Positions 1-64,000 of a stretch of 64,000 bases of DNA are shown here, piece by piece. Both the position numbers and the translations under genes were made by a program. The notes beneath the pieces are model-generated. The model saw only the letters and a list, made by a program, of their open reading frames with translations, had not been told where the DNA came from and did no database searches. Source of the DNA: Bacteroides sp. CAG:530 (GTDB taxonomy: Bacteria > Bacteroidota > Bacteroidia > Bacteroidales > Bacteroidaceae); the NCBI GenBank assembly GCA_000434735.1, contig FR881281.1, positions 12,777-76,776 of the forward strand, read 5' to 3'. Positions within the stretch are counted from its first letter, which is position 1; the number at the start of each line of letters is the position of its first letter.

Positions 1-2301
1 ACCGAAACGGTTGAAGTTTGACGCATACAGACCACCGAAGTATCCCTGCATGGTAGAAAGGATAGAACTTGGACTTATGCCTGCCTTCTTACAAGCTGCA
101 GCATCGATATCGAGCTGATACTGCGGGAAGGTAGGGTTAAACGAAGTCTGTGCCGAGTTAATTTCGGGACGTGCTTTCAACTCATCCATATAATCTGTTA
201 CAACTTTACGGAAGTGCTCCAAGCTACCACCGGTTTTATCCTGCATGTTCAACTCGATATCGCTTGATGCCGAGTAACCCGGAATCATAGGAGGAGCAAA
301 GAACAATACCTGTGCGTCTTTGATGACTTTCTGCGCACGCATAAACAATGAAATGTACACCATATCGGCACTCTGCATTACAGAACGTTCTTCCCATGGT
401 TTCAGTTTGATGATGACTGAACCGTAACCCGGTCCCTGACCACCGATGAAGCTATATCCTGAGATGATAGTACGCGACTGTACAGCTGGGTCGGCAGCTA
501 CAAGGCTGTCTACACGAGCCAATATTTCTTCAGCACGTTCTTGTGATGTTCCAGGAGGCAATGTCACAGCACCCATGATAGTACCTGTATCTTCAGTAGG
601 CACCATTCCGGTAGGAGTTACTTTCATGAAGAATACCAACAGTACGATAGAGCCTGCTACCAAGCCGAACGATAACCATTTTTTATGGATAAAGAATACT
701 ACACGTTTCTTATATTTCTTCAAGACTGAATCGTAAGCAGCGTTAAATGAAGTGTGGAAACGATCTACCCACGACATTTTCTTCTCGCCACCGTGACCGT
801 CTGTAGAATGAGGTTTCAAGAACAAGGCACACAATGCAGGCGACAAAGTCAACGCGTTCAACGCAGAGAAACCGATTGAAATAGCCATGGTCAAACCGAA
901 CTGACGGTAGAATGTACCTGATGTACCACCCATGAAACTTACGGGGATAAACACAGACATCATGACGAGGGTAATAGAAACGATGGCACCACCCAATTCG
1001 CTCATGGCATCGATAGAAGCCTCACGAGCAGATTGGTATCCCTGGTCCAACTTGGCATGCACACCCTCGACGACCACAATAGCATCGTCCACCACAATCG
1101 CAATGGCAAGCACCATCGCCGAAAGAGTAAGCAAGTTAACGCTAAAGCCGATAAGCTTGAGGACGAAGAATGTACCAATCAACGCTACCGGGATGGCGAT
1201 AACCGGAATCAAAGTAGAGCGGAAGTCCTGCAAGAAGATGTATACCACCAATACCACAAGGATAAAGGCTTCGAGCAAGGTCTTGATAACCTCGTGGATA
1301 GAAGCGAACAAGAAGTCGTTGGCACTCTGCGCAATGTTTATATCCATTCCGGCCGGCAATGATTCTTTTGCCTTATCCAATACCTGTTCCAAGTTCTGAA
1401 TAGTCTCGGTAGCATTGGTACCTGCCATCTGGAATACGATAGAAGAAACCGCTTTATGTCCGTTTACCTTATTACTAAATGCGTAAGATACACGTCCCAA
1501 TTCCAAACGAGCGATATCGCCTAAACGAAGAATCTGTCCGTCGGGAAGCGCCTTAATAACGATATTCTCGAATTCTTTCTCTTCCTGCAAACGTCCTTTG
1601 TAACGCAGTGTGTACTGATAAGTCTGATGACCGCGCTCGCCCAACTGACCCGGAGCAGCCTCGATGTTCTGTTCTGCCAATGCAGCCGAAACATCCGAAG
1701 GAATAAGGTTATACTGAGCCATCACGTCGGGCTTCAACCAAACACGCATAGAGTAGTCACCACCCATCACCATGGCATCACCTACACCCTTTACACGCTT
1801 GATTTCAGGCACGATGTTGATGTTCATGTAGTTTTCGATGAACTGCGTACTATACTTATCTTCGGTATCCACCAAAGAGAAAATCAACAACATTGAGTTC
1901 TGACGCTTCTGGGTAGTCACACCGATACGAGTAACTTCGGCAGGCAGCAAACCTTGAGCCATAGACACACGGTTCTGAACGTTGACCGCAGCCATATCAG
2001 GGTCGGTACCCTGGTTAAAGTAAACACTGATGCTGGCAGAACCATTGTTTGATGCAGAAGACTGAATATACATCATGTTTTCTACACCGTTAATCTGGTC
2101 TTCCAACGGAGCGACAACCGAGTTCAATACGGTCTGCGCATTGGCACCAGTATAAGTTGCGCTTACAGAAACTGTAGGAGGCGCAATGTCCGGATACTGC
2201 GTGATAGGCAATGTAGCCAAACCAATCACACCCAAGATAACTATCAAGATAGAGATTACCGTTGATAGCACCGGACGGTTAATAAATTTATCTAGTTTCA
2301 T
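1..2301 (-). CDS. RND-family efflux permease (AcrB/MexB-like), partial: C-terminus lies beyond the window start
   Basis: Not in the ORF track because it is cut by the window edge. The reverse complement of 1..2301 is one continuous open frame starting with ATG at 2299-2301 (MKLDKFINRPVLSTVISILIVILGVIG...). It sits directly downstream of its adaptor gene, the classic adaptor-pump operon order. Confidence 0.85.
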   Translation of the reverse strand, partial: MKLDKFINRPVLSTVISILIVILGVIGLATLPITQYPDIAPPTVSVSATYTGANAQTVLNSVVAPLEDQINGVENMMYIQSSASNNGSASISVYFNQGTDPDMAAVNVQNRVSMAQGLLPAEVTRIGVTTQKRQNSMLLIFSLVDTEDKYSTQFIENYMNINIVPEIKRVKGVGDAMVMGGDYSMRVWLKPDVMAQYNLIPSDVSAALAEQNIEAAPGQLGERGHQTYQYTLRYKGRLQEEKEFENIVIKALPDGQILRLGDIARLELGRVSYAFSNKVNGHKAVSSIVFQMAGTNATETIQNLEQVLDKAKESLPAGMDINIAQSANDFLFASIHEVIKTLLEAFILVVLVVYIFLQDFRSTLIPVIAIPVALIGTFFVLKLIGFSVNLLTLSAMVLAIAIVVDDAIVVVEGVHAKLDQGYQSAREASIDAMSELGGAIVSITLVMMSVFIPVSFMGGTSGTFYRQFGLTMAISIGFSALNALTLSPALCALFLKPHSTDGHGGEKKMSWVDRFHTSFNAAYDSVLKKYKKRVVFFIHKKWLSFGLVAGSIVLLVFFMKVTPTGMVPTEDTGTIMGAVTLPPGTSQERAEEILARVDSLVAADPAVQSRTIISGYSFIGGQGPGYGSVIIKLKPWEERSVMQSADMVYISLFMRAQKVIKDAQVLFFAPPMIPGYSASSDIELNMQDKTGGSLEHFRKVVTDYMDELKARPEINSAQTSFNPTFPQYQLDIDAAACKKAGISPSSILSTMQGYFGGLYASNFNRFG

Positions 2302-2360
2302 TCTGTTTTATACCTTTATTATACTGTAATAATGAATGAGATATGCTTTTTACGCAAGGC

Positions 2361-3563
2361 TTAGAAAGCTGTCTTGAAGTTACCATCGTGCTGGTCTTTC
2401 AATGCCTGCTGATACTTGGCTTCTTTCTGAGCTGTAGTAATAGGCTCGATAGTCTGACCGTCTTTCAACTGCTGTACACCTTCTACTACAATCTTATCGC
2501 CCGACTTCAATCCGCCTGTTACCAAGTAAGTCTTACCGTCGTTCAGGTTAGATACGGTAATTTCTGTATGCTTAACTGTATTGTCAGACTGCAACACGAA
2601 GACGAATTTCTTGTCCTGAATTTCCTGAGTAGCCGACTGCGGGATAATGATAACATCGTTCAAAGTGTAAGGGAACATAATGTTAGCCATACCTCCACTG
2701 CGCAGAATGTTCTGCTTGTTAGGGAATACGGCACGCATGCTTACAGAACCTGTAGACTTATCGATTACACCACCTACAGCGTCAATCTTACCTTCTTCGC
2801 CGTAGATAGAGCCATCGGCCAACTGCAACTTAACCGCCGGCATCTTAGCCAACTGTTCTTTAATAGTGCCACCTGCCTTAGTCAAGGCCAACAACTGCTT
2901 TTCTGTCATTGAAAAGTATACATACATATCGCCAATCTGAGATACTGTAGTAAGAGCAGCACCCGAAGGACCTACCAACGCACCGATACGAGAAGGAATC
3001 ATACCGATAACACCGTCAGAAGGACTTGTTACAGTACAGAATCCCAAGTTCTGCTTAGCGGCAGCGTATGCAGCCTTTGCCTGAGCCAAACCAGCCTGAG
3101 CAGTCAAACGATTGTTAATAGCGGTTTGATATTCAAAATCGCTGATAATCTGCTGATCATGCAACATCTTCTTGTTCTGTTCTGTTTCGGTTATAGTACG
3201 AAGACTAGCCTCAGCCGACTTAACAGCCGCAGAAGCTTGGTCGAACGCAGCTTTATATTGTGTAGGGTCTATCTGAAAAAGAGCCTGTCCTTTACGTACG
3301 GTAGCACCTTCGTCTACACAAAGCTTCACGATGAAGCCAGATACCTGAGGACGGATTTCAATATCCTGCTTACCCTGAATAGTAGCTGGATATTGCTCTG
3401 TCTGAGAGCTGGATGTTACACTTACCGCTTCTACAGCGAATTGGTCATCACCCATTTTTCTACCGCCTTGGCCACCGCCACAAGCAGTCAGTACCGACAA
3501 GCCCAAAACCATCAGGGCAACTCGGTGAGAAGTAAATCTTCTGTTTTTGTAGTTCATATTCAT
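2361..3563 (-). CDS. RND efflux periplasmic adaptor subunit (membrane fusion protein, HlyD/AcrA family)
   Basis: 400-aa ORF with an N-terminal lipoprotein-like signal (LSVLTACGGG). It has long Ala/Gln-rich coiled-coil segments and a beta-barrel/lipoyl-like C-terminus typical of MFPs. It lies upstream of the RND permease. Confidence 0.85.
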   Translation of the reverse strand: MNMNYKNRRFTSHRVALMVLGLSVLTACGGGQGGRKMGDDQFAVEAVSVTSSSQTEQYPATIQGKQDIEIRPQVSGFIVKLCVDEGATVRKGQALFQIDPTQYKAAFDQASAAVKSAEASLRTITETEQNKKMLHDQQIISDFEYQTAINNRLTAQAGLAQAKAAYAAAKQNLGFCTVTSPSDGVIGMIPSRIGALVGPSGAALTTVSQIGDMYVYFSMTEKQLLALTKAGGTIKEQLAKMPAVKLQLADGSIYGEEGKIDAVGGVIDKSTGSVSMRAVFPNKQNILRSGGMANIMFPYTLNDVIIIPQSATQEIQDKKFVFVLQSDNTVKHTEITVSNLNDGKTYLVTGGLKSGDKIVVEGVQQLKDGQTIEPITTAQKEAKYQQALKDQHDGNFKTAF

Positions 3564-3890
3564 ATTCAGATAATTAATGTTTCCTTTTTCTCCTTAAAAA
3601 CAGCTGGAATCTATCGGTATTACTAATACCTACATTGAAAACTTTTCGATACCGCTCAGTTTTTAACGGTGCAAAGATAAGTATTTTCAATACTCTTACA
3701 CAACTGTTTAACTAACAATAACCATAAAAAAACGGGGTGTTATTACACATAGGCAAAATAATCTGATGAATAGACATTTTTTATCGACCAATTCTTACGG
3801 CTCTTTATTATAATCTTATTTAGAACAACGCATTGCAAAAGCCGACAATCCGCGAAAGAAAAATCGGCTTATTAAAAGAAAAACTCTATC

Positions 3891-3970
3891 CCTAGCCTAA
3901 GTATATATATTCTTAAGCTAAGTTTATATATACCTAGGCTAAGTTTATATATCTTTAGGCTAAAGATAGA
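3891..3970. repeat. ~3.5 tandem copies of a 22-bp unit (consensus YTAGGCTAAGTTTATATAT + 2-3 nt), locus A
   Basis: Direct reading gives cctagcctaagtatatatattc / ttaagctaagtttatatatacc / taggctaagtttatatatctt / taggctaaagataga. It lies in the 640-bp divergent intergenic region between the RND adaptor and maeB. It is homologous to the array at 42200..42292. Confidence 0.7.
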
Positions 3971-4082
3971 GAATTGAATAAGAGAAAACAGGTTTTCATT
4001 CGCAAAAGAGAGAAGTTTCAATCCTGACATTCTAAAGTTGCCATAGCCGTACATTTTGGTTATATTACATATTTTTATACGA

Positions 4083-4090
4083 TACTTTTG
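4083..4090 (+). promoter_or_regulatory. candidate Bacteroides-type -7 promoter element (TAnnTTTG) for maeB
   Basis: tacttttg matches the Bacteroidetes sigma-AB -7 consensus TAnnTTTG, ~113 nt upstream of the maeB ATG. A TTTG (-33-like) lies ~25 bp upstream. Confidence 0.3.
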
Positions 4091-4202
4091 TAACATTTAT
4101 CTTTTTTTGGGAGCTAAAATGCTACTATTTATTATTTTATTCCTACTTTTGCGATTCACATTACGATACAATACAAAGAAAACTTTAAACTTATTTATAA
4201 TT

Positions 4203-6485
4203 ATGGCAAAAATAACCAAAGAAGCTGCACTGCTTTATCACTCGCAAGGCAGACCAGGAAAAATTGAGGTAATACCAACCAAACCTTACCAAACACAGAG
4301 AGACTTGTCGCTGGCTTACTCGCCAGGTGTAGCCGAGCCATGTCTGGAAATCCAGAAAGACCCGGAAACCGCTTACGACTATACCGATAAAGGTAACTTG
4401 GTAGCTGTTATTTCTAACGGCACCGCAGTATTGGGCTTAGGAGATATAGGCGCATTGAGCGGAAAGCCTGTAATGGAAGGTAAAGGACTGCTTTTTAAAA
4501 TATATGCCGGAATTGATGTATTCGACATAGAAGTAAACGAAAAAGACCCGGATAAATTCATCGAAGCCGTAAAAGCCATCGCTCCTACCTTCGGTGGTAT
4601 CAATCTGGAAGATATAAAGGCTCCTGAGTGCTTCAAGATAGAACAGCGTCTGAAAGAAGAACTCGACATTCCGGTTATGCACGATGACCAGCACGGTACT
4701 GCCATCATCTCAAGCGCCGGACTGCTGAACGCCCTCGAAGTAGCGGGAAAGAAGATAGAAGATGTACACATAGTAGTAAACGGAGCCGGAGCTTCGGCTA
4801 CATCGTGCACTAAATTGTACATAGCCTTAGGTGCACGCAAAGAGAATATCTTGATGCTAGACAGTAAAGGTGTAATCACTTCCGACCGTGAAAACCTGAC
4901 TGAAAGCAAGAAGTTCTTCGCTACCGACCGCCGCGACGTACATACACTTGAAGAAGCTATCAAGGGCGCTGACGTATTCTTGGGTCTTTCTAAGGGTAAC
5001 GTACTTACACAGGATATGATACGTAGCATGGCAAGCCATCCTATCGTATTCGCACTGGCCAACCCTACCCCAGAAATATCTTACGAAGACGCTATGGCTT
5101 CACGCCCAGACGTATTGATGTCTACCGGACGTTCGGATTATCCTAACCAGATTAATAATGTAATCGGATTCCCATATATATTCCGTGGTGCACTAGATAC
5201 CCGCGCTACCGCCATCAATGAAGAGATGAAACTGGCAGCCGTACACGCCATCGCAGCATTGGCAAAGAAGCCCGTGCCCGATGTAGTGAACAACGCTTAT
5301 CATGTGAACAACTTTACATTCGGTCCATCTTATTTCATCCCGAAACCAGTAGACCCACGTCTTATTACCGAAGTTTCTATGGCTGTGGCTAAAGCGGCTA
5401 TGGAATCGGGTGTAGCACGTAAACAAATTACCGACTGGTCGGCTTACGAACACCAGTTGCGCGAGTTGATGGGACAAGAAAACAAACTTACCCGCCAACT
5501 TTACGCTATGGCTCGCCGCGATCCGCAACGTGTAGTATTTGCCGAAGGTATTCACCCCAATATGCTGAAGGCTGCCGTAGAAGCAAAAGCTGAAGGTCTG
5601 TGCAAACCTATCCTTCTTGGCAACGAAGAGCGTATCGAGAAATTGGCTAAAGAACTCGACTTGAGCTTGGAAGGTATAGAAATAGTAAACTTACGCCACG
5701 ACCGTGAAGCAGAACGTCGTGAACGCTATGCTCGTATTCTCTGCGAAAAACGTGCTCGCGAAGGTGCCAACTATCAGGAAGCGAACGATAAGATGTTCGA
5801 GCGCAACTACTTCGGTATGATGATGGTAGAAACAGGAGACGCTGATGCATTTGTAACAGGACTTTACACCAAGTACTCTAACACTATCAAGGTAGCGAAA
5901 GAAGTTATCGGCATCCAGCCGGGATACAAGCACTTCGGAACAATGCATATCCTGAACTCTAAGAAAGGTACTTACTTCATTTCGGATACATTGATTAACC
6001 GTCACCCCGATACCGATACGCTGATAGACATAGCTAAACTTACAGATAAGGCTGTACGCTTCTTCAATCAGGAGCCGGTTATGGCTATGTTGTCGTACTC
6101 TAACTTCGGTTCAGACACAGAAGGAAGCCCTGCCAAGGTACACGAGGCCGTAGCCTATATGCAACAGGAATATCCTGAATTGGCTATCGACGGCGAAATG
6201 CAAGTTAAGTTTGCGCTGAACAACGCTTTACGCGACGAGAAATATCCGTTTACCCGCCTCAAAGGAAAAGAAGTGAATACGCTGATATTCCCTAACCTTA
6301 GCTCGGCCAACTCAACATACCAACTCATCCAGAGCATGAGCGACGCCGAAGTATTAGGTCCTATCCAAATGGGTCTTAACAAACCTATTCACTTTACCGA
6401 CATCGAAAGCTCGGTTCGAGATATCGTGAATATCACTGCTATCGCTTGCATCGATGCTATCGTTGCCAAGAAATTAAACAAATAA
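4203..6485 (+). CDS. maeB: NADP-dependent malic enzyme (malic enzyme domain fused to a phosphotransacetylase-like C-terminal domain)
   Basis: The ORF 4056..6485 has an implausible hydrophobic leader. The in-frame ATG at 4203 (MAKITKEAALLYHSQGRPGKIEV...) matches the MaeB N-terminus. It has malic enzyme motifs (VISNGTAVLGLGDIG, NGAGASA) and a long C-terminal PTA-like domain. Confidence 0.9.
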   Translation: MAKITKEAALLYHSQGRPGKIEVIPTKPYQTQRDLSLAYSPGVAEPCLEIQKDPETAYDYTDKGNLVAVISNGTAVLGLGDIGALSGKPVMEGKGLLFKIYAGIDVFDIEVNEKDPDKFIEAVKAIAPTFGGINLEDIKAPECFKIEQRLKEELDIPVMHDDQHGTAIISSAGLLNALEVAGKKIEDVHIVVNGAGASATSCTKLYIALGARKENILMLDSKGVITSDRENLTESKKFFATDRRDVHTLEEAIKGADVFLGLSKGNVLTQDMIRSMASHPIVFALANPTPEISYEDAMASRPDVLMSTGRSDYPNQINNVIGFPYIFRGALDTRATAINEEMKLAAVHAIAALAKKPVPDVVNNAYHVNNFTFGPSYFIPKPVDPRLITEVSMAVAKAAMESGVARKQITDWSAYEHQLRELMGQENKLTRQLYAMARRDPQRVVFAEGIHPNMLKAAVEAKAEGLCKPILLGNEERIEKLAKELDLSLEGIEIVNLRHDREAERRERYARILCEKRAREGANYQEANDKMFERNYFGMMMVETGDADAFVTGLYTKYSNTIKVAKEVIGIQPGYKHFGTMHILNSKKGTYFISDTLINRHPDTDTLIDIAKLTDKAVRFFNQEPVMAMLSYSNFGSDTEGSPAKVHEAVAYMQQEYPELAIDGEMQVKFALNNALRDEKYPFTRLKGKEVNTLIFPNLSSANSTYQLIQSMSDAEVLGPIQMGLNKPIHFTDIESSVRDIVNITAIACIDAIVAKKLNK

Positions 6486-6496
6486 GAATATAACCT

Positions 6497-6541
6497 ACGT
6501 GCAAGGGTACTATATATAATGTGTCCTTGCACGTTTTTTTA
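6497..6541 (+). terminator. rho-independent terminator downstream of maeB
   Basis: Stem acgtgcaagg (6497-6506) pairs with ccttgcacgt (6525-6534), followed by a T7 run. Confidence 0.65.
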
Positions 6542-6811
6542 TTTTACTATGCGAAAACCACTAAATCAAACACAATGTATTTTATTAGCCCTCTGCTGGG
6601 CAGCACTTTGTTTCTATGTCATAGCAGCAAGTCCGCATATTGACGGCATGCTTATTCTTTCTCTCATAATATCTGGGGCATTGGTATTCATCCCTATAGT
6701 AAAAGCCATTAAAAACAAACAAAAGTAAAGCCAAATCGAATAAAAATTACTTTTTTGACATTCTTTGTACACTTTTCATACACTACTGTTGCATAAACCA
6801 AAATTAATATA

Positions 6812-6819
6812 TACTTTTG
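6812..6819 (+). promoter_or_regulatory. candidate -7 promoter element (TAnnTTTG) for gdhA
   Basis: tacttttg lies ~67 nt upstream of the gdhA ATG. A TTTG lies at ~6755. Confidence 0.3.
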
Positions 6820-6885
6820 TCACCGAATCAAAAGAAATAGTTCTCATTTAGATTATTTCATAACCAATAACTAAACAATATTAAT

Positions 6886-8220
6886 ATGAATGCAGCTAAA
6901 GTATTGGAAGATCTGAAAAGAAGATTTCCTAATGAGCCTGAATATCATCAGGCAGTAGAAGAGGTATTAGGTACTATCGAGGAAGAATACAACAAGCACC
7001 CAGAATTCGACAAGGCAAACCTTATCGAACGCCTGTGCATTCCAGATAGAGTTTACCAGTTCCGTGTGACATGGATGGACGACAAAGGTAACATCCAGAC
7101 TAATATGGGTTATCGTGTACAGCACAACAACGCCATTGGCCCGTACAAAGGCGGTATCCGTTTCCACAGCTCTGTAAACTTGGGAATCTTGAAATTCCTT
7201 GCTTTTGAGCAGACATTCAAAAACTCTCTTACCACACTCCCTATGGGTGGCGGTAAAGGTGGATCAGATTTCTCACCGCGTGGCAAATCTAACGCTGAGG
7301 TAATGCGTTTCTGCCAAGCATTCATGCTAGAATTATGGCGTCATATCGGCCCTGAAACAGATGTTCCTGCAGGTGACATAGGTGTAGGCGGACGTGAAGT
7401 AGGCTATATGTTCGGTATGTATAAGAAATTGTCTCATGAATTCTCGGGCGTATTGACAGGAAAAGGCCGTGAGTTCGGTGGTTCATTGATTCGTCCTGAA
7501 GCAACCGGTTACGGAAATATCTATTTCTTGCAGGAAATGCTTAAGACACGCAATATCAGCATCGAAGGAAAGACTTGCTTGGTTTCTGGTTCTGGTAACG
7601 TAGCACAATATACTGTAGAAAAATTGATTCAGCTCGGCGCAAAGGTTGTTACCATGTCAGACTCTGACGGCTACATCTACGATCCGGACGGTATCGACCG
7701 CGAAAAGCTCGACTATATCATGGAACTGAAGAACTTGTACCGTGGACGTATCCGCGAATATGCAGAAAAATACGGATGCAAGTATGTAGCAGGTGCTCGC
7801 CCATGGAACGAAAAGGCAGACATCGCACTTCCGTCGGCTACTCAGAACGAAATCAACGGTGACGACGCTAAGGCTTTGGTAGCAAACGGTGTATTCGCTG
7901 TATCGGAAGGTGCAAACATGCCTTCTACTCCTGAAGCTATCCGCACATTCCAGGAAGCTAAGATTCTGTATGCTCCGGGTAAAGCCGCTAACGCCGGTGG
8001 TGTATCGGTATCTGGTTTGGAAATGACTCAGAACTCTATCAAACTGAGCTGGAGCGCAGAAGAAGTTGACGAAAAACTGAAAAGCATCATGAAGAATATC
8101 CACGCCGCTTGTGTACAGTACGGTACTGAAGCCGACGGATATATCAACTATGTGAAGGGTGCTAACGTAGCCGGATTCATGAAGGTTGCAAAAGCAATGA
8201 TGGCTCAGGGCATCGTTTAA
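6886..8220 (+). CDS. gdhA: NAD(P)-specific glutamate dehydrogenase
   Basis: 444 aa with the hallmark GDH motifs (GGGKGGSDFSPRGKS, GVGGREVGYMFG, SGSGNVAQY). Confidence 0.95.
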   Translation: MNAAKVLEDLKRRFPNEPEYHQAVEEVLGTIEEEYNKHPEFDKANLIERLCIPDRVYQFRVTWMDDKGNIQTNMGYRVQHNNAIGPYKGGIRFHSSVNLGILKFLAFEQTFKNSLTTLPMGGGKGGSDFSPRGKSNAEVMRFCQAFMLELWRHIGPETDVPAGDIGVGGREVGYMFGMYKKLSHEFSGVLTGKGREFGGSLIRPEATGYGNIYFLQEMLKTRNISIEGKTCLVSGSGNVAQYTVEKLIQLGAKVVTMSDSDGYIYDPDGIDREKLDYIMELKNLYRGRIREYAEKYGCKYVAGARPWNEKADIALPSATQNEINGDDAKALVANGVFAVSEGANMPSTPEAIRTFQEAKILYAPGKAANAGGVSVSGLEMTQNSIKLSWSAEEVDEKLKSIMKNIHAACVQYGTEADGYINYVKGANVAGFMKVAKAMMAQGIV

Positions 8221-8248
8221 TCAGACAAAACACACTCATCAATTATAA

Positions 8249-8299
8249 GGGCCGCATCTATAGTGTGATAATCACACCTAGATGTAGCCCTTTCTTTTG
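8249..8299. terminator. imperfect long hairpin + T-tract between convergent gdhA and the lipoprotein gene
   Basis: gggccgcatctatagtgtgat pairs with atcacacctagatgtagccc (bulged), then tttcttttg. Confidence 0.5.
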
Positions 8300-8318
8300 T
8301 AAGACAGAATAATTTTTC

Positions 8319-9068
8319 TTATTTCAGTTCTACACTGTGCAACAGAGCCTGATCGGCTTGTAGTTTTCCGGCATTGGTTTCTTTGCGAGTGCAATAGTCG
8401 AACTCAGCAGACTTTTCTCCGCTGAACGAATTCCATTTCAAAGTCAGTTTTACGGTCTTACCTTCTGTATCGGGAAGACTCTTCAAACCGAAAGCCACTA
8501 ACGCATCGGCTGTACGCCCTGTAGTCTCGCCGTATGCATTATGACATAATCTTACTTCGTATGGATTATCCTTATTAACACCGGTAAGAAGATTTATCCA
8601 ATGAGCCTTGCCGCCAGCCCATACAGTACGGAAGCGAAGTGTAAGATAACCGTCTTCGGCTATAGTAACCCAGTCTTTAACAATCTCTACCGGATCTGAG
8701 CCGTATTGCGCTACGTCCATACCTTCTGCCCATTCTATCGCAGGCTTGGTAAGGATGCTGTCTATCCAGTTTACATATACCGCTTTATCGTACTTGGCGC
8801 TATTGCCGCCAGTCGCTACACAGTTTACCAACGCACGTACTTCTTTATCTCCGAACGGTGACTGCTTCATGTTGGTAGGGAACAAAGTTGTTTTATCGTC
8901 CAACTGCAGATATACCGTCTTGTCGGCTTCAGTCTTTACCGTTACCAACGCGTTAGGGCCATAACCTGGAAATACTACATACTTGTCGTCATCGTCTGAA
9001 CAAGATTGCATAGCAGTAGCTGTAATCAGCGCTGCTACACCCATTAAAATAGTTTTCATCGCATTCAT
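8319..9068 (-). CDS. small secreted lipoprotein, possibly NigD-like
   Basis: 249 aa with an N-terminal signal + lipobox (TAMQSC) followed by an acidic DDDD linker. The family call rests only on the size/architecture typical of Bacteroides NigD-like lipoproteins. Confidence 0.55.
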   Translation of the reverse strand: MNAMKTILMGVAALITATAMQSCSDDDDKYVVFPGYGPNALVTVKTEADKTVYLQLDDKTTLFPTNMKQSPFGDKEVRALVNCVATGGNSAKYDKAVYVNWIDSILTKPAIEWAEGMDVAQYGSDPVEIVKDWVTIAEDGYLTLRFRTVWAGGKAHWINLLTGVNKDNPYEVRLCHNAYGETTGRTADALVAFGLKSLPDTEGKTVKLTLKWNSFSGEKSAEFDYCTRKETNAGKLQADQALLHSVELK

Positions 9069-9212
9069 AGTTTTGCCTTTTTGTTTGTTCTTAATCTTAA
9101 TACATCTATTAAATGCGGAAACATGCTTTTTAATGCATCGCTATAGCTATAAAGAATGTTAAAGCGAAAATCAGCTACATCCATAACAAGGGAAACAGTG
9201 GACTATATAAAA

Positions 9213-10538
9213 TTACTTGCGGCGGCGTTTTCTGCGCTGCATACGCTGACGTTTATACTTCTGCCATCGACTATGAATCCGCCATACGCATAGGGCGAAT
9301 ACTACAACGAATATCAGCAGTACGATACCGCTATTCAGATTATCACCCTTTACACGCTGCCATATTTCGAGCACTTCGACTGTCTTATCGCCAAAGTCGC
9401 GTATCATAGAGCAACGGTTCACAACCGAAATATCGGGATATTGGGTATTATGTAACTTTACGTGTCGTCCTATCTCGCCAAAGAAATAGCTGGCATCTAC
9501 ATAATCTTCTAATGTAGTGTCAATACGAGCCTCCATAATTTCGGGAGAAGCAATAGAACTTACGTAACCAATCTCTTCCATATTACGCAATGCAACATCC
9601 GGACGGCAAAGGAAATTAATAAAATAGCTTGCCGCCTTTACGTTTCGTGCATATTTAGGGATTACCCATCCGTCGTACCAAATATTACTACCCTCGCGCG
9701 GAACCTCATAAGCCAATTCCACACCTACAGACTCGGCTTCGTCTATCGCCCACTGCGCATCGCCGCTCCATGTCATGTTTATCCAAGCCTTTCCTTTGGT
9801 CATCATCTCCTTTCCAAAATCGGCTTCCCATCCTGCCACATTCGGTTTGAGTAATTTCAGATACTTTTCTACCGTATCCATCGCCGCTGGCGAATAGTCG
9901 TTCATCAACTGCTTCACGGTTTTCTTTCCGTCTTCCAAATCTTTACGATAGGCATAGAGCAAAGCCGTACCATAAGCGTCGCGATAAGAGTCTTTCATCA
10001 GGATACGTCCTGCGAAACGCTTGTTCCAAAGGCAATCCCACGTACTCATATCTGCAGCCGAAACATACTTGGTGTTATACAACAAACCGGCAGTACCCCA
10101 CATATAGCATACAGCATATCTGTTTACAGGCTTATCGGGCGTACTGATTTGCGCTATCTGCTCGCGTATATACGGAGCTACTCCATTCATATAATTAGGA
10201 GAATGCGCGAAAACAGTATCGATAGGCAACAACAAGTCTTTATGCAGCATACGCTCTATGATGTATTCCGAAGGGCATACCACGTCAAAGTCTTCGTGTC
10301 CTTTCTCTATCTTGGTAAGCATTACCTCGTTAATGTCGAACGTCTGGTAAACTATGTGAATATCTTCGCCTGTCTGCTCTTTATAGTATTCTTGGAAGTC
10401 CTCTAAGACCCCTTCGCCGATATAATCGCCCCAATTATAAATCTTCAGCACATTCTGCCGCGACTCGTTTTCATTGTAACAGCCAGTCATAGCCACGCAA
10501 GCTATCAGCAAGGCAACAATCAGATTGAGTTTCTTCAT
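9213..10538 (-). CDS. potD: spermidine/putrescine ABC transporter substrate-binding protein
   Basis: 441 aa; lipobox (AMTGC); PotD/PotF-like SBP fold motifs. Unusual C-terminal hydrophobic helix plus polybasic tail (IVLLIFVVVFALCVW...KRQRMQRRKRRRK). It is the last gene of the pot operon. Confidence 0.85.
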   Translation of the reverse strand: MKKLNLIVALLIACVAMTGCYNENESRQNVLKIYNWGDYIGEGVLEDFQEYYKEQTGEDIHIVYQTFDINEVMLTKIEKGHEDFDVVCPSEYIIERMLHKDLLLPIDTVFAHSPNYMNGVAPYIREQIAQISTPDKPVNRYAVCYMWGTAGLLYNTKYVSAADMSTWDCLWNKRFAGRILMKDSYRDAYGTALLYAYRKDLEDGKKTVKQLMNDYSPAAMDTVEKYLKLLKPNVAGWEADFGKEMMTKGKAWINMTWSGDAQWAIDEAESVGVELAYEVPREGSNIWYDGWVIPKYARNVKAASYFINFLCRPDVALRNMEEIGYVSSIASPEIMEARIDTTLEDYVDASYFFGEIGRHVKLHNTQYPDISVVNRCSMIRDFGDKTVEVLEIWQRVKGDNLNSGIVLLIFVVVFALCVWRIHSRWQKYKRQRMQRRKRRRK

Positions 10539-10565
10539 TTCCTCTTGATATCTCTGTATTCTGGA

Positions 10566-11360
10566 TTAATTATCCGCCTTGGCTTTTCCGGCACGGCGGT
10601 TCAATATAATAAGCAACACCAATATCACTATAAATATCAATGCTGAAAGTGGTCTCAGTTCGGGAGTAAGTCCGCCTTTACGCGCATCGGCATAGATATA
10701 GGTGGAAAGTGTTTCCAAACCTTGGTTACCGATGGTGAATACGGTAACGGCAAAATCATCGACCGAAATGGTAATGGCCAACAAGAATCCGCTTATCATT
10801 CCCGGACGAATCTCCGGGATGATGACCTTGCGCAACGCCTGCATCGGTGTAGCTCCCAAATCGAGTGCCGCCTCATAAAGATTAGGATTCATCTGCTTGA
10901 GGCGAGGCAATACGCTAAGCACTACATATGGAGTACAAAACGTGATGTGCGCCAGCACTACGGTGGTGAATCCTTGCGTAATACCCAACGATACGAACAG
11001 CAAGAACAATGAGATACCGGTAATGATATCACCGTTAAGGATAGGTATGGTATTTATAAATCCCACAGCCTTACGATTTCTTGCCTTAAGATTGTAGATG
11101 CCGATGGCGGCTATACTTCCTAATATGGTAGAAGCTGTAGCGGCTATCAATGCTATAAGAATGGTGTTTACAAAAGCGTTCATCAGCGAGTGATGCGCAC
11201 CGGTATTAAGCAGAGACTCGTATAGCTTTAAAGAGAATCCAGTCCAGTTGCCCAGCACCTTAGCTTCGGTAAACGAATAGATTACGATAATTCCGATTGG
11301 GGCATACAGCAAAATAAGCAATACCCACAGGTATACCTGCCCGATAATACGTTTTACCAT
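10566..11360 (-). CDS. potC: spermidine/putrescine ABC transporter permease
   Basis: 264 aa, 6 TM segments, EAA-loop (EAALDLGATPMQALRKVIIP), PotC-like. Confidence 0.85.
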   Translation of the reverse strand: MVKRIIGQVYLWVLLILLYAPIGIIVIYSFTEAKVLGNWTGFSLKLYESLLNTGAHHSLMNAFVNTILIALIAATASTILGSIAAIGIYNLKARNRKAVGFINTIPILNGDIITGISLFLLFVSLGITQGFTTVVLAHITFCTPYVVLSVLPRLKQMNPNLYEAALDLGATPMQALRKVIIPEIRPGMISGFLLAITISVDDFAVTVFTIGNQGLETLSTYIYADARKGGLTPELRPLSALIFIVILVLLIILNRRAGKAKADN

Positions 11361-12151
11361 ACTCCTCCTTTCTCCGCATCGCTCTGCTCGTCTGAACTAA
11401 ACAGAGTAGTAGCGGCAATAAGAAACAACATGATTAACGACAAGGCTGCACCGTAATTCCAGAGACTATTGTTGATATTCTCCTGAATGGTGGTACCGAA
11501 CAGCTTGATATTGTTCATGGTTAGCAACTCGGCGATGGCGAACGTAGAGATGGTAGGCATAAACACCATCATCACTCCGCTGACAACACCGGGCATAGAA
11601 AGCGGGAATACGACTTTCCAAAACACCTGAAACTGATTGGCTCCCAAGTCTTGCGCAGCCTCAATATAACTCTTGTCCATCTTCTGAAGCGTATTGTAAA
11701 TAGGGTAAATCATAAATGGAATGAAGTTATATATCATACCAAATATCAAGGCTCCTTCGCCCAACGGAAGTTTGCAAAAATCGAACAACGCTACCGTAGC
11801 CAACGTGCGCACCAATATATTGACCCACATAGGCAGAATAAACAGCATGATAAGTGTGCGGGCATAACCCAAATTCTTACAATTATTAAGAATCCAAGCT
11901 GCCGGATAACCCAACAAGATACAACCTATAGTGGTTATCATGGCAATACCGATAGAATAAACAAATGTGTTTACAGCCTCTGGATGCGCAAAGAACTTAG
12001 CGAAGTTCTCTAATGTAAGGTGTCCGGCATCGTCAGTAAAAGCGTAAACAACTATCAGCAGCAGCGGTATAATAACAAATATCGCCGAGAATATAAGGTA
12101 CGGCAGTACCCAACTCTTACGCGAAGAGAACAAATGAAATATTTTATTCAT
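11354..12151 (-). CDS. potB: spermidine/putrescine ABC transporter permease
   Basis: 265 aa, EAA-loop (EAAQDLGANQFQVFWKVVFP). Overlaps potC by 7 nt. Confidence 0.85.
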   Translation of the reverse strand: MNKIFHLFSSRKSWVLPYLIFSAIFVIIPLLLIVVYAFTDDAGHLTLENFAKFFAHPEAVNTFVYSIGIAMITTIGCILLGYPAAWILNNCKNLGYARTLIMLFILPMWVNILVRTLATVALFDFCKLPLGEGALIFGMIYNFIPFMIYPIYNTLQKMDKSYIEAAQDLGANQFQVFWKVVFPLSMPGVVSGVMMVFMPTISTFAIAELLTMNNIKLFGTTIQENINNSLWNYGAALSLIMLFLIAATTLFSSDEQSDAEKGGVW

Positions 12152-12168
12152 TTAGCGCCTATTGATTA

Positions 12169-13560
12169 TTAGATTACACGTATAGCATCTGCAGGAATAG
12201 TAATACCCACATGGTCGCCATCATCCCATACGTCATTAGTATCGACAAATACATTCTCGTCCCAATCGGAACATACGGTAAGGTGGTAATGATTTCCTTT
12301 ATAAAGTATGAATTTCACTTCGCCAGTCAGCATGCCGTCTTCCGCATTATCCTGCAAAATGATTTTATCGAAATCGACCTCTACCTTTACATGCCCCCAG
12401 TCGCACGAAGCATCGCTCATGTCCACACGAGGACATTCAAACGTACAACCCAAGAATTCCACGTGAGTTTCGTCTACCATAGCAGCTTCGAACTCGTTGC
12501 ATGTACGCTCTTTATGCATGATATGTATATCGAACGGCTTAACCAGCAAGCCGACTTCAGTTCCTGCCTCAAACGCATGATAGTCTTGTACCAAGAGTTC
12601 GTAATCGTCTACCAAAACCGTCATTTCATAATGCACACCTTTAAATATGCACGACTGCACTACTCCGCGCAGCTGAGCCATGTCTGAAACAGGGAATATA
12701 TATAAGTCTTCGGGGCGAACCACAACATCCACCGGTACATCGTTACCGAAGTTCTTATCTACGCACTCAAAATCGTGTCCGCAGAAACGAACCAAGCAAT
12801 CGTGAACCATAGTACCGTTCAAGATGTTACTTTCACCAATAAAGTCGGCTACGAAAGAGTTGGTAGGTTCATTATATATATCTATAGGAGTACCTATCTG
12901 CTGAATGCGTCCTTCGCTCATTACCACTATAGTATCGCTCAGCGTAAGAGCCTCTTCCTGATCGTGAGTTACATACACAAACGTAATACCAAGACGCTTA
13001 TGCATCTCCTTCAACTCCATCTGCATATCCTTACGCATCTTCAAGTCGAGCGCCGCCAATGGTTCGTCGAGCAACAACACCTCCGGTTCATTTACAATAG
13101 CACGGGCTATGGCAACACGCTGTTGCTGACCTCCCGACAAAGAGTTCACATCGCGATATTCATAGTCGGTCATTCCCACCATGCGTAACGCCACCTTTAC
13201 TTTCTTTTCGATTTCCGGTTTCGACATTTTCTTCAGCTTCAAGCCAAAAGCGATATTGTCGAACACATTAAGATGAGGGAATAAGGCGTACTTCTGGAAC
13301 ACCGTATTCACAGGACGACGGTGCGGAGGTGTTTGGGTAATCTCCTTACCGCCAATATATATTTCACCCTCCGACGCTGTCTGAAAACCAGCTATTAACC
13401 GCAGAAGCGTAGTCTTACCACAACCCGAAGGACCTAATATAGTTACAAACTCACCTTTTCGGATAGACAAGTTCACATTGTCCAATGCGGTCTTTTCTCC
13501 AAAGAATTTAGACACACTCTTTACTTCGATGATTGGTTTGTTCTCTGCTTGCATAAACAT
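12169..13560 (-). CDS. potA: spermidine/putrescine ABC transporter ATP-binding protein with extended C-terminal regulatory domain
   Basis: Walker [10 protein letters not shown], signature [14 protein letters not shown], Walker B LLLDEP. 463 aa, longer than E. coli PotA. Confidence 0.9.
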
Positions 13561-13684
13561 TTATAAATTACGGGCTGCAAAGGTACATATTATATAGCGT
13601 TTAGAATGTAGTTTATCGAATTTTATTTCATTTTATGCATATAATTGCATTCATTTGTACTTTTGCATATTTTATACCCGATAT

Positions 13685-14788
13685 TTACTTATCGTGTATA
13701 GCATAGAAATATGTGTCGAGCAAGCGTTTAGCCGCCGAAAAAGAGGTTACACTTCCTTGCAACACTGCGTCTTCTTCGCTGCGAAGCATCGACGCTATAT
13801 TAGGATTATTATAGAAACTATCGCGCAATTGTTCTTCTATGGTTTCATACATCCAATACTTTGACTGCTCGTTACGGCGATATTGGAAATAACCATTGGC
13901 TTTAACGAAATCGAAGTAGCTGTATATCATATCCCATACCTCCTTAATGCCAAAACCATAGAAGCCCGAGTAAGTAAGTACTTGAGGAGTCCATCCGGAT
14001 TCTGGCGCAGGGAACAAATGCAACGCATTGCGGAAATGAGCAGCCGCCAACTTCGCCTTTTCTATATTGCTTCCGTCGGCCTTGTTGATTACGATGCCAT
14101 CCGCCATCTCCATAATACCGCGCTTTATGCCCTGCAGCTCATCGCCGGTACCTGCCAACTGGATAAGCAAAAAGAAATCTACCATTGAGTGGACTGCCGT
14201 TTCACTCTGCCCCACTCCAACCGTTTCTACGAATATCTTATCGAATCCGGCGGCTTCGCATAATATAATGGTTTCGCGTGTCTTTCTTGCCACACCGCCT
14301 AACGAGCCGGCGGTTGGACTAGGACGTATAAATGAATCTGGATGAACAGACAACTTCTCCATGCGGGTCTTGTCGCCTAGAATACTACCTTTAGAGCGTT
14401 CACTACTTGGGTCGATAGCCAACACAGCCAACTTACCACCACGTTCAAGCACATGCAGTCCGAAGACATCGATAGACGTACTTTTTCCCGCTCCGGGCAC
14501 TCCACTAATACCGATACGGATAGAATTGCCGGAATAAGGCAAACATTTCTCTATCACCTCTTGAGCCAATGCCTGATGTTCGGGCTTAACACTCTCTACA
14601 AGCGTAACAGCCTGACTTAGCACCGTTATATCGCCCTTTACTATACCTTCTACATACTCTCCTGCCGTAAAAGTCCGGCGGTGAGGCCGTTTACGCAAGT
14701 TGAGATACGGGTTTATTATACCGGGCTGCTCAATACCCTTATTGACAGCCAGTCCTTTATATTCTTCACTGTTTTCGGGGTGTTCCAT
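13685..14788 (-). CDS. meaB: methylmalonyl-CoA mutase-associated GTPase MeaB/ArgK family
   Basis: P-loop GVPGAGKST, G-protein motifs (DPSS, NKAD), size 367 aa. Confidence 0.85.
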   Translation of the reverse strand: MEHPENSEEYKGLAVNKGIEQPGIINPYLNLRKRPHRRTFTAGEYVEGIVKGDITVLSQAVTLVESVKPEHQALAQEVIEKCLPYSGNSIRIGISGVPGAGKSTSIDVFGLHVLERGGKLAVLAIDPSSERSKGSILGDKTRMEKLSVHPDSFIRPSPTAGSLGGVARKTRETIILCEAAGFDKIFVETVGVGQSETAVHSMVDFFLLIQLAGTGDELQGIKRGIMEMADGIVINKADGSNIEKAKLAAAHFRNALHLFPAPESGWTPQVLTYSGFYGFGIKEVWDMIYSYFDFVKANGYFQYRRNEQSKYWMYETIEEQLRDSFYNNPNIASMLRSEEDAVLQGSVTSFSAAKRLLDTYFYAIHDK

Positions 14789-14809
14789 AATATCTTCAGT
14801 ATTTTCAGG

Positions 14810-15886
14810 TTATTTCTTTATAGTGGCCTTTACTCTTATCACTACCGAAGGCGACGCTGGGTCATTGGTTATCATCAACACACGCGGTACACCTTTTACG
14901 CGAGGCAAGTTTTCAGTCAATACGGTTATTTTCATTTTTGTAGATTCGCCAGGCTTCAATACAGTCTTCTTCAATTTTACAGCCAAGGCTATATTAAAGA
15001 CTTGCATATCTTGTATCGTCAAATCCGACTTCCCGGTATTGGTGATAATGACTGTCTGCGATTTTTTCTGATGAGGATTCAAATCGAGAAACTCAACTTT
15101 AGTAGACGACAGAGAGATATGCGGCGGATTCTTCTTCTGTAATTCTGTCTGGTTAGAAAAATCGGGAAGCAGTACGGCAGAAACCGGAATTTCGTTTTCA
15201 GCACTTACCTTATCGCCCGAGAAGCGAGACAGATATACCGAAGCACGTGTAATACCAAATTTGGGAAGTTTGTCGGTATCAAGCGTAACTTTTATAACGC
15301 CATTCTTACCGCGTCCCAATGTTTCTGGTTCGGCTTTCGCACTTAAATAAGGAGGCAAGTGCATAAGCACCGGCTGGTATGCCTTACTCGATGTGTTGGC
15401 AACCAACAATGTCACCTCTGGATTCTCACCTTTATATACATTGTCGAATTCTATCTCGTCTTTATCCAAGCGAATAGCTCCGAATCCTACGGGATGAGTG
15501 AACGAATAGTTCTTTGAATCGGCGGTAACCTCACCGTTAAACTCCACATATAAAGGCATATCCGACGCATTACAATAAATGCCTAACTCTTTATAAAAAT
15601 GTCCTATCGCCTTTGCGTCGAAAACAGCGGTTACACTGCCTTTTCCACCTGCCGGGATGGGCGACTTTGTCCATTCTACATCGGTACATCCGCAAGAGGA
15701 ATATACTTTAGATATTACAAGAGGCTTATTGCCGGTGTTGGTGAAATTATATGTTATCGTTACTGGCTTGTTCCACAATACGTACCCCAACTCCTGAACT
15801 TTCTTATCAAATTCTATTTTAGGCTGGGCATACAAGGCCAAGCTTAACATCGACAGTAAACCAAATATATATAATGTGCGCTTCAT
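14810..15886 (-). CDS. DUF1573-family secreted protein
   Basis: The ORF 14810..15946 has an implausible N-terminus; the internal Met (MKRTLYIFGLLSMLSLALYAQ) gives a clean signal peptide. There are repeated beta-sandwich-like segments with CGC motifs as in DUF1573. The stop is 21 bp from the meaB start. Confidence 0.65.
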   Translation of the reverse strand: MKRTLYIFGLLSMLSLALYAQPKIEFDKKVQELGYVLWNKPVTITYNFTNTGNKPLVISKVYSSCGCTDVEWTKSPIPAGGKGSVTAVFDAKAIGHFYKELGIYCNASDMPLYVEFNGEVTADSKNYSFTHPVGFGAIRLDKDEIEFDNVYKGENPEVTLLVANTSSKAYQPVLMHLPPYLSAKAEPETLGRGKNGVIKVTLDTDKLPKFGITRASVYLSRFSGDKVSAENEIPVSAVLLPDFSNQTELQKKNPPHISLSSTKVEFLDLNPHQKKSQTVIITNTGKSDLTIQDMQVFNIALAVKLKKTVLKPGESTKMKITVLTENLPRVKGVPRVLMITNDPASPSVVIRVKATIKK

Positions 15887-16184
15887 TCTGTAATTGTTTT
15901 TATTATTTAGACAAAGATAAATAGAAATCGGCAATGAGCAAAACAATTATTCCCGCATTAAACCACTATTAACCATACAATAATGACATTACAAGTAAAT
16001 ATTATTCCACACAGCATAAGGTACAAGCTATCAAAAGCATACAATATACGCTAAAATAATACATAAAACACCACAAGTTTTTAAAACTATTCTCTAATAC
16101 ACAATCCACTTCATAAATATGTATTAAATTAGTACCCGAATATAACGATGCAAAAACATGAAATATCGAATAGAACATTATAAC

Positions 16185-18062
16185 ATGAAAACACTTGTAA
16201 GAATCACCTTTTTAGTGCTATGCACGCTTTTGCCTTTAGCTTGTTCTAATAATGCCTACAAACAAGTAGACGTATTAATTATAGGAGGAGGAGCCAGCGG
16301 TACCACAGCCGGCATTCAGTCTGCACGCATGGGAGTAGAAACCCTGATAATAGAAGAGTCGCCTTGGTTGGGAGGCATGCTTACCGCCGCTGGGGTAAGT
16401 GCCGTCGATGGCAACTATAATCTGCGGGCCGGCTTATGGGGCGAGTTTCTGAATAAAGTGTCGCAGTATTACGGTGGACTCGACTCACTTAGGACAGGAT
16501 GGGTAAGCAGTGTATTATTCGAGCCGTCGGTAGGAAATAAGATTTTCCATGAGTTAGCGGAAGTAGAAAAAGAGTTTCTCGAAGTGTGTGGAGAAACAAC
16601 ATGCCAAGCGGTTAAGCAGACTTCCGAAGGATGGGAGGTAATAGCCCAAAAGAAGAACGGTACAAAGATGCGCGTCAAGGCAAAGGTTCTTATAGACGCC
16701 ACTGAGCTTGGAGACATCGCCAAGCAATTCGTAAAATACGATATCGGTATGGAAAGTAAGTACGATACGCACGAAGACATTGCGCCCGACAGCGCCAACA
16801 ACATAGTGCAAGACTTGACTTACGTGGCTATACTGAAAGACTATGGAAAAGATGTCACCATTCCCCGCCCCGAGGGATACGACCCGAAAGAATTTGCATG
16901 CGCATGTTCTAATCCGATATGCGTTACTCCTAAAGAGCCCAACAGAGTATGGTCGAAAGATATGATGATTACTTACGGCAAACTGCCCAACAATAAGTAT
17001 ATGATAAACTGGCCCATTGAAGGGAACGACTATTATATCAACTTGATAGAGATGACTCCCGAAGAGCGCACCAATGCGTTGCAATACGCCAAGGACTTCA
17101 CAATGCGGTTTATATATTTCATACAACATGAATTGGGCTATAATCATTTGGCTCTGGCCGACGATGAATTTCCTACAGCCGACAAGCTGCCGTTTATTCC
17201 ATATCACCGTGAATCGAGGAGAATACACGGAAAAGTAAGATTCACGTTGAATCATATAACAAACCTGTATAATCAGCCTCAACCGCTTTACCGCACCAGC
17301 ATAGCGGTTGGCGATTATCCGGTAGACCATCACCATACACGCTATCACGGATACGATGAATTGCCTAATCTGTATTTCCATCCGATACCGTCCTTCTCCT
17401 TGCCGCTTGGAGTCATGATTCCCGACAGTTGCAAGAACTTGATAGTAGCCGAGAAGTCTATATCCGTATCGAATATCGTAAACGGATGCACTCGTCTACA
17501 ACCTGTGGTTCTGCAATTGGGACAAGCGGCAGGAATATTAGGAGCTATCGCAGTAAAAAAGGATATCGCTGTAGAAAATGTCTCGGTAAGAGATGTACAA
17601 GACGAGGTTTTAGCCGCCAACGGCTACTTGCTTCCGTATCTTGATGTTCCGGCAACCGACAGCCGATTTAAATCTTATCAGCGCATCGGCTCTACCGGAA
17701 TATTGAAAGGCGTAGGAAAAAACGTAGAATGGACAAATCAAACATGGCTACGCGCTGATACTGTATTACTGAAAAAGGAGCTCTGCGGAATAGTAGACAT
17801 ATATCCGTACGCCAATAAACTGATGGATTTCACTTCTCCCGACAAGGTGACTGTAAAAGAGGCAGTAATGCTTGTAGCTTCAATTGCAAAACAAGAAAAT
17901 ATTGCCCTAAAAGACAGCGAACAAAAACTATGGAATGACTGCGGACTAACAGATTGGAACGAAAGTAGAGATATAACTCGTGGCGAAATGGCTATACTTA
18001 TAGATAAGGTGCTCGACCCATTCCATAAGAAACCGGTAGATATAACAGGACAACTGAATTAA
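16185..18062 (+). CDS. FAD-dependent oxidoreductase (PF12831-like), secreted/lipoprotein
   Basis: After a signal peptide with lipobox (LPLACS) comes the dinucleotide-binding motif DVLIIGGGASGTTAG. The start is taken at the internal Met (MKTLVRITF). Confidence 0.75.
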   Translation: MKTLVRITFLVLCTLLPLACSNNAYKQVDVLIIGGGASGTTAGIQSARMGVETLIIEESPWLGGMLTAAGVSAVDGNYNLRAGLWGEFLNKVSQYYGGLDSLRTGWVSSVLFEPSVGNKIFHELAEVEKEFLEVCGETTCQAVKQTSEGWEVIAQKKNGTKMRVKAKVLIDATELGDIAKQFVKYDIGMESKYDTHEDIAPDSANNIVQDLTYVAILKDYGKDVTIPRPEGYDPKEFACACSNPICVTPKEPNRVWSKDMMITYGKLPNNKYMINWPIEGNDYYINLIEMTPEERTNALQYAKDFTMRFIYFIQHELGYNHLALADDEFPTADKLPFIPYHRESRRIHGKVRFTLNHITNLYNQPQPLYRTSIAVGDYPVDHHHTRYHGYDELPNLYFHPIPSFSLPLGVMIPDSCKNLIVAEKSISVSNIVNGCTRLQPVVLQLGQAAGILGAIAVKKDIAVENVSVRDVQDEVLAANGYLLPYLDVPATDSRFKSYQRIGSTGILKGVGKNVEWTNQTWLRADTVLLKKELCGIVDIYPYANKLMDFTSPDKVTVKEAVMLVASIAKQENIALKDSEQKLWNDCGLTDWNESRDITRGEMAILIDKVLDPFHKKPVDITGQLN

Positions 18063-18077
18063 TTCCCCAATAAAAAA

Positions 18078-18127
18078 TTATCTCACTACTACCGTAGTGA
18101 AAATGTGTGACGGTAGTAGTGAGATAA
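18078..18127. terminator. bidirectional rho-independent terminator (perfect 17-bp stem)
   Basis: ttatctcactactaccg ... cggtagtagtgagataa, flanked by an A6 run upstream (T-run on the minus strand). It lies between the convergent oxidoreductase and cdaA. Confidence 0.75.
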
Positions 18128-18154
18128 CTTTAATAAGAAAAGCAATAGATTATT

Positions 18155-18970
18155 TTATTTTTCTGTCTTCTCAGCCTTCTGCTCTGAAGACTTCTTCGAC
18201 TTGTCATTAGTAAGCATACGCTCAAGTTCCTCCGGAGTAAGGCGCAAATGGAACTCGCCCTGATAAGCTACCGATATGCCACCGGTTTCTTCGGAAACAA
18301 TGATAGCCAACGCATCTGTTTCCTGAGAGATACCAAGCGCGGCGCGATGACGCAAACCCAACTCTTTAGGTATATTCAGATTATGCGAAACAGGAAGAAT
18401 ACATCCGGCAGCCTTAATACGCTTATTGCTGATTATCATAGCACCATCGTGCAACGGACTGTTCTTAAAGAAAATATTTTCTATCAGACGCTGGTTGATA
18501 TTGGCATCTATAATATCTCCGGTACGAGCCACGTCGTCGAGCGGGAAATCACGTTCCACCACTATCAGTGCTCCTACCTTTCCCTTACTCATGTTCATGC
18601 AAGCCATCACAATAGGCATGATATCCTCTTTATTGTCGGTTTCTTTCTTTCCGCCAGAGAAAAAGCGGAATATACTGCTGCTGCGATGACGCGAGCCAAG
18701 CGAAAGAAGGAAATGACGAATCTCGTCTTGAAACAGCACGATAAGAGCTATAACTCCTACACTTACCAACTTATCGAATATAGAACCGAGCAAACGCATC
18801 TGCAAGACCTGCGACACGATAAGCCAAATAACAATAAACACCAATATACCAATAAACACATTGATAGAGCCCGAAGACTTCATCAGCTTATAGGTTTTAT
18901 AAAGCAGATAGGCAACCAGCAGGATGTCTATAATATCTTTTATCGTCAATATGGAAATATCAAAAGGCAT
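18155..18970 (-). CDS. cdaA: diadenylate cyclase (c-di-AMP synthase), membrane-anchored
   Basis: Three N-terminal TM helices then a DAC domain (motifs DGAMII, RHRAALGISQETDA). Confidence 0.85.
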   Translation of the reverse strand: MPFDISILTIKDIIDILLVAYLLYKTYKLMKSSGSINVFIGILVFIVIWLIVSQVLQMRLLGSIFDKLVSVGVIALIVLFQDEIRHFLLSLGSRHRSSSIFRFFSGGKKETDNKEDIMPIVMACMNMSKGKVGALIVVERDFPLDDVARTGDIIDANINQRLIENIFFKNSPLHDGAMIISNKRIKAAGCILPVSHNLNIPKELGLRHRAALGISQETDALAIIVSEETGGISVAYQGEFHLRLTPEELERMLTNDKSKKSSEQKAEKTEK

Positions 18971-18989
18971 ATCGTTTTATCTTGTTGAA

Positions 18990-19850
18990 TTATAATTCTT
19001 TCTGCAATCCTCGCATTGCGGCGAATATCTGTACGGCTTCTGCTGCAGCACGCACATCGTGCACACGCAGTATGTCGGCTCCTTTCATCAGCGAAATAGT
19101 GTTTATCACCGTAGTTCCGTTAAGTGCGTCTTCAGGACCGCCGCCAAGCAGTTTGTAAATCATCGACTTACGCGAAACGCCTACTAACACGGGCAACTCA
19201 AACATAGAGAATTCTTCCATGTGGTTAAGCAGTTCGTAGTTGTGCTCTAAGGTCTTTCCAAATCCGAAGCCAGGGTCGAGGATTATATCTTTCACGCCCA
19301 AGTCGCGCAAGCGGCGTACTTTATCAGAAAAGTAACACAGCACTTCTTTCATCAAATTATCATAATGAGGATTCAGCTGCATGTTCTGCGGAGTTCCCTG
19401 CATATGCATTATAATATAAGGTACGCCCAACTGCGCTACCGTAGCGAACATATCCTTATCCATCTCGCCTGCCGCTATATCATTTATGATGGCCACTCCG
19501 TATTCTTCCACACACATACGGGCTACATCGGCACGGAAAGTATCTACCGATACCACAGCGTCCGGACATTCGGCAAAGACGATGCGTAAACCATTACGAA
19601 GACGGTCCATCTCTTCCACTGGACTTATATTCTCAGCGTTTGGGCGCGATGAATAAGCTCCTATATCGATTATGCTTCCGCCCTCGTCTATTATCTGACG
19701 GGTGCGAGCCGCTATTTCCGCTTCGGTCTGTTTGCGGCTTCCGGCATAAAAAGAGTCGGGGGTAACATTCAATATACCCATCACCTGCGGGTAGGACAAA
19801 TCCATCAACCGCCCATTTACATTGATATATTTCGATATAGAATCTTTCAT
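18990..19850 (-). CDS. folP: dihydropteroate synthase
   Basis: 286 aa, pterin-binding TIM-barrel motifs (ILNVTPDSFYAG, IIDIGAYSSRP, ILDPGFGFGK). Confidence 0.9.
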   Translation of the reverse strand: MKDSISKYINVNGRLMDLSYPQVMGILNVTPDSFYAGSRKQTEAEIAARTRQIIDEGGSIIDIGAYSSRPNAENISPVEEMDRLRNGLRIVFAECPDAVVSVDTFRADVARMCVEEYGVAIINDIAAGEMDKDMFATVAQLGVPYIIMHMQGTPQNMQLNPHYDNLMKEVLCYFSDKVRRLRDLGVKDIILDPGFGFGKTLEHNYELLNHMEEFSMFELPVLVGVSRKSMIYKLLGGGPEDALNGTTVINTISLMKGADILRVHDVRAAAEAVQIFAAMRGLQKEL

Positions 19851-19969
19851 TATCTGCGTAGTTCTTGGTTTCTGCCGACAAACTTACTAAATAATTTCGA
19901 GTTATATTTCTGAAAGAAACCGAAGATTTTATCTAAGTTTGCAACTCAATATTATAAAAAGCGTAAGCT

Positions 19970-21253
19970 ATGAATATAGAAAATTTGTACAAACATTTTC
20001 TGGAGTGCACAGAAGTTACTACCGATACCCGAAAATGTGTAGCCGGCTCCATGTTTTTCGCTCTAAAAGGAGAGACTTTCAACGGAAACAAGTTTGCCGC
20101 CAAAGCAATAGAAGAGGGCTGTAAATATGCTGTCATAGACGAGCCCGAATATCAAACAGACAAAACCATTTTGGTAGACGACTGCCTGAAAGCGTTACAG
20201 CAATTGGCTAATTATCATCGCCAAACACTGAAGACTCCTATCATAGGAGTAACAGGAACCAACGGCAAGACTACCACCAAGGAGCTGATGGCTGCCGTGT
20301 TAACACGTAAATATAACTTGCTGTACACTCAGGGAAATCTTAATAACCACATCGGGGTTCCTCTTACACTGCTGCGCCTTACCAAAGAGCATCAATTGGC
20401 GGTTGTAGAAATGGGCGCCAGTCATCCGGGCGACATCAAGGAACTTGTAGACATAGCCGAGCCAGATTTCGGAATTATCACCAATGTAGGCAGAGCGCAT
20501 CTGCAAGGATTCGGCTCATTCGAAGGGGTTATTCGCACCAAAGGTGAATTGTACGATTATCTGCGCTCTAAAGGTAACGCTACTATATTTATACAAAACG
20601 AGAATACCTATTTAAATAATATAGCCGGAAACTTGAACTGCGTACGCTACGGACAAACACCCGGATTATTCGTAAGCGGAGAGATGGTAGACTGTTCTCC
20701 GTTCCTTAAGTTCCGCTGGACGGCAGAAGGCACATCACACGATGTACAGACAAGCCTCATCGGGGCATATAACTTGGATAATGTTCTTGCAGCGGTAGCC
20801 ATCGGAAGATATTTCAAGGTAGAAGATAATGATATATGCGATGCCATAGCTTCGTACGTACCTACCAACAACCGTTCTATGCTGAAAAAGACCGACGACA
20901 ACACGTTGATTGTAGATGCCTATAACGCTAACCCTACAAGCATGATGGAAGCTCTGAAAAACTTCCAGCATATTGACGCGCCTCACAAGATGGCAATTCT
21001 CGGTGACATGAAAGAGCTGGGAGAGGCAAGCAAAGAAGAGCATCAGAAAATAGCTGATTATCTGAACAACTGCGGACTGGAACGCATCATCTTGGTAGGA
21101 AGCGAATTTAAATCGACAAATCATCCGGGCACGGTACTCGACAACGTGGAACAGGTAAAAGCAGAGTTACAGAATCATAAGCCGCAAGGATTCTACATAT
21201 TGGTGAAGGGGTCTAACAGCACTAAGCTGTATCAGTTGCCCGACTACTTATAA
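19970..21253 (+). CDS. murF: UDP-N-acetylmuramoyl-tripeptide--D-alanyl-D-alanine ligase
   Basis: 427 aa, Mur ligase P-loop GVTGTNGKTTTKE, MurF-specific N-terminal domain. Confidence 0.9.
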   Translation: MNIENLYKHFLECTEVTTDTRKCVAGSMFFALKGETFNGNKFAAKAIEEGCKYAVIDEPEYQTDKTILVDDCLKALQQLANYHRQTLKTPIIGVTGTNGKTTTKELMAAVLTRKYNLLYTQGNLNNHIGVPLTLLRLTKEHQLAVVEMGASHPGDIKELVDIAEPDFGIITNVGRAHLQGFGSFEGVIRTKGELYDYLRSKGNATIFIQNENTYLNNIAGNLNCVRYGQTPGLFVSGEMVDCSPFLKFRWTAEGTSHDVQTSLIGAYNLDNVLAAVAIGRYFKVEDNDICDAIASYVPTNNRSMLKKTDDNTLIVDAYNANPTSMMEALKNFQHIDAPHKMAILGDMKELGEASKEEHQKIADYLNNCGLERIILVGSEFKSTNHPGTVLDNVEQVKAELQNHKPQGFYILVKGSNSTKLYQLPDYL

Positions 21254-21279
21254 TGCTTATCATAGTATACTAAATACAG

Positions 21280-21320
21280 AAAAGCCATCAGAGTTATAAA
21301 CTTACCCTGATGGCTTTTCT
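21280..21320. terminator. bidirectional terminator between murF and the convergent phosphoesterase gene
   Basis: aaaagccatcag ... ctgatggctttt, with T-rich flanks on both strands. Confidence 0.65.
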
Positions 21321-21334
21321 TGTAATCACGTTAT

Positions 21335-23308
21335 TTATTTCAAATCCATAGTCCAGCGAGTCTTAGGATTACTTGAAAGCACTTTCATACTGAGTTTTCC
21401 GTTTTTACATGTAAGGACAGCTACTGTTCCGTTCTTAACCGACGGACCACCACCAACCAATACGGGGTATTTGCAACCATCAGCTCCCTGCGGATAGAAT
21501 TTGGCAGTATGTGTATGAGCCGCAACTGCAATATTAAATGGAGCACTCTTCAATACTGGTCCCCATATTTCGGAGCATGGCTTATATCGTTCAGGATCGC
21601 CAAAAATAGGAATGTGACTTATAAGTACACGGTTCTTTGCTGACTTAAACTCCTTACTTTTCAGCTCTTTTTTCAAAAATTCCAATTGATCAAGTCGCAA
21701 TTGAGTGAAATCATTCAGACCGGCGTAAACAGGTATCGAGTCAGGTTTATCTTCACCGCAATCAAGTAATACAAAGCGTGTATTGCCACGTGTAAAACTG
21801 CTGTAGGTCTTATTATTATAATAGCCTATCAAACTATGCATTCCCGCCGAATAATGATTGCGTATTTCATGATTGCCACGCAAAAAGATTATAGGCTTCT
21901 CAGCACCGTTAATTGAATCGGCAAGACTATGTATTAAACGAATGGCATGAATACGATTGTTGGGCTCTGCCAAGCAATCGCCATTGAATATCACAAAATC
22001 GTAATCCACATCCTTCACTAAGCTACGCAGATGATTATAACATGCGGCATTATCGTGCAAGTCATTAAATATCACGCACGTAAAGTCTTCCATTTTATCG
22101 GAAGTGGTGCGGAAAGAATAAAACTTAGTACGCAACGTATCCGAACCGAAATGAGCGTCATAACCGCCTTTCTTTAATAGTTCAATACAGCATACACGAT
22201 AATAATAACGAGTAGCCGGCTTTAAGTTGTCTAACTTGATGTTGTTTTCTATATCAAAACAGACCTCCTGTCCATCAAGCAATGTACGGGCACGCTGCGT
22301 ATGCAGAGAATCGGTTCCATATTCTACCCAACAATGGCATACGCTGTTTGTTTGAAACATTACATTCATAGATGTAGGAGTAGCCAACTGTAAATAAGGT
22401 TCAGTAGTAAGCAACTTATTAACAGGAGTTGGCAGCAGTATTTCGGTAAACACCGGACGATGGTCAGACGAAACTGCATCGGCCACAACCGATGCACTTC
22501 TGACTACAGCCGCTTCATTGACATAAGGGCGATAAGAAGCCCAGTTCTTATCTGCATTTCCAGGACGTACCACATCTCCGTTGCGCTTATACACCGCTAT
22601 GTAATCGAGACAAGAGTCGGGCTTATCGGCAGGGAATGTAGCAACCGATGTCTTAGTACAAATCTGAAACTTCTTTGAAAGTGCCTTTATAAAAGCCGAC
22701 TGAGGTATATCGTTCCAATCGCCTGCTATAATAAAAGGCTTGGAATAAGCAGAAGCCACTTTTTCTATTATCGGCAATGAAGCCGCACGGTCTTCATCGG
22801 TCAAAGAAAGATGAGTACAAGCGAATACATAATCTTTAAACTCAGTAACCAGTAAAGTGCGAGCCTCTTCCCTACCGGGCAAAGCATATCTTTTAACATC
22901 CAACGGACGCTGACGCGAAAGAATGCCAACTCCATACTTACCTCCCTGAAAATCAATAGCCGCTCCATAAGTAGCATAATAGCGCATTTCATCGGCTATT
23001 TCGCCCAATCCATATCTACCGACGGTACGGGTTGTAGCACTGTCAACCTCTTGCAAAGCAATGACATCGGGTCTTAAACGTTCTAAACTTTGGGAAATGC
23101 GCCTAAAATCAAGTTTCCCATCCATTCCTTCACCATGACGGATGTTATAACTTGCCACACGAAGTCTTTTTGGGAACCCATATTGCGCAAAAACAGATTC
23201 GGTTTTCCCCAATAACACACAAAAGAGCAATGCCGATAATAGGATACGACAACTTGCTCCACAAAAATTTAGTTTCATATATTTATATTTTGTTCTAAGG
23301 TCTAACAA
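21335..23308 (-). CDS. secreted two-domain phosphoesterase: N-terminal endonuclease/exonuclease/phosphatase (EEP) domain fused to a C-terminal purple-acid-phosphatase-like metallophosphoesterase
   Basis: 657 aa. The signal peptide may start at the internal Met MKLNF. The EEP motifs are LRVASYNIRHG, LQEVD and SDHRPV. The calcineurin-like motifs are GDLHDN, GNHE and AAHTH. Confidence 0.7.
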   Translation of the reverse strand: MLDLRTKYKYMKLNFCGASCRILLSALLFCVLLGKTESVFAQYGFPKRLRVASYNIRHGEGMDGKLDFRRISQSLERLRPDVIALQEVDSATTRTVGRYGLGEIADEMRYYATYGAAIDFQGGKYGVGILSRQRPLDVKRYALPGREEARTLLVTEFKDYVFACTHLSLTDEDRAASLPIIEKVASAYSKPFIIAGDWNDIPQSAFIKALSKKFQICTKTSVATFPADKPDSCLDYIAVYKRNGDVVRPGNADKNWASYRPYVNEAAVVRSASVVADAVSSDHRPVFTEILLPTPVNKLLTTEPYLQLATPTSMNVMFQTNSVCHCWVEYGTDSLHTQRARTLLDGQEVCFDIENNIKLDNLKPATRYYYRVCCIELLKKGGYDAHFGSDTLRTKFYSFRTTSDKMEDFTCVIFNDLHDNAACYNHLRSLVKDVDYDFVIFNGDCLAEPNNRIHAIRLIHSLADSINGAEKPIIFLRGNHEIRNHYSAGMHSLIGYYNNKTYSSFTRGNTRFVLLDCGEDKPDSIPVYAGLNDFTQLRLDQLEFLKKELKSKEFKSAKNRVLISHIPIFGDPERYKPCSEIWGPVLKSAPFNIAVAAHTHTAKFYPQGADGCKYPVLVGGGPSVKNGTVAVLTCKNGKLSMKVLSSNPKTRWTMDLK

Positions 23309-23412
23309 AAATCAAAAAAATATAGTCCTGTACCAAACAGGAACTATTTAAATTAGGTTAACGTGAGCTTTAAAATAAAGCCGAATAAAATTGGAATTTT
23401 GATTTTTTGCAA

Positions 23413-23516
23413 CAAAGTTGTCTTACTTCGACCGAAGTAAGCACGTTGACCGTTCGATGTGAACGTTTACTTCGGTCGAAGTAAGCGTTCACATCGGTCG
23501 AAGTAAGACGACTTTG
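23413..23516. repeat. 104-bp complex nested palindromic element built on CTTACTTCG/CGAAGTAAG 9-mers
   Basis: The outer 22-bp arms (caaagttgtcttacttcgaccg / cggtcgaagtaagacgactttg) match with 1 mismatch. Inner palindromes are cttacttcgaccgaagtaag and gatgtgaacg..tttacttcggtcgaagtaag..cgttcacatc. It lies between the metF stop and the upstream gene start. Confidence 0.65.
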
Positions 23517-23533
23517 TTTAAATGTTCATAAGA

Positions 23534-24523
23534 TTAGAATACCTCTTTAGCTACACGGCGCACACTGTCCGAAGCTAAGAATGTATAGAAGTGAAGGCCT
23601 TTAACACCATGAGCTATAAGGTCTTTACATTGCGCAATACACCACTCCACTCCAACTTCCTTGGCTTCTTCGTCGGTCTTACATTTATAGAGTTCAGAAG
23701 CAAATGGCTCTGGAATATCCGAACGGAACACGCGCGGAAGTACAGTCAACTGATTTTTCAAGACAACAGGCTTAATGCCCGGAATAATAGGAACGTTAAT
23801 GCCTTCGGCACGGCAACGGTCGACGAACGCATAATACTTGCTATTGTCGAAAAACATCTGGGTAACCAAATAATCGGCTCCATTGCGTACTTTCTCTTTA
23901 GCATAATACAAATCTGTCTCCATGTTTGGAGCTTCTTCATGCTTTTCGGGATAACATGCCATACCGTAAGAGAACGGAGTTTCAATTCCCTCTAACTTAG
24001 AACCGTCGAGCGCAACACCATCGTTGAAACGATTCACCTGCGCCTGAAGGTCGCTTGCGTATTCGTTATAAAGTGAAAGCTTCTCTTTAGGAATATCCAA
24101 TCCTTTAGAATCGCCACGAAGTAGCAATAAATTGTTTATTCCCAAAAAGTTCAAGTCAAGAAGAGCGTATTCAGTCTCTTCCTTAGTGAATCCCTTACAT
24201 ATAATATGAGGCACCGCCTGTATGCCATACTTATACTGGATAGCAGCGGCTACAGCCACAGTACCTGGACGCTTACGCACATTTTCCTTACGCAGAGTGC
24301 CGTCGGGCAATGTCTTATAGATAGTCTCACTATGATGAGAAGTGATGTTGATATACTTAGGGTCGAATTCTCTCAGTTTATCAACTACATTATATACTTT
24401 CTGTATGCTATTTCCTTTCAAGGGAGGTAATATCTCGAAAGAAAAAGTCGGGTTCTTTCCGCTTTCTATAAAATCCGCTACTTTCATATCTCGTTTTTGT
24501 TTATAGCGGCAAAGATAATCCAT
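23534..24523 (-). CDS. metF: 5,10-methylenetetrahydrofolate reductase
   Basis: 329 aa, MetF TIM-barrel motifs (FSFEILPP..., QMFFD). The true start may be the internal MKVADF (24487). Confidence 0.85.
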   Translation of the reverse strand: MDYLCRYKQKRDMKVADFIESGKNPTFSFEILPPLKGNSIQKVYNVVDKLREFDPKYINITSHHSETIYKTLPDGTLRKENVRKRPGTVAVAAAIQYKYGIQAVPHIICKGFTKEETEYALLDLNFLGINNLLLLRGDSKGLDIPKEKLSLYNEYASDLQAQVNRFNDGVALDGSKLEGIETPFSYGMACYPEKHEEAPNMETDLYYAKEKVRNGADYLVTQMFFDNSKYYAFVDRCRAEGINVPIIPGIKPVVLKNQLTVLPRVFRSDIPEPFASELYKCKTDEEAKEVGVEWCIAQCKDLIAHGVKGLHFYTFLASDSVRRVAKEVF

Positions 24524-24638
24524 AGGATACTAAGTACAAATATAGCACCATAAATTTGGTAAATACATCTACAAAACGCCAAAATAGGCGGCTTAAACAG
24601 AATAATATTCTAAAAACATGCGTTTTATCAGAAACACG

Positions 24639-25112
24639 CTAAATATGAATTCCGTAATCATGCTTTACTTCGTGCATTACGAAGGTACTTTCTATAGAGC
24701 CTAAACTGTCTATTCTTCCAAGTACGTTAAGAATGAATTCCTGATAATACTTCATATTCGGAGAATGAATTTTAAGAAGATAATCGAAACTGCCCGAAAT
24801 GTTATAGCATTCGGTCACTTCGGGTATATCTTGCACCACTTTCGCAAAGTCGGCAGCTATATCGTGATTCATGCGGCGAAGCTTCACATTGCAAAACACT
24901 ACAAATCCCTGATTAAGTTTGTCCGCGTCGAGCACGGCTATATACTTCTTTATATAACCATTGTTTTCCAAACGTTTCAAACGCTCGAATACGGGGGTTG
25001 AAGAAAGGCTGACGCGAGCAGCTAACTCTTTTGTGGTAAGTCGGGCATTCTCCTGTAAAGTACGAAGTATCTGCAAATCGACCTTATCTAATTTTTCATT
25101 TAATGCAGCCAT
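24639..25112 (-). CDS. Lrp/AsnC-family transcriptional regulator
   Basis: 157 aa. The N-terminal HTH is LDKVDLQILRTLQENARLTTKELAARVSLSSTPVFERLKRLE, and the C-terminal RAM domain follows. It is divergent from metY. Confidence 0.85.
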   Translation of the reverse strand: MAALNEKLDKVDLQILRTLQENARLTTKELAARVSLSSTPVFERLKRLENNGYIKKYIAVLDADKLNQGFVVFCNVKLRRMNHDIAADFAKVVQDIPEVTECYNISGSFDYLLKIHSPNMKYYQEFILNVLGRIDSLGSIESTFVMHEVKHDYGIHI

Positions 25113-25300
25113 AAGAATAATTTTCTGCCAAGCAGGGTTCTAAAAGGTTTATATTGATTATATTTTCTTCTACACATGGCAAAAATAGTGATTATATCTT
25201 TATTTCAAAAGAATATTGGTCGAAACATCTGCATACCATAACTTTGCAACCGAAGATAAAACAAAACGATAACGAAATATAAATTTAAAACAATACAACT

Positions 25301-26587
25301 ATGGCAACAGACAAATTACACTTCGAGACTCTACAACTTCATGTAGGACAGGAACAGGCAGACCCAGCAACCGACTCTCGCGCTGTACCTATTTATCAAA
25401 CTACATCGTATGTATTCCATAACTCAGCTCACGCAGCAGCACGTTTCGGTTTGCAAGACCCAGGAAACATCTACGGACGACTGACTAACTCAACCCAAGA
25501 CGTATTTGAACGCCGTGTGGCAGCGCTCGAAGGAGGTGTAGCCGGATTGGCTGTAGCATCGGGCGCAGCGGCTATAACCTATACGTTCTTGAACATCACT
25601 AAACAAGGTGATCATATCGTGGCAGCCAAGACAATTTACGGCGGAAGCTATAACTTGCTTGAGCATACACTGCCCACATACGGAGTGAACACTACATTCG
25701 TAGATCCGTCTGATTTGAACAATTTCGAAAAAGCTATTCAAGACAATACAAAAGCTATATTCATAGAAACATTGGGCAACCCCAATTCAAACATCATTAA
25801 CATTGAAGAGGTAGCCAAGATTGCTCACAGTCACAAGATACCTCTTATTATAGACAACACCTTCGGTACCCCGTTCCTGATTCGCCCGATAGAGCACGGA
25901 GCAGATATCGTTGTACACTCTGCTACTAAATTCATCGGCGGACACGGTACTTCATTAGGCGGTGTAATCGTTGACTCAGGTAAATTCGACTGGGTAGCAT
26001 CCGGCAAATTCCCGCAGCTTACCGAGCCCGACCCAAGCTATCACGGAGTGAAATTTGTAGACGCTGCCGGTCCTGCCGCATTCGCTATCCGCACACGTGC
26101 CATCTTGCTTCGTGACACCGGAGCAGCTATCAGCCCGTTCAACGCTTTCATCCTGTTGCAGGGACTTGAAACACTTTCGTTGCGTGTAGAACGCCACGTG
26201 TCTAACGCACTGAAGGTAGTGGACTTCTTGAAAAATCATCCGAAAGTAAACAAAGTAAATCACCCGTCGCTACCGGAACATCCCGACCATGCTTTGTATC
26301 AGGAGTACTTCCCTAACGGAGCCGGCTCTATCTTTACTTTCGAAATAAAGGGAGGACAGGAAGAAGCATTCAGATTCATCGACAATCTGAAGATATTCTC
26401 ACTGCTTGCCAATGTAGCCGACGTTAAATCGCTCGTCATCCATCCGGCCAGCACTACACACTCTCAGTTGAACGAACAGGAATTGGCAGAGCAAGATATC
26501 ACTCCGGGCACAATCCGTCTTTCTATCGGTACAGAACATATAGACGACTTGATAGCTGACCTCAGCCAGGCTCTCGATAAAATCTAA
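25301..26587 (+). CDS. metY: O-acetylhomoserine aminocarboxypropyltransferase (O-acetylhomoserine sulfhydrylase), PLP-dependent
   Basis: 428 aa, Cys/Met-metabolism PLP enzyme motifs ([16 protein letters not shown]). Confidence 0.9.
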
Positions 26588-26622
26588 ATCCCGACCTGCA
26601 ATGTCAAAATCCTGACGGAAAT

Positions 26623-26661
26623 AAAAAAGCAGTACTGCAAAACATACAGTTCTGCTTTTTT
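26623..26661 (+). terminator. rho-independent terminator after metY
   Basis: aaaaagcagtactg ... cagttctgcttttttc. Confidence 0.6.
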
Positions 26662-27037
26662 CATATCTAATCAGCACAACCGATTAATTCATGAAGTCTT
26701 TATATATTTGGTAATAAATATCAGACCATCCTTCTTCTATATTATTTCGCAACCAATCGCCCACCTGCGGATGGCGGTCAATAAAACTTATAATATCGGG
26801 GTTGTAACGTGTGCCCGCATCCTTCCGGAATTCTTTCATTACAGAATCGAAGTTCTTATCCGCATAACTATCATGCCGATATTCTCAAGTAGTGGAACGG
26901 CATACCCGAGGGAATGACAGAAAATTCGCCAAACCGCAGATGGGAAGATGGCATACCGCAGATAAACAGATGGAAATGGATTATCCCCGATGCCGAAAGC
27001 GATACGTTTACAAATGAATAAAAGGATATCTCATTAA

Positions 27038-27086
27038 ATAAAACAAGCAGGAGCCCATCGTCAGTAATGATGAGTTCCTGCTTGTT
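27038..27086. terminator. terminator hairpin (perfect 13-bp stem) downstream of lrgB on the minus strand
   Basis: aaaacaagcagga ... tcctgcttgtttt with T-rich flanks on both strands. Confidence 0.65.
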
Positions 27087-27164
27087 TTATTTATACTTGA
27101 AGCTACGGCCTACTTTAACAAACCAATATCCGTAGCAAATATTATGCAAGGTGAATCAAAATAA

Positions 27165-27860
27165 TCAATACAGGCCAAGCAATCGTAACATAGTAGGAGT
27201 AAGCAAAGCTGTAAGAATACCGTTCAGCGTAAGTCCTAAGCTGGCGTATGCTCCGTATTTACCGCTCACTTCCATGGCACGCGAAGTACCTACGGCATGC
27301 GAAGCCGTACCCATGGAAAGTCCCTGAGCAATAGGACTGCCTACACGCCCTACCTGAAGCACCTTAAATCCGCATACGGCACCAAACAAACCTACCACCA
27401 CAACTACAGCAGCGGTAAGCGAAGGAATGCCGCCCACAGCACCCGATACCTCCATGGCGATAGGGGTAGTAACCGACTTAGGAGCCAACGACATGATAAC
27501 CTCTGGCGTAGCACCCATCCATTTTGCGATGAACACCACCGATACCAATCCTACCAAACAGCCTGCCAACTGCGAAACGATAATAGGCATAAGCTGCTTC
27601 TTTATCATACGGAGCTGCAAATAAAGAGGAACTCCCAATGCCACTACCGCAGGTTTCAGCCAAAACTCAATCAATGAGCCTGCTTCATAATACTTTTCAT
27701 AAGAAATATCCGTAAACTTGAGAAAGCATATCAGCATAGCGATAGCTATCAATATCGGATTCAATATTAACAATCCTGTTTTTTTCTGCAAAAGCTTCGC
27801 CAAGAAGAAAGAACCGAATGTGATGGCGAGCAAAAAGAATTTACTTTCTAAATAATCCAT
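27165..27860 (-). CDS. lrgB: LrgB-family membrane protein
   Basis: 231 aa polytopic membrane protein, LrgB-like. Overlaps lrgA by 20 nt. Confidence 0.85.
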   Translation of the reverse strand: MDYLESKFFLLAITFGSFFLAKLLQKKTGLLILNPILIAIAMLICFLKFTDISYEKYYEAGSLIEFWLKPAVVALGVPLYLQLRMIKKQLMPIIVSQLAGCLVGLVSVVFIAKWMGATPEVIMSLAPKSVTTPIAMEVSGAVGGIPSLTAAVVVVVGLFGAVCGFKVLQVGRVGSPIAQGLSMGTASHAVGTSRAMEVSGKYGAYASLGLTLNGILTALLTPTMLRLLGLY

Positions 27861-28191
27861 ACTTTCTAACTAATTGATGTACCCAACCTGTAACTACCAA
27901 AACTAACACCGTGCTGACCAACGTAGCTACTACTATCGGCCAAAACTGAGCTTCGATTATATCGAAATAAAGCATCAGCGCCACGCCCGAAGGCACGAAA
28001 AAGAAGCCCAAGTTAGCGACTAAGAAATCGGACAAGCCTTGCACCCAATGCAGCTTGACCCATCCCAACTGAAGAAACAAAGTAAGTAAAAGCATCCCGA
28101 TAATACTTGACGGGAGCTTGATGCCCGTGAGGTAAACTATCAGTTCACCCAAGGCCAAACATCCGAAAAGGATGGTACATTGACGAATCAT
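27841..28191 (-). CDS. lrgA: CidA/LrgA-family holin-like membrane protein
   Basis: 116 aa, 4 TM helices, upstream of lrgB. Confidence 0.8.
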   Translation of the reverse strand: MIRQCTILFGCLALGELIVYLTGIKLPSSIIGMLLLTLFLQLGWVKLHWVQGLSDFLVANLGFFFVPSGVALMLYFDIIEAQFWPIVVATLVSTVLVLVVTGWVHQLVRKYGLFRK

Positions 28192-28338
28192 ACCTATTGA
28201 ATTTATTATAGTTCTATTACCTTGAAAACAATTGCAAAATTAGAGATTCATGAGAAACCTTATCATTTAAGGTGTGAAATTTAAATAAACTGCTATCAAA
28301 CATGTATAATTTATATTGTTTACACTAAAAATATCTGG

Positions 28339-28376
28339 TTTTTGCAAACTTGATATTGCAAAAATGACTACTTTTG
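28339..28376 (+). promoter_or_regulatory. candidate pta-ackA promoter: 9-bp inverted repeat TTTTTGCAA-N8-TTGCAAAAA followed by -7 element tacttttg
   Basis: Inverted repeat arms at 28339-28347 and 28356-28364. TAnnTTTG at 28369-28376, 74 nt before the pta ATG. Confidence 0.35.
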
Positions 28377-28449
28377 CATCGTGATAGTAATATCTGTTAC
28401 CGCACACGAAATTGAGAAACATACAATATTTAAATTTATATATTAAGTC

Positions 28450-29460
28450 ATGGATTTAATCAGTCAAATCGTAGAACGCGCTAAAGCAAACAAACAGCGC
28501 ATCGTACTTCCTGAAGGTACAGAAGAACGTACATTGAAAGCTGCCAATCAGATATTGACAGACGGAGTAGCCGACCTTATTTTATTAGGTAACCCTGATG
28601 AAATAATGGGACTTGCTAAAGAATGGGGTCTTGGAAATATCAACAAAGCCACAATCATCGATCCTGAAAACCACGAGAAAAAAGAAGAATACGCTCAGTT
28701 GCTTTGCGAACTGCGCAAGAAAAAAGGCATGACTATCGAAGAAGCTCGCAAATTGGTAGTTGATCCTTTGTATTTAGGATGCCTTATTATCAAGGCTGGC
28801 GACGCTGACGGTCAGTTGGCTGGCGCACGCAACACTACAGGTAATGTATTGCGTCCTGCATTGCAGATTATCAAAACAGCTCCGGGCATTACTTGCGTAT
28901 CAGGTGCAATGTTGCTCCTTACTCACGCTCCTGAATGCGGTGACAATGGCGTATTGGTTATGGGCGACGTAGCCGTTACTCCGGTGCCTGATGCAAACCA
29001 GTTGGCACAGATCGCTATCTGTACTGCACGCACTGCTTCAGCTGTTGCAGGTCTCGACCCACGCGTAGCTATGTTGAGCTTCTCTACAAAGGGCTCTGCA
29101 AAACACGAAGTTGTAGACAAGGTAGTAGAAGCACTTCACATCGCACAAGAAATGGATCCGGCTTTGAAGATAGACGGCGAATTGCAGGCTGACGCAGCTT
29201 TGGTTCCAAGAATCGGCGAAAGCAAAGCTCCAGGTTCTCTCATCGCAGGACACGCTAACGTATTGGTAGTACCTTCACTCGAAGTTGGTAACATCTCTTA
29301 TAAATTGGTAGAACGCTTAGGACACGCTACAGCTATCGGTCCTATCTTGCAGGGTATCGCTCGCCCGGTTAACGACTTGTCACGCGGTTGCTCTATCGAC
29401 GATGTTTATAAGATGATCGCCATTACAGCTAACCAGGCTATCGCTGCAAAAGCTCAATAA
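28450..29460 (+). CDS. pta: phosphate acetyltransferase
   Basis: 336 aa, PTA/PTB family, conserved through the C-terminus. Confidence 0.95.
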   Translation: MDLISQIVERAKANKQRIVLPEGTEERTLKAANQILTDGVADLILLGNPDEIMGLAKEWGLGNINKATIIDPENHEKKEEYAQLLCELRKKKGMTIEEARKLVVDPLYLGCLIIKAGDADGQLAGARNTTGNVLRPALQIIKTAPGITCVSGAMLLLTHAPECGDNGVLVMGDVAVTPVPDANQLAQIAICTARTASAVAGLDPRVAMLSFSTKGSAKHEVVDKVVEALHIAQEMDPALKIDGELQADAALVPRIGESKAPGSLIAGHANVLVVPSLEVGNISYKLVERLGHATAIGPILQGIARPVNDLSRGCSIDDVYKMIAITANQAIAAKAQ

Positions 29461-29492
29461 ATAACCAATAAGAATAAAATAAAGAATTAGAT

Positions 29493-30692
29493 ATGAAAGT
29501 ATTAGTACTCAACTGTGGTAGCTCTTCTATTAAGTATAAGTTGTTTGAAATGACTACCAAAGAAGTCCTCGCACAGGGAGGCATTGAAAAAATCGGTTTG
29601 CCAGGTTCATTCTTGAAACTTACTTTGCCTAGCGGCGAAAAGAAAATCATCGAAAAGGACGTTCCTGAACATACTACTGGTGTACAGTTCATCTTCGATA
29701 CACTGACAAACGCTGAATACGGAGCTGTAAAAGACTTGCACGAAATCAAAGCAGTAGGTCATCGTGTATTGCACGGAGGTACAAAGTTCAGCGGTTCTGT
29801 ATTGATTGATGACGCTGTTATCGCTGCTGTAGAAGAATGCTGCGACCTCGGCCCGCTTCACAACCCAGCAAACTTGAAGGGTATCTATGCAGTACAGAAA
29901 TTGATGCCTGAAGTTCCTCAGATTGCCGTATTCGATACTGCATTCCACCAGACAATGCCCGACTATGCATACTTGTATGCTATTCCTTATAAGTATTTCG
30001 AAAAATACGGTATCCGTCGCTATGGTTTCCACGGAACATCACATCGCTACGTTTCAAAACGTGTATGCGAATTCTTGAACATCCCGCAAGAAGGCTCACG
30101 CATCATTACTTGCCACATCGGTAACGGTGGTTCTATCGCTGCTGTTAAAGACGGTAAGTGTGTAGACACAACAATGGGTCTTACTCCGCTGGAAGGTTTG
30201 ATGATGGGTACTCGTTCTGGTGATATCGATGGCGGTGCTATCACATACATCATGAAGAAAGAAGGCTTGACTCCCGACGAAATGTCTACTCTACTCAACA
30301 AGAAGAGCGGTGTTTTGGGTATGTTCGAGAAATCAAGCGATATGCGCGAATTGGAAGACGCTGTACAAAAAGGCGAAGAACGCGCTATCCTTACTGAAAA
30401 GATGTACTTCTATCGCATCACTAAATACATCGGCGCTTATGCTGCCGCTATGGGAGGCGTAGACGTTATCTTGTTCACTGGTGGTGTTGGCGAAAACCAG
30501 GCAAGCGCACGTGCAGGTGTATGCAAGACTTTGGAATTCATGGGTGTTAAGATCGACGCTGAAAAGAACAAAGTACGTGGCGAAGAAGCTATCATCTCTA
30601 CAGACGACTCTAAGGTTAAGGTTGTAGTTATACCTACCGACGAGGAATTGATGATTGCATCAGACACTATGGATATATTAAACTCTATTTAA
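29493..30692 (+). CDS. ackA: acetate kinase
   Basis: 399 aa; MKVLVLNCGSSSIKYKLF N-terminus and acetokinase signature motifs. Confidence 0.95.
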   Translation: MKVLVLNCGSSSIKYKLFEMTTKEVLAQGGIEKIGLPGSFLKLTLPSGEKKIIEKDVPEHTTGVQFIFDTLTNAEYGAVKDLHEIKAVGHRVLHGGTKFSGSVLIDDAVIAAVEECCDLGPLHNPANLKGIYAVQKLMPEVPQIAVFDTAFHQTMPDYAYLYAIPYKYFEKYGIRRYGFHGTSHRYVSKRVCEFLNIPQEGSRIITCHIGNGGSIAAVKDGKCVDTTMGLTPLEGLMMGTRSGDIDGGAITYIMKKEGLTPDEMSTLLNKKSGVLGMFEKSSDMRELEDAVQKGEERAILTEKMYFYRITKYIGAYAAAMGGVDVILFTGGVGENQASARAGVCKTLEFMGVKIDAEKNKVRGEEAIISTDDSKVKVVVIPTDEELMIASDTMDILNSI

Positions 30693-30852
30693 GTAATTAA
30701 GTAAATTACTTAAATAGAATAAATAAAGAGGGTATTCCCCGATAGATTTTCTAACTTTGCGACTGAAATATTGCAAAGAATGATATTCTACGGTGAATAT
30801 CCTCTTCTTTTTTTCTCGTATCAACAAGGAATATACATTAAACATACACGCT

Positions 30853-31896
30853 ATGAAAAAGAAAAAAATTGTAACGTTCGGTGAAATAATGCTCCGCCTT
30901 ACTACTCCTGACAACTTGCGTATACAGCAGAGTCACGATTTCTTAGTAAGCTATGGAGGTAGTGAAGCCAACGTGGCCATCTCTATCGCGAACTTTGGTG
31001 GAGACGTGGATTACATCACTCGTCTACCCGACAATGCGTTGGGAGAAACTTGTTTGTCTGAACTCCGTTCGCACAATATCGGTACACAGAATATCCTTAT
31101 CGGAGGTAAACGTCTTGGTACTTATTATATGGAAAAAGCTGCTGCCATGCGTAACTCTAAAGTGATTTACGACCGCGACGGTTCTGCTTTCTCTGAATTA
31201 AAACCGGGCATGATAGATTGGAAAGAAGTATTTAAAGATGCCGATATTTTCCACTGGTCGGGTATCGACGCAGCTCTTACTCCTGGCTTGGCAGATGTAT
31301 GTCATGAGGCTATCGTTGCTGCAAAAGAAATGGGATTGCAGGTTTCGTACGATATCAACTACCGCAAGAACTTGTGGAACTACGGAAAGACTGCTCAGGA
31401 AGTTCTTCGTCCGCTGTCTCAAGAAAGCGATATCATGTTTGGTAGCGAAGGCGAATACGCTATGCTGACAGGCATCCCTGCTCCGGGCTTCAAGGCTACA
31501 CGAAACGGAGAGGCTTACGACTTGAAGGCATACGAGGAATTCTGCAAGGCTATCAGCGCACAGATTCCAAATTGCAAGTACATTTATATAGCATTGCGTA
31601 ACGTGATGAGTTCTGAACATCACACATTTGCCGGTGTATTGTACTCTAACGGAACAATGAAGCATAGCCGTGTGTTCGATATCGACAACGTGATAGACTG
31701 TGTAGGTGTGGGCGACGCTTTCTGCGGAGCCATGCTGTACGCTCAGCGCGCTTTCGAAGACGAGCAGAAGCGAGTTGATTTCTCTACTGCCGCATCGGTA
31801 TTGAAGAATACCATCGCCGGCGACTATAACATGGTTAAGGTAGCAGAAGTTGAAGGACTTCTTGCAAAGAGTGAAAGCGGAGAAGTAGCACGATAA
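30853..31896 (+). CDS. PfkB-family carbohydrate kinase (2-dehydro-3-deoxygluconokinase-like)
   Basis: The start is taken at the internal MKKKKIVTFGEIMLRL. Ribokinase-fold motifs include GGSEANVA and the C-terminal DCVGVGDAFCGAMLYA. The upstream 60 nt of the ORF-track entry is not credible. Confidence 0.8.
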   Translation: MKKKKIVTFGEIMLRLTTPDNLRIQQSHDFLVSYGGSEANVAISIANFGGDVDYITRLPDNALGETCLSELRSHNIGTQNILIGGKRLGTYYMEKAAAMRNSKVIYDRDGSAFSELKPGMIDWKEVFKDADIFHWSGIDAALTPGLADVCHEAIVAAKEMGLQVSYDINYRKNLWNYGKTAQEVLRPLSQESDIMFGSEGEYAMLTGIPAPGFKATRNGEAYDLKAYEEFCKAISAQIPNCKYIYIALRNVMSSEHHTFAGVLYSNGTMKHSRVFDIDNVIDCVGVGDAFCGAMLYAQRAFEDEQKRVDFSTAASVLKNTIAGDYNMVKVAEVEGLLAKSESGEVAR

Positions 31897-31975
31897 AATT
31901 CCTTTCGTAGAAGGAATTGATTCCTCTCGCAAAAGGAACGCATTCCTATCTAAGAAGGAATAACGCCAAATAAGC

Positions 31976-32013
31976 AAACACCCCTTGCCCAAACGCACGG
32001 ACAAGGGGTGTTT
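31976..32013. terminator. bidirectional rho-independent terminator
   Basis: aaacaccccttg ... caaggggtgttt (12-bp GC-rich stem). Confidence 0.7.
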
Positions 32014-32063
32014 ACTATATAATAAATTCTATTATAGGAGAACTTTAATGATGAGAATGAAAA

Positions 32064-32840
32064 TCAACCTACAGAAGTCTCTCCTTCTATATATTGCTCC
32101 ATAAACATATTCTCACCGTCGAATACGGCATACGAGAATTCCGATATCCAATCACCAAGAATCATAATGCGCGAGCTACGGCTCAGCATCAAATCGAGCA
32201 TGATATGACGATGACCGAATAGGAAATAGTTGATATCGGGATGGGTCTTCAGATAGTCTTTTGCAAACAGAACAAGCGGTTCTTTATCCTCTCCCATGTA
32301 TTCCGGTTCTTTTCCATCCTTACGCTTTAAACGGCTATGCTTCGCCCATTCTAGTCCGAAATCAACGCTCCAACGCGGATGAAGGTTAGAAAAAAGAAAC
32401 TGAAGTGTCTTACTGCGAAACATGGCACGCAATAATTTAAATTTCCAGTCACCGTCGCCCAATCCGTCGCCATGAGCCAAAAAGAACTCCTTGCCATATA
32501 TTTCACAAGTCAAAGGCTGACGATGGATGGTTACTCCGCATTCTTTTTCCAGATAGTCGCCACACCATATATCATGATTGCCTATAAAGAAATGAACCTC
32601 AACACCTAAATCGGTCAGTTCTGATATCTTTCCGAGGAAGCGAGTATATCCTTTAGGTACAACCATACGAAATTCATACCAAAAGTCGAACATATCGCCC
32701 AAAAGGTATACGGCAGCGGCTTTATGCTTTATGCTGTCGAGGAAATTAACCAACCTACGTTCTTGTGTACGTCCGTGGGCTATTGCTCGCGAACCTAAAT
32801 GTGCGTCCGACAGAAAATAAACATTCTTCATTTCTTCCAT
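32064..32840 (-). CDS. lpxH: UDP-2,3-diacylglucosamine diphosphatase (LpxH-like calcineurin-type metallophosphoesterase)
   Basis: 258 aa, motifs FLSDAHLG, YLLGDMFDFW, GNHD. Confidence 0.7.
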   Translation of the reverse strand: MEEMKNVYFLSDAHLGSRAIAHGRTQERRLVNFLDSIKHKAAAVYLLGDMFDFWYEFRMVVPKGYTRFLGKISELTDLGVEVHFFIGNHDIWCGDYLEKECGVTIHRQPLTCEIYGKEFFLAHGDGLGDGDWKFKLLRAMFRSKTLQFLFSNLHPRWSVDFGLEWAKHSRLKRKDGKEPEYMGEDKEPLVLFAKDYLKTHPDINYFLFGHRHIMLDLMLSRSSRIMILGDWISEFSYAVFDGENMFMEQYIEGETSVG

Positions 32841-32874
32841 AAGGCACCTATTTAAATATGAGTCAAACTATGGG

Positions 32875-33195
32875 TTAGAGGAAGCCCAATTCTAATTTCG
32901 CCTCTTCGGTCATCATGTCTTTATCCCACTCTGGTTCGAAAACCAAGTTGATTTGGGCAGACGTGATTCCGTCTACCGACTCTATCTTCTGGCGGATATC
33001 CTCCATGATAAAGTCGGCTGCTGGACAGTTGGGAGCGGTCAATGTCATATCTATCACCACTTCTCCGCTGTCTTGCAAGTCTATTTTATAAATAAGCCCT
33101 AAATCGTATACGTTTACCGGAATCTCGGGGTCGTATACAGTCTTGAGCATATCTACTATCTTTTCTTCTATTTTCAGTTTAGTATCATTATCCAT
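32875..33195 (-). CDS. Fe-S cluster assembly DUF59 (MIP18/SufT-like) protein
   Basis: 106 aa; the conserved Cys-Pro motif (TAPNCPA) is characteristic of the DUF59 family. Confidence 0.7.
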   Translation of the reverse strand: MDNDTKLKIEEKIVDMLKTVYDPEIPVNVYDLGLIYKIDLQDSGEVVIDMTLTAPNCPAADFIMEDIRQKIESVDGITSAQINLVFEPEWDKDMMTEEAKLELGFL

Positions 33196-33253
33196 AAATG
33201 TTCTTTTTAATTTTCTTATTATTCATCATTTCATTCGGCCTATTCCGCAAAGG

Positions 33254-33898
33254 TTATTTTGCTGCTTCGAAACGGCCTTCGCCTGTCCATATATATTTCA
33301 GAGACTCCGCGTTCAAAAACGGTTTCAGTTTCTCTGCGGTTTCTTTGTCTAAATAGTCGGGAGTAGTATAACTATATAATAAGGTGTTATCTTTTTCTGA
33401 AAGTTTGGCTACGAAAAGATACATATCGGCTTGCTTACGTAGGTTATAATATATTTCCTGGTCGGCCTCAGCAACCGGAGCTTTATAAAAAGCGTCTTCT
33501 TTAGGCAGAGTAAGATAAGAACTCAGCGGCAACTCCTCCCACTGTGTGCTGTAGAAGCGGATACTACTGTCTGCAGCCGGTCCTTTATAAGTATGAACCA
33601 CACAAACCACCTTTACAGAATCGGTTACCGGAAGCAATTTCATCTGCACCTCACTGCTTTCGCTCATCTTCAAGTCCAAGTAGTCGGCTGTAAGCTTTAG
33701 CATCTCGGAATTCTTACCCAAACGGTTCTTTACTTCCGCCTTCATGTTGCTTGCCAAGAAATCGCCGAAGTCTTCTTTATTCACTTTCGTCAAAAGCGGC
33801 GCCAACGAGTCGGGCATGGCTATAAACAATGATTTCATATCTTGCGCCTGCAGCGAGCAAGTGCATATCATGAGTATCAAAAGCAATATCTTTTTCAT
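33254..33898 (-). CDS. secreted hypothetical protein (DUF3256-like)
   Basis: 214 aa, N-terminal signal peptide, no catalytic motifs recognised. Confidence 0.5.
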   Translation of the reverse strand: MKKILLLILMICTCSLQAQDMKSLFIAMPDSLAPLLTKVNKEDFGDFLASNMKAEVKNRLGKNSEMLKLTADYLDLKMSESSEVQMKLLPVTDSVKVVCVVHTYKGPAADSSIRFYSTQWEELPLSSYLTLPKEDAFYKAPVAEADQEIYYNLRKQADMYLFVAKLSEKDNTLLYSYTTPDYLDKETAEKLKPFLNAESLKYIWTGEGRFEAAK

Positions 33899-34001
33899 CA
33901 GTATAACCCTTATAAATTCATAGAATGAACATACATCACCTTTCGAGGAATAAACAGAGTTTTCAACAGGTGTTAATAACTCCGTTCATTGTTCAATATC
34001 A

Positions 34002-34844
34002 TCACAGCAGCAGGCTGCCTTCTTCCTTGCGTTTGCGGCAAGTCGCAATTAGGTAAAGTCCGAGCAAAATCAACGGTAAGCTCAACTTCTGACCGATATT
34101 AAGCGACATATTCATTTCTTCTGCCACCTGCGGATTCTTCATAAACTCAAGTCCGAAACGTGCGCCGAAGAATATAAGAAGCGAAACGCCTGTTATCAAC
34201 CCCACGTATTTCTGCAGATGGAATTTATGATACATCACCCACGATACCACTAAAGCCGCCAAGCAATATAGCATCTCATATATCTGCGTAGGATGACAAG
34301 CCTGAGCTACCCCACCCTGATTATAAAGTTCTTGCCATTCGCGAGAACGAACAAATTCAAATCCCCACGGCATAGTGGTAGGATAACCGAAGATTTCAGA
34401 ATTCATCAGATTACCGAAGCGGATACACATACACACTACGGCAACAGCCGGAATCATACGGTCGAACAGCCACCATACGTTCTTACCTGTTACTTTCTTG
34501 CTATACCATATAAGAGAAAGTATCAAGCAGAATACTCCGCCGTGACTGGCCAAACCGCCTTTCCATATCTTCAGTATTTCTATAGGATGCGCTCCGTAAT
34601 AATCCCATTCATAAAATAAGCAATGGCCTAAACGTGCTCCAAGCACACAGCTCACAATGCAATATACAAACAACTTGTCAGTCCACGATTCGGGATAATT
34701 CTCCTTGCGGAACAAACGCGACACCATTTCGTAAGCTAAGATAAAACCTATACCCCACATCAATCCGTACCAGCGGATTTCGAGAGGACCTAAATGAAGT
34801 AGCACGGGATCTACATTCCACACTATACTTGCCAATGAAGTCAT
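34002..34844 (-). CDS. lgt: prolipoprotein diacylglyceryl transferase
   Basis: 280 aa, Lgt signature (HLGPLEIRWYGLMWGIGF, GARLGHCLFYEW). Confidence 0.85.
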   Translation of the reverse strand: MTSLASIVWNVDPVLLHLGPLEIRWYGLMWGIGFILAYEMVSRLFRKENYPESWTDKLFVYCIVSCVLGARLGHCLFYEWDYYGAHPIEILKIWKGGLASHGGVFCLILSLIWYSKKVTGKNVWWLFDRMIPAVAVVCMCIRFGNLMNSEIFGYPTTMPWGFEFVRSREWQELYNQGGVAQACHPTQIYEMLYCLAALVVSWVMYHKFHLQKYVGLITGVSLLIFFGARFGLEFMKNPQVAEEMNMSLNIGQKLSLPLILLGLYLIATCRKRKEEGSLLL

Positions 34845-34943
34845 ATTATTCTTTATTTAAATACTTGTTTCTATTTACTTTCCGCAAAGGAACAAAAAAA
34901 AGATGAAAGTAGAGGTAGACTAACGGCTAAATTAAAGAATAAC

Positions 34944-34994
34944 AAAGCCGGCAGAAGAGCGACCTTTATTCTACAGTCGCTTTCTGCCGGCTTT
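34944..34994 (-). terminator. rho-independent terminator downstream of ddh
   Basis: aaagccggcagaa ... ttctgccggcttt, a perfect 13-bp stem, with a T-run on the minus strand. Confidence 0.7.
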
Positions 34995-35016
34995 ATGCCA
35001 TTTAGCCTATATATTT

Positions 35017-35916
35017 TTACACTAGATGTGCAATCCACTCATCACGATCGCCCGGAAGCAAATCTACTACCGGTATTTCAATCATAGTATAGCATCCCGG
35101 CTGCTGACGCATAGCGGCACGAGCCACGCATACCAATACCTGAGATGTAAGTGCAGGATTGTTAATCTTCATATCAAATTCGAACAATTGGTTATGAGTC
35201 TTTCCAGATACACCTTTACGCACCAAGTTTACTCCGTGACCTACATCGTTCAAATCGTCTACGCACGCTACCTGTTTTACGTGAGTCTCATCGTTTACGA
35301 AATAAGGATCGGCTTTGATAGTAGCTTCTACAGTCTTGAAATCGGCACCTTCTTCCAGTTCAACATACACCATACGGCGATGGATACCTGTTCCTACAGG
35401 AATAGTCATAGACAAAGCGTCTTTCACACCATCTATGGCACGCACAGCAACAGAGTGTCCCATGCTACGTCCCGGACCGAAGTTGGTATAAGTAATACCC
35501 TTAGGAGCGATAGCTTCCATCAGCGTACGCACTACAGAGTCGCTTCCCGGATCCCATCCGGCAGAAATAACCGATACGGTATTGTTAGCCTTAGCCACCT
35601 CGTTTAGTGATGCACGAAGCTGAGGTATCTGCGTATGAATATCGAAACTATCAACTGTATTAATGCCCAAAGCCAATATTTCCTTCGCATATTTTTCTAC
35701 GCTACGTGTAGGAGTAGCAAGAATAGCTACATCTACATCCTTCAGTTCCTTAATATCTTTTACTACCGGATAATCTTTCAACTCTTCGGGCTTGTTTTCG
35801 GCACCATTACGGCGCACTACACCAGCAATCTCGAAATCGGGAGCGGCTTCGAGAGCTTCTATCGCAAACTTTCCGATATTGCCGTAACCTACTACGGCGG
35901 CTCTTATCTTTTTCAT
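35017..35916 (-). CDS. ddh: meso-diaminopimelate D-dehydrogenase
   Basis: 299 aa, Rossmann GYGNIG N-terminus; overall match to the Bacteroidetes Ddh family. Confidence 0.8.
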
Positions 35917-36088
35917 ATCTGCTTGATGATTTAATTATATTATTCTTTGTTTGGACGCAAAAATACAGAAGTAATCGCTCCCTCACAAACAAGGCGAAAG
36001 CTATTTTACATTTATTCGGCTTCAACTTACAATTTATTACTTTCTTATCCGTATTTTTGTAGAAAAATAACAATTTATAAAGAAACAC

Positions 36089-36688
36089 ATGATTGAATAT
36101 ATAAAAGGAAAACTTGACGAGGCGACTCCGGCTTTGGCTGTAGTAGACTGTAATGGCGTGGGATATGGAATAAATATATCTTTAAATACATATTCTGCCA
36201 TACAGGGAAAGAAAGATATAAAGCTATACATCTACGAAGCTATACGCGAAGACGCATACGTGCTTTATGGCTTCGCTACCAAAGAAGAGCGCGAATTGTT
36301 CTTGCTGCTTATTAGCGTATCGGGCATAGGCGGCAACACGGCTCGCATGATTCTGTCGGCTCTCTCGCCTTCTGAACTTTGCAACGTAATCAGCTCGGGC
36401 AACGAAAAGCTGCTGAAGACGGTGAAAGGTATCGGATTGCGCACAGCCCAACGTATAATTGTAGATTTGAAAGATAAGATTGCTACCGTAAATATGCCTG
36501 TTGCCGGTGGCATGGGAACAAGCGCTATAGCTGCGGCCAACTCTGAAATCTACGAAGAAGCTGTAGCCGCCCTCACCATGCTGGGATTCGCTGCCGCACC
36601 ATCGCAAAAGGTTACAAACGCCATTCTTCAGGAAGAGCCTGACGCTCCGGTAGAACGAGTAATAAAATTGGCGCTTAAAAGACTATAA
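36089..36688 (+). CDS. ruvA: Holliday junction branch migration protein RuvA
   Basis: 199 aa, the RuvA HhH motifs LISVSGIG and [13 protein letters not shown] candidate -7 element, tatttttg, lies 30 nt upstream. Confidence 0.9.
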
Positions 36689-36923
36689 CAAAAATGCGCT
36701 TATTGCGGTACGCCACCTTAACGTGCCGCAATATACCCGAAAAACACCTTCACCCCACTATCAGCCGATACTAACTCTTGTTTTTTTAGAACAACGATTG
36801 TTTAGACATATATAAGAACTGTTCAAATTAACACGCTTTAACAAAGCTACTTTTCCTATCTATTTATTAATATCCTATATTTGTTGGATAAAAATTATAA
36901 AACCTTTAACAAATAGAAAAACA

Positions 36924-37148
36924 ATGATTACAAATTTCTTAATATTAGGAATCGGAACTCAAGAACTATTAATCATCTGTGTTATCGTATTATTGCTGTT
37001 CGGCGGTAAGAAAATACCCGAACTGATGAAAGGACTTGGCAAAGGCGTAAAGAGCTTTAAAGATGGTATGAATGACGTAGAAAATACGCTGAAAGACAAC
37101 GACACCGCCAACAATAAAGCCGATAAATCTATCGAAAACAAGAAATGA
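36924..37148 (+). CDS. tatA: twin-arginine translocase subunit TatA/E
   Basis: 74 aa with a single N-terminal TM helix, the hinge motif [16 protein letters not shown] and an amphipathic tail. Confidence 0.8.
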
Positions 37149-37158
37149 ATCATAGCCT

Positions 37159-37980
37159 GTGAAGCAAGATAAAGAACCAGCCGAGCTAACCTTTTGGGAC
37201 CATTTAGACGAACTGCGCGGCACGTTATTCCGCATAGTAATAGTAGTCGTAGGGTGTATGCTTTTGGCTTTTTGTTTCAAAGACGAACTGTTCGGCATTG
37301 TTTTGGCTCCTAAACATGCCGATTTTTATATCTATCGATTGTTTGATTATATAGGCAGACTTTTTGGCATTTCGGATTTAGAGGCAGAAAACTTTAACGT
37401 GCATCTTATAAACACGCAATTATCCGGACAGTTTATGATGCACATGAGCGTGTCTTTTTACGCCGGAATCATATTAGCGTCTCCTTATATAATATACCAA
37501 CTGTTTAGGTTCGTATCGCCGGCTTTATACGAGAATGAGCGAAAATACTCTTTGCGTGTTGTAACGTGGGGATATTTGCTGTTCATCTTGGGAGTACTAT
37601 TTTGCTACTTCATCGTATTTCCGTTTACGTTCCGCTTCTTGGCGTTGTATCAAGTAAGTTCGGAGGTAGAGAACACCATTCAGCTTGCTTCGTACCTTGA
37701 TACACTAACCATGCTTAGCCTAATGATGGGCATTTTATTCGAAATACCGATATTGTCGTGGCTGTTTGCCAAATTAGGTTTTCTTACAGCTAAGTTCATG
37801 ACAACCTATCGCAAGCACGCCTTAGTCATATCAATGATTGCGGCGGCCATCATCACTCCTACTAGCGATGCGTTCACGATGCTATTGGTTACATTACCGA
37901 TTACAGCCCTTTACGAAGCAAGTATTATCATAGTAAGACATACTAACCCGCAAAAGAAGTTGTCCGAAGATAAAGAATAA
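37159..37980 (+). CDS. tatC: twin-arginine translocase subunit TatC (GTG start)
   Basis: 273 aa, 6 TM, TatC-like; starts 11 nt after tatA. Confidence 0.85.
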   Translation: MKQDKEPAELTFWDHLDELRGTLFRIVIVVVGCMLLAFCFKDELFGIVLAPKHADFYIYRLFDYIGRLFGISDLEAENFNVHLINTQLSGQFMMHMSVSFYAGIILASPYIIYQLFRFVSPALYENERKYSLRVVTWGYLLFILGVLFCYFIVFPFTFRFLALYQVSSEVENTIQLASYLDTLTMLSLMMGILFEIPILSWLFAKLGFLTAKFMTTYRKHALVISMIAAAIITPTSDAFTMLLVTLPITALYEASIIIVRHTNPQKKLSEDKE

Positions 37981-37984
37981 ATTT

Positions 37985-40900
37985 ATGAAAAACCGTATCT
38001 ATACCATCGTATTACTGACCTTGTGCTTTTGCCTTAATATAACAATGGCACAAGGTGCTGGTCATTCTAAAGATAACCTGCATTTTTCTCATATCTCTAT
38101 CAATAACGGGTTGTCGCAGAACACTATATTCGCCATCGCGCAAGATGCCAAAGGCTATATGTGGTTTGCTACGCACAATGGGGTCAACAAATACGATGGA
38201 TACGATTTTACTATCTATCAGAATAATCCGCAAGATTCTACCACCATAGCAAACGATATTATCCGCACGTTGGTGACCGACGACAAAGGACGCGTATGGA
38301 TAGGAACCGAAAGCGGTTTATCGTATTACAACGAAGAAAGAGACATCTTTGAGAATTTCTACTTAAAGAATAGCAAAACAGCTACGGTTTCAAGCATAGT
38401 CACGCTGTCCGACTCGCAACTATTGGTCAACGCCGAGGGACAACTTTACAGTTTCGACGCTAAGAGCAAGGCATTCTCACAACAGACATTGCCTACCGAC
38501 CTGCTGCAACTCAACGTAACCGCCCTTTACCGTACCGCACAAAGCATATATATAGGTACTGCCGAAAACGGAGTTTTCGTGTGGGATTATAAGGGCAAGC
38601 GCATTCAGCGTTTAAGCCTCAGCATAAGACACCGCATACAAGCACTTTTGCTGCAAAATCCAAGCACGCTATGGATTGCGACTGAGGGAGAAGGCTTATA
38701 CCGACTCAACCCACAAACCGGAGAGCAGAAACATTATGTACATTCGTACAATGAAGGCGATATCAGCTCAAACTTTATTCGTGCCTTATCAGTTGATACA
38801 AAAGGTTATTTATGGATAGGTACTTTCAATGACCTTAACGTGTATCATGAAAGTAGCGATAAGTTCACTGCCTACACACATAACCCCATCGACCCAGAAA
38901 GTTTGAGTCAGCGTTCGGTGCGCTGCATCTACAAGGATTCGCAGGGAGGTATGTGGCTCGGCACGTACTTTGGCGGTATTAACTATTATCACCCGCTAAA
39001 GAACCGCTTCCGAAATATACAGCGACTAACATATAAGAAGCAACTGAACGACAATGTGGTAAGTTGCATAGTAGAAGATAGTAAGCACAACTTATATATA
39101 GGTACCAACGATGGCGGCGTAAACTACTACGACCCGCATACCGATGAGGTTACTTACTATACTTTCAACAACAAACAAAGTCCCGTAGTAGAATCTAACA
39201 ACGTGAAATGTATCTCTATCGACGAGAAAAGGAACGTAGTGTACGTAGGTACCCACGCTGGAGGAATAAAGATAATACACCGTGCCGGAGGCAACATAGA
39301 ACATTGCTATAGCGAGAATAATCCATCGGCAACACAGAACATTTATTCACTGCTGCCGTATAAGGATAACATGCTATGGGCAGGAACATTAAACGGACTG
39401 TACCTGTTCAATAAAGACAGCAAAACATTTACGGCTGTAGATAAAGATGTTAACGGCAATGAGATTCCAGACGAACAGATTAACATCTTATTCCAGGATT
39501 CAAAGCGAAGACTTTGGATTGGAGGTAAAAACAGTCTGACTGTATATAAGATAACAGACAACGGACTGAAAGCCATAAAGATTTCTATCGACGGCTTCAA
39601 CAACATTGTAGCGGTACAAGACATTCACGAAGATGAAGAACATTGTCTATGGTTCTGTACGCAATGGGGACTTTACAAGCTGGATAGAGAAAAGCACGTT
39701 ATCACTCATTACACCACCAAAAACGGACTGCCCAACAATGTGATATACGGCATAGAAGAAGACTCTTACCATCATCTTTGGCTCAATACCAACCACGGAT
39801 TGAGTTGCCTCAACCCATCGAACGGACAATTCAGAAACTTCTCCGTAAACGACGGACTGCAGAGTAACCAGTTTAATCCGCACTCGCACTGCCGCACTGC
39901 CGACGGAAGCTTATACTTCGGAGGCATAAACGGAATTTCAACATTCCGTCCAGAACTGCTTACGTTCAACCCATTTACGCCAAAGCCGTTCTTTACTAAA
40001 TTCTACCTATATAATAAGGAGGTACATCCGGGCGACGAAAGCGGAATACTTAGCAAGAACATTTCAGATACTGATTTCAGATACTGAAAAGATTGTCTTG
40101 AAGCCGTCGCAACGCGCCTTTACACTGGAGTTTGTAGTAACCAACTTCATATCCGGACAGCATAACACGTTCTCTTATCAGCTGGAAGGTTATGACAAGG
40201 AATGGTATTACCTTAAAGGACATCAGCGAAGCGTATCGTACTCTAACCTGCCCGCAGGAACGTACCGTTTCCTAGTGAAAGCTGCCAATAACGACGGACA
40301 TTGGAGCAGCGAACCCGCCATGCTTACCATCAAGGTGCTGCCCGTATGGTATGCTACTTGGTGGGCGATACTGTTATTCGTTATCATAACGGTAGCGTTG
40401 ATGGCTATTATATTACGTTATTTCTGGGAACGGAAGTCGATGGAAGCACGCCTGAAACTTGAACAGAAAGAGAAATTGCACCAAGAAGAGATAGCACAGA
40501 TGAAGATGCGTTTCTTCATCAACATTTCGCATGAGTTGCGTACTCCGCTTACTCTTATCTTGGCGCCGATACAAGATATGCTGGCTAAAACTACCGATAA
40601 ATGGATGAAAGAGCAGTTGAACTACGTAAACCGTAACGCCAATCGCTTGCTCAACCTTGTAAATCAGTTAATGGACTACAGAAGAGCTGAGCTGGGAGTG
40701 TTTAAGCTAAAGGTAGAGCATACATGTATATATAAGACAGTAAAAGAAAACTTCATGTTCTACGAAAAGTTGGCTCGTACCAAGAACTTGGAGTATACGT
40801 TAATTTCAGATATAGAAGATAAGGAATGCTATGCCGACCCTAAATACGTAGAGCTTATACTGAACAACTTGCTGTCTAACGCCTTTAAATATACCGAAAA

Positions 40901-42056
40901 AGGTAGTATCACTGTTCGCCTCACCATAAAGGACGACCAACTGCAGCTGGAAGTAAGCGATACAGGATGCGGTATAGAGCAAGACAAGCACAAGCGAATA
41001 TTCGAACGCTTCTATCAGCTTAAGAACAACTATGTAGGTAGCGGTATCGGACTCTCATTGGTAGAGCGTTTGGTGGAATTGCATCACGGACATATAGAAT
41101 TGGTAAGCGAAAAGGGCAAAGGTAGTATATTTACCATCTATCTGCCGCAGAACCCTAACGCATACGCCGAAAACGAATTCTATGGCAGCAGCGAAGATGC
41201 GGAACCAGAAGAAGTACACTCTACCAACTCTAAAGAGATGTATATCATAAACACCGAGAAAGACGACAACACCACAGAAGAAGATACCGACAATAAGAAA
41301 GGATGTATCCTTGTGGTAGAAGACAACGAAGAGATACGCCATTATCTATATAGCGGATTACAGCCCAACTTCTGCATAAAACAGGCAGCCAACGGTGCCG
41401 AAGCACTCGACATTCTGAAGGATACACAGGTAGATATCGTGATAACCGATGTCATGATGCCAGTAATGGATGGTATAAAACTATGTAAGCAGATAAAGCA
41501 GAACATTGTAACCAGCCATATACCTGTTATCATCCTTTCGGCTAAGACCGATGTGAACGATCAGATGCAGGCCATGCAGACTGGAGCCGATGACTACATA
41601 GCCAAGCCGTTCTCGCTTAGCGTGCTAATAGCCAAAGTGCAGAACCGCATGCGCACTCGTGCCCGCATGATAGAGCATTACGCAAAATCAGCCGAGGTAG
41701 ACCCTGAAAAGATAACCTTCAACGCTATGGACGAGAAGTTACTGAAACGCGCCGTCGAAGTAGTGAAGGCCAATATGGATAATCCAGAATTCTCTGCCGA
41801 AGAGTTTGCACGCAATATGAATATGAGTCGCTCTAACCTTCACCTGAAGTTGAAAGGCGTAACCGGAGAATCGGCTATAGAGTTCATACGCAAGATTCGT
41901 TTTAACGAAGCTTGCCGCTTGCTGCGCGAAGGACAATACAGTATTTCCGAGATAAGCAGCATGGTTGGTTTCAACACACCGTCATACTTCTCTACGGTAT
42001 TCAAGAAGTACATGGGTTGCTTGCCTACAGAATACGTTAAGAAAGGCAACCGATAA
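37985..42056 (+). pseudogene. hybrid two-component system sensor kinase/response regulator (HTCS; beta-propeller + Y_Y_Y + TM + HisKA/HATPase + REC + AraC-HTH), interrupted by a +1 frameshift caused by a 13-bp tandem duplication
   Basis: ORF 37985..40087 (700 aa) carries the periplasmic propeller repeats and ends NISDTDFRY*. ORF 40098..42056 (652 aa) starts in the +1 frame with Y_Y_Y, TM, HELRTPL, HATPase, REC (VVEDNEEIR...DVMMP) and the AraC HTH. Deleting one of the two ATTTCAGATACTG copies at 40061-40086 joins them as ...NISDTEKIVLKPSQRAFTLEF... It starts 4 nt after the tatC stop. Confidence 0.75.
40061..40086 (+). repeat. perfect 13-bp tandem duplication (ATTTCAGATACTG x2) inside the HTCS gene
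   Basis: The copies lie at 40061-40073 and 40074-40086. The length is not a multiple of 3, and the duplication creates TGA at 40085-40087. Confidence 0.9.
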
Positions 42057-42100
42057 TACGGCAGTCACAAGATTCTGTAAAAAACAACCAAGTTAATATG

Positions 42101-42142
42101 CGCTATGCCGCACGTCAACCAACGTGCGGCATAGCGTTTTTT
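42101..42142 (+). terminator. strong rho-independent terminator after the HTCS gene
   Basis: cgctatgccgcacg ... cgtgcggcatagcg (14-bp stem, 8-nt loop) + T6. Confidence 0.8.
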
Positions 42143-42199
42143 CGTATCTGTAATTGTCAAAAAACTTGCGAATAAAAGTTTGTTTTCTTTTATTCAATT

Positions 42200-42292
42200 C
42201 TATAAACTTAGCCTAAGAATATGTATACTTAGCCTAAGTTTATATATTCTTAGTTTAAGTTTTTATATACTTAGGCTAAGTTTATAGAATTC
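42200..42292. repeat. 4 copies (first inverted) of the 22-bp TTAGGCTAAGTTTATATAT unit, locus B
   Basis: Units are ctataaacttagcctaag (inverted), cttagcctaagtttatatattc, ttagtttaagtttttatatac and ttaggctaagtttatagaattc. The three direct units align copy-for-copy with 3891..3955 at roughly 85-90 % identity. It lies between the HTCS terminator and the PUL promoter. Confidence 0.7.
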
Positions 42293-42510
42293 ATGCCAAG
42301 CAATCAGCTTTTTCATCGCATGCCATCACACTTTCCACAAACATTGCCACAGCATTTACACATCACAAAACACTGATAAACAAGTGCTCTAAACATACGT
42401 ATAATCGCATTTTGCACAATTTTAAAAGTTCTCAAAACAAATGTTGCATTGATTGTACGATATTATGGAAAAGAAAAGTTATCTTTACGATACATACAAA
42501 CGTTAACCTA

Positions 42511-42518
42511 TAACTTTG
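42511..42518 (+). promoter_or_regulatory. candidate -7 promoter element (TAnnTTTG) for the PUL operon
   Basis: taactttg lies 45 nt upstream of the first PUL gene ATG (42563). Confidence 0.35.
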
Positions 42519-42562
42519 CATCACTAAAGTTCTAATCAATAATTTCTTAAAAGAGAGTATCT

Positions 42563-44767
42563 ATGAATAAACTTCATCTCTGTCTCATCGCAGCGATGGC
42601 GCTTACCGCGTGCACTGAAGACGACGAGACTCTAAAGGGTTCAGGAGTGATAGAGGGTACTATCATGCCGACTGAAAAGCCCAATGATGTTATCACTGAA
42701 GGCATTTTTGAAAAGTTAAATCTCGACTACCCAGGGTTGGAAAAAGTGAAAGCTTACCACGAGGCTGGTCAAGATTATTACGCATGCTATGAATTGTTGC
42801 AGTACTATCGCAACCGTAGCAACGTAATCAACCCAAGCATCGACTTGATTAACACATCTTACTCTGCCGCAGAAAAAGCTATGGCCGACCAAGCTCTGCT
42901 GCATCAGTTCTATGTTCGCGGCTTTTCTGCCGACTTAGGCGCAGACAATAAGCAAGGAACTTCTGATGACACATTCTACAAATTCGAGAAGAAAGACGAA
43001 AACGGACAAACTGTTATCGACTGGGATTTGCAGGTAGAAGGAGTAACCAGCGCAGAATTCAAATATCAGCGTCACCGTTGGCAGTGGATGGAACCGCAGG
43101 CCAAGACATATCGCGTAACCAAAAACGAAGATTATATCAAGAATTGGATAGAGACCTACCAAAGCTGGATGAATACTTATCCATGCCCTAACGCAAAATT
43201 CGACGATAACGAAACTGATAAGAACTCAAACTATCAGTGGAAAGGACTGCAGACTGCCGAACGTTTGCTGTCGCAGCTTAACGTAATGCAGTACTATCTG
43301 CAATCTACCAACTTCACACCCGAATGGCTTTCTACATTCTTGATTTCTATAGCCGATCATGTAGAAATGATTCGCAAGAACTACTATCAGACTCCGGGCG
43401 ACAACATTCGCTTAAGCCAGATACAAGCCGTATTTACAGCAGGAGTATTGATGCCGGAATTTAAGAACGCCACAGAATGGACAAACGAAGCATCTACTAT
43501 GCTCGATACGGAAATAGGTTCTCAGTTCCTTGAAGACGGTGTACATGCCGATCTCGACCCGAGCTATCACATCGGTTCAGTAAGCAACTGCCTCAGCCTC
43601 TATTATCTGTTGTCGCTTAACGATAAGACAGATTTGCTGCCGGCTTCGTTCGTATCGAAGCTGAAAAACGCTACTAACTTCCTGAAAGACATAATCTATC
43701 CAAACTATACTATCGACAATTACAACGATACCCGTTCAGACAGATTAGGTAAGAGCATTCAGATTAAGAACTTCAAGAAATACAGCGAAATCTATCCAGA
43801 CGATGAAGAAATGAAGTACATGGCATACGAACGTGCCAAAGGCACTGTGCCTTCGTACACTACTAAAGCATATTCGGCAGCAGGTTACTACATGCTTCGT
43901 AGCGGTTGGACAGAAAACTCTACCATGATGGTACTGAAGAATAACTATAATCCTGAAGCTAAATGGCACTGCCAGCCGGATAATCAGACATTCAGCCTAT
44001 ACCGCAACGGACGTATATTCTTCCCCGATGCAGGATGTCATGGATACGAAGGTGACCCGTTACGCAAAGATTTCGCAGCGGCAGTAAACCACAACACTTT
44101 GACCGCATTGAGTAAAGACCCAGACGCAACTCACCGTAAAGGAAAGTTCCTTACCATGTATACAGAAAAAATGAACGGTGTAAATGTTGACGTTCTTTCT
44201 ACTCAGTTCGAGATGAAAGAAGGTTTGACTCACCGTCGTACAGTATTCTTCGTTAATAAGGCATTCTTCGTTATTGCCGATGAAGCATTTGGTGATGGAA
44301 ACAAAGACAAGGTGAACTTGAACTTCCACATGATTACAACTGATGAATGTCCTACAGTAGCCGATGCTGACGCTGACAAGAAAACAGCAGGACTCCACAC
44401 TACCTTTACCGACGGTAACAATATGGTATTGCGTTCTTTCTACGCTGAAGGCTCTACAACCGGAGCGCTTGAAGGTAAAATAGACAACAAGGAAACAGAA
44501 GTATGGAATAATACTGCTGATGCCATTTCTAAAGCAAGCGGAAAGCGTTTAGGCATGAAATTCAATGTTCGTAAGCCTATCAACGGAGCATCTCGCCTCA
44601 TCACTATCATCAAACCGATAGACGGAGCTTATGACGCAAACATGGAACTCGACGCTAAGTTTACCGACAACACGGAAGAGACACGCAATACGTTCCATGC
44701 CGACGGCGTGACACTGCAAGTTACAGTAGACGGCAAGACTTATAATTTGCAAGCAAAAATAAAATAA
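42563..44767 (+). CDS. heparinase III-family (PL12-like) polysaccharide lyase, lipoprotein
   Basis: 734 aa with a signal + lipobox (LTAC). It shares paralog-like blocks with the 53531 gene (LNLDYPGLEKVK, HRWQWM, WHCQPDN, HRRTVFFVN, FVIADEAFG), typical of heparinase II/III-like (alpha/alpha-toroid + beta-sandwich) lyases. Confidence 0.75.
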   Translation: MNKLHLCLIAAMALTACTEDDETLKGSGVIEGTIMPTEKPNDVITEGIFEKLNLDYPGLEKVKAYHEAGQDYYACYELLQYYRNRSNVINPSIDLINTSYSAAEKAMADQALLHQFYVRGFSADLGADNKQGTSDDTFYKFEKKDENGQTVIDWDLQVEGVTSAEFKYQRHRWQWMEPQAKTYRVTKNEDYIKNWIETYQSWMNTYPCPNAKFDDNETDKNSNYQWKGLQTAERLLSQLNVMQYYLQSTNFTPEWLSTFLISIADHVEMIRKNYYQTPGDNIRLSQIQAVFTAGVLMPEFKNATEWTNEASTMLDTEIGSQFLEDGVHADLDPSYHIGSVSNCLSLYYLLSLNDKTDLLPASFVSKLKNATNFLKDIIYPNYTIDNYNDTRSDRLGKSIQIKNFKKYSEIYPDDEEMKYMAYERAKGTVPSYTTKAYSAAGYYMLRSGWTENSTMMVLKNNYNPEAKWHCQPDNQTFSLYRNGRIFFPDAGCHGYEGDPLRKDFAAAVNHNTLTALSKDPDATHRKGKFLTMYTEKMNGVNVDVLSTQFEMKEGLTHRRTVFFVNKAFFVIADEAFGDGNKDKVNLNFHMITTDECPTVADADADKKTAGLHTTFTDGNNMVLRSFYAEGSTTGALEGKIDNKETEVWNNTADAISKASGKRLGMKFNVRKPINGASRLITIIKPIDGAYDANMELDAKFTDNTEETRNTFHADGVTLQVTVDGKTYNLQAKIK

Positions 44768-44792
44768 TAATAACTCTTAATCTCATAACCAA

Positions 44793-47045
44793 ATGAACGT
44801 AAGACACAACATCTTATCCCGATTTTTGGGAGTTTTGACGGTCATGGTATTCGCATTGCTGGGCATTACTTCATGCTCGGAAACAGAAACCACCGACAAA
44901 ACCGATTTTATTCTCTACTATACCAGCATGACCGATATAGGTCCTGGCATGAGTAGCGACATTGCACAACCCAGTTACAAGGGAGCCACACCTTCTGACT
45001 TCACTATCACAGGAGTTACTTTGGACGGACAGGCTTACACAGGCAACTTGTTCGAGATTAATCCTACTAGCGGAACAGTACACATAGAAAGCGATGAAAC
45101 AACCCCAGTAGGTGTTTATAAGATTTCTGTTTCGTGTGTAGCAGGTGGAAGCACTTTCACTTACAACGACATTATCAGTGTAAACTTCTTGAAGCGTGTG
45201 CCCGAAGGCATCACTGTTACTCCGGAAGCATTGGTTGCCGATTTCGCTGACATCATCGATGCCAACAGTACAGTAGAATTACCTACCGCACAGGTTACTA
45301 CAGAACAGAACCATATCTCTATTACAGGATATTCTATCTCAAGCGTTCGCTTAGGCGAGACTATCGTCGACAACAAGAAGAACCCGATGTTCGCTGTTTC
45401 TTCAGACGGAACAATCTCTATCGTTCGCGGCTCTAATGCTATCGAACCGGGACTTTACACTATCGACCTTAAGTTGAACACTGCCGTATCGGGTAGCGAC
45501 AGCGAAGAAGGTTTGTTCGCTAACGCACTTACTGTAAACGTAACTTCTAAGCCGTTGGCTTTGACTTACGCTACAGGTAAATTGGAAGAAGCTACAGAAG
45601 AATCGGGCAACACATCTTTCGTTAGCCAAGTTCCTACATTCAAGGGTTCTACAGACGGTATCGCTTATTCTATAGAAAGCGTTTCGCCAGCTTCAGACAA
45701 ATTCGTTATCGATGCCAAGACTGGCGTTATCTCTGTAGCCGAAGGTCACGGACTTAAGAGCGGCGAAAAATATGTTGTCTCTGTTCGCGTTAAGAACGAC
45801 TATAGCACAGAAGGTGTAGTATTCAACAACGTATTCACACTGAACGTAGTAGAATACATCGAGCCTATTTCTAACTTCGCTTACGAAATGACTCCTGTTA
45901 CAGAACAGGTAGAATTCGAAATTCCTGTAAAAGACGGATTCAAGGGTGCAGAACCTGTATTCGTATTTGAATCTATCTCTGCCGAAGATAAGAACATCGT
46001 ATCATTGGACGGAAAGACCGGAACAATCTCTGCTAAGAAAGGTCACAAACTGACTTTAGGAGAACACAAGTTCACCGTAAAAGCATCAAACGATAAGAAT
46101 AGCGAAACCGCAGAGTTAATTATCAATGTCACTGAAAACCCCAACAAGTTTACATACATCCGCTACGGAAACAACTTGGGATTGACTCCTGCCGAAAACT
46201 ACGCTAACCAGTTCAGACTGGCAGATAAGGAAGAATTCAACGGTAACGCAGAATTTAGCACTCCTGAAACCGACAGTAAAAAGACATTGACTTGGAGCGT
46301 AAGCGGAATTGACGTTGGTGGTACTTCAACTTGGAATAAAGTAAAAATTGACTCTAAAACTGGTAAATTAACTCTCAATGCTCTACCTAATGAACAAAAA
46401 TGTGTTGTAGTATTGGTAAAAGCTACTGCAGGTTCTGGCAAAAAGGCTTATTCTATAACAGTGCCAGTATTCTTCCACAACTCTAATGCTGATAAAACTA
46501 ATGGTAAGATAGAATACACCCCATTCGTTCTGCAAGTAAATCCAAAGAAGGGTGGACGTTCTGTTACTCCTACCATTACTAACACTATAGATATGAGCAA
46601 ATTTGTTTTGGATTTCAGACGTGACCCTATCTATTACAATATTAATGGAGAATATCAAGACGGCACCCCACTTGAATCGGGAGGTACGCAAAAACACACA
46701 AAAGGCTACTATAAACAGTCTCCATTTATGGAAGCCTTGTGGGTACAATGCGGAGCTGGATTAGGAGCCAAAGCCCCCATGGCTTACTTCGATGTAAAGG
46801 GCAATATAAGGGAAAATCATACAGATAAAACATTGGGTTATGTAGACAATGCAGACGGAGACAAGAAATTCTCAGTTGTAATAAACGCTAACCAATGGTG
46901 CCAACGTGCAGAAGATAGCCAGGATATATTAGCTTGGGCAAACGGTGTCGTCATAATGAGCATGACATATAGCGACAACGTCACTAATGTAAACAAAGGA
47001 ACAGAAGTAGGTCCTATCGTAATTTGGCTTGATACTAATTTTTAA
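44793..47045 (+). CDS. PUL-encoded surface lipoprotein, probable surface glycan-binding protein (SGBP)
   Basis: 750 aa with a signal + lipobox (ITSC). It has multiple Ig-like beta-sandwich repeats and no catalytic motifs. Its position next to susC/susD matches PUL SGBPs. Confidence 0.55.
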   Translation: MNVRHNILSRFLGVLTVMVFALLGITSCSETETTDKTDFILYYTSMTDIGPGMSSDIAQPSYKGATPSDFTITGVTLDGQAYTGNLFEINPTSGTVHIESDETTPVGVYKISVSCVAGGSTFTYNDIISVNFLKRVPEGITVTPEALVADFADIIDANSTVELPTAQVTTEQNHISITGYSISSVRLGETIVDNKKNPMFAVSSDGTISIVRGSNAIEPGLYTIDLKLNTAVSGSDSEEGLFANALTVNVTSKPLALTYATGKLEEATEESGNTSFVSQVPTFKGSTDGIAYSIESVSPASDKFVIDAKTGVISVAEGHGLKSGEKYVVSVRVKNDYSTEGVVFNNVFTLNVVEYIEPISNFAYEMTPVTEQVEFEIPVKDGFKGAEPVFVFESISAEDKNIVSLDGKTGTISAKKGHKLTLGEHKFTVKASNDKNSETAELIINVTENPNKFTYIRYGNNLGLTPAENYANQFRLADKEEFNGNAEFSTPETDSKKTLTWSVSGIDVGGTSTWNKVKIDSKTGKLTLNALPNEQKCVVVLVKATAGSGKKAYSITVPVFFHNSNADKTNGKIEYTPFVLQVNPKKGGRSVTPTITNTIDMSKFVLDFRRDPIYYNINGEYQDGTPLESGGTQKHTKGYYKQSPFMEALWVQCGAGLGAKAPMAYFDVKGNIRENHTDKTLGYVDNADGDKKFSVVINANQWCQRAEDSQDILAWANGVVIMSMTYSDNVTNVNKGTEVGPIVIWLDTNF

Positions 47046-47073
47046 TTCAATTATCCATTAATCATATAGATTT

Positions 47074-50000
47074 ATGCATCAATACACTATAAAATCGGCA
47101 AGCAAAAGAGGGTTCATCACCCTCCTTGCCTTGATGATGTCTGTATGTCTGTACGCTCAGCGAATAACACTGAACGGTGTTGTTATAGACGAGACAGACC
47201 AACCGCTTATCGGTGCTACCGTACAAGTTGTGGGTACACCCGATGGTACCATTACCGATTTCGACGGTAACTTCTCTCTGAAAGTTAAGAAAGGAGCAAA
47301 GATTACTTTCTCTTACGTAGGATACTTAAGCAAAACCTTGACTTTCCAAGGACAGAACAAAGTAACCGTAAAACTGGAACCGGACAACAAGACTTTGGAA
47401 GAAGTAGTAGTTGTAGGTTACGGCGCTATGAAACGTAGCGACTTGACAGGATCTCTTTCATCAGTAGGTGGAAAAGACATCGAGGGTTATAAAACAAGTA
47501 ACTTGGCGGGAGCGTTGAGCGGCCAGGTTGCTGGTGTTCAGATTACCCAGACCGATGGTGCGCCGGGTTCTGGCTTCAACATCAACATCCGTGGTGTAGG
47601 TACCTTGACTGGTGATAATGCACCTCTTTATATAGTAGACGGTTTCCAGGTAGACGATATCAGCTATCTGTCTGACTCGGATATCGAAGACATCTCTGTA
47701 TTGAAAGATGCTTCTTCGGCTGCTATCTACGGTTCTCGCGCTGCAAACGGTGTTATCTTGATCTCTACCAAGCAGGGTAAGGAAAGCAAGCCTATCATTA
47801 CTTATAAGGGCTCTGCCACTTACCGTAGCATCGCTAAGAAACTCAATTTGCTTAGCCCGTACGAATTCGTAAAACTGCAGGGTGAAATCAACGATAAATA
47901 CTTGACCTCTTACTTCCAGGAAGGAAATGACTCTGAAGGCAACCCATACCGTTATCAATCGCTCGACGACTTTATCGGTGTAGAAGGTATCGACTGGCAA
48001 GACCAGACTTTCAATCCTACTTGGTCTACCGATCATAACGTAAGCATCATCGGTGGTACTGACAAGTCTAAATATTCAGGCTCTCTGTCGCGCTACGTAG
48101 AAGAAGGTATCTTCAACAACAGTGGTTTCGACAAGACTACCGGAAAGCTTCGTTATACTAACAAGCTCACTAAGAAGGTATCATTGGATGTTACATTCAA
48201 CTATGCCCAGACTAACCGTAAAGGTGTAGGTACATCGGCCGACTCTGGTCGTTTCAACATGTTGGCACAGATTATCAGTGCACGTCCTACCGCAGGTAAC
48301 CGCATGACTGATGACGAATTGCTGAACGCTTTCATCGACCCAACTATGTTGGAAGACGGAAACGATAATATCGCACAGGTAAACCCTGTATTGCAGACTG
48401 AAAACGTTACTAACAAGAAACGCTCTGAATATTGGTCGGCTAACGGTGCTGTAAACTGGGAAATCAGAAAAGGATTGACTTTCCGTACTGCTGCCACTTA
48501 CAACACTACCAACACCAGAACAGACATATTCTACTCTCAGAAGACAAAAGAAGCATACCGTAACGGTGGTAAGCCTTATGGTTCAAGCCAGATGCAACGC
48601 GATTCACGCTGGGTAAACAGTAACACCTTGACTTGGAAACAGAAGATTAAAAAACATCAGTACGATGTAATGTTGGGTCATGAAGTTTCACACAAGACTA
48701 CAGAGTACTTATACGGTCAGGCAATGGATTTCCCATTCGATAACCTGGGCAACAATAACTTAGGTCTTGGAGCTACTCCGAGCAAAGTAAATTCTGATTA
48801 TAGCGACAACTCGCTGCTTTCATTCTTTGCACGTGCCAACTACAACTACGACAACCGCTACTTGTTCACTGCAACAATGCGTGCCGATGGTTCTACAGTA
48901 TTCTCTAAGAACAATAAATGGGGATACTTCCCTTCATTCTCTGCCGCATGGCGTGTTTCTGAAGAAAAGTTCATGAAGAACTTGGATTGGATTTCTAACA
49001 TGAAGTTGCGTTTAGGATGGGGTCTTGTAGGTAACGACCGTATCAAGAACTACTTGTCGCTTGATCTTTATACAGACTCTAAATACGGTGTAGGAAACCA
49101 AATAGTAACTGTATTGACTCCGAAGCAGCTGCGTAACAGTGACTTGAAGTGGGAGGCATCTTCTACTGTCAACGCAGGTATAGACTTGGGCTTCTTCGCT
49201 AACCGCTTGAGCTTGACTGCCGACTTCTTTATCAAGAACACCAAAGACTTGCTGTTAGCACAGTCGTTGGCACACGTAACAGGTTTCGATTCTCAGTGGC
49301 AAAACGTAGGTAAGATTCAGAATAGAGGTATTGAATTAAGTATCAACAGCACAAACATTCAGTCTAAGAACTTCACTTGGCAAACCAACTTCAACATTTC
49401 GTTCATCCATAACGAATTGAAATCGTTGGCATCGGGAGTAGACGCAATGTATGCACGTTCAGGATTCGACGGCAACTTTACTTCTTACGACTACATCGCA
49501 AAAGTAGGCGAATCACTGGGCTTAATATACGGTTATGAATTCGACGGTATCTACCAATACTCTGATTTCAACCAGACTCCTGACGGAAAATGGATATTGA
49601 AAGAAGGTGTAGTAAATAACGCCGGATACAAAACTAAAAATACAAACTTGGAACCGGGATGCGTGAAATACAAAGACCAGGACGGCGACGGTGAAATCAC
49701 TACTAAAGACCGTACGGTAATTGGTAACACACTGCCTAAGTGGTATGGTGGTATCACCAACAATTTCAACTTCAAGGGTGTAGACTTCAGCTTCATGTTC
49801 CAGTTTAACTACGGTAACGATTTATACAACGCAACCCGTCTGTACAGTACTCAGACTCGTTTGGGCCGTCGTAACATGATGGCGGAAGTAGCAGACCGTT
49901 GGTCCGCCTACAAACGCATCTAACCTCGTTCCGAAGACAAACGGTTACATCACCAACGAAGTATATTCACGTTTCGTAGAAGACGGCTCATTCCTCCGTT

Positions 50001-50230
50001 TGAAGAACGTAACTTTGGGATATACCATTCCGCAGAAACTTACTAAGAAGTTCTATGTACAGAAACTCCGCGTATACGGAAGCGCACAGAACTTGTTCTG
50101 CCTGAGCAAATATAGCGGTTACGACCCAGAAGTAAGTACAGCTGCAAACAACCCGATGACACCGGGACTTGACTGGGGTGCATATCCTAAGAGCCGTATC
50201 TTCACAATAGGACTTGATTTACAATTCTAA
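47074..50230 (+). pseudogene. SusC-like TonB-dependent transporter, apparent +1 frameshift near 49900-49907
   Basis: ORF 47074..49923 (949 aa) carries the carboxypeptidase-regulatory-like, plug and barrel domains and ends ...ADRWSAYKRI*. ORF 50000..50230 is the canonical SusC C-terminus (...GLDWGAYPKSRIFTIGLDLQF), and its frame is open from 49892. Reading W-S in frame 1 and then PTNASNLVPKTNGYITNEVYSRFVEDGSFLRLKNVTLGYTIPQ in frame 2 restores a normal SusC; one extra nucleotide (around g49906) explains it. Confidence 0.7.
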
Positions 50231-50245
50231 TAAAAACGAAACAGT

Positions 50246-51964
50246 ATGAAAAGACATAAATTATATACCTTATTACTGGCAGGACTGGTTACTCTGGGTT
50301 CTACTTCGTGCAGCAACTTCTTGGAAGAAGAAGATAAAGTAGAAGTAGAAAAGAAGAACTACCTGACCAACGCCGACGAAGCACAGAACGTACTTTTAGG
50401 CGTATACCGCACTAACGTGAGAGAAGCGATGTATGGCCGCTACTTGTCTATCCACTTCAGCTTGGGTACCGATATGGAACAAGTAGAAGGTAGCAATACG
50501 GAAAACTTCCGTATTGTTCCTACCAACGCTTATCCCGCTACACAATCGGAAGTACAGCAGGCATGGCAATCGCTGTATATGGGAATTTATAACGCAAACG
50601 ATTTCTTGGAACAGCTGTCACTGCACATCGACAGCTACAGCCAGTCGGATAAAAAGAAAGCATTGATCTATGCAGCCGAAGCACGTTCATTGAGAGCTCT
50701 TTACTACTTCGAGTTAGTTCGCCGTTGGAACCGTGTGCCTTTGTTCACTAATACAGAACAATCTCACCAGAAACCGGAAACATTTGTACAGGCAGAGCCG
50801 GCTGAAGTATATAAGTTCATAGAAGAAGACTTGAAATATGCTGCCGAAATATTGCCGTATGCAACAGACGACGATGTACGTAGCGACAATTCTTACCGTT
50901 TCTCTAAGGGTGCCGCATTAGGATTGCTGGCTAAGGTATACGCTACATGGGCAGGATATCCTGTAAACGATACATCAAAATGGAAAGACGCTGCCGAAAC
51001 TGCCGCACAGCTTATCAACTCTGGTAAGCATGACTTGCTGCCCGACTTCGAGACATTGTGGGAAAACACCGCCAACGGCGTATGGGATCCTACAGAAAGT
51101 CTTATCGAAATCTCATTCTACTCGCCTACAGCTGCCGGTGGCGCAAACGACCCTTGCGGATACATAGGCAAATGGAACGGTGTACCGGCTTCGCAGATCT
51201 CGGGTACACGCGGAAGCTGTAAAGGTAACGTGAAGGTAATCTATCCGTTCTCATATAAATGGCAGCAGATAGCAGAGCAGAAAGGCGACAAGCGTTGGGC
51301 TTTGTCAATCTCTAACTTCCAGTACAAACCTACCAAGACATTCTTCGGTAAAGCTGGACAGTATACTATAGGTGATGAAAAAGTAACGCTTACTGCAGAA
51401 GAAGCAAGTCTTAATCCTGATGTAGACCAGAAGAACAAGCAATACTTCACTCCTGCCAAATGGGATTTGGAGAAATATACTAACGCTGCCAACAAGCTGA
51501 TAAACGACGACCGCTCTAACACTAACTGGTATGTATTGCGCTACGCCGATGTCTTACTTATCTATGCAGAAGCGCTGAACGAATGGAAGGGACATCCTAC
51601 TAACGAAGCATACGCCGCTATCAATAAGGTTCGTCGTCGTGGATTCGGTAACCCGAGCAACACATCCGTTTGCGACTTGCCTGCCGCTCTTAGCCAGGAA
51701 GCATTCCGCCAGGCAGTACGTGATGAGCGTGCATACGAATTGGCATTCGAAGGACACCGTCGTCTTGACTTGGTGCGTTGGGGTATCTATTACCAGACAA
51801 TCACCAAAACTTACAAAGACCTCCTGAACTGGTGGTCGAGCGACAACGAAAACTTCAACTATGCCATTTACCAATACACCATCGAAGGCAAGCATGAGCT
51901 GATGCCTATCCCGCAACGCGACATGGACTTGTGTCCGCAATTCAAGCAGAACCCGAAGTGGTAA
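50246..51964 (+). CDS. SusD/RagB-family outer-membrane glycan-binding lipoprotein
   Basis: 572 aa with a lipobox (STSC) and TPR-like SusD architecture. It lies immediately downstream of susC. Confidence 0.9.
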   Translation: MKRHKLYTLLLAGLVTLGSTSCSNFLEEEDKVEVEKKNYLTNADEAQNVLLGVYRTNVREAMYGRYLSIHFSLGTDMEQVEGSNTENFRIVPTNAYPATQSEVQQAWQSLYMGIYNANDFLEQLSLHIDSYSQSDKKKALIYAAEARSLRALYYFELVRRWNRVPLFTNTEQSHQKPETFVQAEPAEVYKFIEEDLKYAAEILPYATDDDVRSDNSYRFSKGAALGLLAKVYATWAGYPVNDTSKWKDAAETAAQLINSGKHDLLPDFETLWENTANGVWDPTESLIEISFYSPTAAGGANDPCGYIGKWNGVPASQISGTRGSCKGNVKVIYPFSYKWQQIAEQKGDKRWALSISNFQYKPTKTFFGKAGQYTIGDEKVTLTAEEASLNPDVDQKNKQYFTPAKWDLEKYTNAANKLINDDRSNTNWYVLRYADVLLIYAEALNEWKGHPTNEAYAAINKVRRRGFGNPSNTSVCDLPAALSQEAFRQAVRDERAYELAFEGHRRLDLVRWGIYYQTITKTYKDLLNWWSSDNENFNYAIYQYTIEGKHELMPIPQRDMDLCPQFKQNPKW

Positions 51965-52003
51965 CTATTGGAAAATAATTGAAAATATAACTTCAAGCAC
52001 AGA

Positions 52004-52055
52004 GGCGCAAAGGAGCAATAAAAAAACAATGTTTCTTTGCGCCTTATGCTTTATT
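52004..52055 (+). terminator. hairpin + T-rich tract after susD (possible attenuating terminator inside the PUL)
   Basis: ggcgcaaag ... ctttgcgcc (9-bp stem, 22-nt loop), then ttatgctttatt. A second long-range inverted repeat, ggccgatta...taatcggcc, lies at 52059-52150. Confidence 0.4.
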
Positions 52056-52211
52056 AAAGGCCGATTAAGACAATTATTATAGTCTATTCAACAAAAGTTG
52101 TATAACAAAAATGCGCTTTGAAAGGCTTTAGCACAATAATCGGCCTCTCTGACATAACAGTAAACTAATTTTGTAACCAAGAAAACAAACCCATAAAAAC
52201 AATACTTTATA

Positions 52212-53534
52212 ATGAAAAAACTGATTGCATTTGCTGCGGCAGCCATTGCTCTTGCCTCATGCCAGACTCAACCAAAAGAAGATTACAGCTGGATTAAAAA
52301 CGGACTTGATGTAGCACAACAGCAACTGATGCTTGCTGCTCACGAAGCTGAAGGAACAGGTAAATTGCCTCGTACTACTTATCAGAGTTACGACATGAAC
52401 TTCCTCTGCGAACAGTTGGAAAGAGATTCTGCAACATTTAAAGACTCATTGCGTCAGTCTGCTCCTGCCGAAAAAGTAGGAAAGATGAAACTCTGCACAG
52501 TGAAAGACTGGACAAGCGGATTCTTCCCAGGTTCTTTATGGTATGCATACGAATTGACAGGAAATGACTCGTTGAAAACAGAGGCTATAGAATATACTAA
52601 CTTGCTGAACCCAGTACGCTATTATAGAGGTACTCACGACTTGGGCTTCATGATTAACTGCAGCTATGGTAACGCACTTCGTCTTACCAAGAACGATACA
52701 ATTGCTGCAGTAATGCACGAAACCGCCGATAACCTCTGCAGCCGATTCAACGAAGGTATCGGTTGTATCCGTTCATGGGACTTCGGTACATGGAATTTCC
52801 CGGTTATCATCGACAACATGATGAACCTCGACTTGCTCTTCACTGTAAGCAAACTTACAAACGACGATAAATATAAAAACGTTGCTATCACCCACGCTAA
52901 CACTACCATGAAAAATCACTTCCGTCCGGACTACACTTCATGGCACGTAGTAAGCTATAACAATGACGGTACAGTAGAACGCAAACAGACTTTCCAAGGA
53001 AAGAACGACGACTCTGCATGGAGCCGCGGCCAGGGATGGGGCGTATACGGATATACAGCTTGCTTCCGTGAAACAAACGATTCTACTTACTTGAAATTCG
53101 CATGCAATATTGCAGATATGATTATGAGCCGTGTTAAGACAGACGACGCTATTCCTTACTGGGATTATATGGCTCCTGTAACTCCTGAAACTCCGCGCGA
53201 CGCATCGGCTGCAGCTGTTACAGCTTCTGCCATGTTAGAACTTAGCACATTCGTTGCCGACGGACAGAAATACTTTGACTACGCAGAAAAGATTCTGAAG
53301 AGTTTGTCGAGCGACGCTTATTTGGCTAAGCCAGGCACAAACGGCGGCTTCATCTTGATGCACTCTACAGGTTCTTTGCCTAACGGAAGTGAAATCGATG
53401 TTCCTTTGAACTATGCTGACTACTACTACTTGGAAGCTCTGAAGAGATACATGGATTTAAAGCACATTTCATACAAAATACATGGATTTGAAGCACATTT
53501 CATACAAAGACCTTTAATAATAAGTAATTCATGA
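52212..53534 (+). CDS. glycoside hydrolase family 88 (unsaturated glucuronyl hydrolase), lipoprotein; C-terminus altered by a 31-bp tandem duplication
   Basis: 440 aa with a lipobox (LASC) and GH88 alpha6/alpha6 motifs (SGFFPGSLWYAYELTG, RGQGWGVYGYTA). The last ~20 codons are read through a duplicated segment, and the stop overlaps the next gene's ATG (ATGA). Confidence 0.8.
   Translation: MKKLIAFAAAAIALASCQTQPKEDYSWIKNGLDVAQQQLMLAAHEAEGTGKLPRTTYQSYDMNFLCEQLERDSATFKDSLRQSAPAEKVGKMKLCTVKDWTSGFFPGSLWYAYELTGNDSLKTEAIEYTNLLNPVRYYRGTHDLGFMINCSYGNALRLTKNDTIAAVMHETADNLCSRFNEGIGCIRSWDFGTWNFPVIIDNMMNLDLLFTVSKLTNDDKYKNVAITHANTTMKNHFRPDYTSWHVVSYNNDGTVERKQTFQGKNDDSAWSRGQGWGVYGYTACFRETNDSTYLKFACNIADMIMSRVKTDDAIPYWDYMAPVTPETPRDASAAAVTASAMLELSTFVADGQKYFDYAEKILKSLSSDAYLAKPGTNGGFILMHSTGSLPNGSEIDVPLNYADYYYLEALKRYMDLKHISYKIHGFEAHFIQRPLIISNS
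53447..53508 (+). repeat. 31-bp tandem duplication (atacatggattt[a/g]aagcacatttcatacaaa x2, 30/31 identical) at the 3-prime end of the GH88 gene
   Basis: The copies lie at 53447-53477 and 53478-53508. 31 nt gives a +1 frame change, so the tail reads ...RYMDLKHISYKIHGFEAHFIQRPLIISNS* instead of ...RYMDLKHISYKDL*. Confidence 0.9.
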
Positions 53535-55528
53535 AATTAAAACATATAGCATTAAGCATAGTAGCTTGTATCGGTATGGCACAAGCTACTGCACAAGAGC
53601 TTAAAACGGAAGTTTTCTCTTTGCTGAACCTTAATTATCCAGGTTTGGAGAAAGTTAAGTCTTTGCACGAATCAGGAAAAGACAAAGATGCTGCACAGGC
53701 ATTGCTCGATTATTACCGCGCACGTACCAACATCAAGACTCCTGATATTAACCTGAATAAGATTACTATCGGTAAGGAAGAACAGAAGTGGGCCGACGAC
53801 GCTATGGAGCATACATTCTTCGTACATAAAGGCTACCAGCCATCGTTCAACTACGGAAAGGACATCAACTGGAAATACTGGCCTGTACAAGATAACGAAT
53901 TGCGTTGGCAGCTTCACCGTCACAAATGGTTTACTCCGATGGGTAAAGCATATCGCGTGTCGGGCGACGAGAAGTATGCTAAAGAATGGGCCGCTCAATA
54001 TATCGACTGGATTAAGAAAAACCCGTTGGTATCTATCGACAAGAAAGAATATGAACTGACAAGCAACGAAACCCTGAAAGGCGATGTAGAAAACATGCGT
54101 TTCGCTTGGCGTCCGCTGGAAGTTAGTAACCGCCTGCAAGACCAGACTACACAGTTCCAGTTGTTCTTGCCGTCTCCTTCGTTCACTCCGGAATTCCTTA
54201 CCGAGTTCCTTGTAAACTACTACAAGCACGCTGTTCATATCCTGAACAACTACTCAGACCAAGGAAACCACTTGCTGTTCGAAGCACAGCGTATCATCTA
54301 CGCCGGAACATTCTTCCCAGAATTCAAGGACGCTTCTGCATGGAGACAGAGCGGTATCGGTATCTTGAACCGCGAAATCAAAGTTCAGGTTTACGATGAC
54401 GGTGGACAGTTCGAGCTCGACCCGCACTATCACTTGGCATCAATCAACATTTTCTGCAAGGCTTTGTACATAGCAGATATGAACGGATTCCGCAATGATT
54501 TCCCGCAGAGCTACATGGATACAGTAGAAAACATGATTATGTTCTACCTGAACATCTGTTTCCCCGACTATACCAATCCTTGCTTCAGCGACGCTAAGCT
54601 GACAACAAAGAGAGAAATGGTCAAGAACTACAAAGAATGGAGCAAATTGTTCCCAAAGAATAAGGCTATCTTATACTTCGCAAGCGAAGGCAAAAAAGGA
54701 GAACTTCCTGCATACTTGTCTAAAGGTTTCTTGAAATCAGGTTTCTTTGTATTCAGAAACTCTTGGGGTGAAGACGCAACTCAGATGGTAGTTAAGGCTG
54801 GTCCGAAAGCATTCTGGCACTGTCAGCCCGATAACGGTACATTCGAGATGTGGTTCAACGGAAAGAATCTGTTCCCCGACTCTGGTTCTTATGTATACGC
54901 CGGAAGCAAGGAAGTAAACGAAGAACGTAATTGGTTCCGCCAAACTGCGGTTCACAACACACTTACTCTGAACAACAAGAATCTTGACCAGACAAATTCT
55001 AAGACTCTGTTGTGGCAGCCCGAAGGCGATATTCAGACACTTGTTACTGAAAACCCGAGCTACAAGAACCTTACTCACCGTCGTAGCATCTTCTTTGTAA
55101 ACAACACATATTTCGTGATTGTAGACGAAGCTATCGGTGCAGCAAAAGGCTTTGTAAACTTGCACTACCAAATGCCGAAAGGTAAGATTGCCAATAGTCG
55201 TGAAGACATGACTTTCATTACCGAGTTTGAAAGCGGAAGCAACATGAAGTTGCAGTGCTTCGGTCCTGACGGCATGAGCATGAAGAAAGAAGAAGGTTGG
55301 GCATCTACAGCTTACCGCAAGAAATTCAAACGTATGAATGTTTCATTCAACGTTAAGAAAGAAAACGATGCGGTACGTTACATCACCATCATCTATCCGA
55401 TGAAAGACAGCGCAGATGCGCCTGCTATGTCGGCTAAGTTCAAGACTAAGAAATTCGACGGTAAGAACTTGGAAGTTGAAGTAAAAGTAGGTGGCAAGAA
55501 ACAATCTTTGAAATATACCTTGCAATAA
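53531..55528 (+). CDS. heparinase III (PL12-family heparin/heparan-sulfate lyase)
   Basis: 665 aa with a signal peptide. Its size and motifs match HepIII-type enzymes (LNLNYPGLEKVK, HRHKWF, WHCQPDN, HRRSIFFVN). Confidence 0.8.
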   Translation: MKLKHIALSIVACIGMAQATAQELKTEVFSLLNLNYPGLEKVKSLHESGKDKDAAQALLDYYRARTNIKTPDINLNKITIGKEEQKWADDAMEHTFFVHKGYQPSFNYGKDINWKYWPVQDNELRWQLHRHKWFTPMGKAYRVSGDEKYAKEWAAQYIDWIKKNPLVSIDKKEYELTSNETLKGDVENMRFAWRPLEVSNRLQDQTTQFQLFLPSPSFTPEFLTEFLVNYYKHAVHILNNYSDQGNHLLFEAQRIIYAGTFFPEFKDASAWRQSGIGILNREIKVQVYDDGGQFELDPHYHLASINIFCKALYIADMNGFRNDFPQSYMDTVENMIMFYLNICFPDYTNPCFSDAKLTTKREMVKNYKEWSKLFPKNKAILYFASEGKKGELPAYLSKGFLKSGFFVFRNSWGEDATQMVVKAGPKAFWHCQPDNGTFEMWFNGKNLFPDSGSYVYAGSKEVNEERNWFRQTAVHNTLTLNNKNLDQTNSKTLLWQPEGDIQTLVTENPSYKNLTHRRSIFFVNNTYFVIVDEAIGAAKGFVNLHYQMPKGKIANSREDMTFITEFESGSNMKLQCFGPDGMSMKKEEGWASTAYRKKFKRMNVSFNVKKENDAVRYITIIYPMKDSADAPAMSAKFKTKKFDGKNLEVEVKVGGKKQSLKYTLQ

Positions 55529-55604
55529 ACCATTTATTGTTGTCGGGGATGGGATGAACATAATCCCTACTCCGACCTCAATAAAACCATTATAACTCTA
55601 TATC

Positions 55605-57209
55605 ATGAAAACAGTATCTCAAGCAGCATTGTGCCTTCCTTTAGTGGCACTGAATTTAACAAGCTGCGCAACCCAAAAAAAAGAAGAGCCGAAACAGCCG
55701 AACATTATTTTTATAATGACCGACGACCATACCACTCAGGCTATGTCTTGCTACGGAGGAAATCTTATCCAGACTCCAAACATGGACCGCATCGCCAATG
55801 AAGGTATCCGTTTCGACAACTGCTATGCAGTAAACGCCCTTTCAGGTCCGTCAAGAGCCTGCGTACTGACAGGTAAATTCAGCCACATGAATGGCTTTAC
55901 AGACAACGCTTGTAAATTCAACGGCGATCAGCAGACATTCCCGAAACTATTGCAGAAAGCAGGATACGAAACTTCTATCATCGGAAAATGGCATCTTATC
56001 TCTGAACCACAAGGATTCGACTACTGGAGTGTCTTAAGCGGACAAGAAGAACAAGGTGACTACTACGATCCTGACTTCTGGGAAAACGGTAAACACATAA
56101 CAGAAAAAGGTTATGTAACCGATATTATCACAGACAAGGCGATAAAATGGATGGAAGGACGCGACAAGAGCAAACCGTTCTGCATGATGTTCCACGAAAA
56201 AGCGCCTCATCGCGACTGGATGCCGGCTCCACGTCATTTAGGTATATTCAACGACGTTACTTTCCCCGAACCAGAGAATCTGTTCGATGACTACAAGGGA
56301 AGACAAGCTGCAGCCGAACAAGACATGTCGATTGCCAAGACTCTGAGAGAAGACTGGGACTTGAAACTTCTTACTCACGACGAAATAGTAAACGGAAAGT
56401 CAAGACTGCGCGATGTCTATATGCGTATGCCGGAAGATGTTCAGCACAAATGGGATTCTGTTTATGCACCACGTATCGCAGAATATCGCAAAGGCAACTT
56501 GAAAGGCAAAGAATTGATAAGCTGGAAATATCAGCAATACATGCGCGATTATCTGGCAACCGTTCTTTCTGTAGACGAAAACATCGGACGATTGCTTGAT
56601 TATCTGAGCGAAACAAATCAGTTGGACAACACTATCATAGTTTATACTTCCGACCAAGGCTTCTTCTTGGGAGAACACGGATGGTTCGACAAGCGATTCA
56701 TGTACGAAGAATGCCAGCGTATGCCGCTTATCATACGTTACCCCAAAGCTATTAAGGCAGGTTCTGTAAGCTCGGCTATCAGTATGAACGTTGACTTCGC
56801 TCCTACATTCCTCGACTTTGCAGGTGTTGATATACCGGAAGATATTCAGGGTAAATCATTGAAGCCTATCCTCGAAAACGAAGGAAAGACTCCTGCCGAT
56901 TGGCGCAAGGCTGCCTACTATCATTATTATGAATATCCGGCAGAACACTCAGTTAAACGTCACTACGGAATACGCACACAAGACTTTAAGTTGATTCATT
57001 TCTATAATGACATCGATGTTTGGGAAATGTACGACATGAAGAAAGATCCGCATGAGATGAACAACATCTTTGGCAACCCTGACTATGCCGACAAGCAGCA
57101 AGAACTGATGCAGCTGTTGAAAGAGACTCAGGAACAATATAAAGATACCGACCCCGACGAAAAAGAAAAAGTACTTTTCAAGGGCGACCGTAGATATATG
57201 AAACGATAA
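55605..57209 (+). CDS. S1-family sulfatase, Ser-type (formylglycine motif S-G-P-S-R)
   Basis: 534 aa with a lipobox (LTSC). The sulfatase signature is NALSGPSRACVLTG, and the metal-binding motifs are IFIMTDDHT and GKWHL. Confidence 0.9.
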   Translation: MKTVSQAALCLPLVALNLTSCATQKKEEPKQPNIIFIMTDDHTTQAMSCYGGNLIQTPNMDRIANEGIRFDNCYAVNALSGPSRACVLTGKFSHMNGFTDNACKFNGDQQTFPKLLQKAGYETSIIGKWHLISEPQGFDYWSVLSGQEEQGDYYDPDFWENGKHITEKGYVTDIITDKAIKWMEGRDKSKPFCMMFHEKAPHRDWMPAPRHLGIFNDVTFPEPENLFDDYKGRQAAAEQDMSIAKTLREDWDLKLLTHDEIVNGKSRLRDVYMRMPEDVQHKWDSVYAPRIAEYRKGNLKGKELISWKYQQYMRDYLATVLSVDENIGRLLDYLSETNQLDNTIIVYTSDQGFFLGEHGWFDKRFMYEECQRMPLIIRYPKAIKAGSVSSAISMNVDFAPTFLDFAGVDIPEDIQGKSLKPILENEGKTPADWRKAAYYHYYEYPAEHSVKRHYGIRTQDFKLIHFYNDIDVWEMYDMKKDPHEMNNIFGNPDYADKQQELMQLLKETQEQYKDTDPDEKEKVLFKGDRRYMKR

Positions 57210-57235
57210 TTCACTTTTATATAATTTATAATACT

Positions 57236-58864
57236 ATGGACAGAAGACGATTTTTAAAAACTACAGGATGGTCTTTCTTAGGTATTGCAGCATCGGGTAG
57301 CTTGCTCGAAGCTTGCACACCGGGCAGTAAAGAAGCTAAAAAAATAATGCCGTCGGCCAGCGACTATAAAATGTTCTGGGGCGACTTACATAACCATTGT
57401 AACATCACTTACGGACACGGCGACATGCGCGACGCTTTCGAAGCGGCTAAGCAGCAACTCGACTTTGTAAGTGTTACCCCACATGCTATGTGGCCTGATA
57501 TCCCAGGAGCCGACGACCCACGTTTGGCTTGGGTTATCGACTATCATACTGAAGCCTTCAAACGTCTGCGTGCCGGAGGATACGAAAAGTATGTAGCAAT
57601 GACCAACGAATACAATAAAGAAGGCGAGTTCCTTACTTTCATTGGTTATGAAGCACACAGCATGCAGCACGGCGACCACGTTGCCCTAAACTACGACCTC
57701 GACGCACCGCTTGTAGAATGTACTTCTATCGAAGATTGGAAACAGAAAGCCAAAGGTCATAAGGTATTCGTTACTCCGCACCACATGGGCTATCAAACAG
57801 GATACCGCGGATACGACTGGAACTTCTTTACCGAAGGCGATGTAACTCCGTTCGTAGAAATGTATTCTCGTCACGGATTGGCAGAAACAGATCAGGGCGA
57901 CTATCCTTATCTGCACGATATGGGACCTCGCCAGTGGGAAGGTACCATCCTTTGCGGATTGGAAAGAGGACACAAGTTCGGTATCATGGGTTCTACAGAC
58001 CAGCACTCAGGTTATCCTGGTAGCTACGGTGACGGCCGAATCGGTGTTTTGTCTCCGTCACTGCACAGAGAAAACATCTGGGAAGCACTGCGCAACCGCC
58101 ACGTTTGCTGCGCTACCGGCGATAAGATTCTCATCGACTTCCGCCTGAACGACGCGTTTATGGGAGACGTTACTAAGGGAAACAGCCGCCGCATCTACCT
58201 AAATGTAGAAGGAGAAAGCTGCATAGACTATGTAGACGTTATCAAGAACGGACGCTTGTTGGCACGCCTCAACGGTCCGATGACTCCGGTAATGCCGAAG
58301 GAAGATACCGTACGTTGCAAAGTGAAAGTACAGTTCGGATGGAACCGCGAAGAGAAATACGTAGCTTGGAAAGGAAACTTGTCAATCGATAAGGGTCGTA
58401 TCGTAAGCGTTACTCCTTGCTTTAGAGGTGCAGCGTTCACATCGCCTCAGCCGGGAGAAAAAGAGTTCCACACTCACGTAAACAAGATTTTGAGCGTAAG
58501 CGAAAAAAATACTGAGTTGGAAATGTACTCTTCTAAGAACCCCAACACCACTACCGATGCTACACAGGCAGTAATTCTGGAACTGGAAATGCCGAAAGAC
58601 GGAGTGCTTACAGCCGAATTCAACGGCAAGAAGTTCAGCCACACACTGGGCGAATTGTTAGAAGGCTCACGCACTCACTTCATGATAGGATGGTTGAGCG
58701 AGGCTATTTTGTTTAACCGCGCAATGCCTGAAAGCTGCTACACTGTAGAGCACTACATGGAAGATACCACACCAGAAAGAGATACTGACTATTATTACAT
58801 CCGTGTACGCCAGCGCGACCAGCAATGGGCTTGGAGTTCACCAATCTGGGTAGAAAGAACATAA
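57236..58864 (+). CDS. Tat-signal PHP-domain (DUF3604/CehA-like) metal-dependent hydrolase of unknown specificity
   Basis: 542 aa. The N-terminus, MDRRRFLKTTGWSFLGIAASGSLLEAC, is a canonical twin-arginine motif (RRxFLK) with a possible lipobox. The PHP motifs are GDLHNHCNITYGHGD, FVSVTPHA, GYEAHS, TPHHMGY and STDQHSGYPG. Confidence 0.7.
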   Translation: MDRRRFLKTTGWSFLGIAASGSLLEACTPGSKEAKKIMPSASDYKMFWGDLHNHCNITYGHGDMRDAFEAAKQQLDFVSVTPHAMWPDIPGADDPRLAWVIDYHTEAFKRLRAGGYEKYVAMTNEYNKEGEFLTFIGYEAHSMQHGDHVALNYDLDAPLVECTSIEDWKQKAKGHKVFVTPHHMGYQTGYRGYDWNFFTEGDVTPFVEMYSRHGLAETDQGDYPYLHDMGPRQWEGTILCGLERGHKFGIMGSTDQHSGYPGSYGDGRIGVLSPSLHRENIWEALRNRHVCCATGDKILIDFRLNDAFMGDVTKGNSRRIYLNVEGESCIDYVDVIKNGRLLARLNGPMTPVMPKEDTVRCKVKVQFGWNREEKYVAWKGNLSIDKGRIVSVTPCFRGAAFTSPQPGEKEFHTHVNKILSVSEKNTELEMYSSKNPNTTTDATQAVILELEMPKDGVLTAEFNGKKFSHTLGELLEGSRTHFMIGWLSEAILFNRAMPESCYTVEHYMEDTTPERDTDYYYIRVRQRDQQWAWSSPIWVERT

Positions 58865-58865
58865 A

Positions 58866-59819
58866 ATGGAAAATAAAAGATTCGCTATAGGAATAGACCT
58901 TGGCGGAACTTCTGTGAAATACGCCTTGACTGATGCCGAAGGCGTATTTCATTTTGAGGGGAAGATTCCGTCGAAAGCCGATATCTCGGCAGAAGCCGTT
59001 ATCGGACAATTGAGCTTTGCCGCACAGCAGTGTATGGATGCAGCAGCAAAAAACAATATTACAGTGGCTGGCATCGGTATTGGTACACCGGGCATTGTAG
59101 ACGAAACAAACCGTAAGGTACTTGGTGGAGCCGAAAACATTGTAGGCTGGGAGAATGTAAACTTAGCAGACGTAATGGAAGAGGCAACCGGACTCAAGGT
59201 TCAGGTGGGCAATGATGCCAACATGATGGGACTGGGCGAAACTCTGTTCGGAGCCGGAAAAGGAATGAAGAACGTGGTATTCGTAACCGTAGGTACAGGC
59301 ATCGGAGGTGCGGTAGTTATAGACGGCAAGCTATTTAACGGATTCGCCAACCGAGGTACAGAATTGGGTCACGTGCCCTTGATAGCCAACGGTGAAGAAT
59401 GCGCTTGCGGCTCTGTAGGCTGCTTAGAGCATTATGCCTCTACATCGGCTTTGGTACGCCGCTTCTGCAAACGCGCTAAAGAAGCCGGACGCATATTTTC
59501 TGAAGAGGTAAACGGCGAAGTTATAGTACGCCTTTACAAAGAAAACGATCCGATAGCCGTTGAAAGCCTCAACGAGCATTGCGACTTCTTAGGACATGGC
59601 ATCGGAGGATTCATCAACATCTTCAGTCCGCAACTGATAGTAGTGGGCGGAGGATTATCAGAAGCCGGCGATTTCTATATTCAGAAAGTCAGCGAAAGAG
59701 CCATGCGATACGCTATCCCCGACTGCGCCGTAAACACCCGCATCATGGCTGCCACATTAGGCAATAAAGCCGGATGCTTAGGAGCTGCCGCTTTAATTTT
59801 TCAACAGTCAGAACAATGA
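58866..59819 (+). CDS. ROK-family sugar kinase (glucosamine/N-acetylglucosamine kinase-like)
   Basis: 317 aa. The motifs are the ATP-binding IGIDLGGT, ROK-type GHVPL and the zinc motif CACGSVGCLE. The start is 1 nt after the upstream stop, and the stop overlaps the next ATG. Confidence 0.85.
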   Translation: MENKRFAIGIDLGGTSVKYALTDAEGVFHFEGKIPSKADISAEAVIGQLSFAAQQCMDAAAKNNITVAGIGIGTPGIVDETNRKVLGGAENIVGWENVNLADVMEEATGLKVQVGNDANMMGLGETLFGAGKGMKNVVFVTVGTGIGGAVVIDGKLFNGFANRGTELGHVPLIANGEECACGSVGCLEHYASTSALVRRFCKRAKEAGRIFSEEVNGEVIVRLYKENDPIAVESLNEHCDFLGHGIGGFINIFSPQLIVVGGGLSEAGDFYIQKVSERAMRYAIPDCAVNTRIMAATLGNKAGCLGAAALIFQQSEQ

Positions 59820-61090
59820 AAAAGAAAATACTACAACTTACCCTAATCATGATGTTCTGGTTTACCATTTCGTTCATCACGAACATCTTGGGACCACTTA
59901 TACCGGACATCATCAATAACTTCCACCTGAGCGACTTGGCTATGGCTGGGTTCATTCCCACCTCGTTCTTCATTGCTTATGCGTTGATGTCTATCCCTGC
60001 CGGTATCCTGATAGACCGTTTCGGCGAGAAACCCGTATTATTCTGCGGATTCCTCATGCCGTTCGTAGGAACTATCTTGTTTGCCATGCTGCATACTTAT
60101 CCGGCATTGCTTGCATCATCGTTCATCATCGGACTGGGTATGGCCATGCTGCAAACGGTTATCAACCCGCTGCAACGCGCTGTGGGAGGCGAAGAGAACT
60201 ACGCATTTATAGCCGAGTTGGCACAATTCGTATTCGGAGCCGCTTCGTTTGTCAGCCCGTTGGTTTACACATACCTGATTCACGAACTCGACCCGTCTAT
60301 CTACAGCGAAGGCAAGAATTGGCTTATCGACCTATTGGCTCGCGTCACTCCGTCCGATTTGCCTTGGGTTTCACTGTACTGGATATTCACAATCATCCTA
60401 TTGGCCATGCTGATAGCTGTAGCCGTATCTAAGTTTCCGAAGATAGAACTGAAAGAAGACGAAAAGAGCGGCTCGCGTTCATCGTACACAGAGCTATTTA
60501 AGAAGCCTTCTGTATGGTTGTTTTTCTTAGGTATATTTTGCTACGTAAGTACAGAGCAAGGTTCTTCTATCTTTATGAGTACTTTCCTTGAACAATATCA
60601 CGGTATAAACCCACAAACTGATGGAGCACAAACCGTTAGTTTGTTCTGGGGACTGATGACTGTGGGATGTTTCTTCGGTATGATTCTGCTGAAGTTCATA
60701 GACAGCAAGCGTCTGCTTCAGATGTCGGGAATAATCACCATAGTATTGCTGGCATGCGCTTTGTTCGGAAGCAAACAGCTTTCTGTAATGGCATTCCCCG
60801 CTATCGGATTCAGTATTTCTATGATGTACTCTATAGTATTTTCATTGGCTCTCAACTCCGTATCCGAACATCACGGCTCGTTTGCCGGAATTCTTTGCTC
60901 GGCTATTGCCGGAGGTGCCATCGGTCCGCTTATCATCAGTAGCATAGCCGATCATACCTCACTGCAAGTCGGAATGTCGGCCCTGTTTGTATTCGTTGCC
61001 TACATTACCTTCATCGGTTTCTGGGCTAACCCGATTATAAACAACAAGACTATCAGCCTGAAAGATTTATTCCGCAAGAGAAGTCTGTAA
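59816..61090 (+). CDS. MFS transporter (FucP/glucose-galactose-type sugar permease)
   Basis: The start is taken at the internal MKKKILQLT (the ATGA overlap with the ROK stop). It has 12 predicted TM helices and an MFS sugar-porter-like N-terminal motif. Confidence 0.85.
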   Translation: MKKKILQLTLIMMFWFTISFITNILGPLIPDIINNFHLSDLAMAGFIPTSFFIAYALMSIPAGILIDRFGEKPVLFCGFLMPFVGTILFAMLHTYPALLASSFIIGLGMAMLQTVINPLQRAVGGEENYAFIAELAQFVFGAASFVSPLVYTYLIHELDPSIYSEGKNWLIDLLARVTPSDLPWVSLYWIFTIILLAMLIAVAVSKFPKIELKEDEKSGSRSSYTELFKKPSVWLFFLGIFCYVSTEQGSSIFMSTFLEQYHGINPQTDGAQTVSLFWGLMTVGCFFGMILLKFIDSKRLLQMSGIITIVLLACALFGSKQLSVMAFPAIGFSISMMYSIVFSLALNSVSEHHGSFAGILCSAIAGGAIGPLIISSIADHTSLQVGMSALFVFVAYITFIGFWANPIINNKTISLKDLFRKRSL

Positions 61091-61115
61091 AATATAATTT
61101 ATTACTTTATCCAAC

Positions 61116-63611
61116 ATGAAAAGAAATACAGTCTTTTTCGTTTTATTGCTCACATTTGCCTTTATCGCACGCCTCCAGGCACAAATGCCTGCCTCACTTT
61201 ACGAAGAATGGCGCAAGACATCTTATCCGGCAGGTGACGCAGTAGTATCTACCAATCCGTCTCCGCTGCTGTGGAAATCGGACAAATATTGGGAAAAGCG
61301 AAAAGTAACTTATAATGTATACCTGAGCCGCAACGCTGCGTTTCCTAAAGCCGAAACGCAAAGCAGCATGAATCAGCGTTATTGCTTCTACAACCCGCAC
61401 CGTAAATTAGAAAGCGGTAAATGGTATTGGAAATACGAAACCGTGGAAAACGGAAAGGTATCATCGAGCGAGGTTTATTCGTTCATCGTACCCGAATCTG
61501 CCGACGGACTCGTTACCCCTACTGCCAAAGAGTTCCGCAACAATATCAGCAAAAGCCATCCGCGTGTAATGAACTACGGACGCTCTATGGAAGATATTCA
61601 TCGCGACGCTCCACAGCACAGACTTTACAAAAGCATTATAAATACTGCTAAAGAAGCTGCCGCAAAACAAATTTATCGTGGCGCAGTGACCGACCCTAAC
61701 CCGGCAACTGCTCGCCGCCTTAACCAAAAGGCAGGTAAAGAAGTATCTCTGTATCATGAGCTGCTTGAAGGTTATACGCTATCGGCAGATAATGACATGA
61801 AAGATGCCTTGCTGAAACGTACCGATGTATTGCTGTCATGGCCTACTAACGACTTGTTAGGCTCTAAAGTCCTCACAGCTTTGGCTTTGGGGTACGACAT
61901 GCTGTACGATGAGCTGACAGCCGAAACCAAGCAACAGATACTTACTACCATCGACAAGCAGTTTAAAGAAGGACTGGCACGTTGGCCCGGATTTACCGAA
62001 GCACGTCAGGTAGAGAATCACTTCTGGCAGATGGAATTGGCAGGCAACTTTACAGCAGCCTTGGCTACTCTTGGCGAACTCGAATCGGCTACCGAAATGC
62101 TTGACTATACATACGGCTTGTTCATAGCTCGTTTCCCTAACCTTGCTACACAAGACGGTGGTTGGAACGAAGGCGAAGGCTATTATAGCGTAAACCAAAC
62201 AGCCGTGGTAGATATGGCATTATTGCTGAAAAAGTTGGGTGGCATTGATATCTTCAAGATGGGATGGTATCGTAATCTACCCGACTACTTTACTTACTTC
62301 TCGCCAGTGGCATCGCCTGTTTCAGGATTCGGCGATATGCACGACCGCGTAGAAACCGGAGGATTGAAGGGTCGTTCAGAAATGCTCACCATAGGTTGCG
62401 AAGAGAACAATCCGTACGCTTTATACCGCTTTTTCCAGTCGGTACGTCCCGTAGAATCATTCTTCGGAGCCACAACCGACGAGAAATACTGGAGAAAACC
62501 GTTGGCAAAAACAGAGCCTTGGTATCAGATAGTAAACAATATCTCTGTTGCCCCCAAGCGAGCTAAAGCTCCCACCAATCAGCCTACCGACAAGGTATTC
62601 TACGGAGTAGGAGCAGCAGCAATGCACTCTTGTCTGGCAGACCCAGCAAAAGATGTTACCGTATTCTTCCGCTCGTCGCCCTTCGGTTCCAAGGGTCACG
62701 CTCATGCCGACCAGAACAGCTTTAACATCTCACGTCACGGAGAACGTCTGTTCTACCCCACAGGATATTACACATCGTTTGCCGACATGCACTCGCTTAC
62801 TTCGTACAAGCATACCCGTGCTTGCAACTCTATCTTGATTAACGGCTACGGACAAGCATTCGGTCACGAAGGCTATGGATGGATTAAACGCCATATAGAA
62901 GGAGAAAACATGTCGTACGTATGCGGTGAAGCAGGAGAAGCTTATAAGAAGACTACCGACAAGCAGTTTGCCGATTTCATGAAGGAAAAAGGAATAAAGC
63001 AAGACGCACACTTCGGCATGGGAGACACTCCGATGAAGAAATTCGAGCGCCACGTTGTATTTGTACGTCCCGACGTAGTTGTGATATACGATGTTCTCGA
63101 AGCCGATGAAGCTTCAGAATGGAGCTTGTTGTTACACACCATGCGTCCGTCTACCGTCGACAAAAACAAGTTGACCGTAGAGACTAGCCGAAGCCATGCC
63201 GAAGCGCAAGTATTCGGAAGCACAGCGGTTAAGGGAAGCGTTACAAACAAATTCTTCTCTCCTGCCAACGACTTCAAGAAGAAATACCAGAACGGCACCC
63301 CCGACCAGTATCACGCTACTTTCTGCAACACCGAGAAAGTAAAGCAGATGCGTTACCTCACCATTATAAACATGTGTGACAAAGGTGCCAAGGTTACCGC
63401 ACTGAAGTCTTCAGGAAAAGGAAAATGGAAAATTGGCGACCTTCAGATAGAAGCCGAAATGGATGCCAATAAAGCACCTCACGCCACAATTAAGTATGGC
63501 AAAGAGCAACTCTCTATCGGTGCAGAAGAAACAACTCTTAACGGAACAAAGGGAACTGTAAGCAGCAAAAACCAAATGCCGACAGGTAGCTATAATTATC
63601 TGAAGCGATAA
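61116..63611 (+). CDS. heparinase II/III-like polysaccharide lyase, large (possibly PL15-type)
   Basis: 831 aa with a signal peptide. It has an N-terminal alpha/alpha-toroid and a C-terminal Hepar_II_III-like beta-sandwich with GHAHADQNSF. It is the last gene of the PUL. Confidence 0.65.
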   Translation: MKRNTVFFVLLLTFAFIARLQAQMPASLYEEWRKTSYPAGDAVVSTNPSPLLWKSDKYWEKRKVTYNVYLSRNAAFPKAETQSSMNQRYCFYNPHRKLESGKWYWKYETVENGKVSSSEVYSFIVPESADGLVTPTAKEFRNNISKSHPRVMNYGRSMEDIHRDAPQHRLYKSIINTAKEAAAKQIYRGAVTDPNPATARRLNQKAGKEVSLYHELLEGYTLSADNDMKDALLKRTDVLLSWPTNDLLGSKVLTALALGYDMLYDELTAETKQQILTTIDKQFKEGLARWPGFTEARQVENHFWQMELAGNFTAALATLGELESATEMLDYTYGLFIARFPNLATQDGGWNEGEGYYSVNQTAVVDMALLLKKLGGIDIFKMGWYRNLPDYFTYFSPVASPVSGFGDMHDRVETGGLKGRSEMLTIGCEENNPYALYRFFQSVRPVESFFGATTDEKYWRKPLAKTEPWYQIVNNISVAPKRAKAPTNQPTDKVFYGVGAAAMHSCLADPAKDVTVFFRSSPFGSKGHAHADQNSFNISRHGERLFYPTGYYTSFADMHSLTSYKHTRACNSILINGYGQAFGHEGYGWIKRHIEGENMSYVCGEAGEAYKKTTDKQFADFMKEKGIKQDAHFGMGDTPMKKFERHVVFVRPDVVVIYDVLEADEASEWSLLLHTMRPSTVDKNKLTVETSRSHAEAQVFGSTAVKGSVTNKFFSPANDFKKKYQNGTPDQYHATFCNTEKVKQMRYLTIINMCDKGAKVTALKSSGKGKWKIGDLQIEAEMDANKAPHATIKYGKEQLSIGAEETTLNGTKGTVSSKNQMPTGSYNYLKR

Positions 63612-63639
63612 TTGTAATGTCATTAATAAACTAATAATA

Positions 63640-63688
63640 GAGTGAGGATGTATCAAAACCACTGAATAGGTATGATACATCCTCACTC
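63640..63688. terminator. bidirectional terminator (perfect 16-bp stem) closing the PUL
   Basis: gagtgaggatgtatca ... tgatacatcctcactc then aatgttttt. Confidence 0.75.
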
Positions 63689-63698
63689 ATAATGTTTT

Positions 63699-64000
63699 TC
63701 AATATTTGTTAATAGCCTCTTTAGCCTTAGTAACAACTGTAGCAGCCGGAATCTCTTTCAGGCTGAATTCATCGAATGTCTTTAATATTTTATCAATCTT
63801 ATTAATCGCTGATTTATTTCCTTTCTTTTCAAACTCTTCCTTTAATATACGGATTTTTTCGTAAGATTGGATACCTTCAATCAAACGTTCGAAACGAATA
63901 GATGAACGTCCTTCGGGATAAATCATATAAGTGTCTCCAGCAGCCCATGTTCTGAAGCGGCTGTCTTGCAAAGGATTTTTAACCCAACTATTTAAAGCCC
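63699..64000 (-). CDS. hypothetical protein, C-terminal portion only (gene continues past window end)
   Basis: The minus-strand frame is open to the window edge. The ORF-track fragment 63699..63971 (…RFRTWAAGDTYMIYPEGRSSIRFERLIEGIQSYEKIRILKEE…) looks like the conserved C-terminus of a larger Bacteroidetes protein. Confidence 0.45.
   Translation of the reverse strand, partial: ALNSWVKNPLQDSRFRTWAAGDTYMIYPEGRSSIRFERLIEGIQSYEKIRILKEEFEKKGNKSAINKIDKILKTFDEFSLKEIPAATVVTKAKEAINKY

Follow-up and report, generated by a model that had tools for sequence, protein, structure and literature searches.

A predicted PHP-type orthologue of the putative N-sulfatase BT4655 in the heparin/heparan sulfate locus of Bacteroides sp. 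CAG:530

Known and putative routes for the removal of N-sulfate

N-sulfation is the hallmark modification of heparin and heparan sulfate (HS), and gut Bacteroides must remove the N-sulfate in order to use these glycans of the host. To our knowledge, the only characterised sulfamidases are human SGSH (the enzyme deficient in Sanfilippo A) and Phep_2826 of Pedobacter heparinus; both are formylglycine enzymes of subfamily S1_8. They convert N-sulfoglucosamine (GlcNS) to glucosamine (GlcN) and sulfate after 6-O-desulfation, and they act in the periplasm or the lysosome. Both have the alkaline-phosphatase fold and a formylglycine nucleophile (SGSH: PDB 4MHX). According to passages of a review, Phep_2826 belongs to the P. 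heparinus PUL and not to B. thetaiotaomicron, and works last in its pathway, on GlcNS (PMC10154612).

B. thetaiotaomicron VPI-5482 carries a different gene, BT4655, in its PUL BT4652-BT4675. Deletion of BT4655 reduces growth by about 50% on heparin, about 25% on HS and 0% on desulfated heparin (Cartmell 2017 PNAS, as reported in passages of PMC10154612). The same passages state that the growth defects scale with GlcNS content, and that GlcNS remains in the spent medium of the mutant and not in that of the wild type; they refer to BT4655 as a "novel sulfatase family" that lacks biochemical characterisation and has no place in SulfAtlas. Passages of a second source describe BT4655 as not formylglycine-dependent; the recombinant protein was purified, and these passages report no activity (PMC11980591). 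[quoted passage not shown] Our literature search, in which Cartmell 2017 was covered through the review, did not turn up a biochemical assay of BT4655 or of a homologue, or anything relevant on BT4655 structure, DUF3604 or a PHP-fold sulfatase, and it gave no precedent for the cleavage of S-N or S-O bonds on a PHP fold.

The locus in the window and in related genomes

The window is a 64,000-nucleotide stretch of contig FR881281.1 (positions 12,777 to 76,776). It contains a complete Hep/HS PUL with the gene under study, here called the target, between an S1 sulfatase and a ROK kinase; the preliminary description of this DNA had correctly placed the gene in a heparin PUL. The relevant features are as follows.

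36924..37148, plus strand: tatA
37159..37980, plus strand: tatC, abutting the HTCS start at 37985
37985..42056, plus strand: HTCS regulator (BT4663 equivalent) of the PUL, split into two ORFs
42563..55528, plus strand: remaining Hep/HS PUL (Pfam scan), made up of the next six features
42563..44767, plus strand: PL12 (Pfam scan)
44793..47045, plus strand: BT4661-like SGBP (Pfam scan)
47074..49923, plus strand: SusC (Pfam scan)
50246..51964, plus strand: SusD (Pfam scan)
52212..53534, plus strand: GH88 (Pfam scan)
53531..55528, plus strand: second PL12 (Pfam scan)
55605..57209, plus strand: S1_11 GlcNAc/GlcNS-6-O-sulfatase, BT4656 orthologue (Pfam Sulfatase and SGSH_C; 1024 bits to PDB 5G2V)
57236..58864, plus strand: target CDS, 542 aa, ATG start, N-terminus MDRRRFLKTTGWSFLGIAASGSLLEAC; BT4655 orthologue (putative GlcNS N-sulfatase / sulfamidase, non-S1)
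57236..57316, plus strand: target signal region, aa 1-27: twin-arginine motif D-R-R-R-F-L-K and hydrophobic stretch, with a probable lipobox (LLEA|C) that ends at Cys27
57365..58123, plus strand: target PHP-superfamily (beta/alpha) barrel, aa ~44-296, with a long helix inserted at aa 95-126
58124..58861, plus strand: target C-terminal all-beta region, aa ~297-542, predicted Ig/FnIII-like beta-sandwich domains
58866..59819, plus strand: ROK-family sugar kinase, BT4654 equivalent (Pfam ROK, 1.5e-63)
59774..61090, plus strand: MFS transporter, BT4653 equivalent (Pfam MFS_1); the real start is probably an internal Met near 59816
61116..63611, plus strand: PL15-like heparin lyase, BT4652 equivalent (Pfam DUF4962 and Hepar_II_III_C)

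The target aligns with the B. thetaiotaomicron protein encoded at positions 10001-11626 of the sampled locus L011 at 85% identity and 92% similarity, with 0 gaps over 542 aa. The gene directly upstream of the latter encodes a protein that matches 5G2V, the crystal sequence of BT4656, at ~99% identity. Because of this gap-free identity and the matching neighbour, the target is assigned as the orthologue of B. thetaiotaomicron BT4655, an assignment made from sequence. Both proteins have 542 aa, the same Tat signal and the same position between S1_11 and ROK genes. The order GH88 - PL12 - S1_11 sulfatase - gene - ROK - MFS is matched in the window, and the two PULs share their gene order from the HTCS through PL15.

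The two loci come from different species and differ in detail. The gap between target gene and ROK gene is 1 bp in the window, where the ROK start codon lies 1 bp past the target stop, and about 160 bp in B. thetaiotaomicron. On the other side, the S1_11 sulfatase, which has the Ser-type FGly motif SGPSR at aa 80, ends 26 bp upstream of the target. In the window, a 13-bp tandem duplication (TTTCAGATACTGA, with copies at 40062 and 40075) puts the HTCS out of frame; a metagenome contig that is 96% identical carries an intact HTCS allele.

A target-type gene occupies this PUL slot in all 80 Bacteroidales loci sampled. In 74 of 76 loci the gene immediately before it is the S1_11 sulfatase, and in 60 of 74 the gene immediately after it is ROK. 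No other protein of the PUL is as conserved as the target (median identity 82.8%, vs 59-78% for its neighbours); among the sampled genomes, Phocaeicola faecicola comes closest, at 89%. The gene had been regarded as an anomaly, on the view that an S1 sulfamidase fills this slot in B. thetaiotaomicron. Neither point survives the comparison: that slot holds BT4655, and a gene of this type is the regular occupant in heparin loci of Bacteroides.

No S1 sulfamidase is encoded in the window. An S1_8-like sulfatase of 651 aa is found within 7 kb in 4 of the 80 loci (L048, L067, L071 and L074), which rules out strict mutual exclusivity of target-type genes and S1_8 sulfatases, a pattern that the preliminary description had proposed to look for by synteny. 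Where related loci carry additional S1 sulfatases, these are mostly of 2-O or 6-O types.

The tatA and tatC genes would supply the export machinery that the target's signal peptide requires. They do abut the PUL regulator, as had been pointed out; no TatC sequence was found upstream of the HTCS in L055 or L071, the two loci where this could be examined. The adjacency of tatAC and PUL is therefore probably incidental, and it was dropped as a functional link.

Signal region, fold and predicted metal centre

The ORF and the homologue alignments bear out the length of 542 aa, the RRRFLK twin-arginine signal and the PHP-type metal motifs. All of 23 close homologues share R3, R4 and F6, conservation of Cys27 among them is at least 90%, and NCBI labels target orthologues 'Tat pathway signal sequence'. 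The match to the twin-arginine consensus (S/T)-R-R-x-F-L-K, the hydrophobic region and the presence of both tatA and tatC in the window suggest that the target is Tat-exported and possibly lipid-anchored, in which case it would face the periplasm.

A first AlphaFold model, built with the 23 close homologues, was mediocre (pLDDT 76, with only one significant Foldseek match) and was replaced by a model built with 75 sequences, in which aa 1-27 is the sole segment with pLDDT below 50. Structure prediction, one of the checks proposed at the outset, gave a PHP-type barrel: the later model has the distorted (beta/alpha)7 barrel of the PHP superfamily. The profile searches proposed alongside it were less clear. 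Pfam PHP (PF02811) has no match to the target at E <= 1, so that PHP membership rests on the structure and on a profile-to-PDB match; a PDB search with the single target sequence found no relative. CehA/McbA (NF038032) scores 59.6 bits over aa 127-366, below its curated cut-off of 80. DUF3604 (PF12228), whose cut-off is 20.4, scores 21.3 bits, but over aa 111-147 only (37 of 591 profile positions); precomputed PF12228 matches are present on most target homologues. No other sequence-family model touches the target, and neither of these two gives a function.

The predicted metal ligands are H52, H54, H83, E139, H183, H213, D255 and H257, which make up the PHP motif set HxH, H, E, H, H, DxH and line up with the corresponding residues of TM0559 and 3E38. 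Across 75 sequences reaching down to 28% identity, conservation is complete or at least 90% at H52/H54, H83, E139, H182/H183, H213 and D255-x-H257. In PHP enzymes, the Asp of the SxDG motif after HxH is the third-metal ligand. The target has Tyr59 at this position, as do 63 of the 75 sequences (counted as Tyr), and so lacks this superfamily feature. Tyr59 is followed by His61, which is found mainly in the GAG clade, and His182 is an extra invariant His specific to the family.

Identity to PHP enzymes is only 13-19%, both for 3E38 (BVU_3505), TM0559 (2ANU), PsfC, EndoQ and RNase AM and for histidinol-phosphate phosphatase, YcdX and the Pol III/X PHP domains. Unlike these enzymes, the target has Tyr59 for Asp and the extra His182, is predicted to be Tat-exported, and has a proposed substrate that is a sulfamate rather than a phosphoester. 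It also differs from the S1_8 enzymes, having a predicted PHP barrel in place of the alkaline-phosphatase fold. A Pfam search and a motif scan found neither a PF00884 Sulfatase domain nor a C/S-x-P/A-x-R motif in the target; as judged from these two features, it is not an S1 formylglycine-dependent sulfatase.

Distant relatives of the target are mostly cytoplasmic and lie in non-GAG contexts; taken together, the family is thus not one of sulfamidases. The wider family occurs in varied sugar-catabolic contexts without sulfatases; one cytoplasmic relative, P0124, is encoded beside GH127, and another, P0136, beside a GFO/IDH/MocA oxidoreductase. Within this mainly cytoplasmic family of ~4,000 representatives, the GAG-locus clade forms an exported offshoot. 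A separate GAG locus (PL8, PL8, GH88, TonB receptor) encodes a homologue at 47% identity, whose signal is of the Sec lipoprotein type; this locus retains the homologue-ROK-MFS(-SIS) module, with an S1 sulfatase nearby. R212, Y193, D228 and D266, which lie beside the ligands, are common to the target clade and the GAG-locus homologue P0122 and absent from cytoplasmic relatives; they are candidate specificity residues. An apparent 'GNAT fusion' homologue was set aside as a Rosetta-stone clue: it is likely a chimera, as unrelated sequence replaces the Tat n-region at the junction on a contig of 5x coverage.

Proposed function and alternatives

We think it probable that the target, as a BT4655 orthologue, removes N-sulfate from GlcNS with a PHP-type metal centre, at a late periplasmic step. 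In favour are the orthology and synteny with BT4655, the module kept in the separate GAG locus, the lack of S1 features in the target and of an S1 sulfamidase in the window, the residues shared with P0122, and the published knockout data. The protein would fold and load a PHP-superfamily His/Asp/Glu centre, probably bi- or trinuclear, in the cytoplasm; it would then leave folded via Tat, probably become lipid-anchored at Cys27, and act in the periplasm. Lyases, 2-O-sulfatase and GH88 would first free sulfated glucosamine, and the S1_11 neighbour would take off the 6-O-sulfate. The target would then cleave the N-S (sulfamate) bond of GlcNS to give GlcN and sulfate; by analogy with PHP phosphoester hydrolysis, a metal-activated water or hydroxide may attack the sulfur. 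The co-transcribed MFS transporter would import GlcN for phosphorylation by the ROK kinase. Such a function would be analogous to that of S1_8 sulfamidases, arising by non-orthologous displacement. The present analysis gives the ORF, the signal motif, the fold, the ligand conservation, the orthology and the synteny; the knockout phenotype comes from published work, and we infer the chemistry, metal identity, lipidation and order of steps. Several points count against an N-sulfatase role: the mutant loses only about 50% of growth, an effect that could be indirect; the characterised PHP enzymes among the structural neighbours all act as phosphoesterases or nucleases; distant relatives mostly lie outside GAG loci; and the S1_8-like gene at 4 of 80 loci could supply a sulfamidase there.

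An unlikely alternative is that the target is a periplasmic PHP metallohydrolase which is needed for GlcNS use and does not cleave N-S bonds; it would act on another bond (a phospho- or acyl-substituent) or intermediate, and GlcNS would build up indirectly. This would fit the characterised PHP enzymes among its structural neighbours, all of which are phosphoesterases or nucleases, and CehA/McbA, the named sequence family nearest to the target (59.6 bits, below cut-off), which is known for carbamate hydrolysis. It would also fit the sulfatase-free settings of the wider family, and the literature found holds no enzymology of BT4655-type proteins. However, heparin and HS offer neither phosphate nor another obvious PHP-type substrate, no alternative sulfamidase is present in the window or in most of the 80 loci, and no other gene of the PUL is as tightly constrained as the target. 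The mutant defect, moreover, tracks GlcNS content, and it is GlcNS specifically that builds up, as the review passages report (PMC10154612).

Less likely still is a sulfamidase whose substrates are N-sulfated di- or oligosaccharides, desulfated ahead of the GH88 or 6-O-desulfation step, and not monosaccharide GlcNS. The large C-terminal beta-sandwich region predicted at aa 297-542 could add subsites or bind glycan, and the review states that the point at which BT4655 acts in the pathway is unknown. The same passages report that the mutant accumulates the GlcNS monosaccharide and that BT4656 is fitted to 6S-GlcNS, implying that N-sulfate is still there at that step; the analogous P. heparinus S1_8 enzyme is the last to act (PMC10154612). 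We give very little credence to the reading that this is an unusual genome in which a PHP enzyme displaced the S1 sulfamidase of a canonical Bacteroides slot. Only the contrast with the P. heparinus PUL and its S1_8 sulfamidase Phep_2826 speaks for it; it is refuted by the B. thetaiotaomicron orthologue and by synteny over the 80 loci, and BT4655 itself is described as not formylglycine-dependent (passages of PMC11980591).

The removal of N-sulfate from GlcNS by a non-S1 enzyme, which the preliminary description had also put forward, agrees with the BT4655 knockout genetics (PMC10154612). The idea is not new, as the BT4655 hypothesis dates from 2017: gene and N-sulfatase hypothesis are already known, and the window supplies another orthologue. 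What this analysis adds is a fold assignment, a mutagenesis-ready ligand map, candidate specificity residues, and the view of the GAG clade as an exported offshoot.

A stronger form of the N-sulfatase proposal, for which we put the chances at about even, is that the target is a true sulfamidase whose PHP multinuclear centre, with Tyr59 for Asp, defines a fifth mechanistically distinct sulfatase/sulfamidase class, recruited via Tat from a mostly cytoplasmic family; other branches might act on other sulfated or sulfamated sugars. If the N-sulfatase role is true, the BT4655-type PHP centre would represent a new catalytic route to S-N hydrolysis, and BT4655-type proteins would form a fifth sulfatase class that is missing from SulfAtlas. 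The gene would then also be a marker of heparan sulfate N-desulfation in microbiomes.

The gene and its neighbourhood in the window

The 542-aa reading frame of the preliminary description is exactly confirmed; its N-terminus is MDRRRFLKTTGWSFLGIAASGSLLEAC. According to a Pfam scan and ORF calls in the window, the Hep/HS PUL around this target is complete. Its genes, and those preceding the regulator, are in order:

36089..36688, ruvA, on the other flank of tatA/tatC
36924..37148, tatA, directly upstream of HTCS together with tatC
37159..37980, tatC, 5 bp from the HTCS start
37985..42056, HTCS regulator, first gene of the PUL
PL12
BT4661-like SGBP
SusC
SusD
GH88
PL12 (second)
55605..57209, S1 sulfatase, BT4656 orthologue (1024 bits to PDB 5G2V, GlcNAc-6-sulfatase)
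57236..58864, + strand, target, 542 aa
58866..59819, ROK kinase, directly 3' of the target
MFS transporter
PL15-like lyase

Between the sulfatase stop codon and the target start lie 26 bp, and the target stops 1 bp before the ROK start; the window contains neither a second S1 sulfatase nor a paralogue of the target. The longest MFS ORF (from 59774) shares 46 nt with the ROK 3' end (59774-59819). The MFS start is more likely an internal Met (MKKKILQ..., ~59816) overlapping the ROK stop codon; the overlap suggests tight coupling across target, ROK and MFS.

As previously described, tatA-tatC (36924..37980) abut the PUL regulator. This adjacency is not general, since TatC sequence is absent upstream of HTCS in both related loci inspected (L055 and L071). 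In HTCS a 13-bp stretch, TTTCAGATACTGA, is perfectly duplicated in tandem, with copies at 40062 and 40075 (window 40062-40087), which breaks the regulator into the ORFs 37985..40087 and 40098..42056. Deletion of one copy in silico gives a single 1,352-aa ORF which aligns at full length to orthologous HTCS genes; an intact single-copy allele is found in a metagenome contig (L089, 96% identical). If the duplication is an inactivating mutation specific to this strain, the PUL would be non-inducible; the alternative is an error of assembly or sequencing.

Orthologues and nearby S1 sulfatases

Homologous loci were gathered by scanning one genome per species. This yielded 80 loci, in Bacteroidales only, with 76-89% identity to the target. 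The B. thetaiotaomicron locus, L011, identifies its homologue as BT4655, since the gene preceding it there is ~99% identical to the 5G2V/BT4656 sequence. The target aligns to it with 85% identity, 92% similarity and no gaps. An S1_11 sulfatase lies immediately upstream of the homologue in 74 of 76 loci, and ROK immediately downstream in 60 of 74. No other PUL protein is as conserved across loci as the target (median identity 82.8% vs 59-78% for its neighbours). The premise that this slot holds an S1 sulfamidase in B. thetaiotaomicron is thus wrong, given both the identity of the L011 gene and the synteny across loci. The target is the canonical BT4655 orthologue, already published; it is a real feature and not an anomaly. 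Two Bacteroides pyogenes loci (L039 and L040, ~8000-10000) retain target, ROK and lyases; the upstream S1_11 6-O-sulfatase is missing and PL12 immediately precedes the homologue.

The suggestion that the gene and an S1 sulfamidase are mutually exclusive was examined within the 80 locus regions, using S1 sulfatases near the target. Four kinds of extra S1 sulfatase were seen: an S1_9-like type (~24 loci; 210 bits to BT1596 vs 75-102 bits to S1_8 enzymes and human SGSH), a true BT1596 orthologue (808 bits), an S1_11-like paralogue, and an S1_8-like protein of 651 aa (594-676 aa across its loci; closest solved structures 9BBA 'S1_8C', 229 bits, and SGSH, 90 bits). The last occurs in four of the 80 loci, 4-7 kb downstream of the homologue:

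L071:16676-18628, - strand, S1_8-like gene
L048:15296-17323, - strand, S1_8-like gene
L067:16414-18195, + strand, S1_8-like gene
L074:15441-17441, + strand, S1_8-like gene

Exclusivity is consequently not strict; the S1_8-like protein encoded alongside the BT4655-type gene may be an S1 sulfamidase or a GAG sulfatase of another kind. Most loci thus have no S1_8 gene close to the target, a scarcity that fits the target as the source of sulfamidase activity.

Export signal, fold and family

The twin-arginine signal matches the Tat consensus, as proposed, and R3, R4 and F6 are invariant among 23 aligned close homologues. Cys27, probably the lipobox cysteine, is retained in at least 90% of the same set. 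Orthologues carry only the NCBI name 'Tat pathway signal sequence'. Family profiles scarcely reach the protein: Pfam DUF3604 gives 21.3 bits (cut-off 20.4) over 37 aligned residues only, NCBIfam CehA/McbA metallohydrolase gives 59.6 bits (cut-off 80), and neither Pfam PHP nor Pfam Sulfatase matches. The C/S-x-P-x-R formylglycine motif is absent from the sequence.

An exhaustive HMMER search returned 4,015 family representatives (E <= 1e-3); a 75-sequence alignment with identity down to 28% was used for modelling. The resulting high-confidence model (pLDDT 92.4, pTM 0.91) is disordered in the signal peptide only, with Ig/FnIII-like beta-sandwiches at aa ~297-542. The expected PHP fold is upheld by this predicted structure and by family profile matches to the sequences of TM0559 (E=8e-8) and 3E38 (E=8e-4).

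Structural comparison scores against the target model
3E38: 19.4
TM0559 (2ANU): 19.2
PsfC: 16.1
EndoQ: 14.5
RNase AM, PolC, HisK, YcdX: 8.6-10

PHP motifs transferred through the TM0559 and 3E38 alignments map to HxH (H52/H54), the 'TDH' His (H83), Glu (E139), the motif IV His (H183), the 'MHG' His (H213) and DxH (D255/H257), all at least 90% conserved in the family. Unlike canonical PHP enzymes, the family has Tyr59 in place of the SxDG Asp (Tyr in 63 of 75 sequences) and an additional invariant histidine, His182. This predicted fold assignment and putative active-site map are the new contribution of the present analysis.

Of the 66 distant relatives aligned, about 60 have no signal peptide, and their gene contexts are varied, sugar-related and non-GAG: GH127 with an Opp-type ABC transporter; aldo-keto reductase, AP_endonuc_2 and M20 peptidase; or GFO/IDH/MocA oxidoreductase with a sugar ABC transporter. 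One homologue, P0122 (47% identical), bears a Sec lipoprotein signal. It lies in an independent GAG locus (PL8, PL8, GH88 and TonB receptor, with an S1 sulfatase close by) which retains a homologue-ROK-MFS-SIS module. R212 (adjoining ligand H213 in sequence), Y193, D228, D266 and T58 are among the residues invariant in the Bacteroidales clade, common to P0122 and rare in cytoplasmic relatives; they are candidate GlcNS-recognition residues. The pattern suggests a family of cytoplasmic metalloenzymes from which one branch was taken into the periplasm; for a protein needing folding and metal loading before export, Tat would be a sensible route.

In one gene call on a metagenome contig (L086:335-2821), a GNAT acetyltransferase is joined to a target copy of 85% identity; given the 5x coverage of the contig and a junction (...HYPQINN|SGSLLGSC...) which removes the Tat n-region, this is probably a chimera or 5' truncation. 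A GNAT gene also directly precedes a distant homologue with a Tat signal (L088:4810-6402). P0182, a distant homologue (1,327 aa, 33% identity), carries the entire BT4655-like region as its C-terminal 500 aa, and Pfam matches nothing in the ~820 aa at its N-terminus.

Function of the BT4655-type protein

It is reasonably likely that the target works in the periplasm as a PHP metallohydrolase, exported by Tat and probably lipid-anchored, which hydrolyses the sulfamate of GlcNS, with GlcN passing to MFS and ROK. The upstream S1_11 enzyme would first remove the 6-O-sulfate; the target would then act on GlcNS in the periplasm, and the GlcN product would enter via the downstream MFS transporter for phosphorylation by ROK. 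In a 2023 review by Luis, Yates and Cartmell (PMC10154612), a delta-bt4655 mutant shows growth deficits of ~50% on heparin, ~25% on HS and 0% on desulfated heparin, and its spent medium still contains GlcNS; PMC9067506 agrees on BT4655. The same review assigns N-desulfation in P. heparinus to an S1_8 sulfamidase, Phep_2826.

The main alternative, though unlikely, is that the target has another hydrolytic role and the knockout phenotype arises indirectly. In its favour, the characterised structural neighbours are all phosphoesterases, and the literature and PDB entries searched contain no enzyme assay, other enzymology or structure for BT4655. A sulfamidase acting on oligosaccharides rather than on monosaccharide GlcNS is improbable.

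The proposal of a non-S1 GlcNS sulfamidase is therefore right in substance, matching the BT4655 literature, yet it is not novel, having been in print since 2017. The gene itself would come as no surprise to a specialist.
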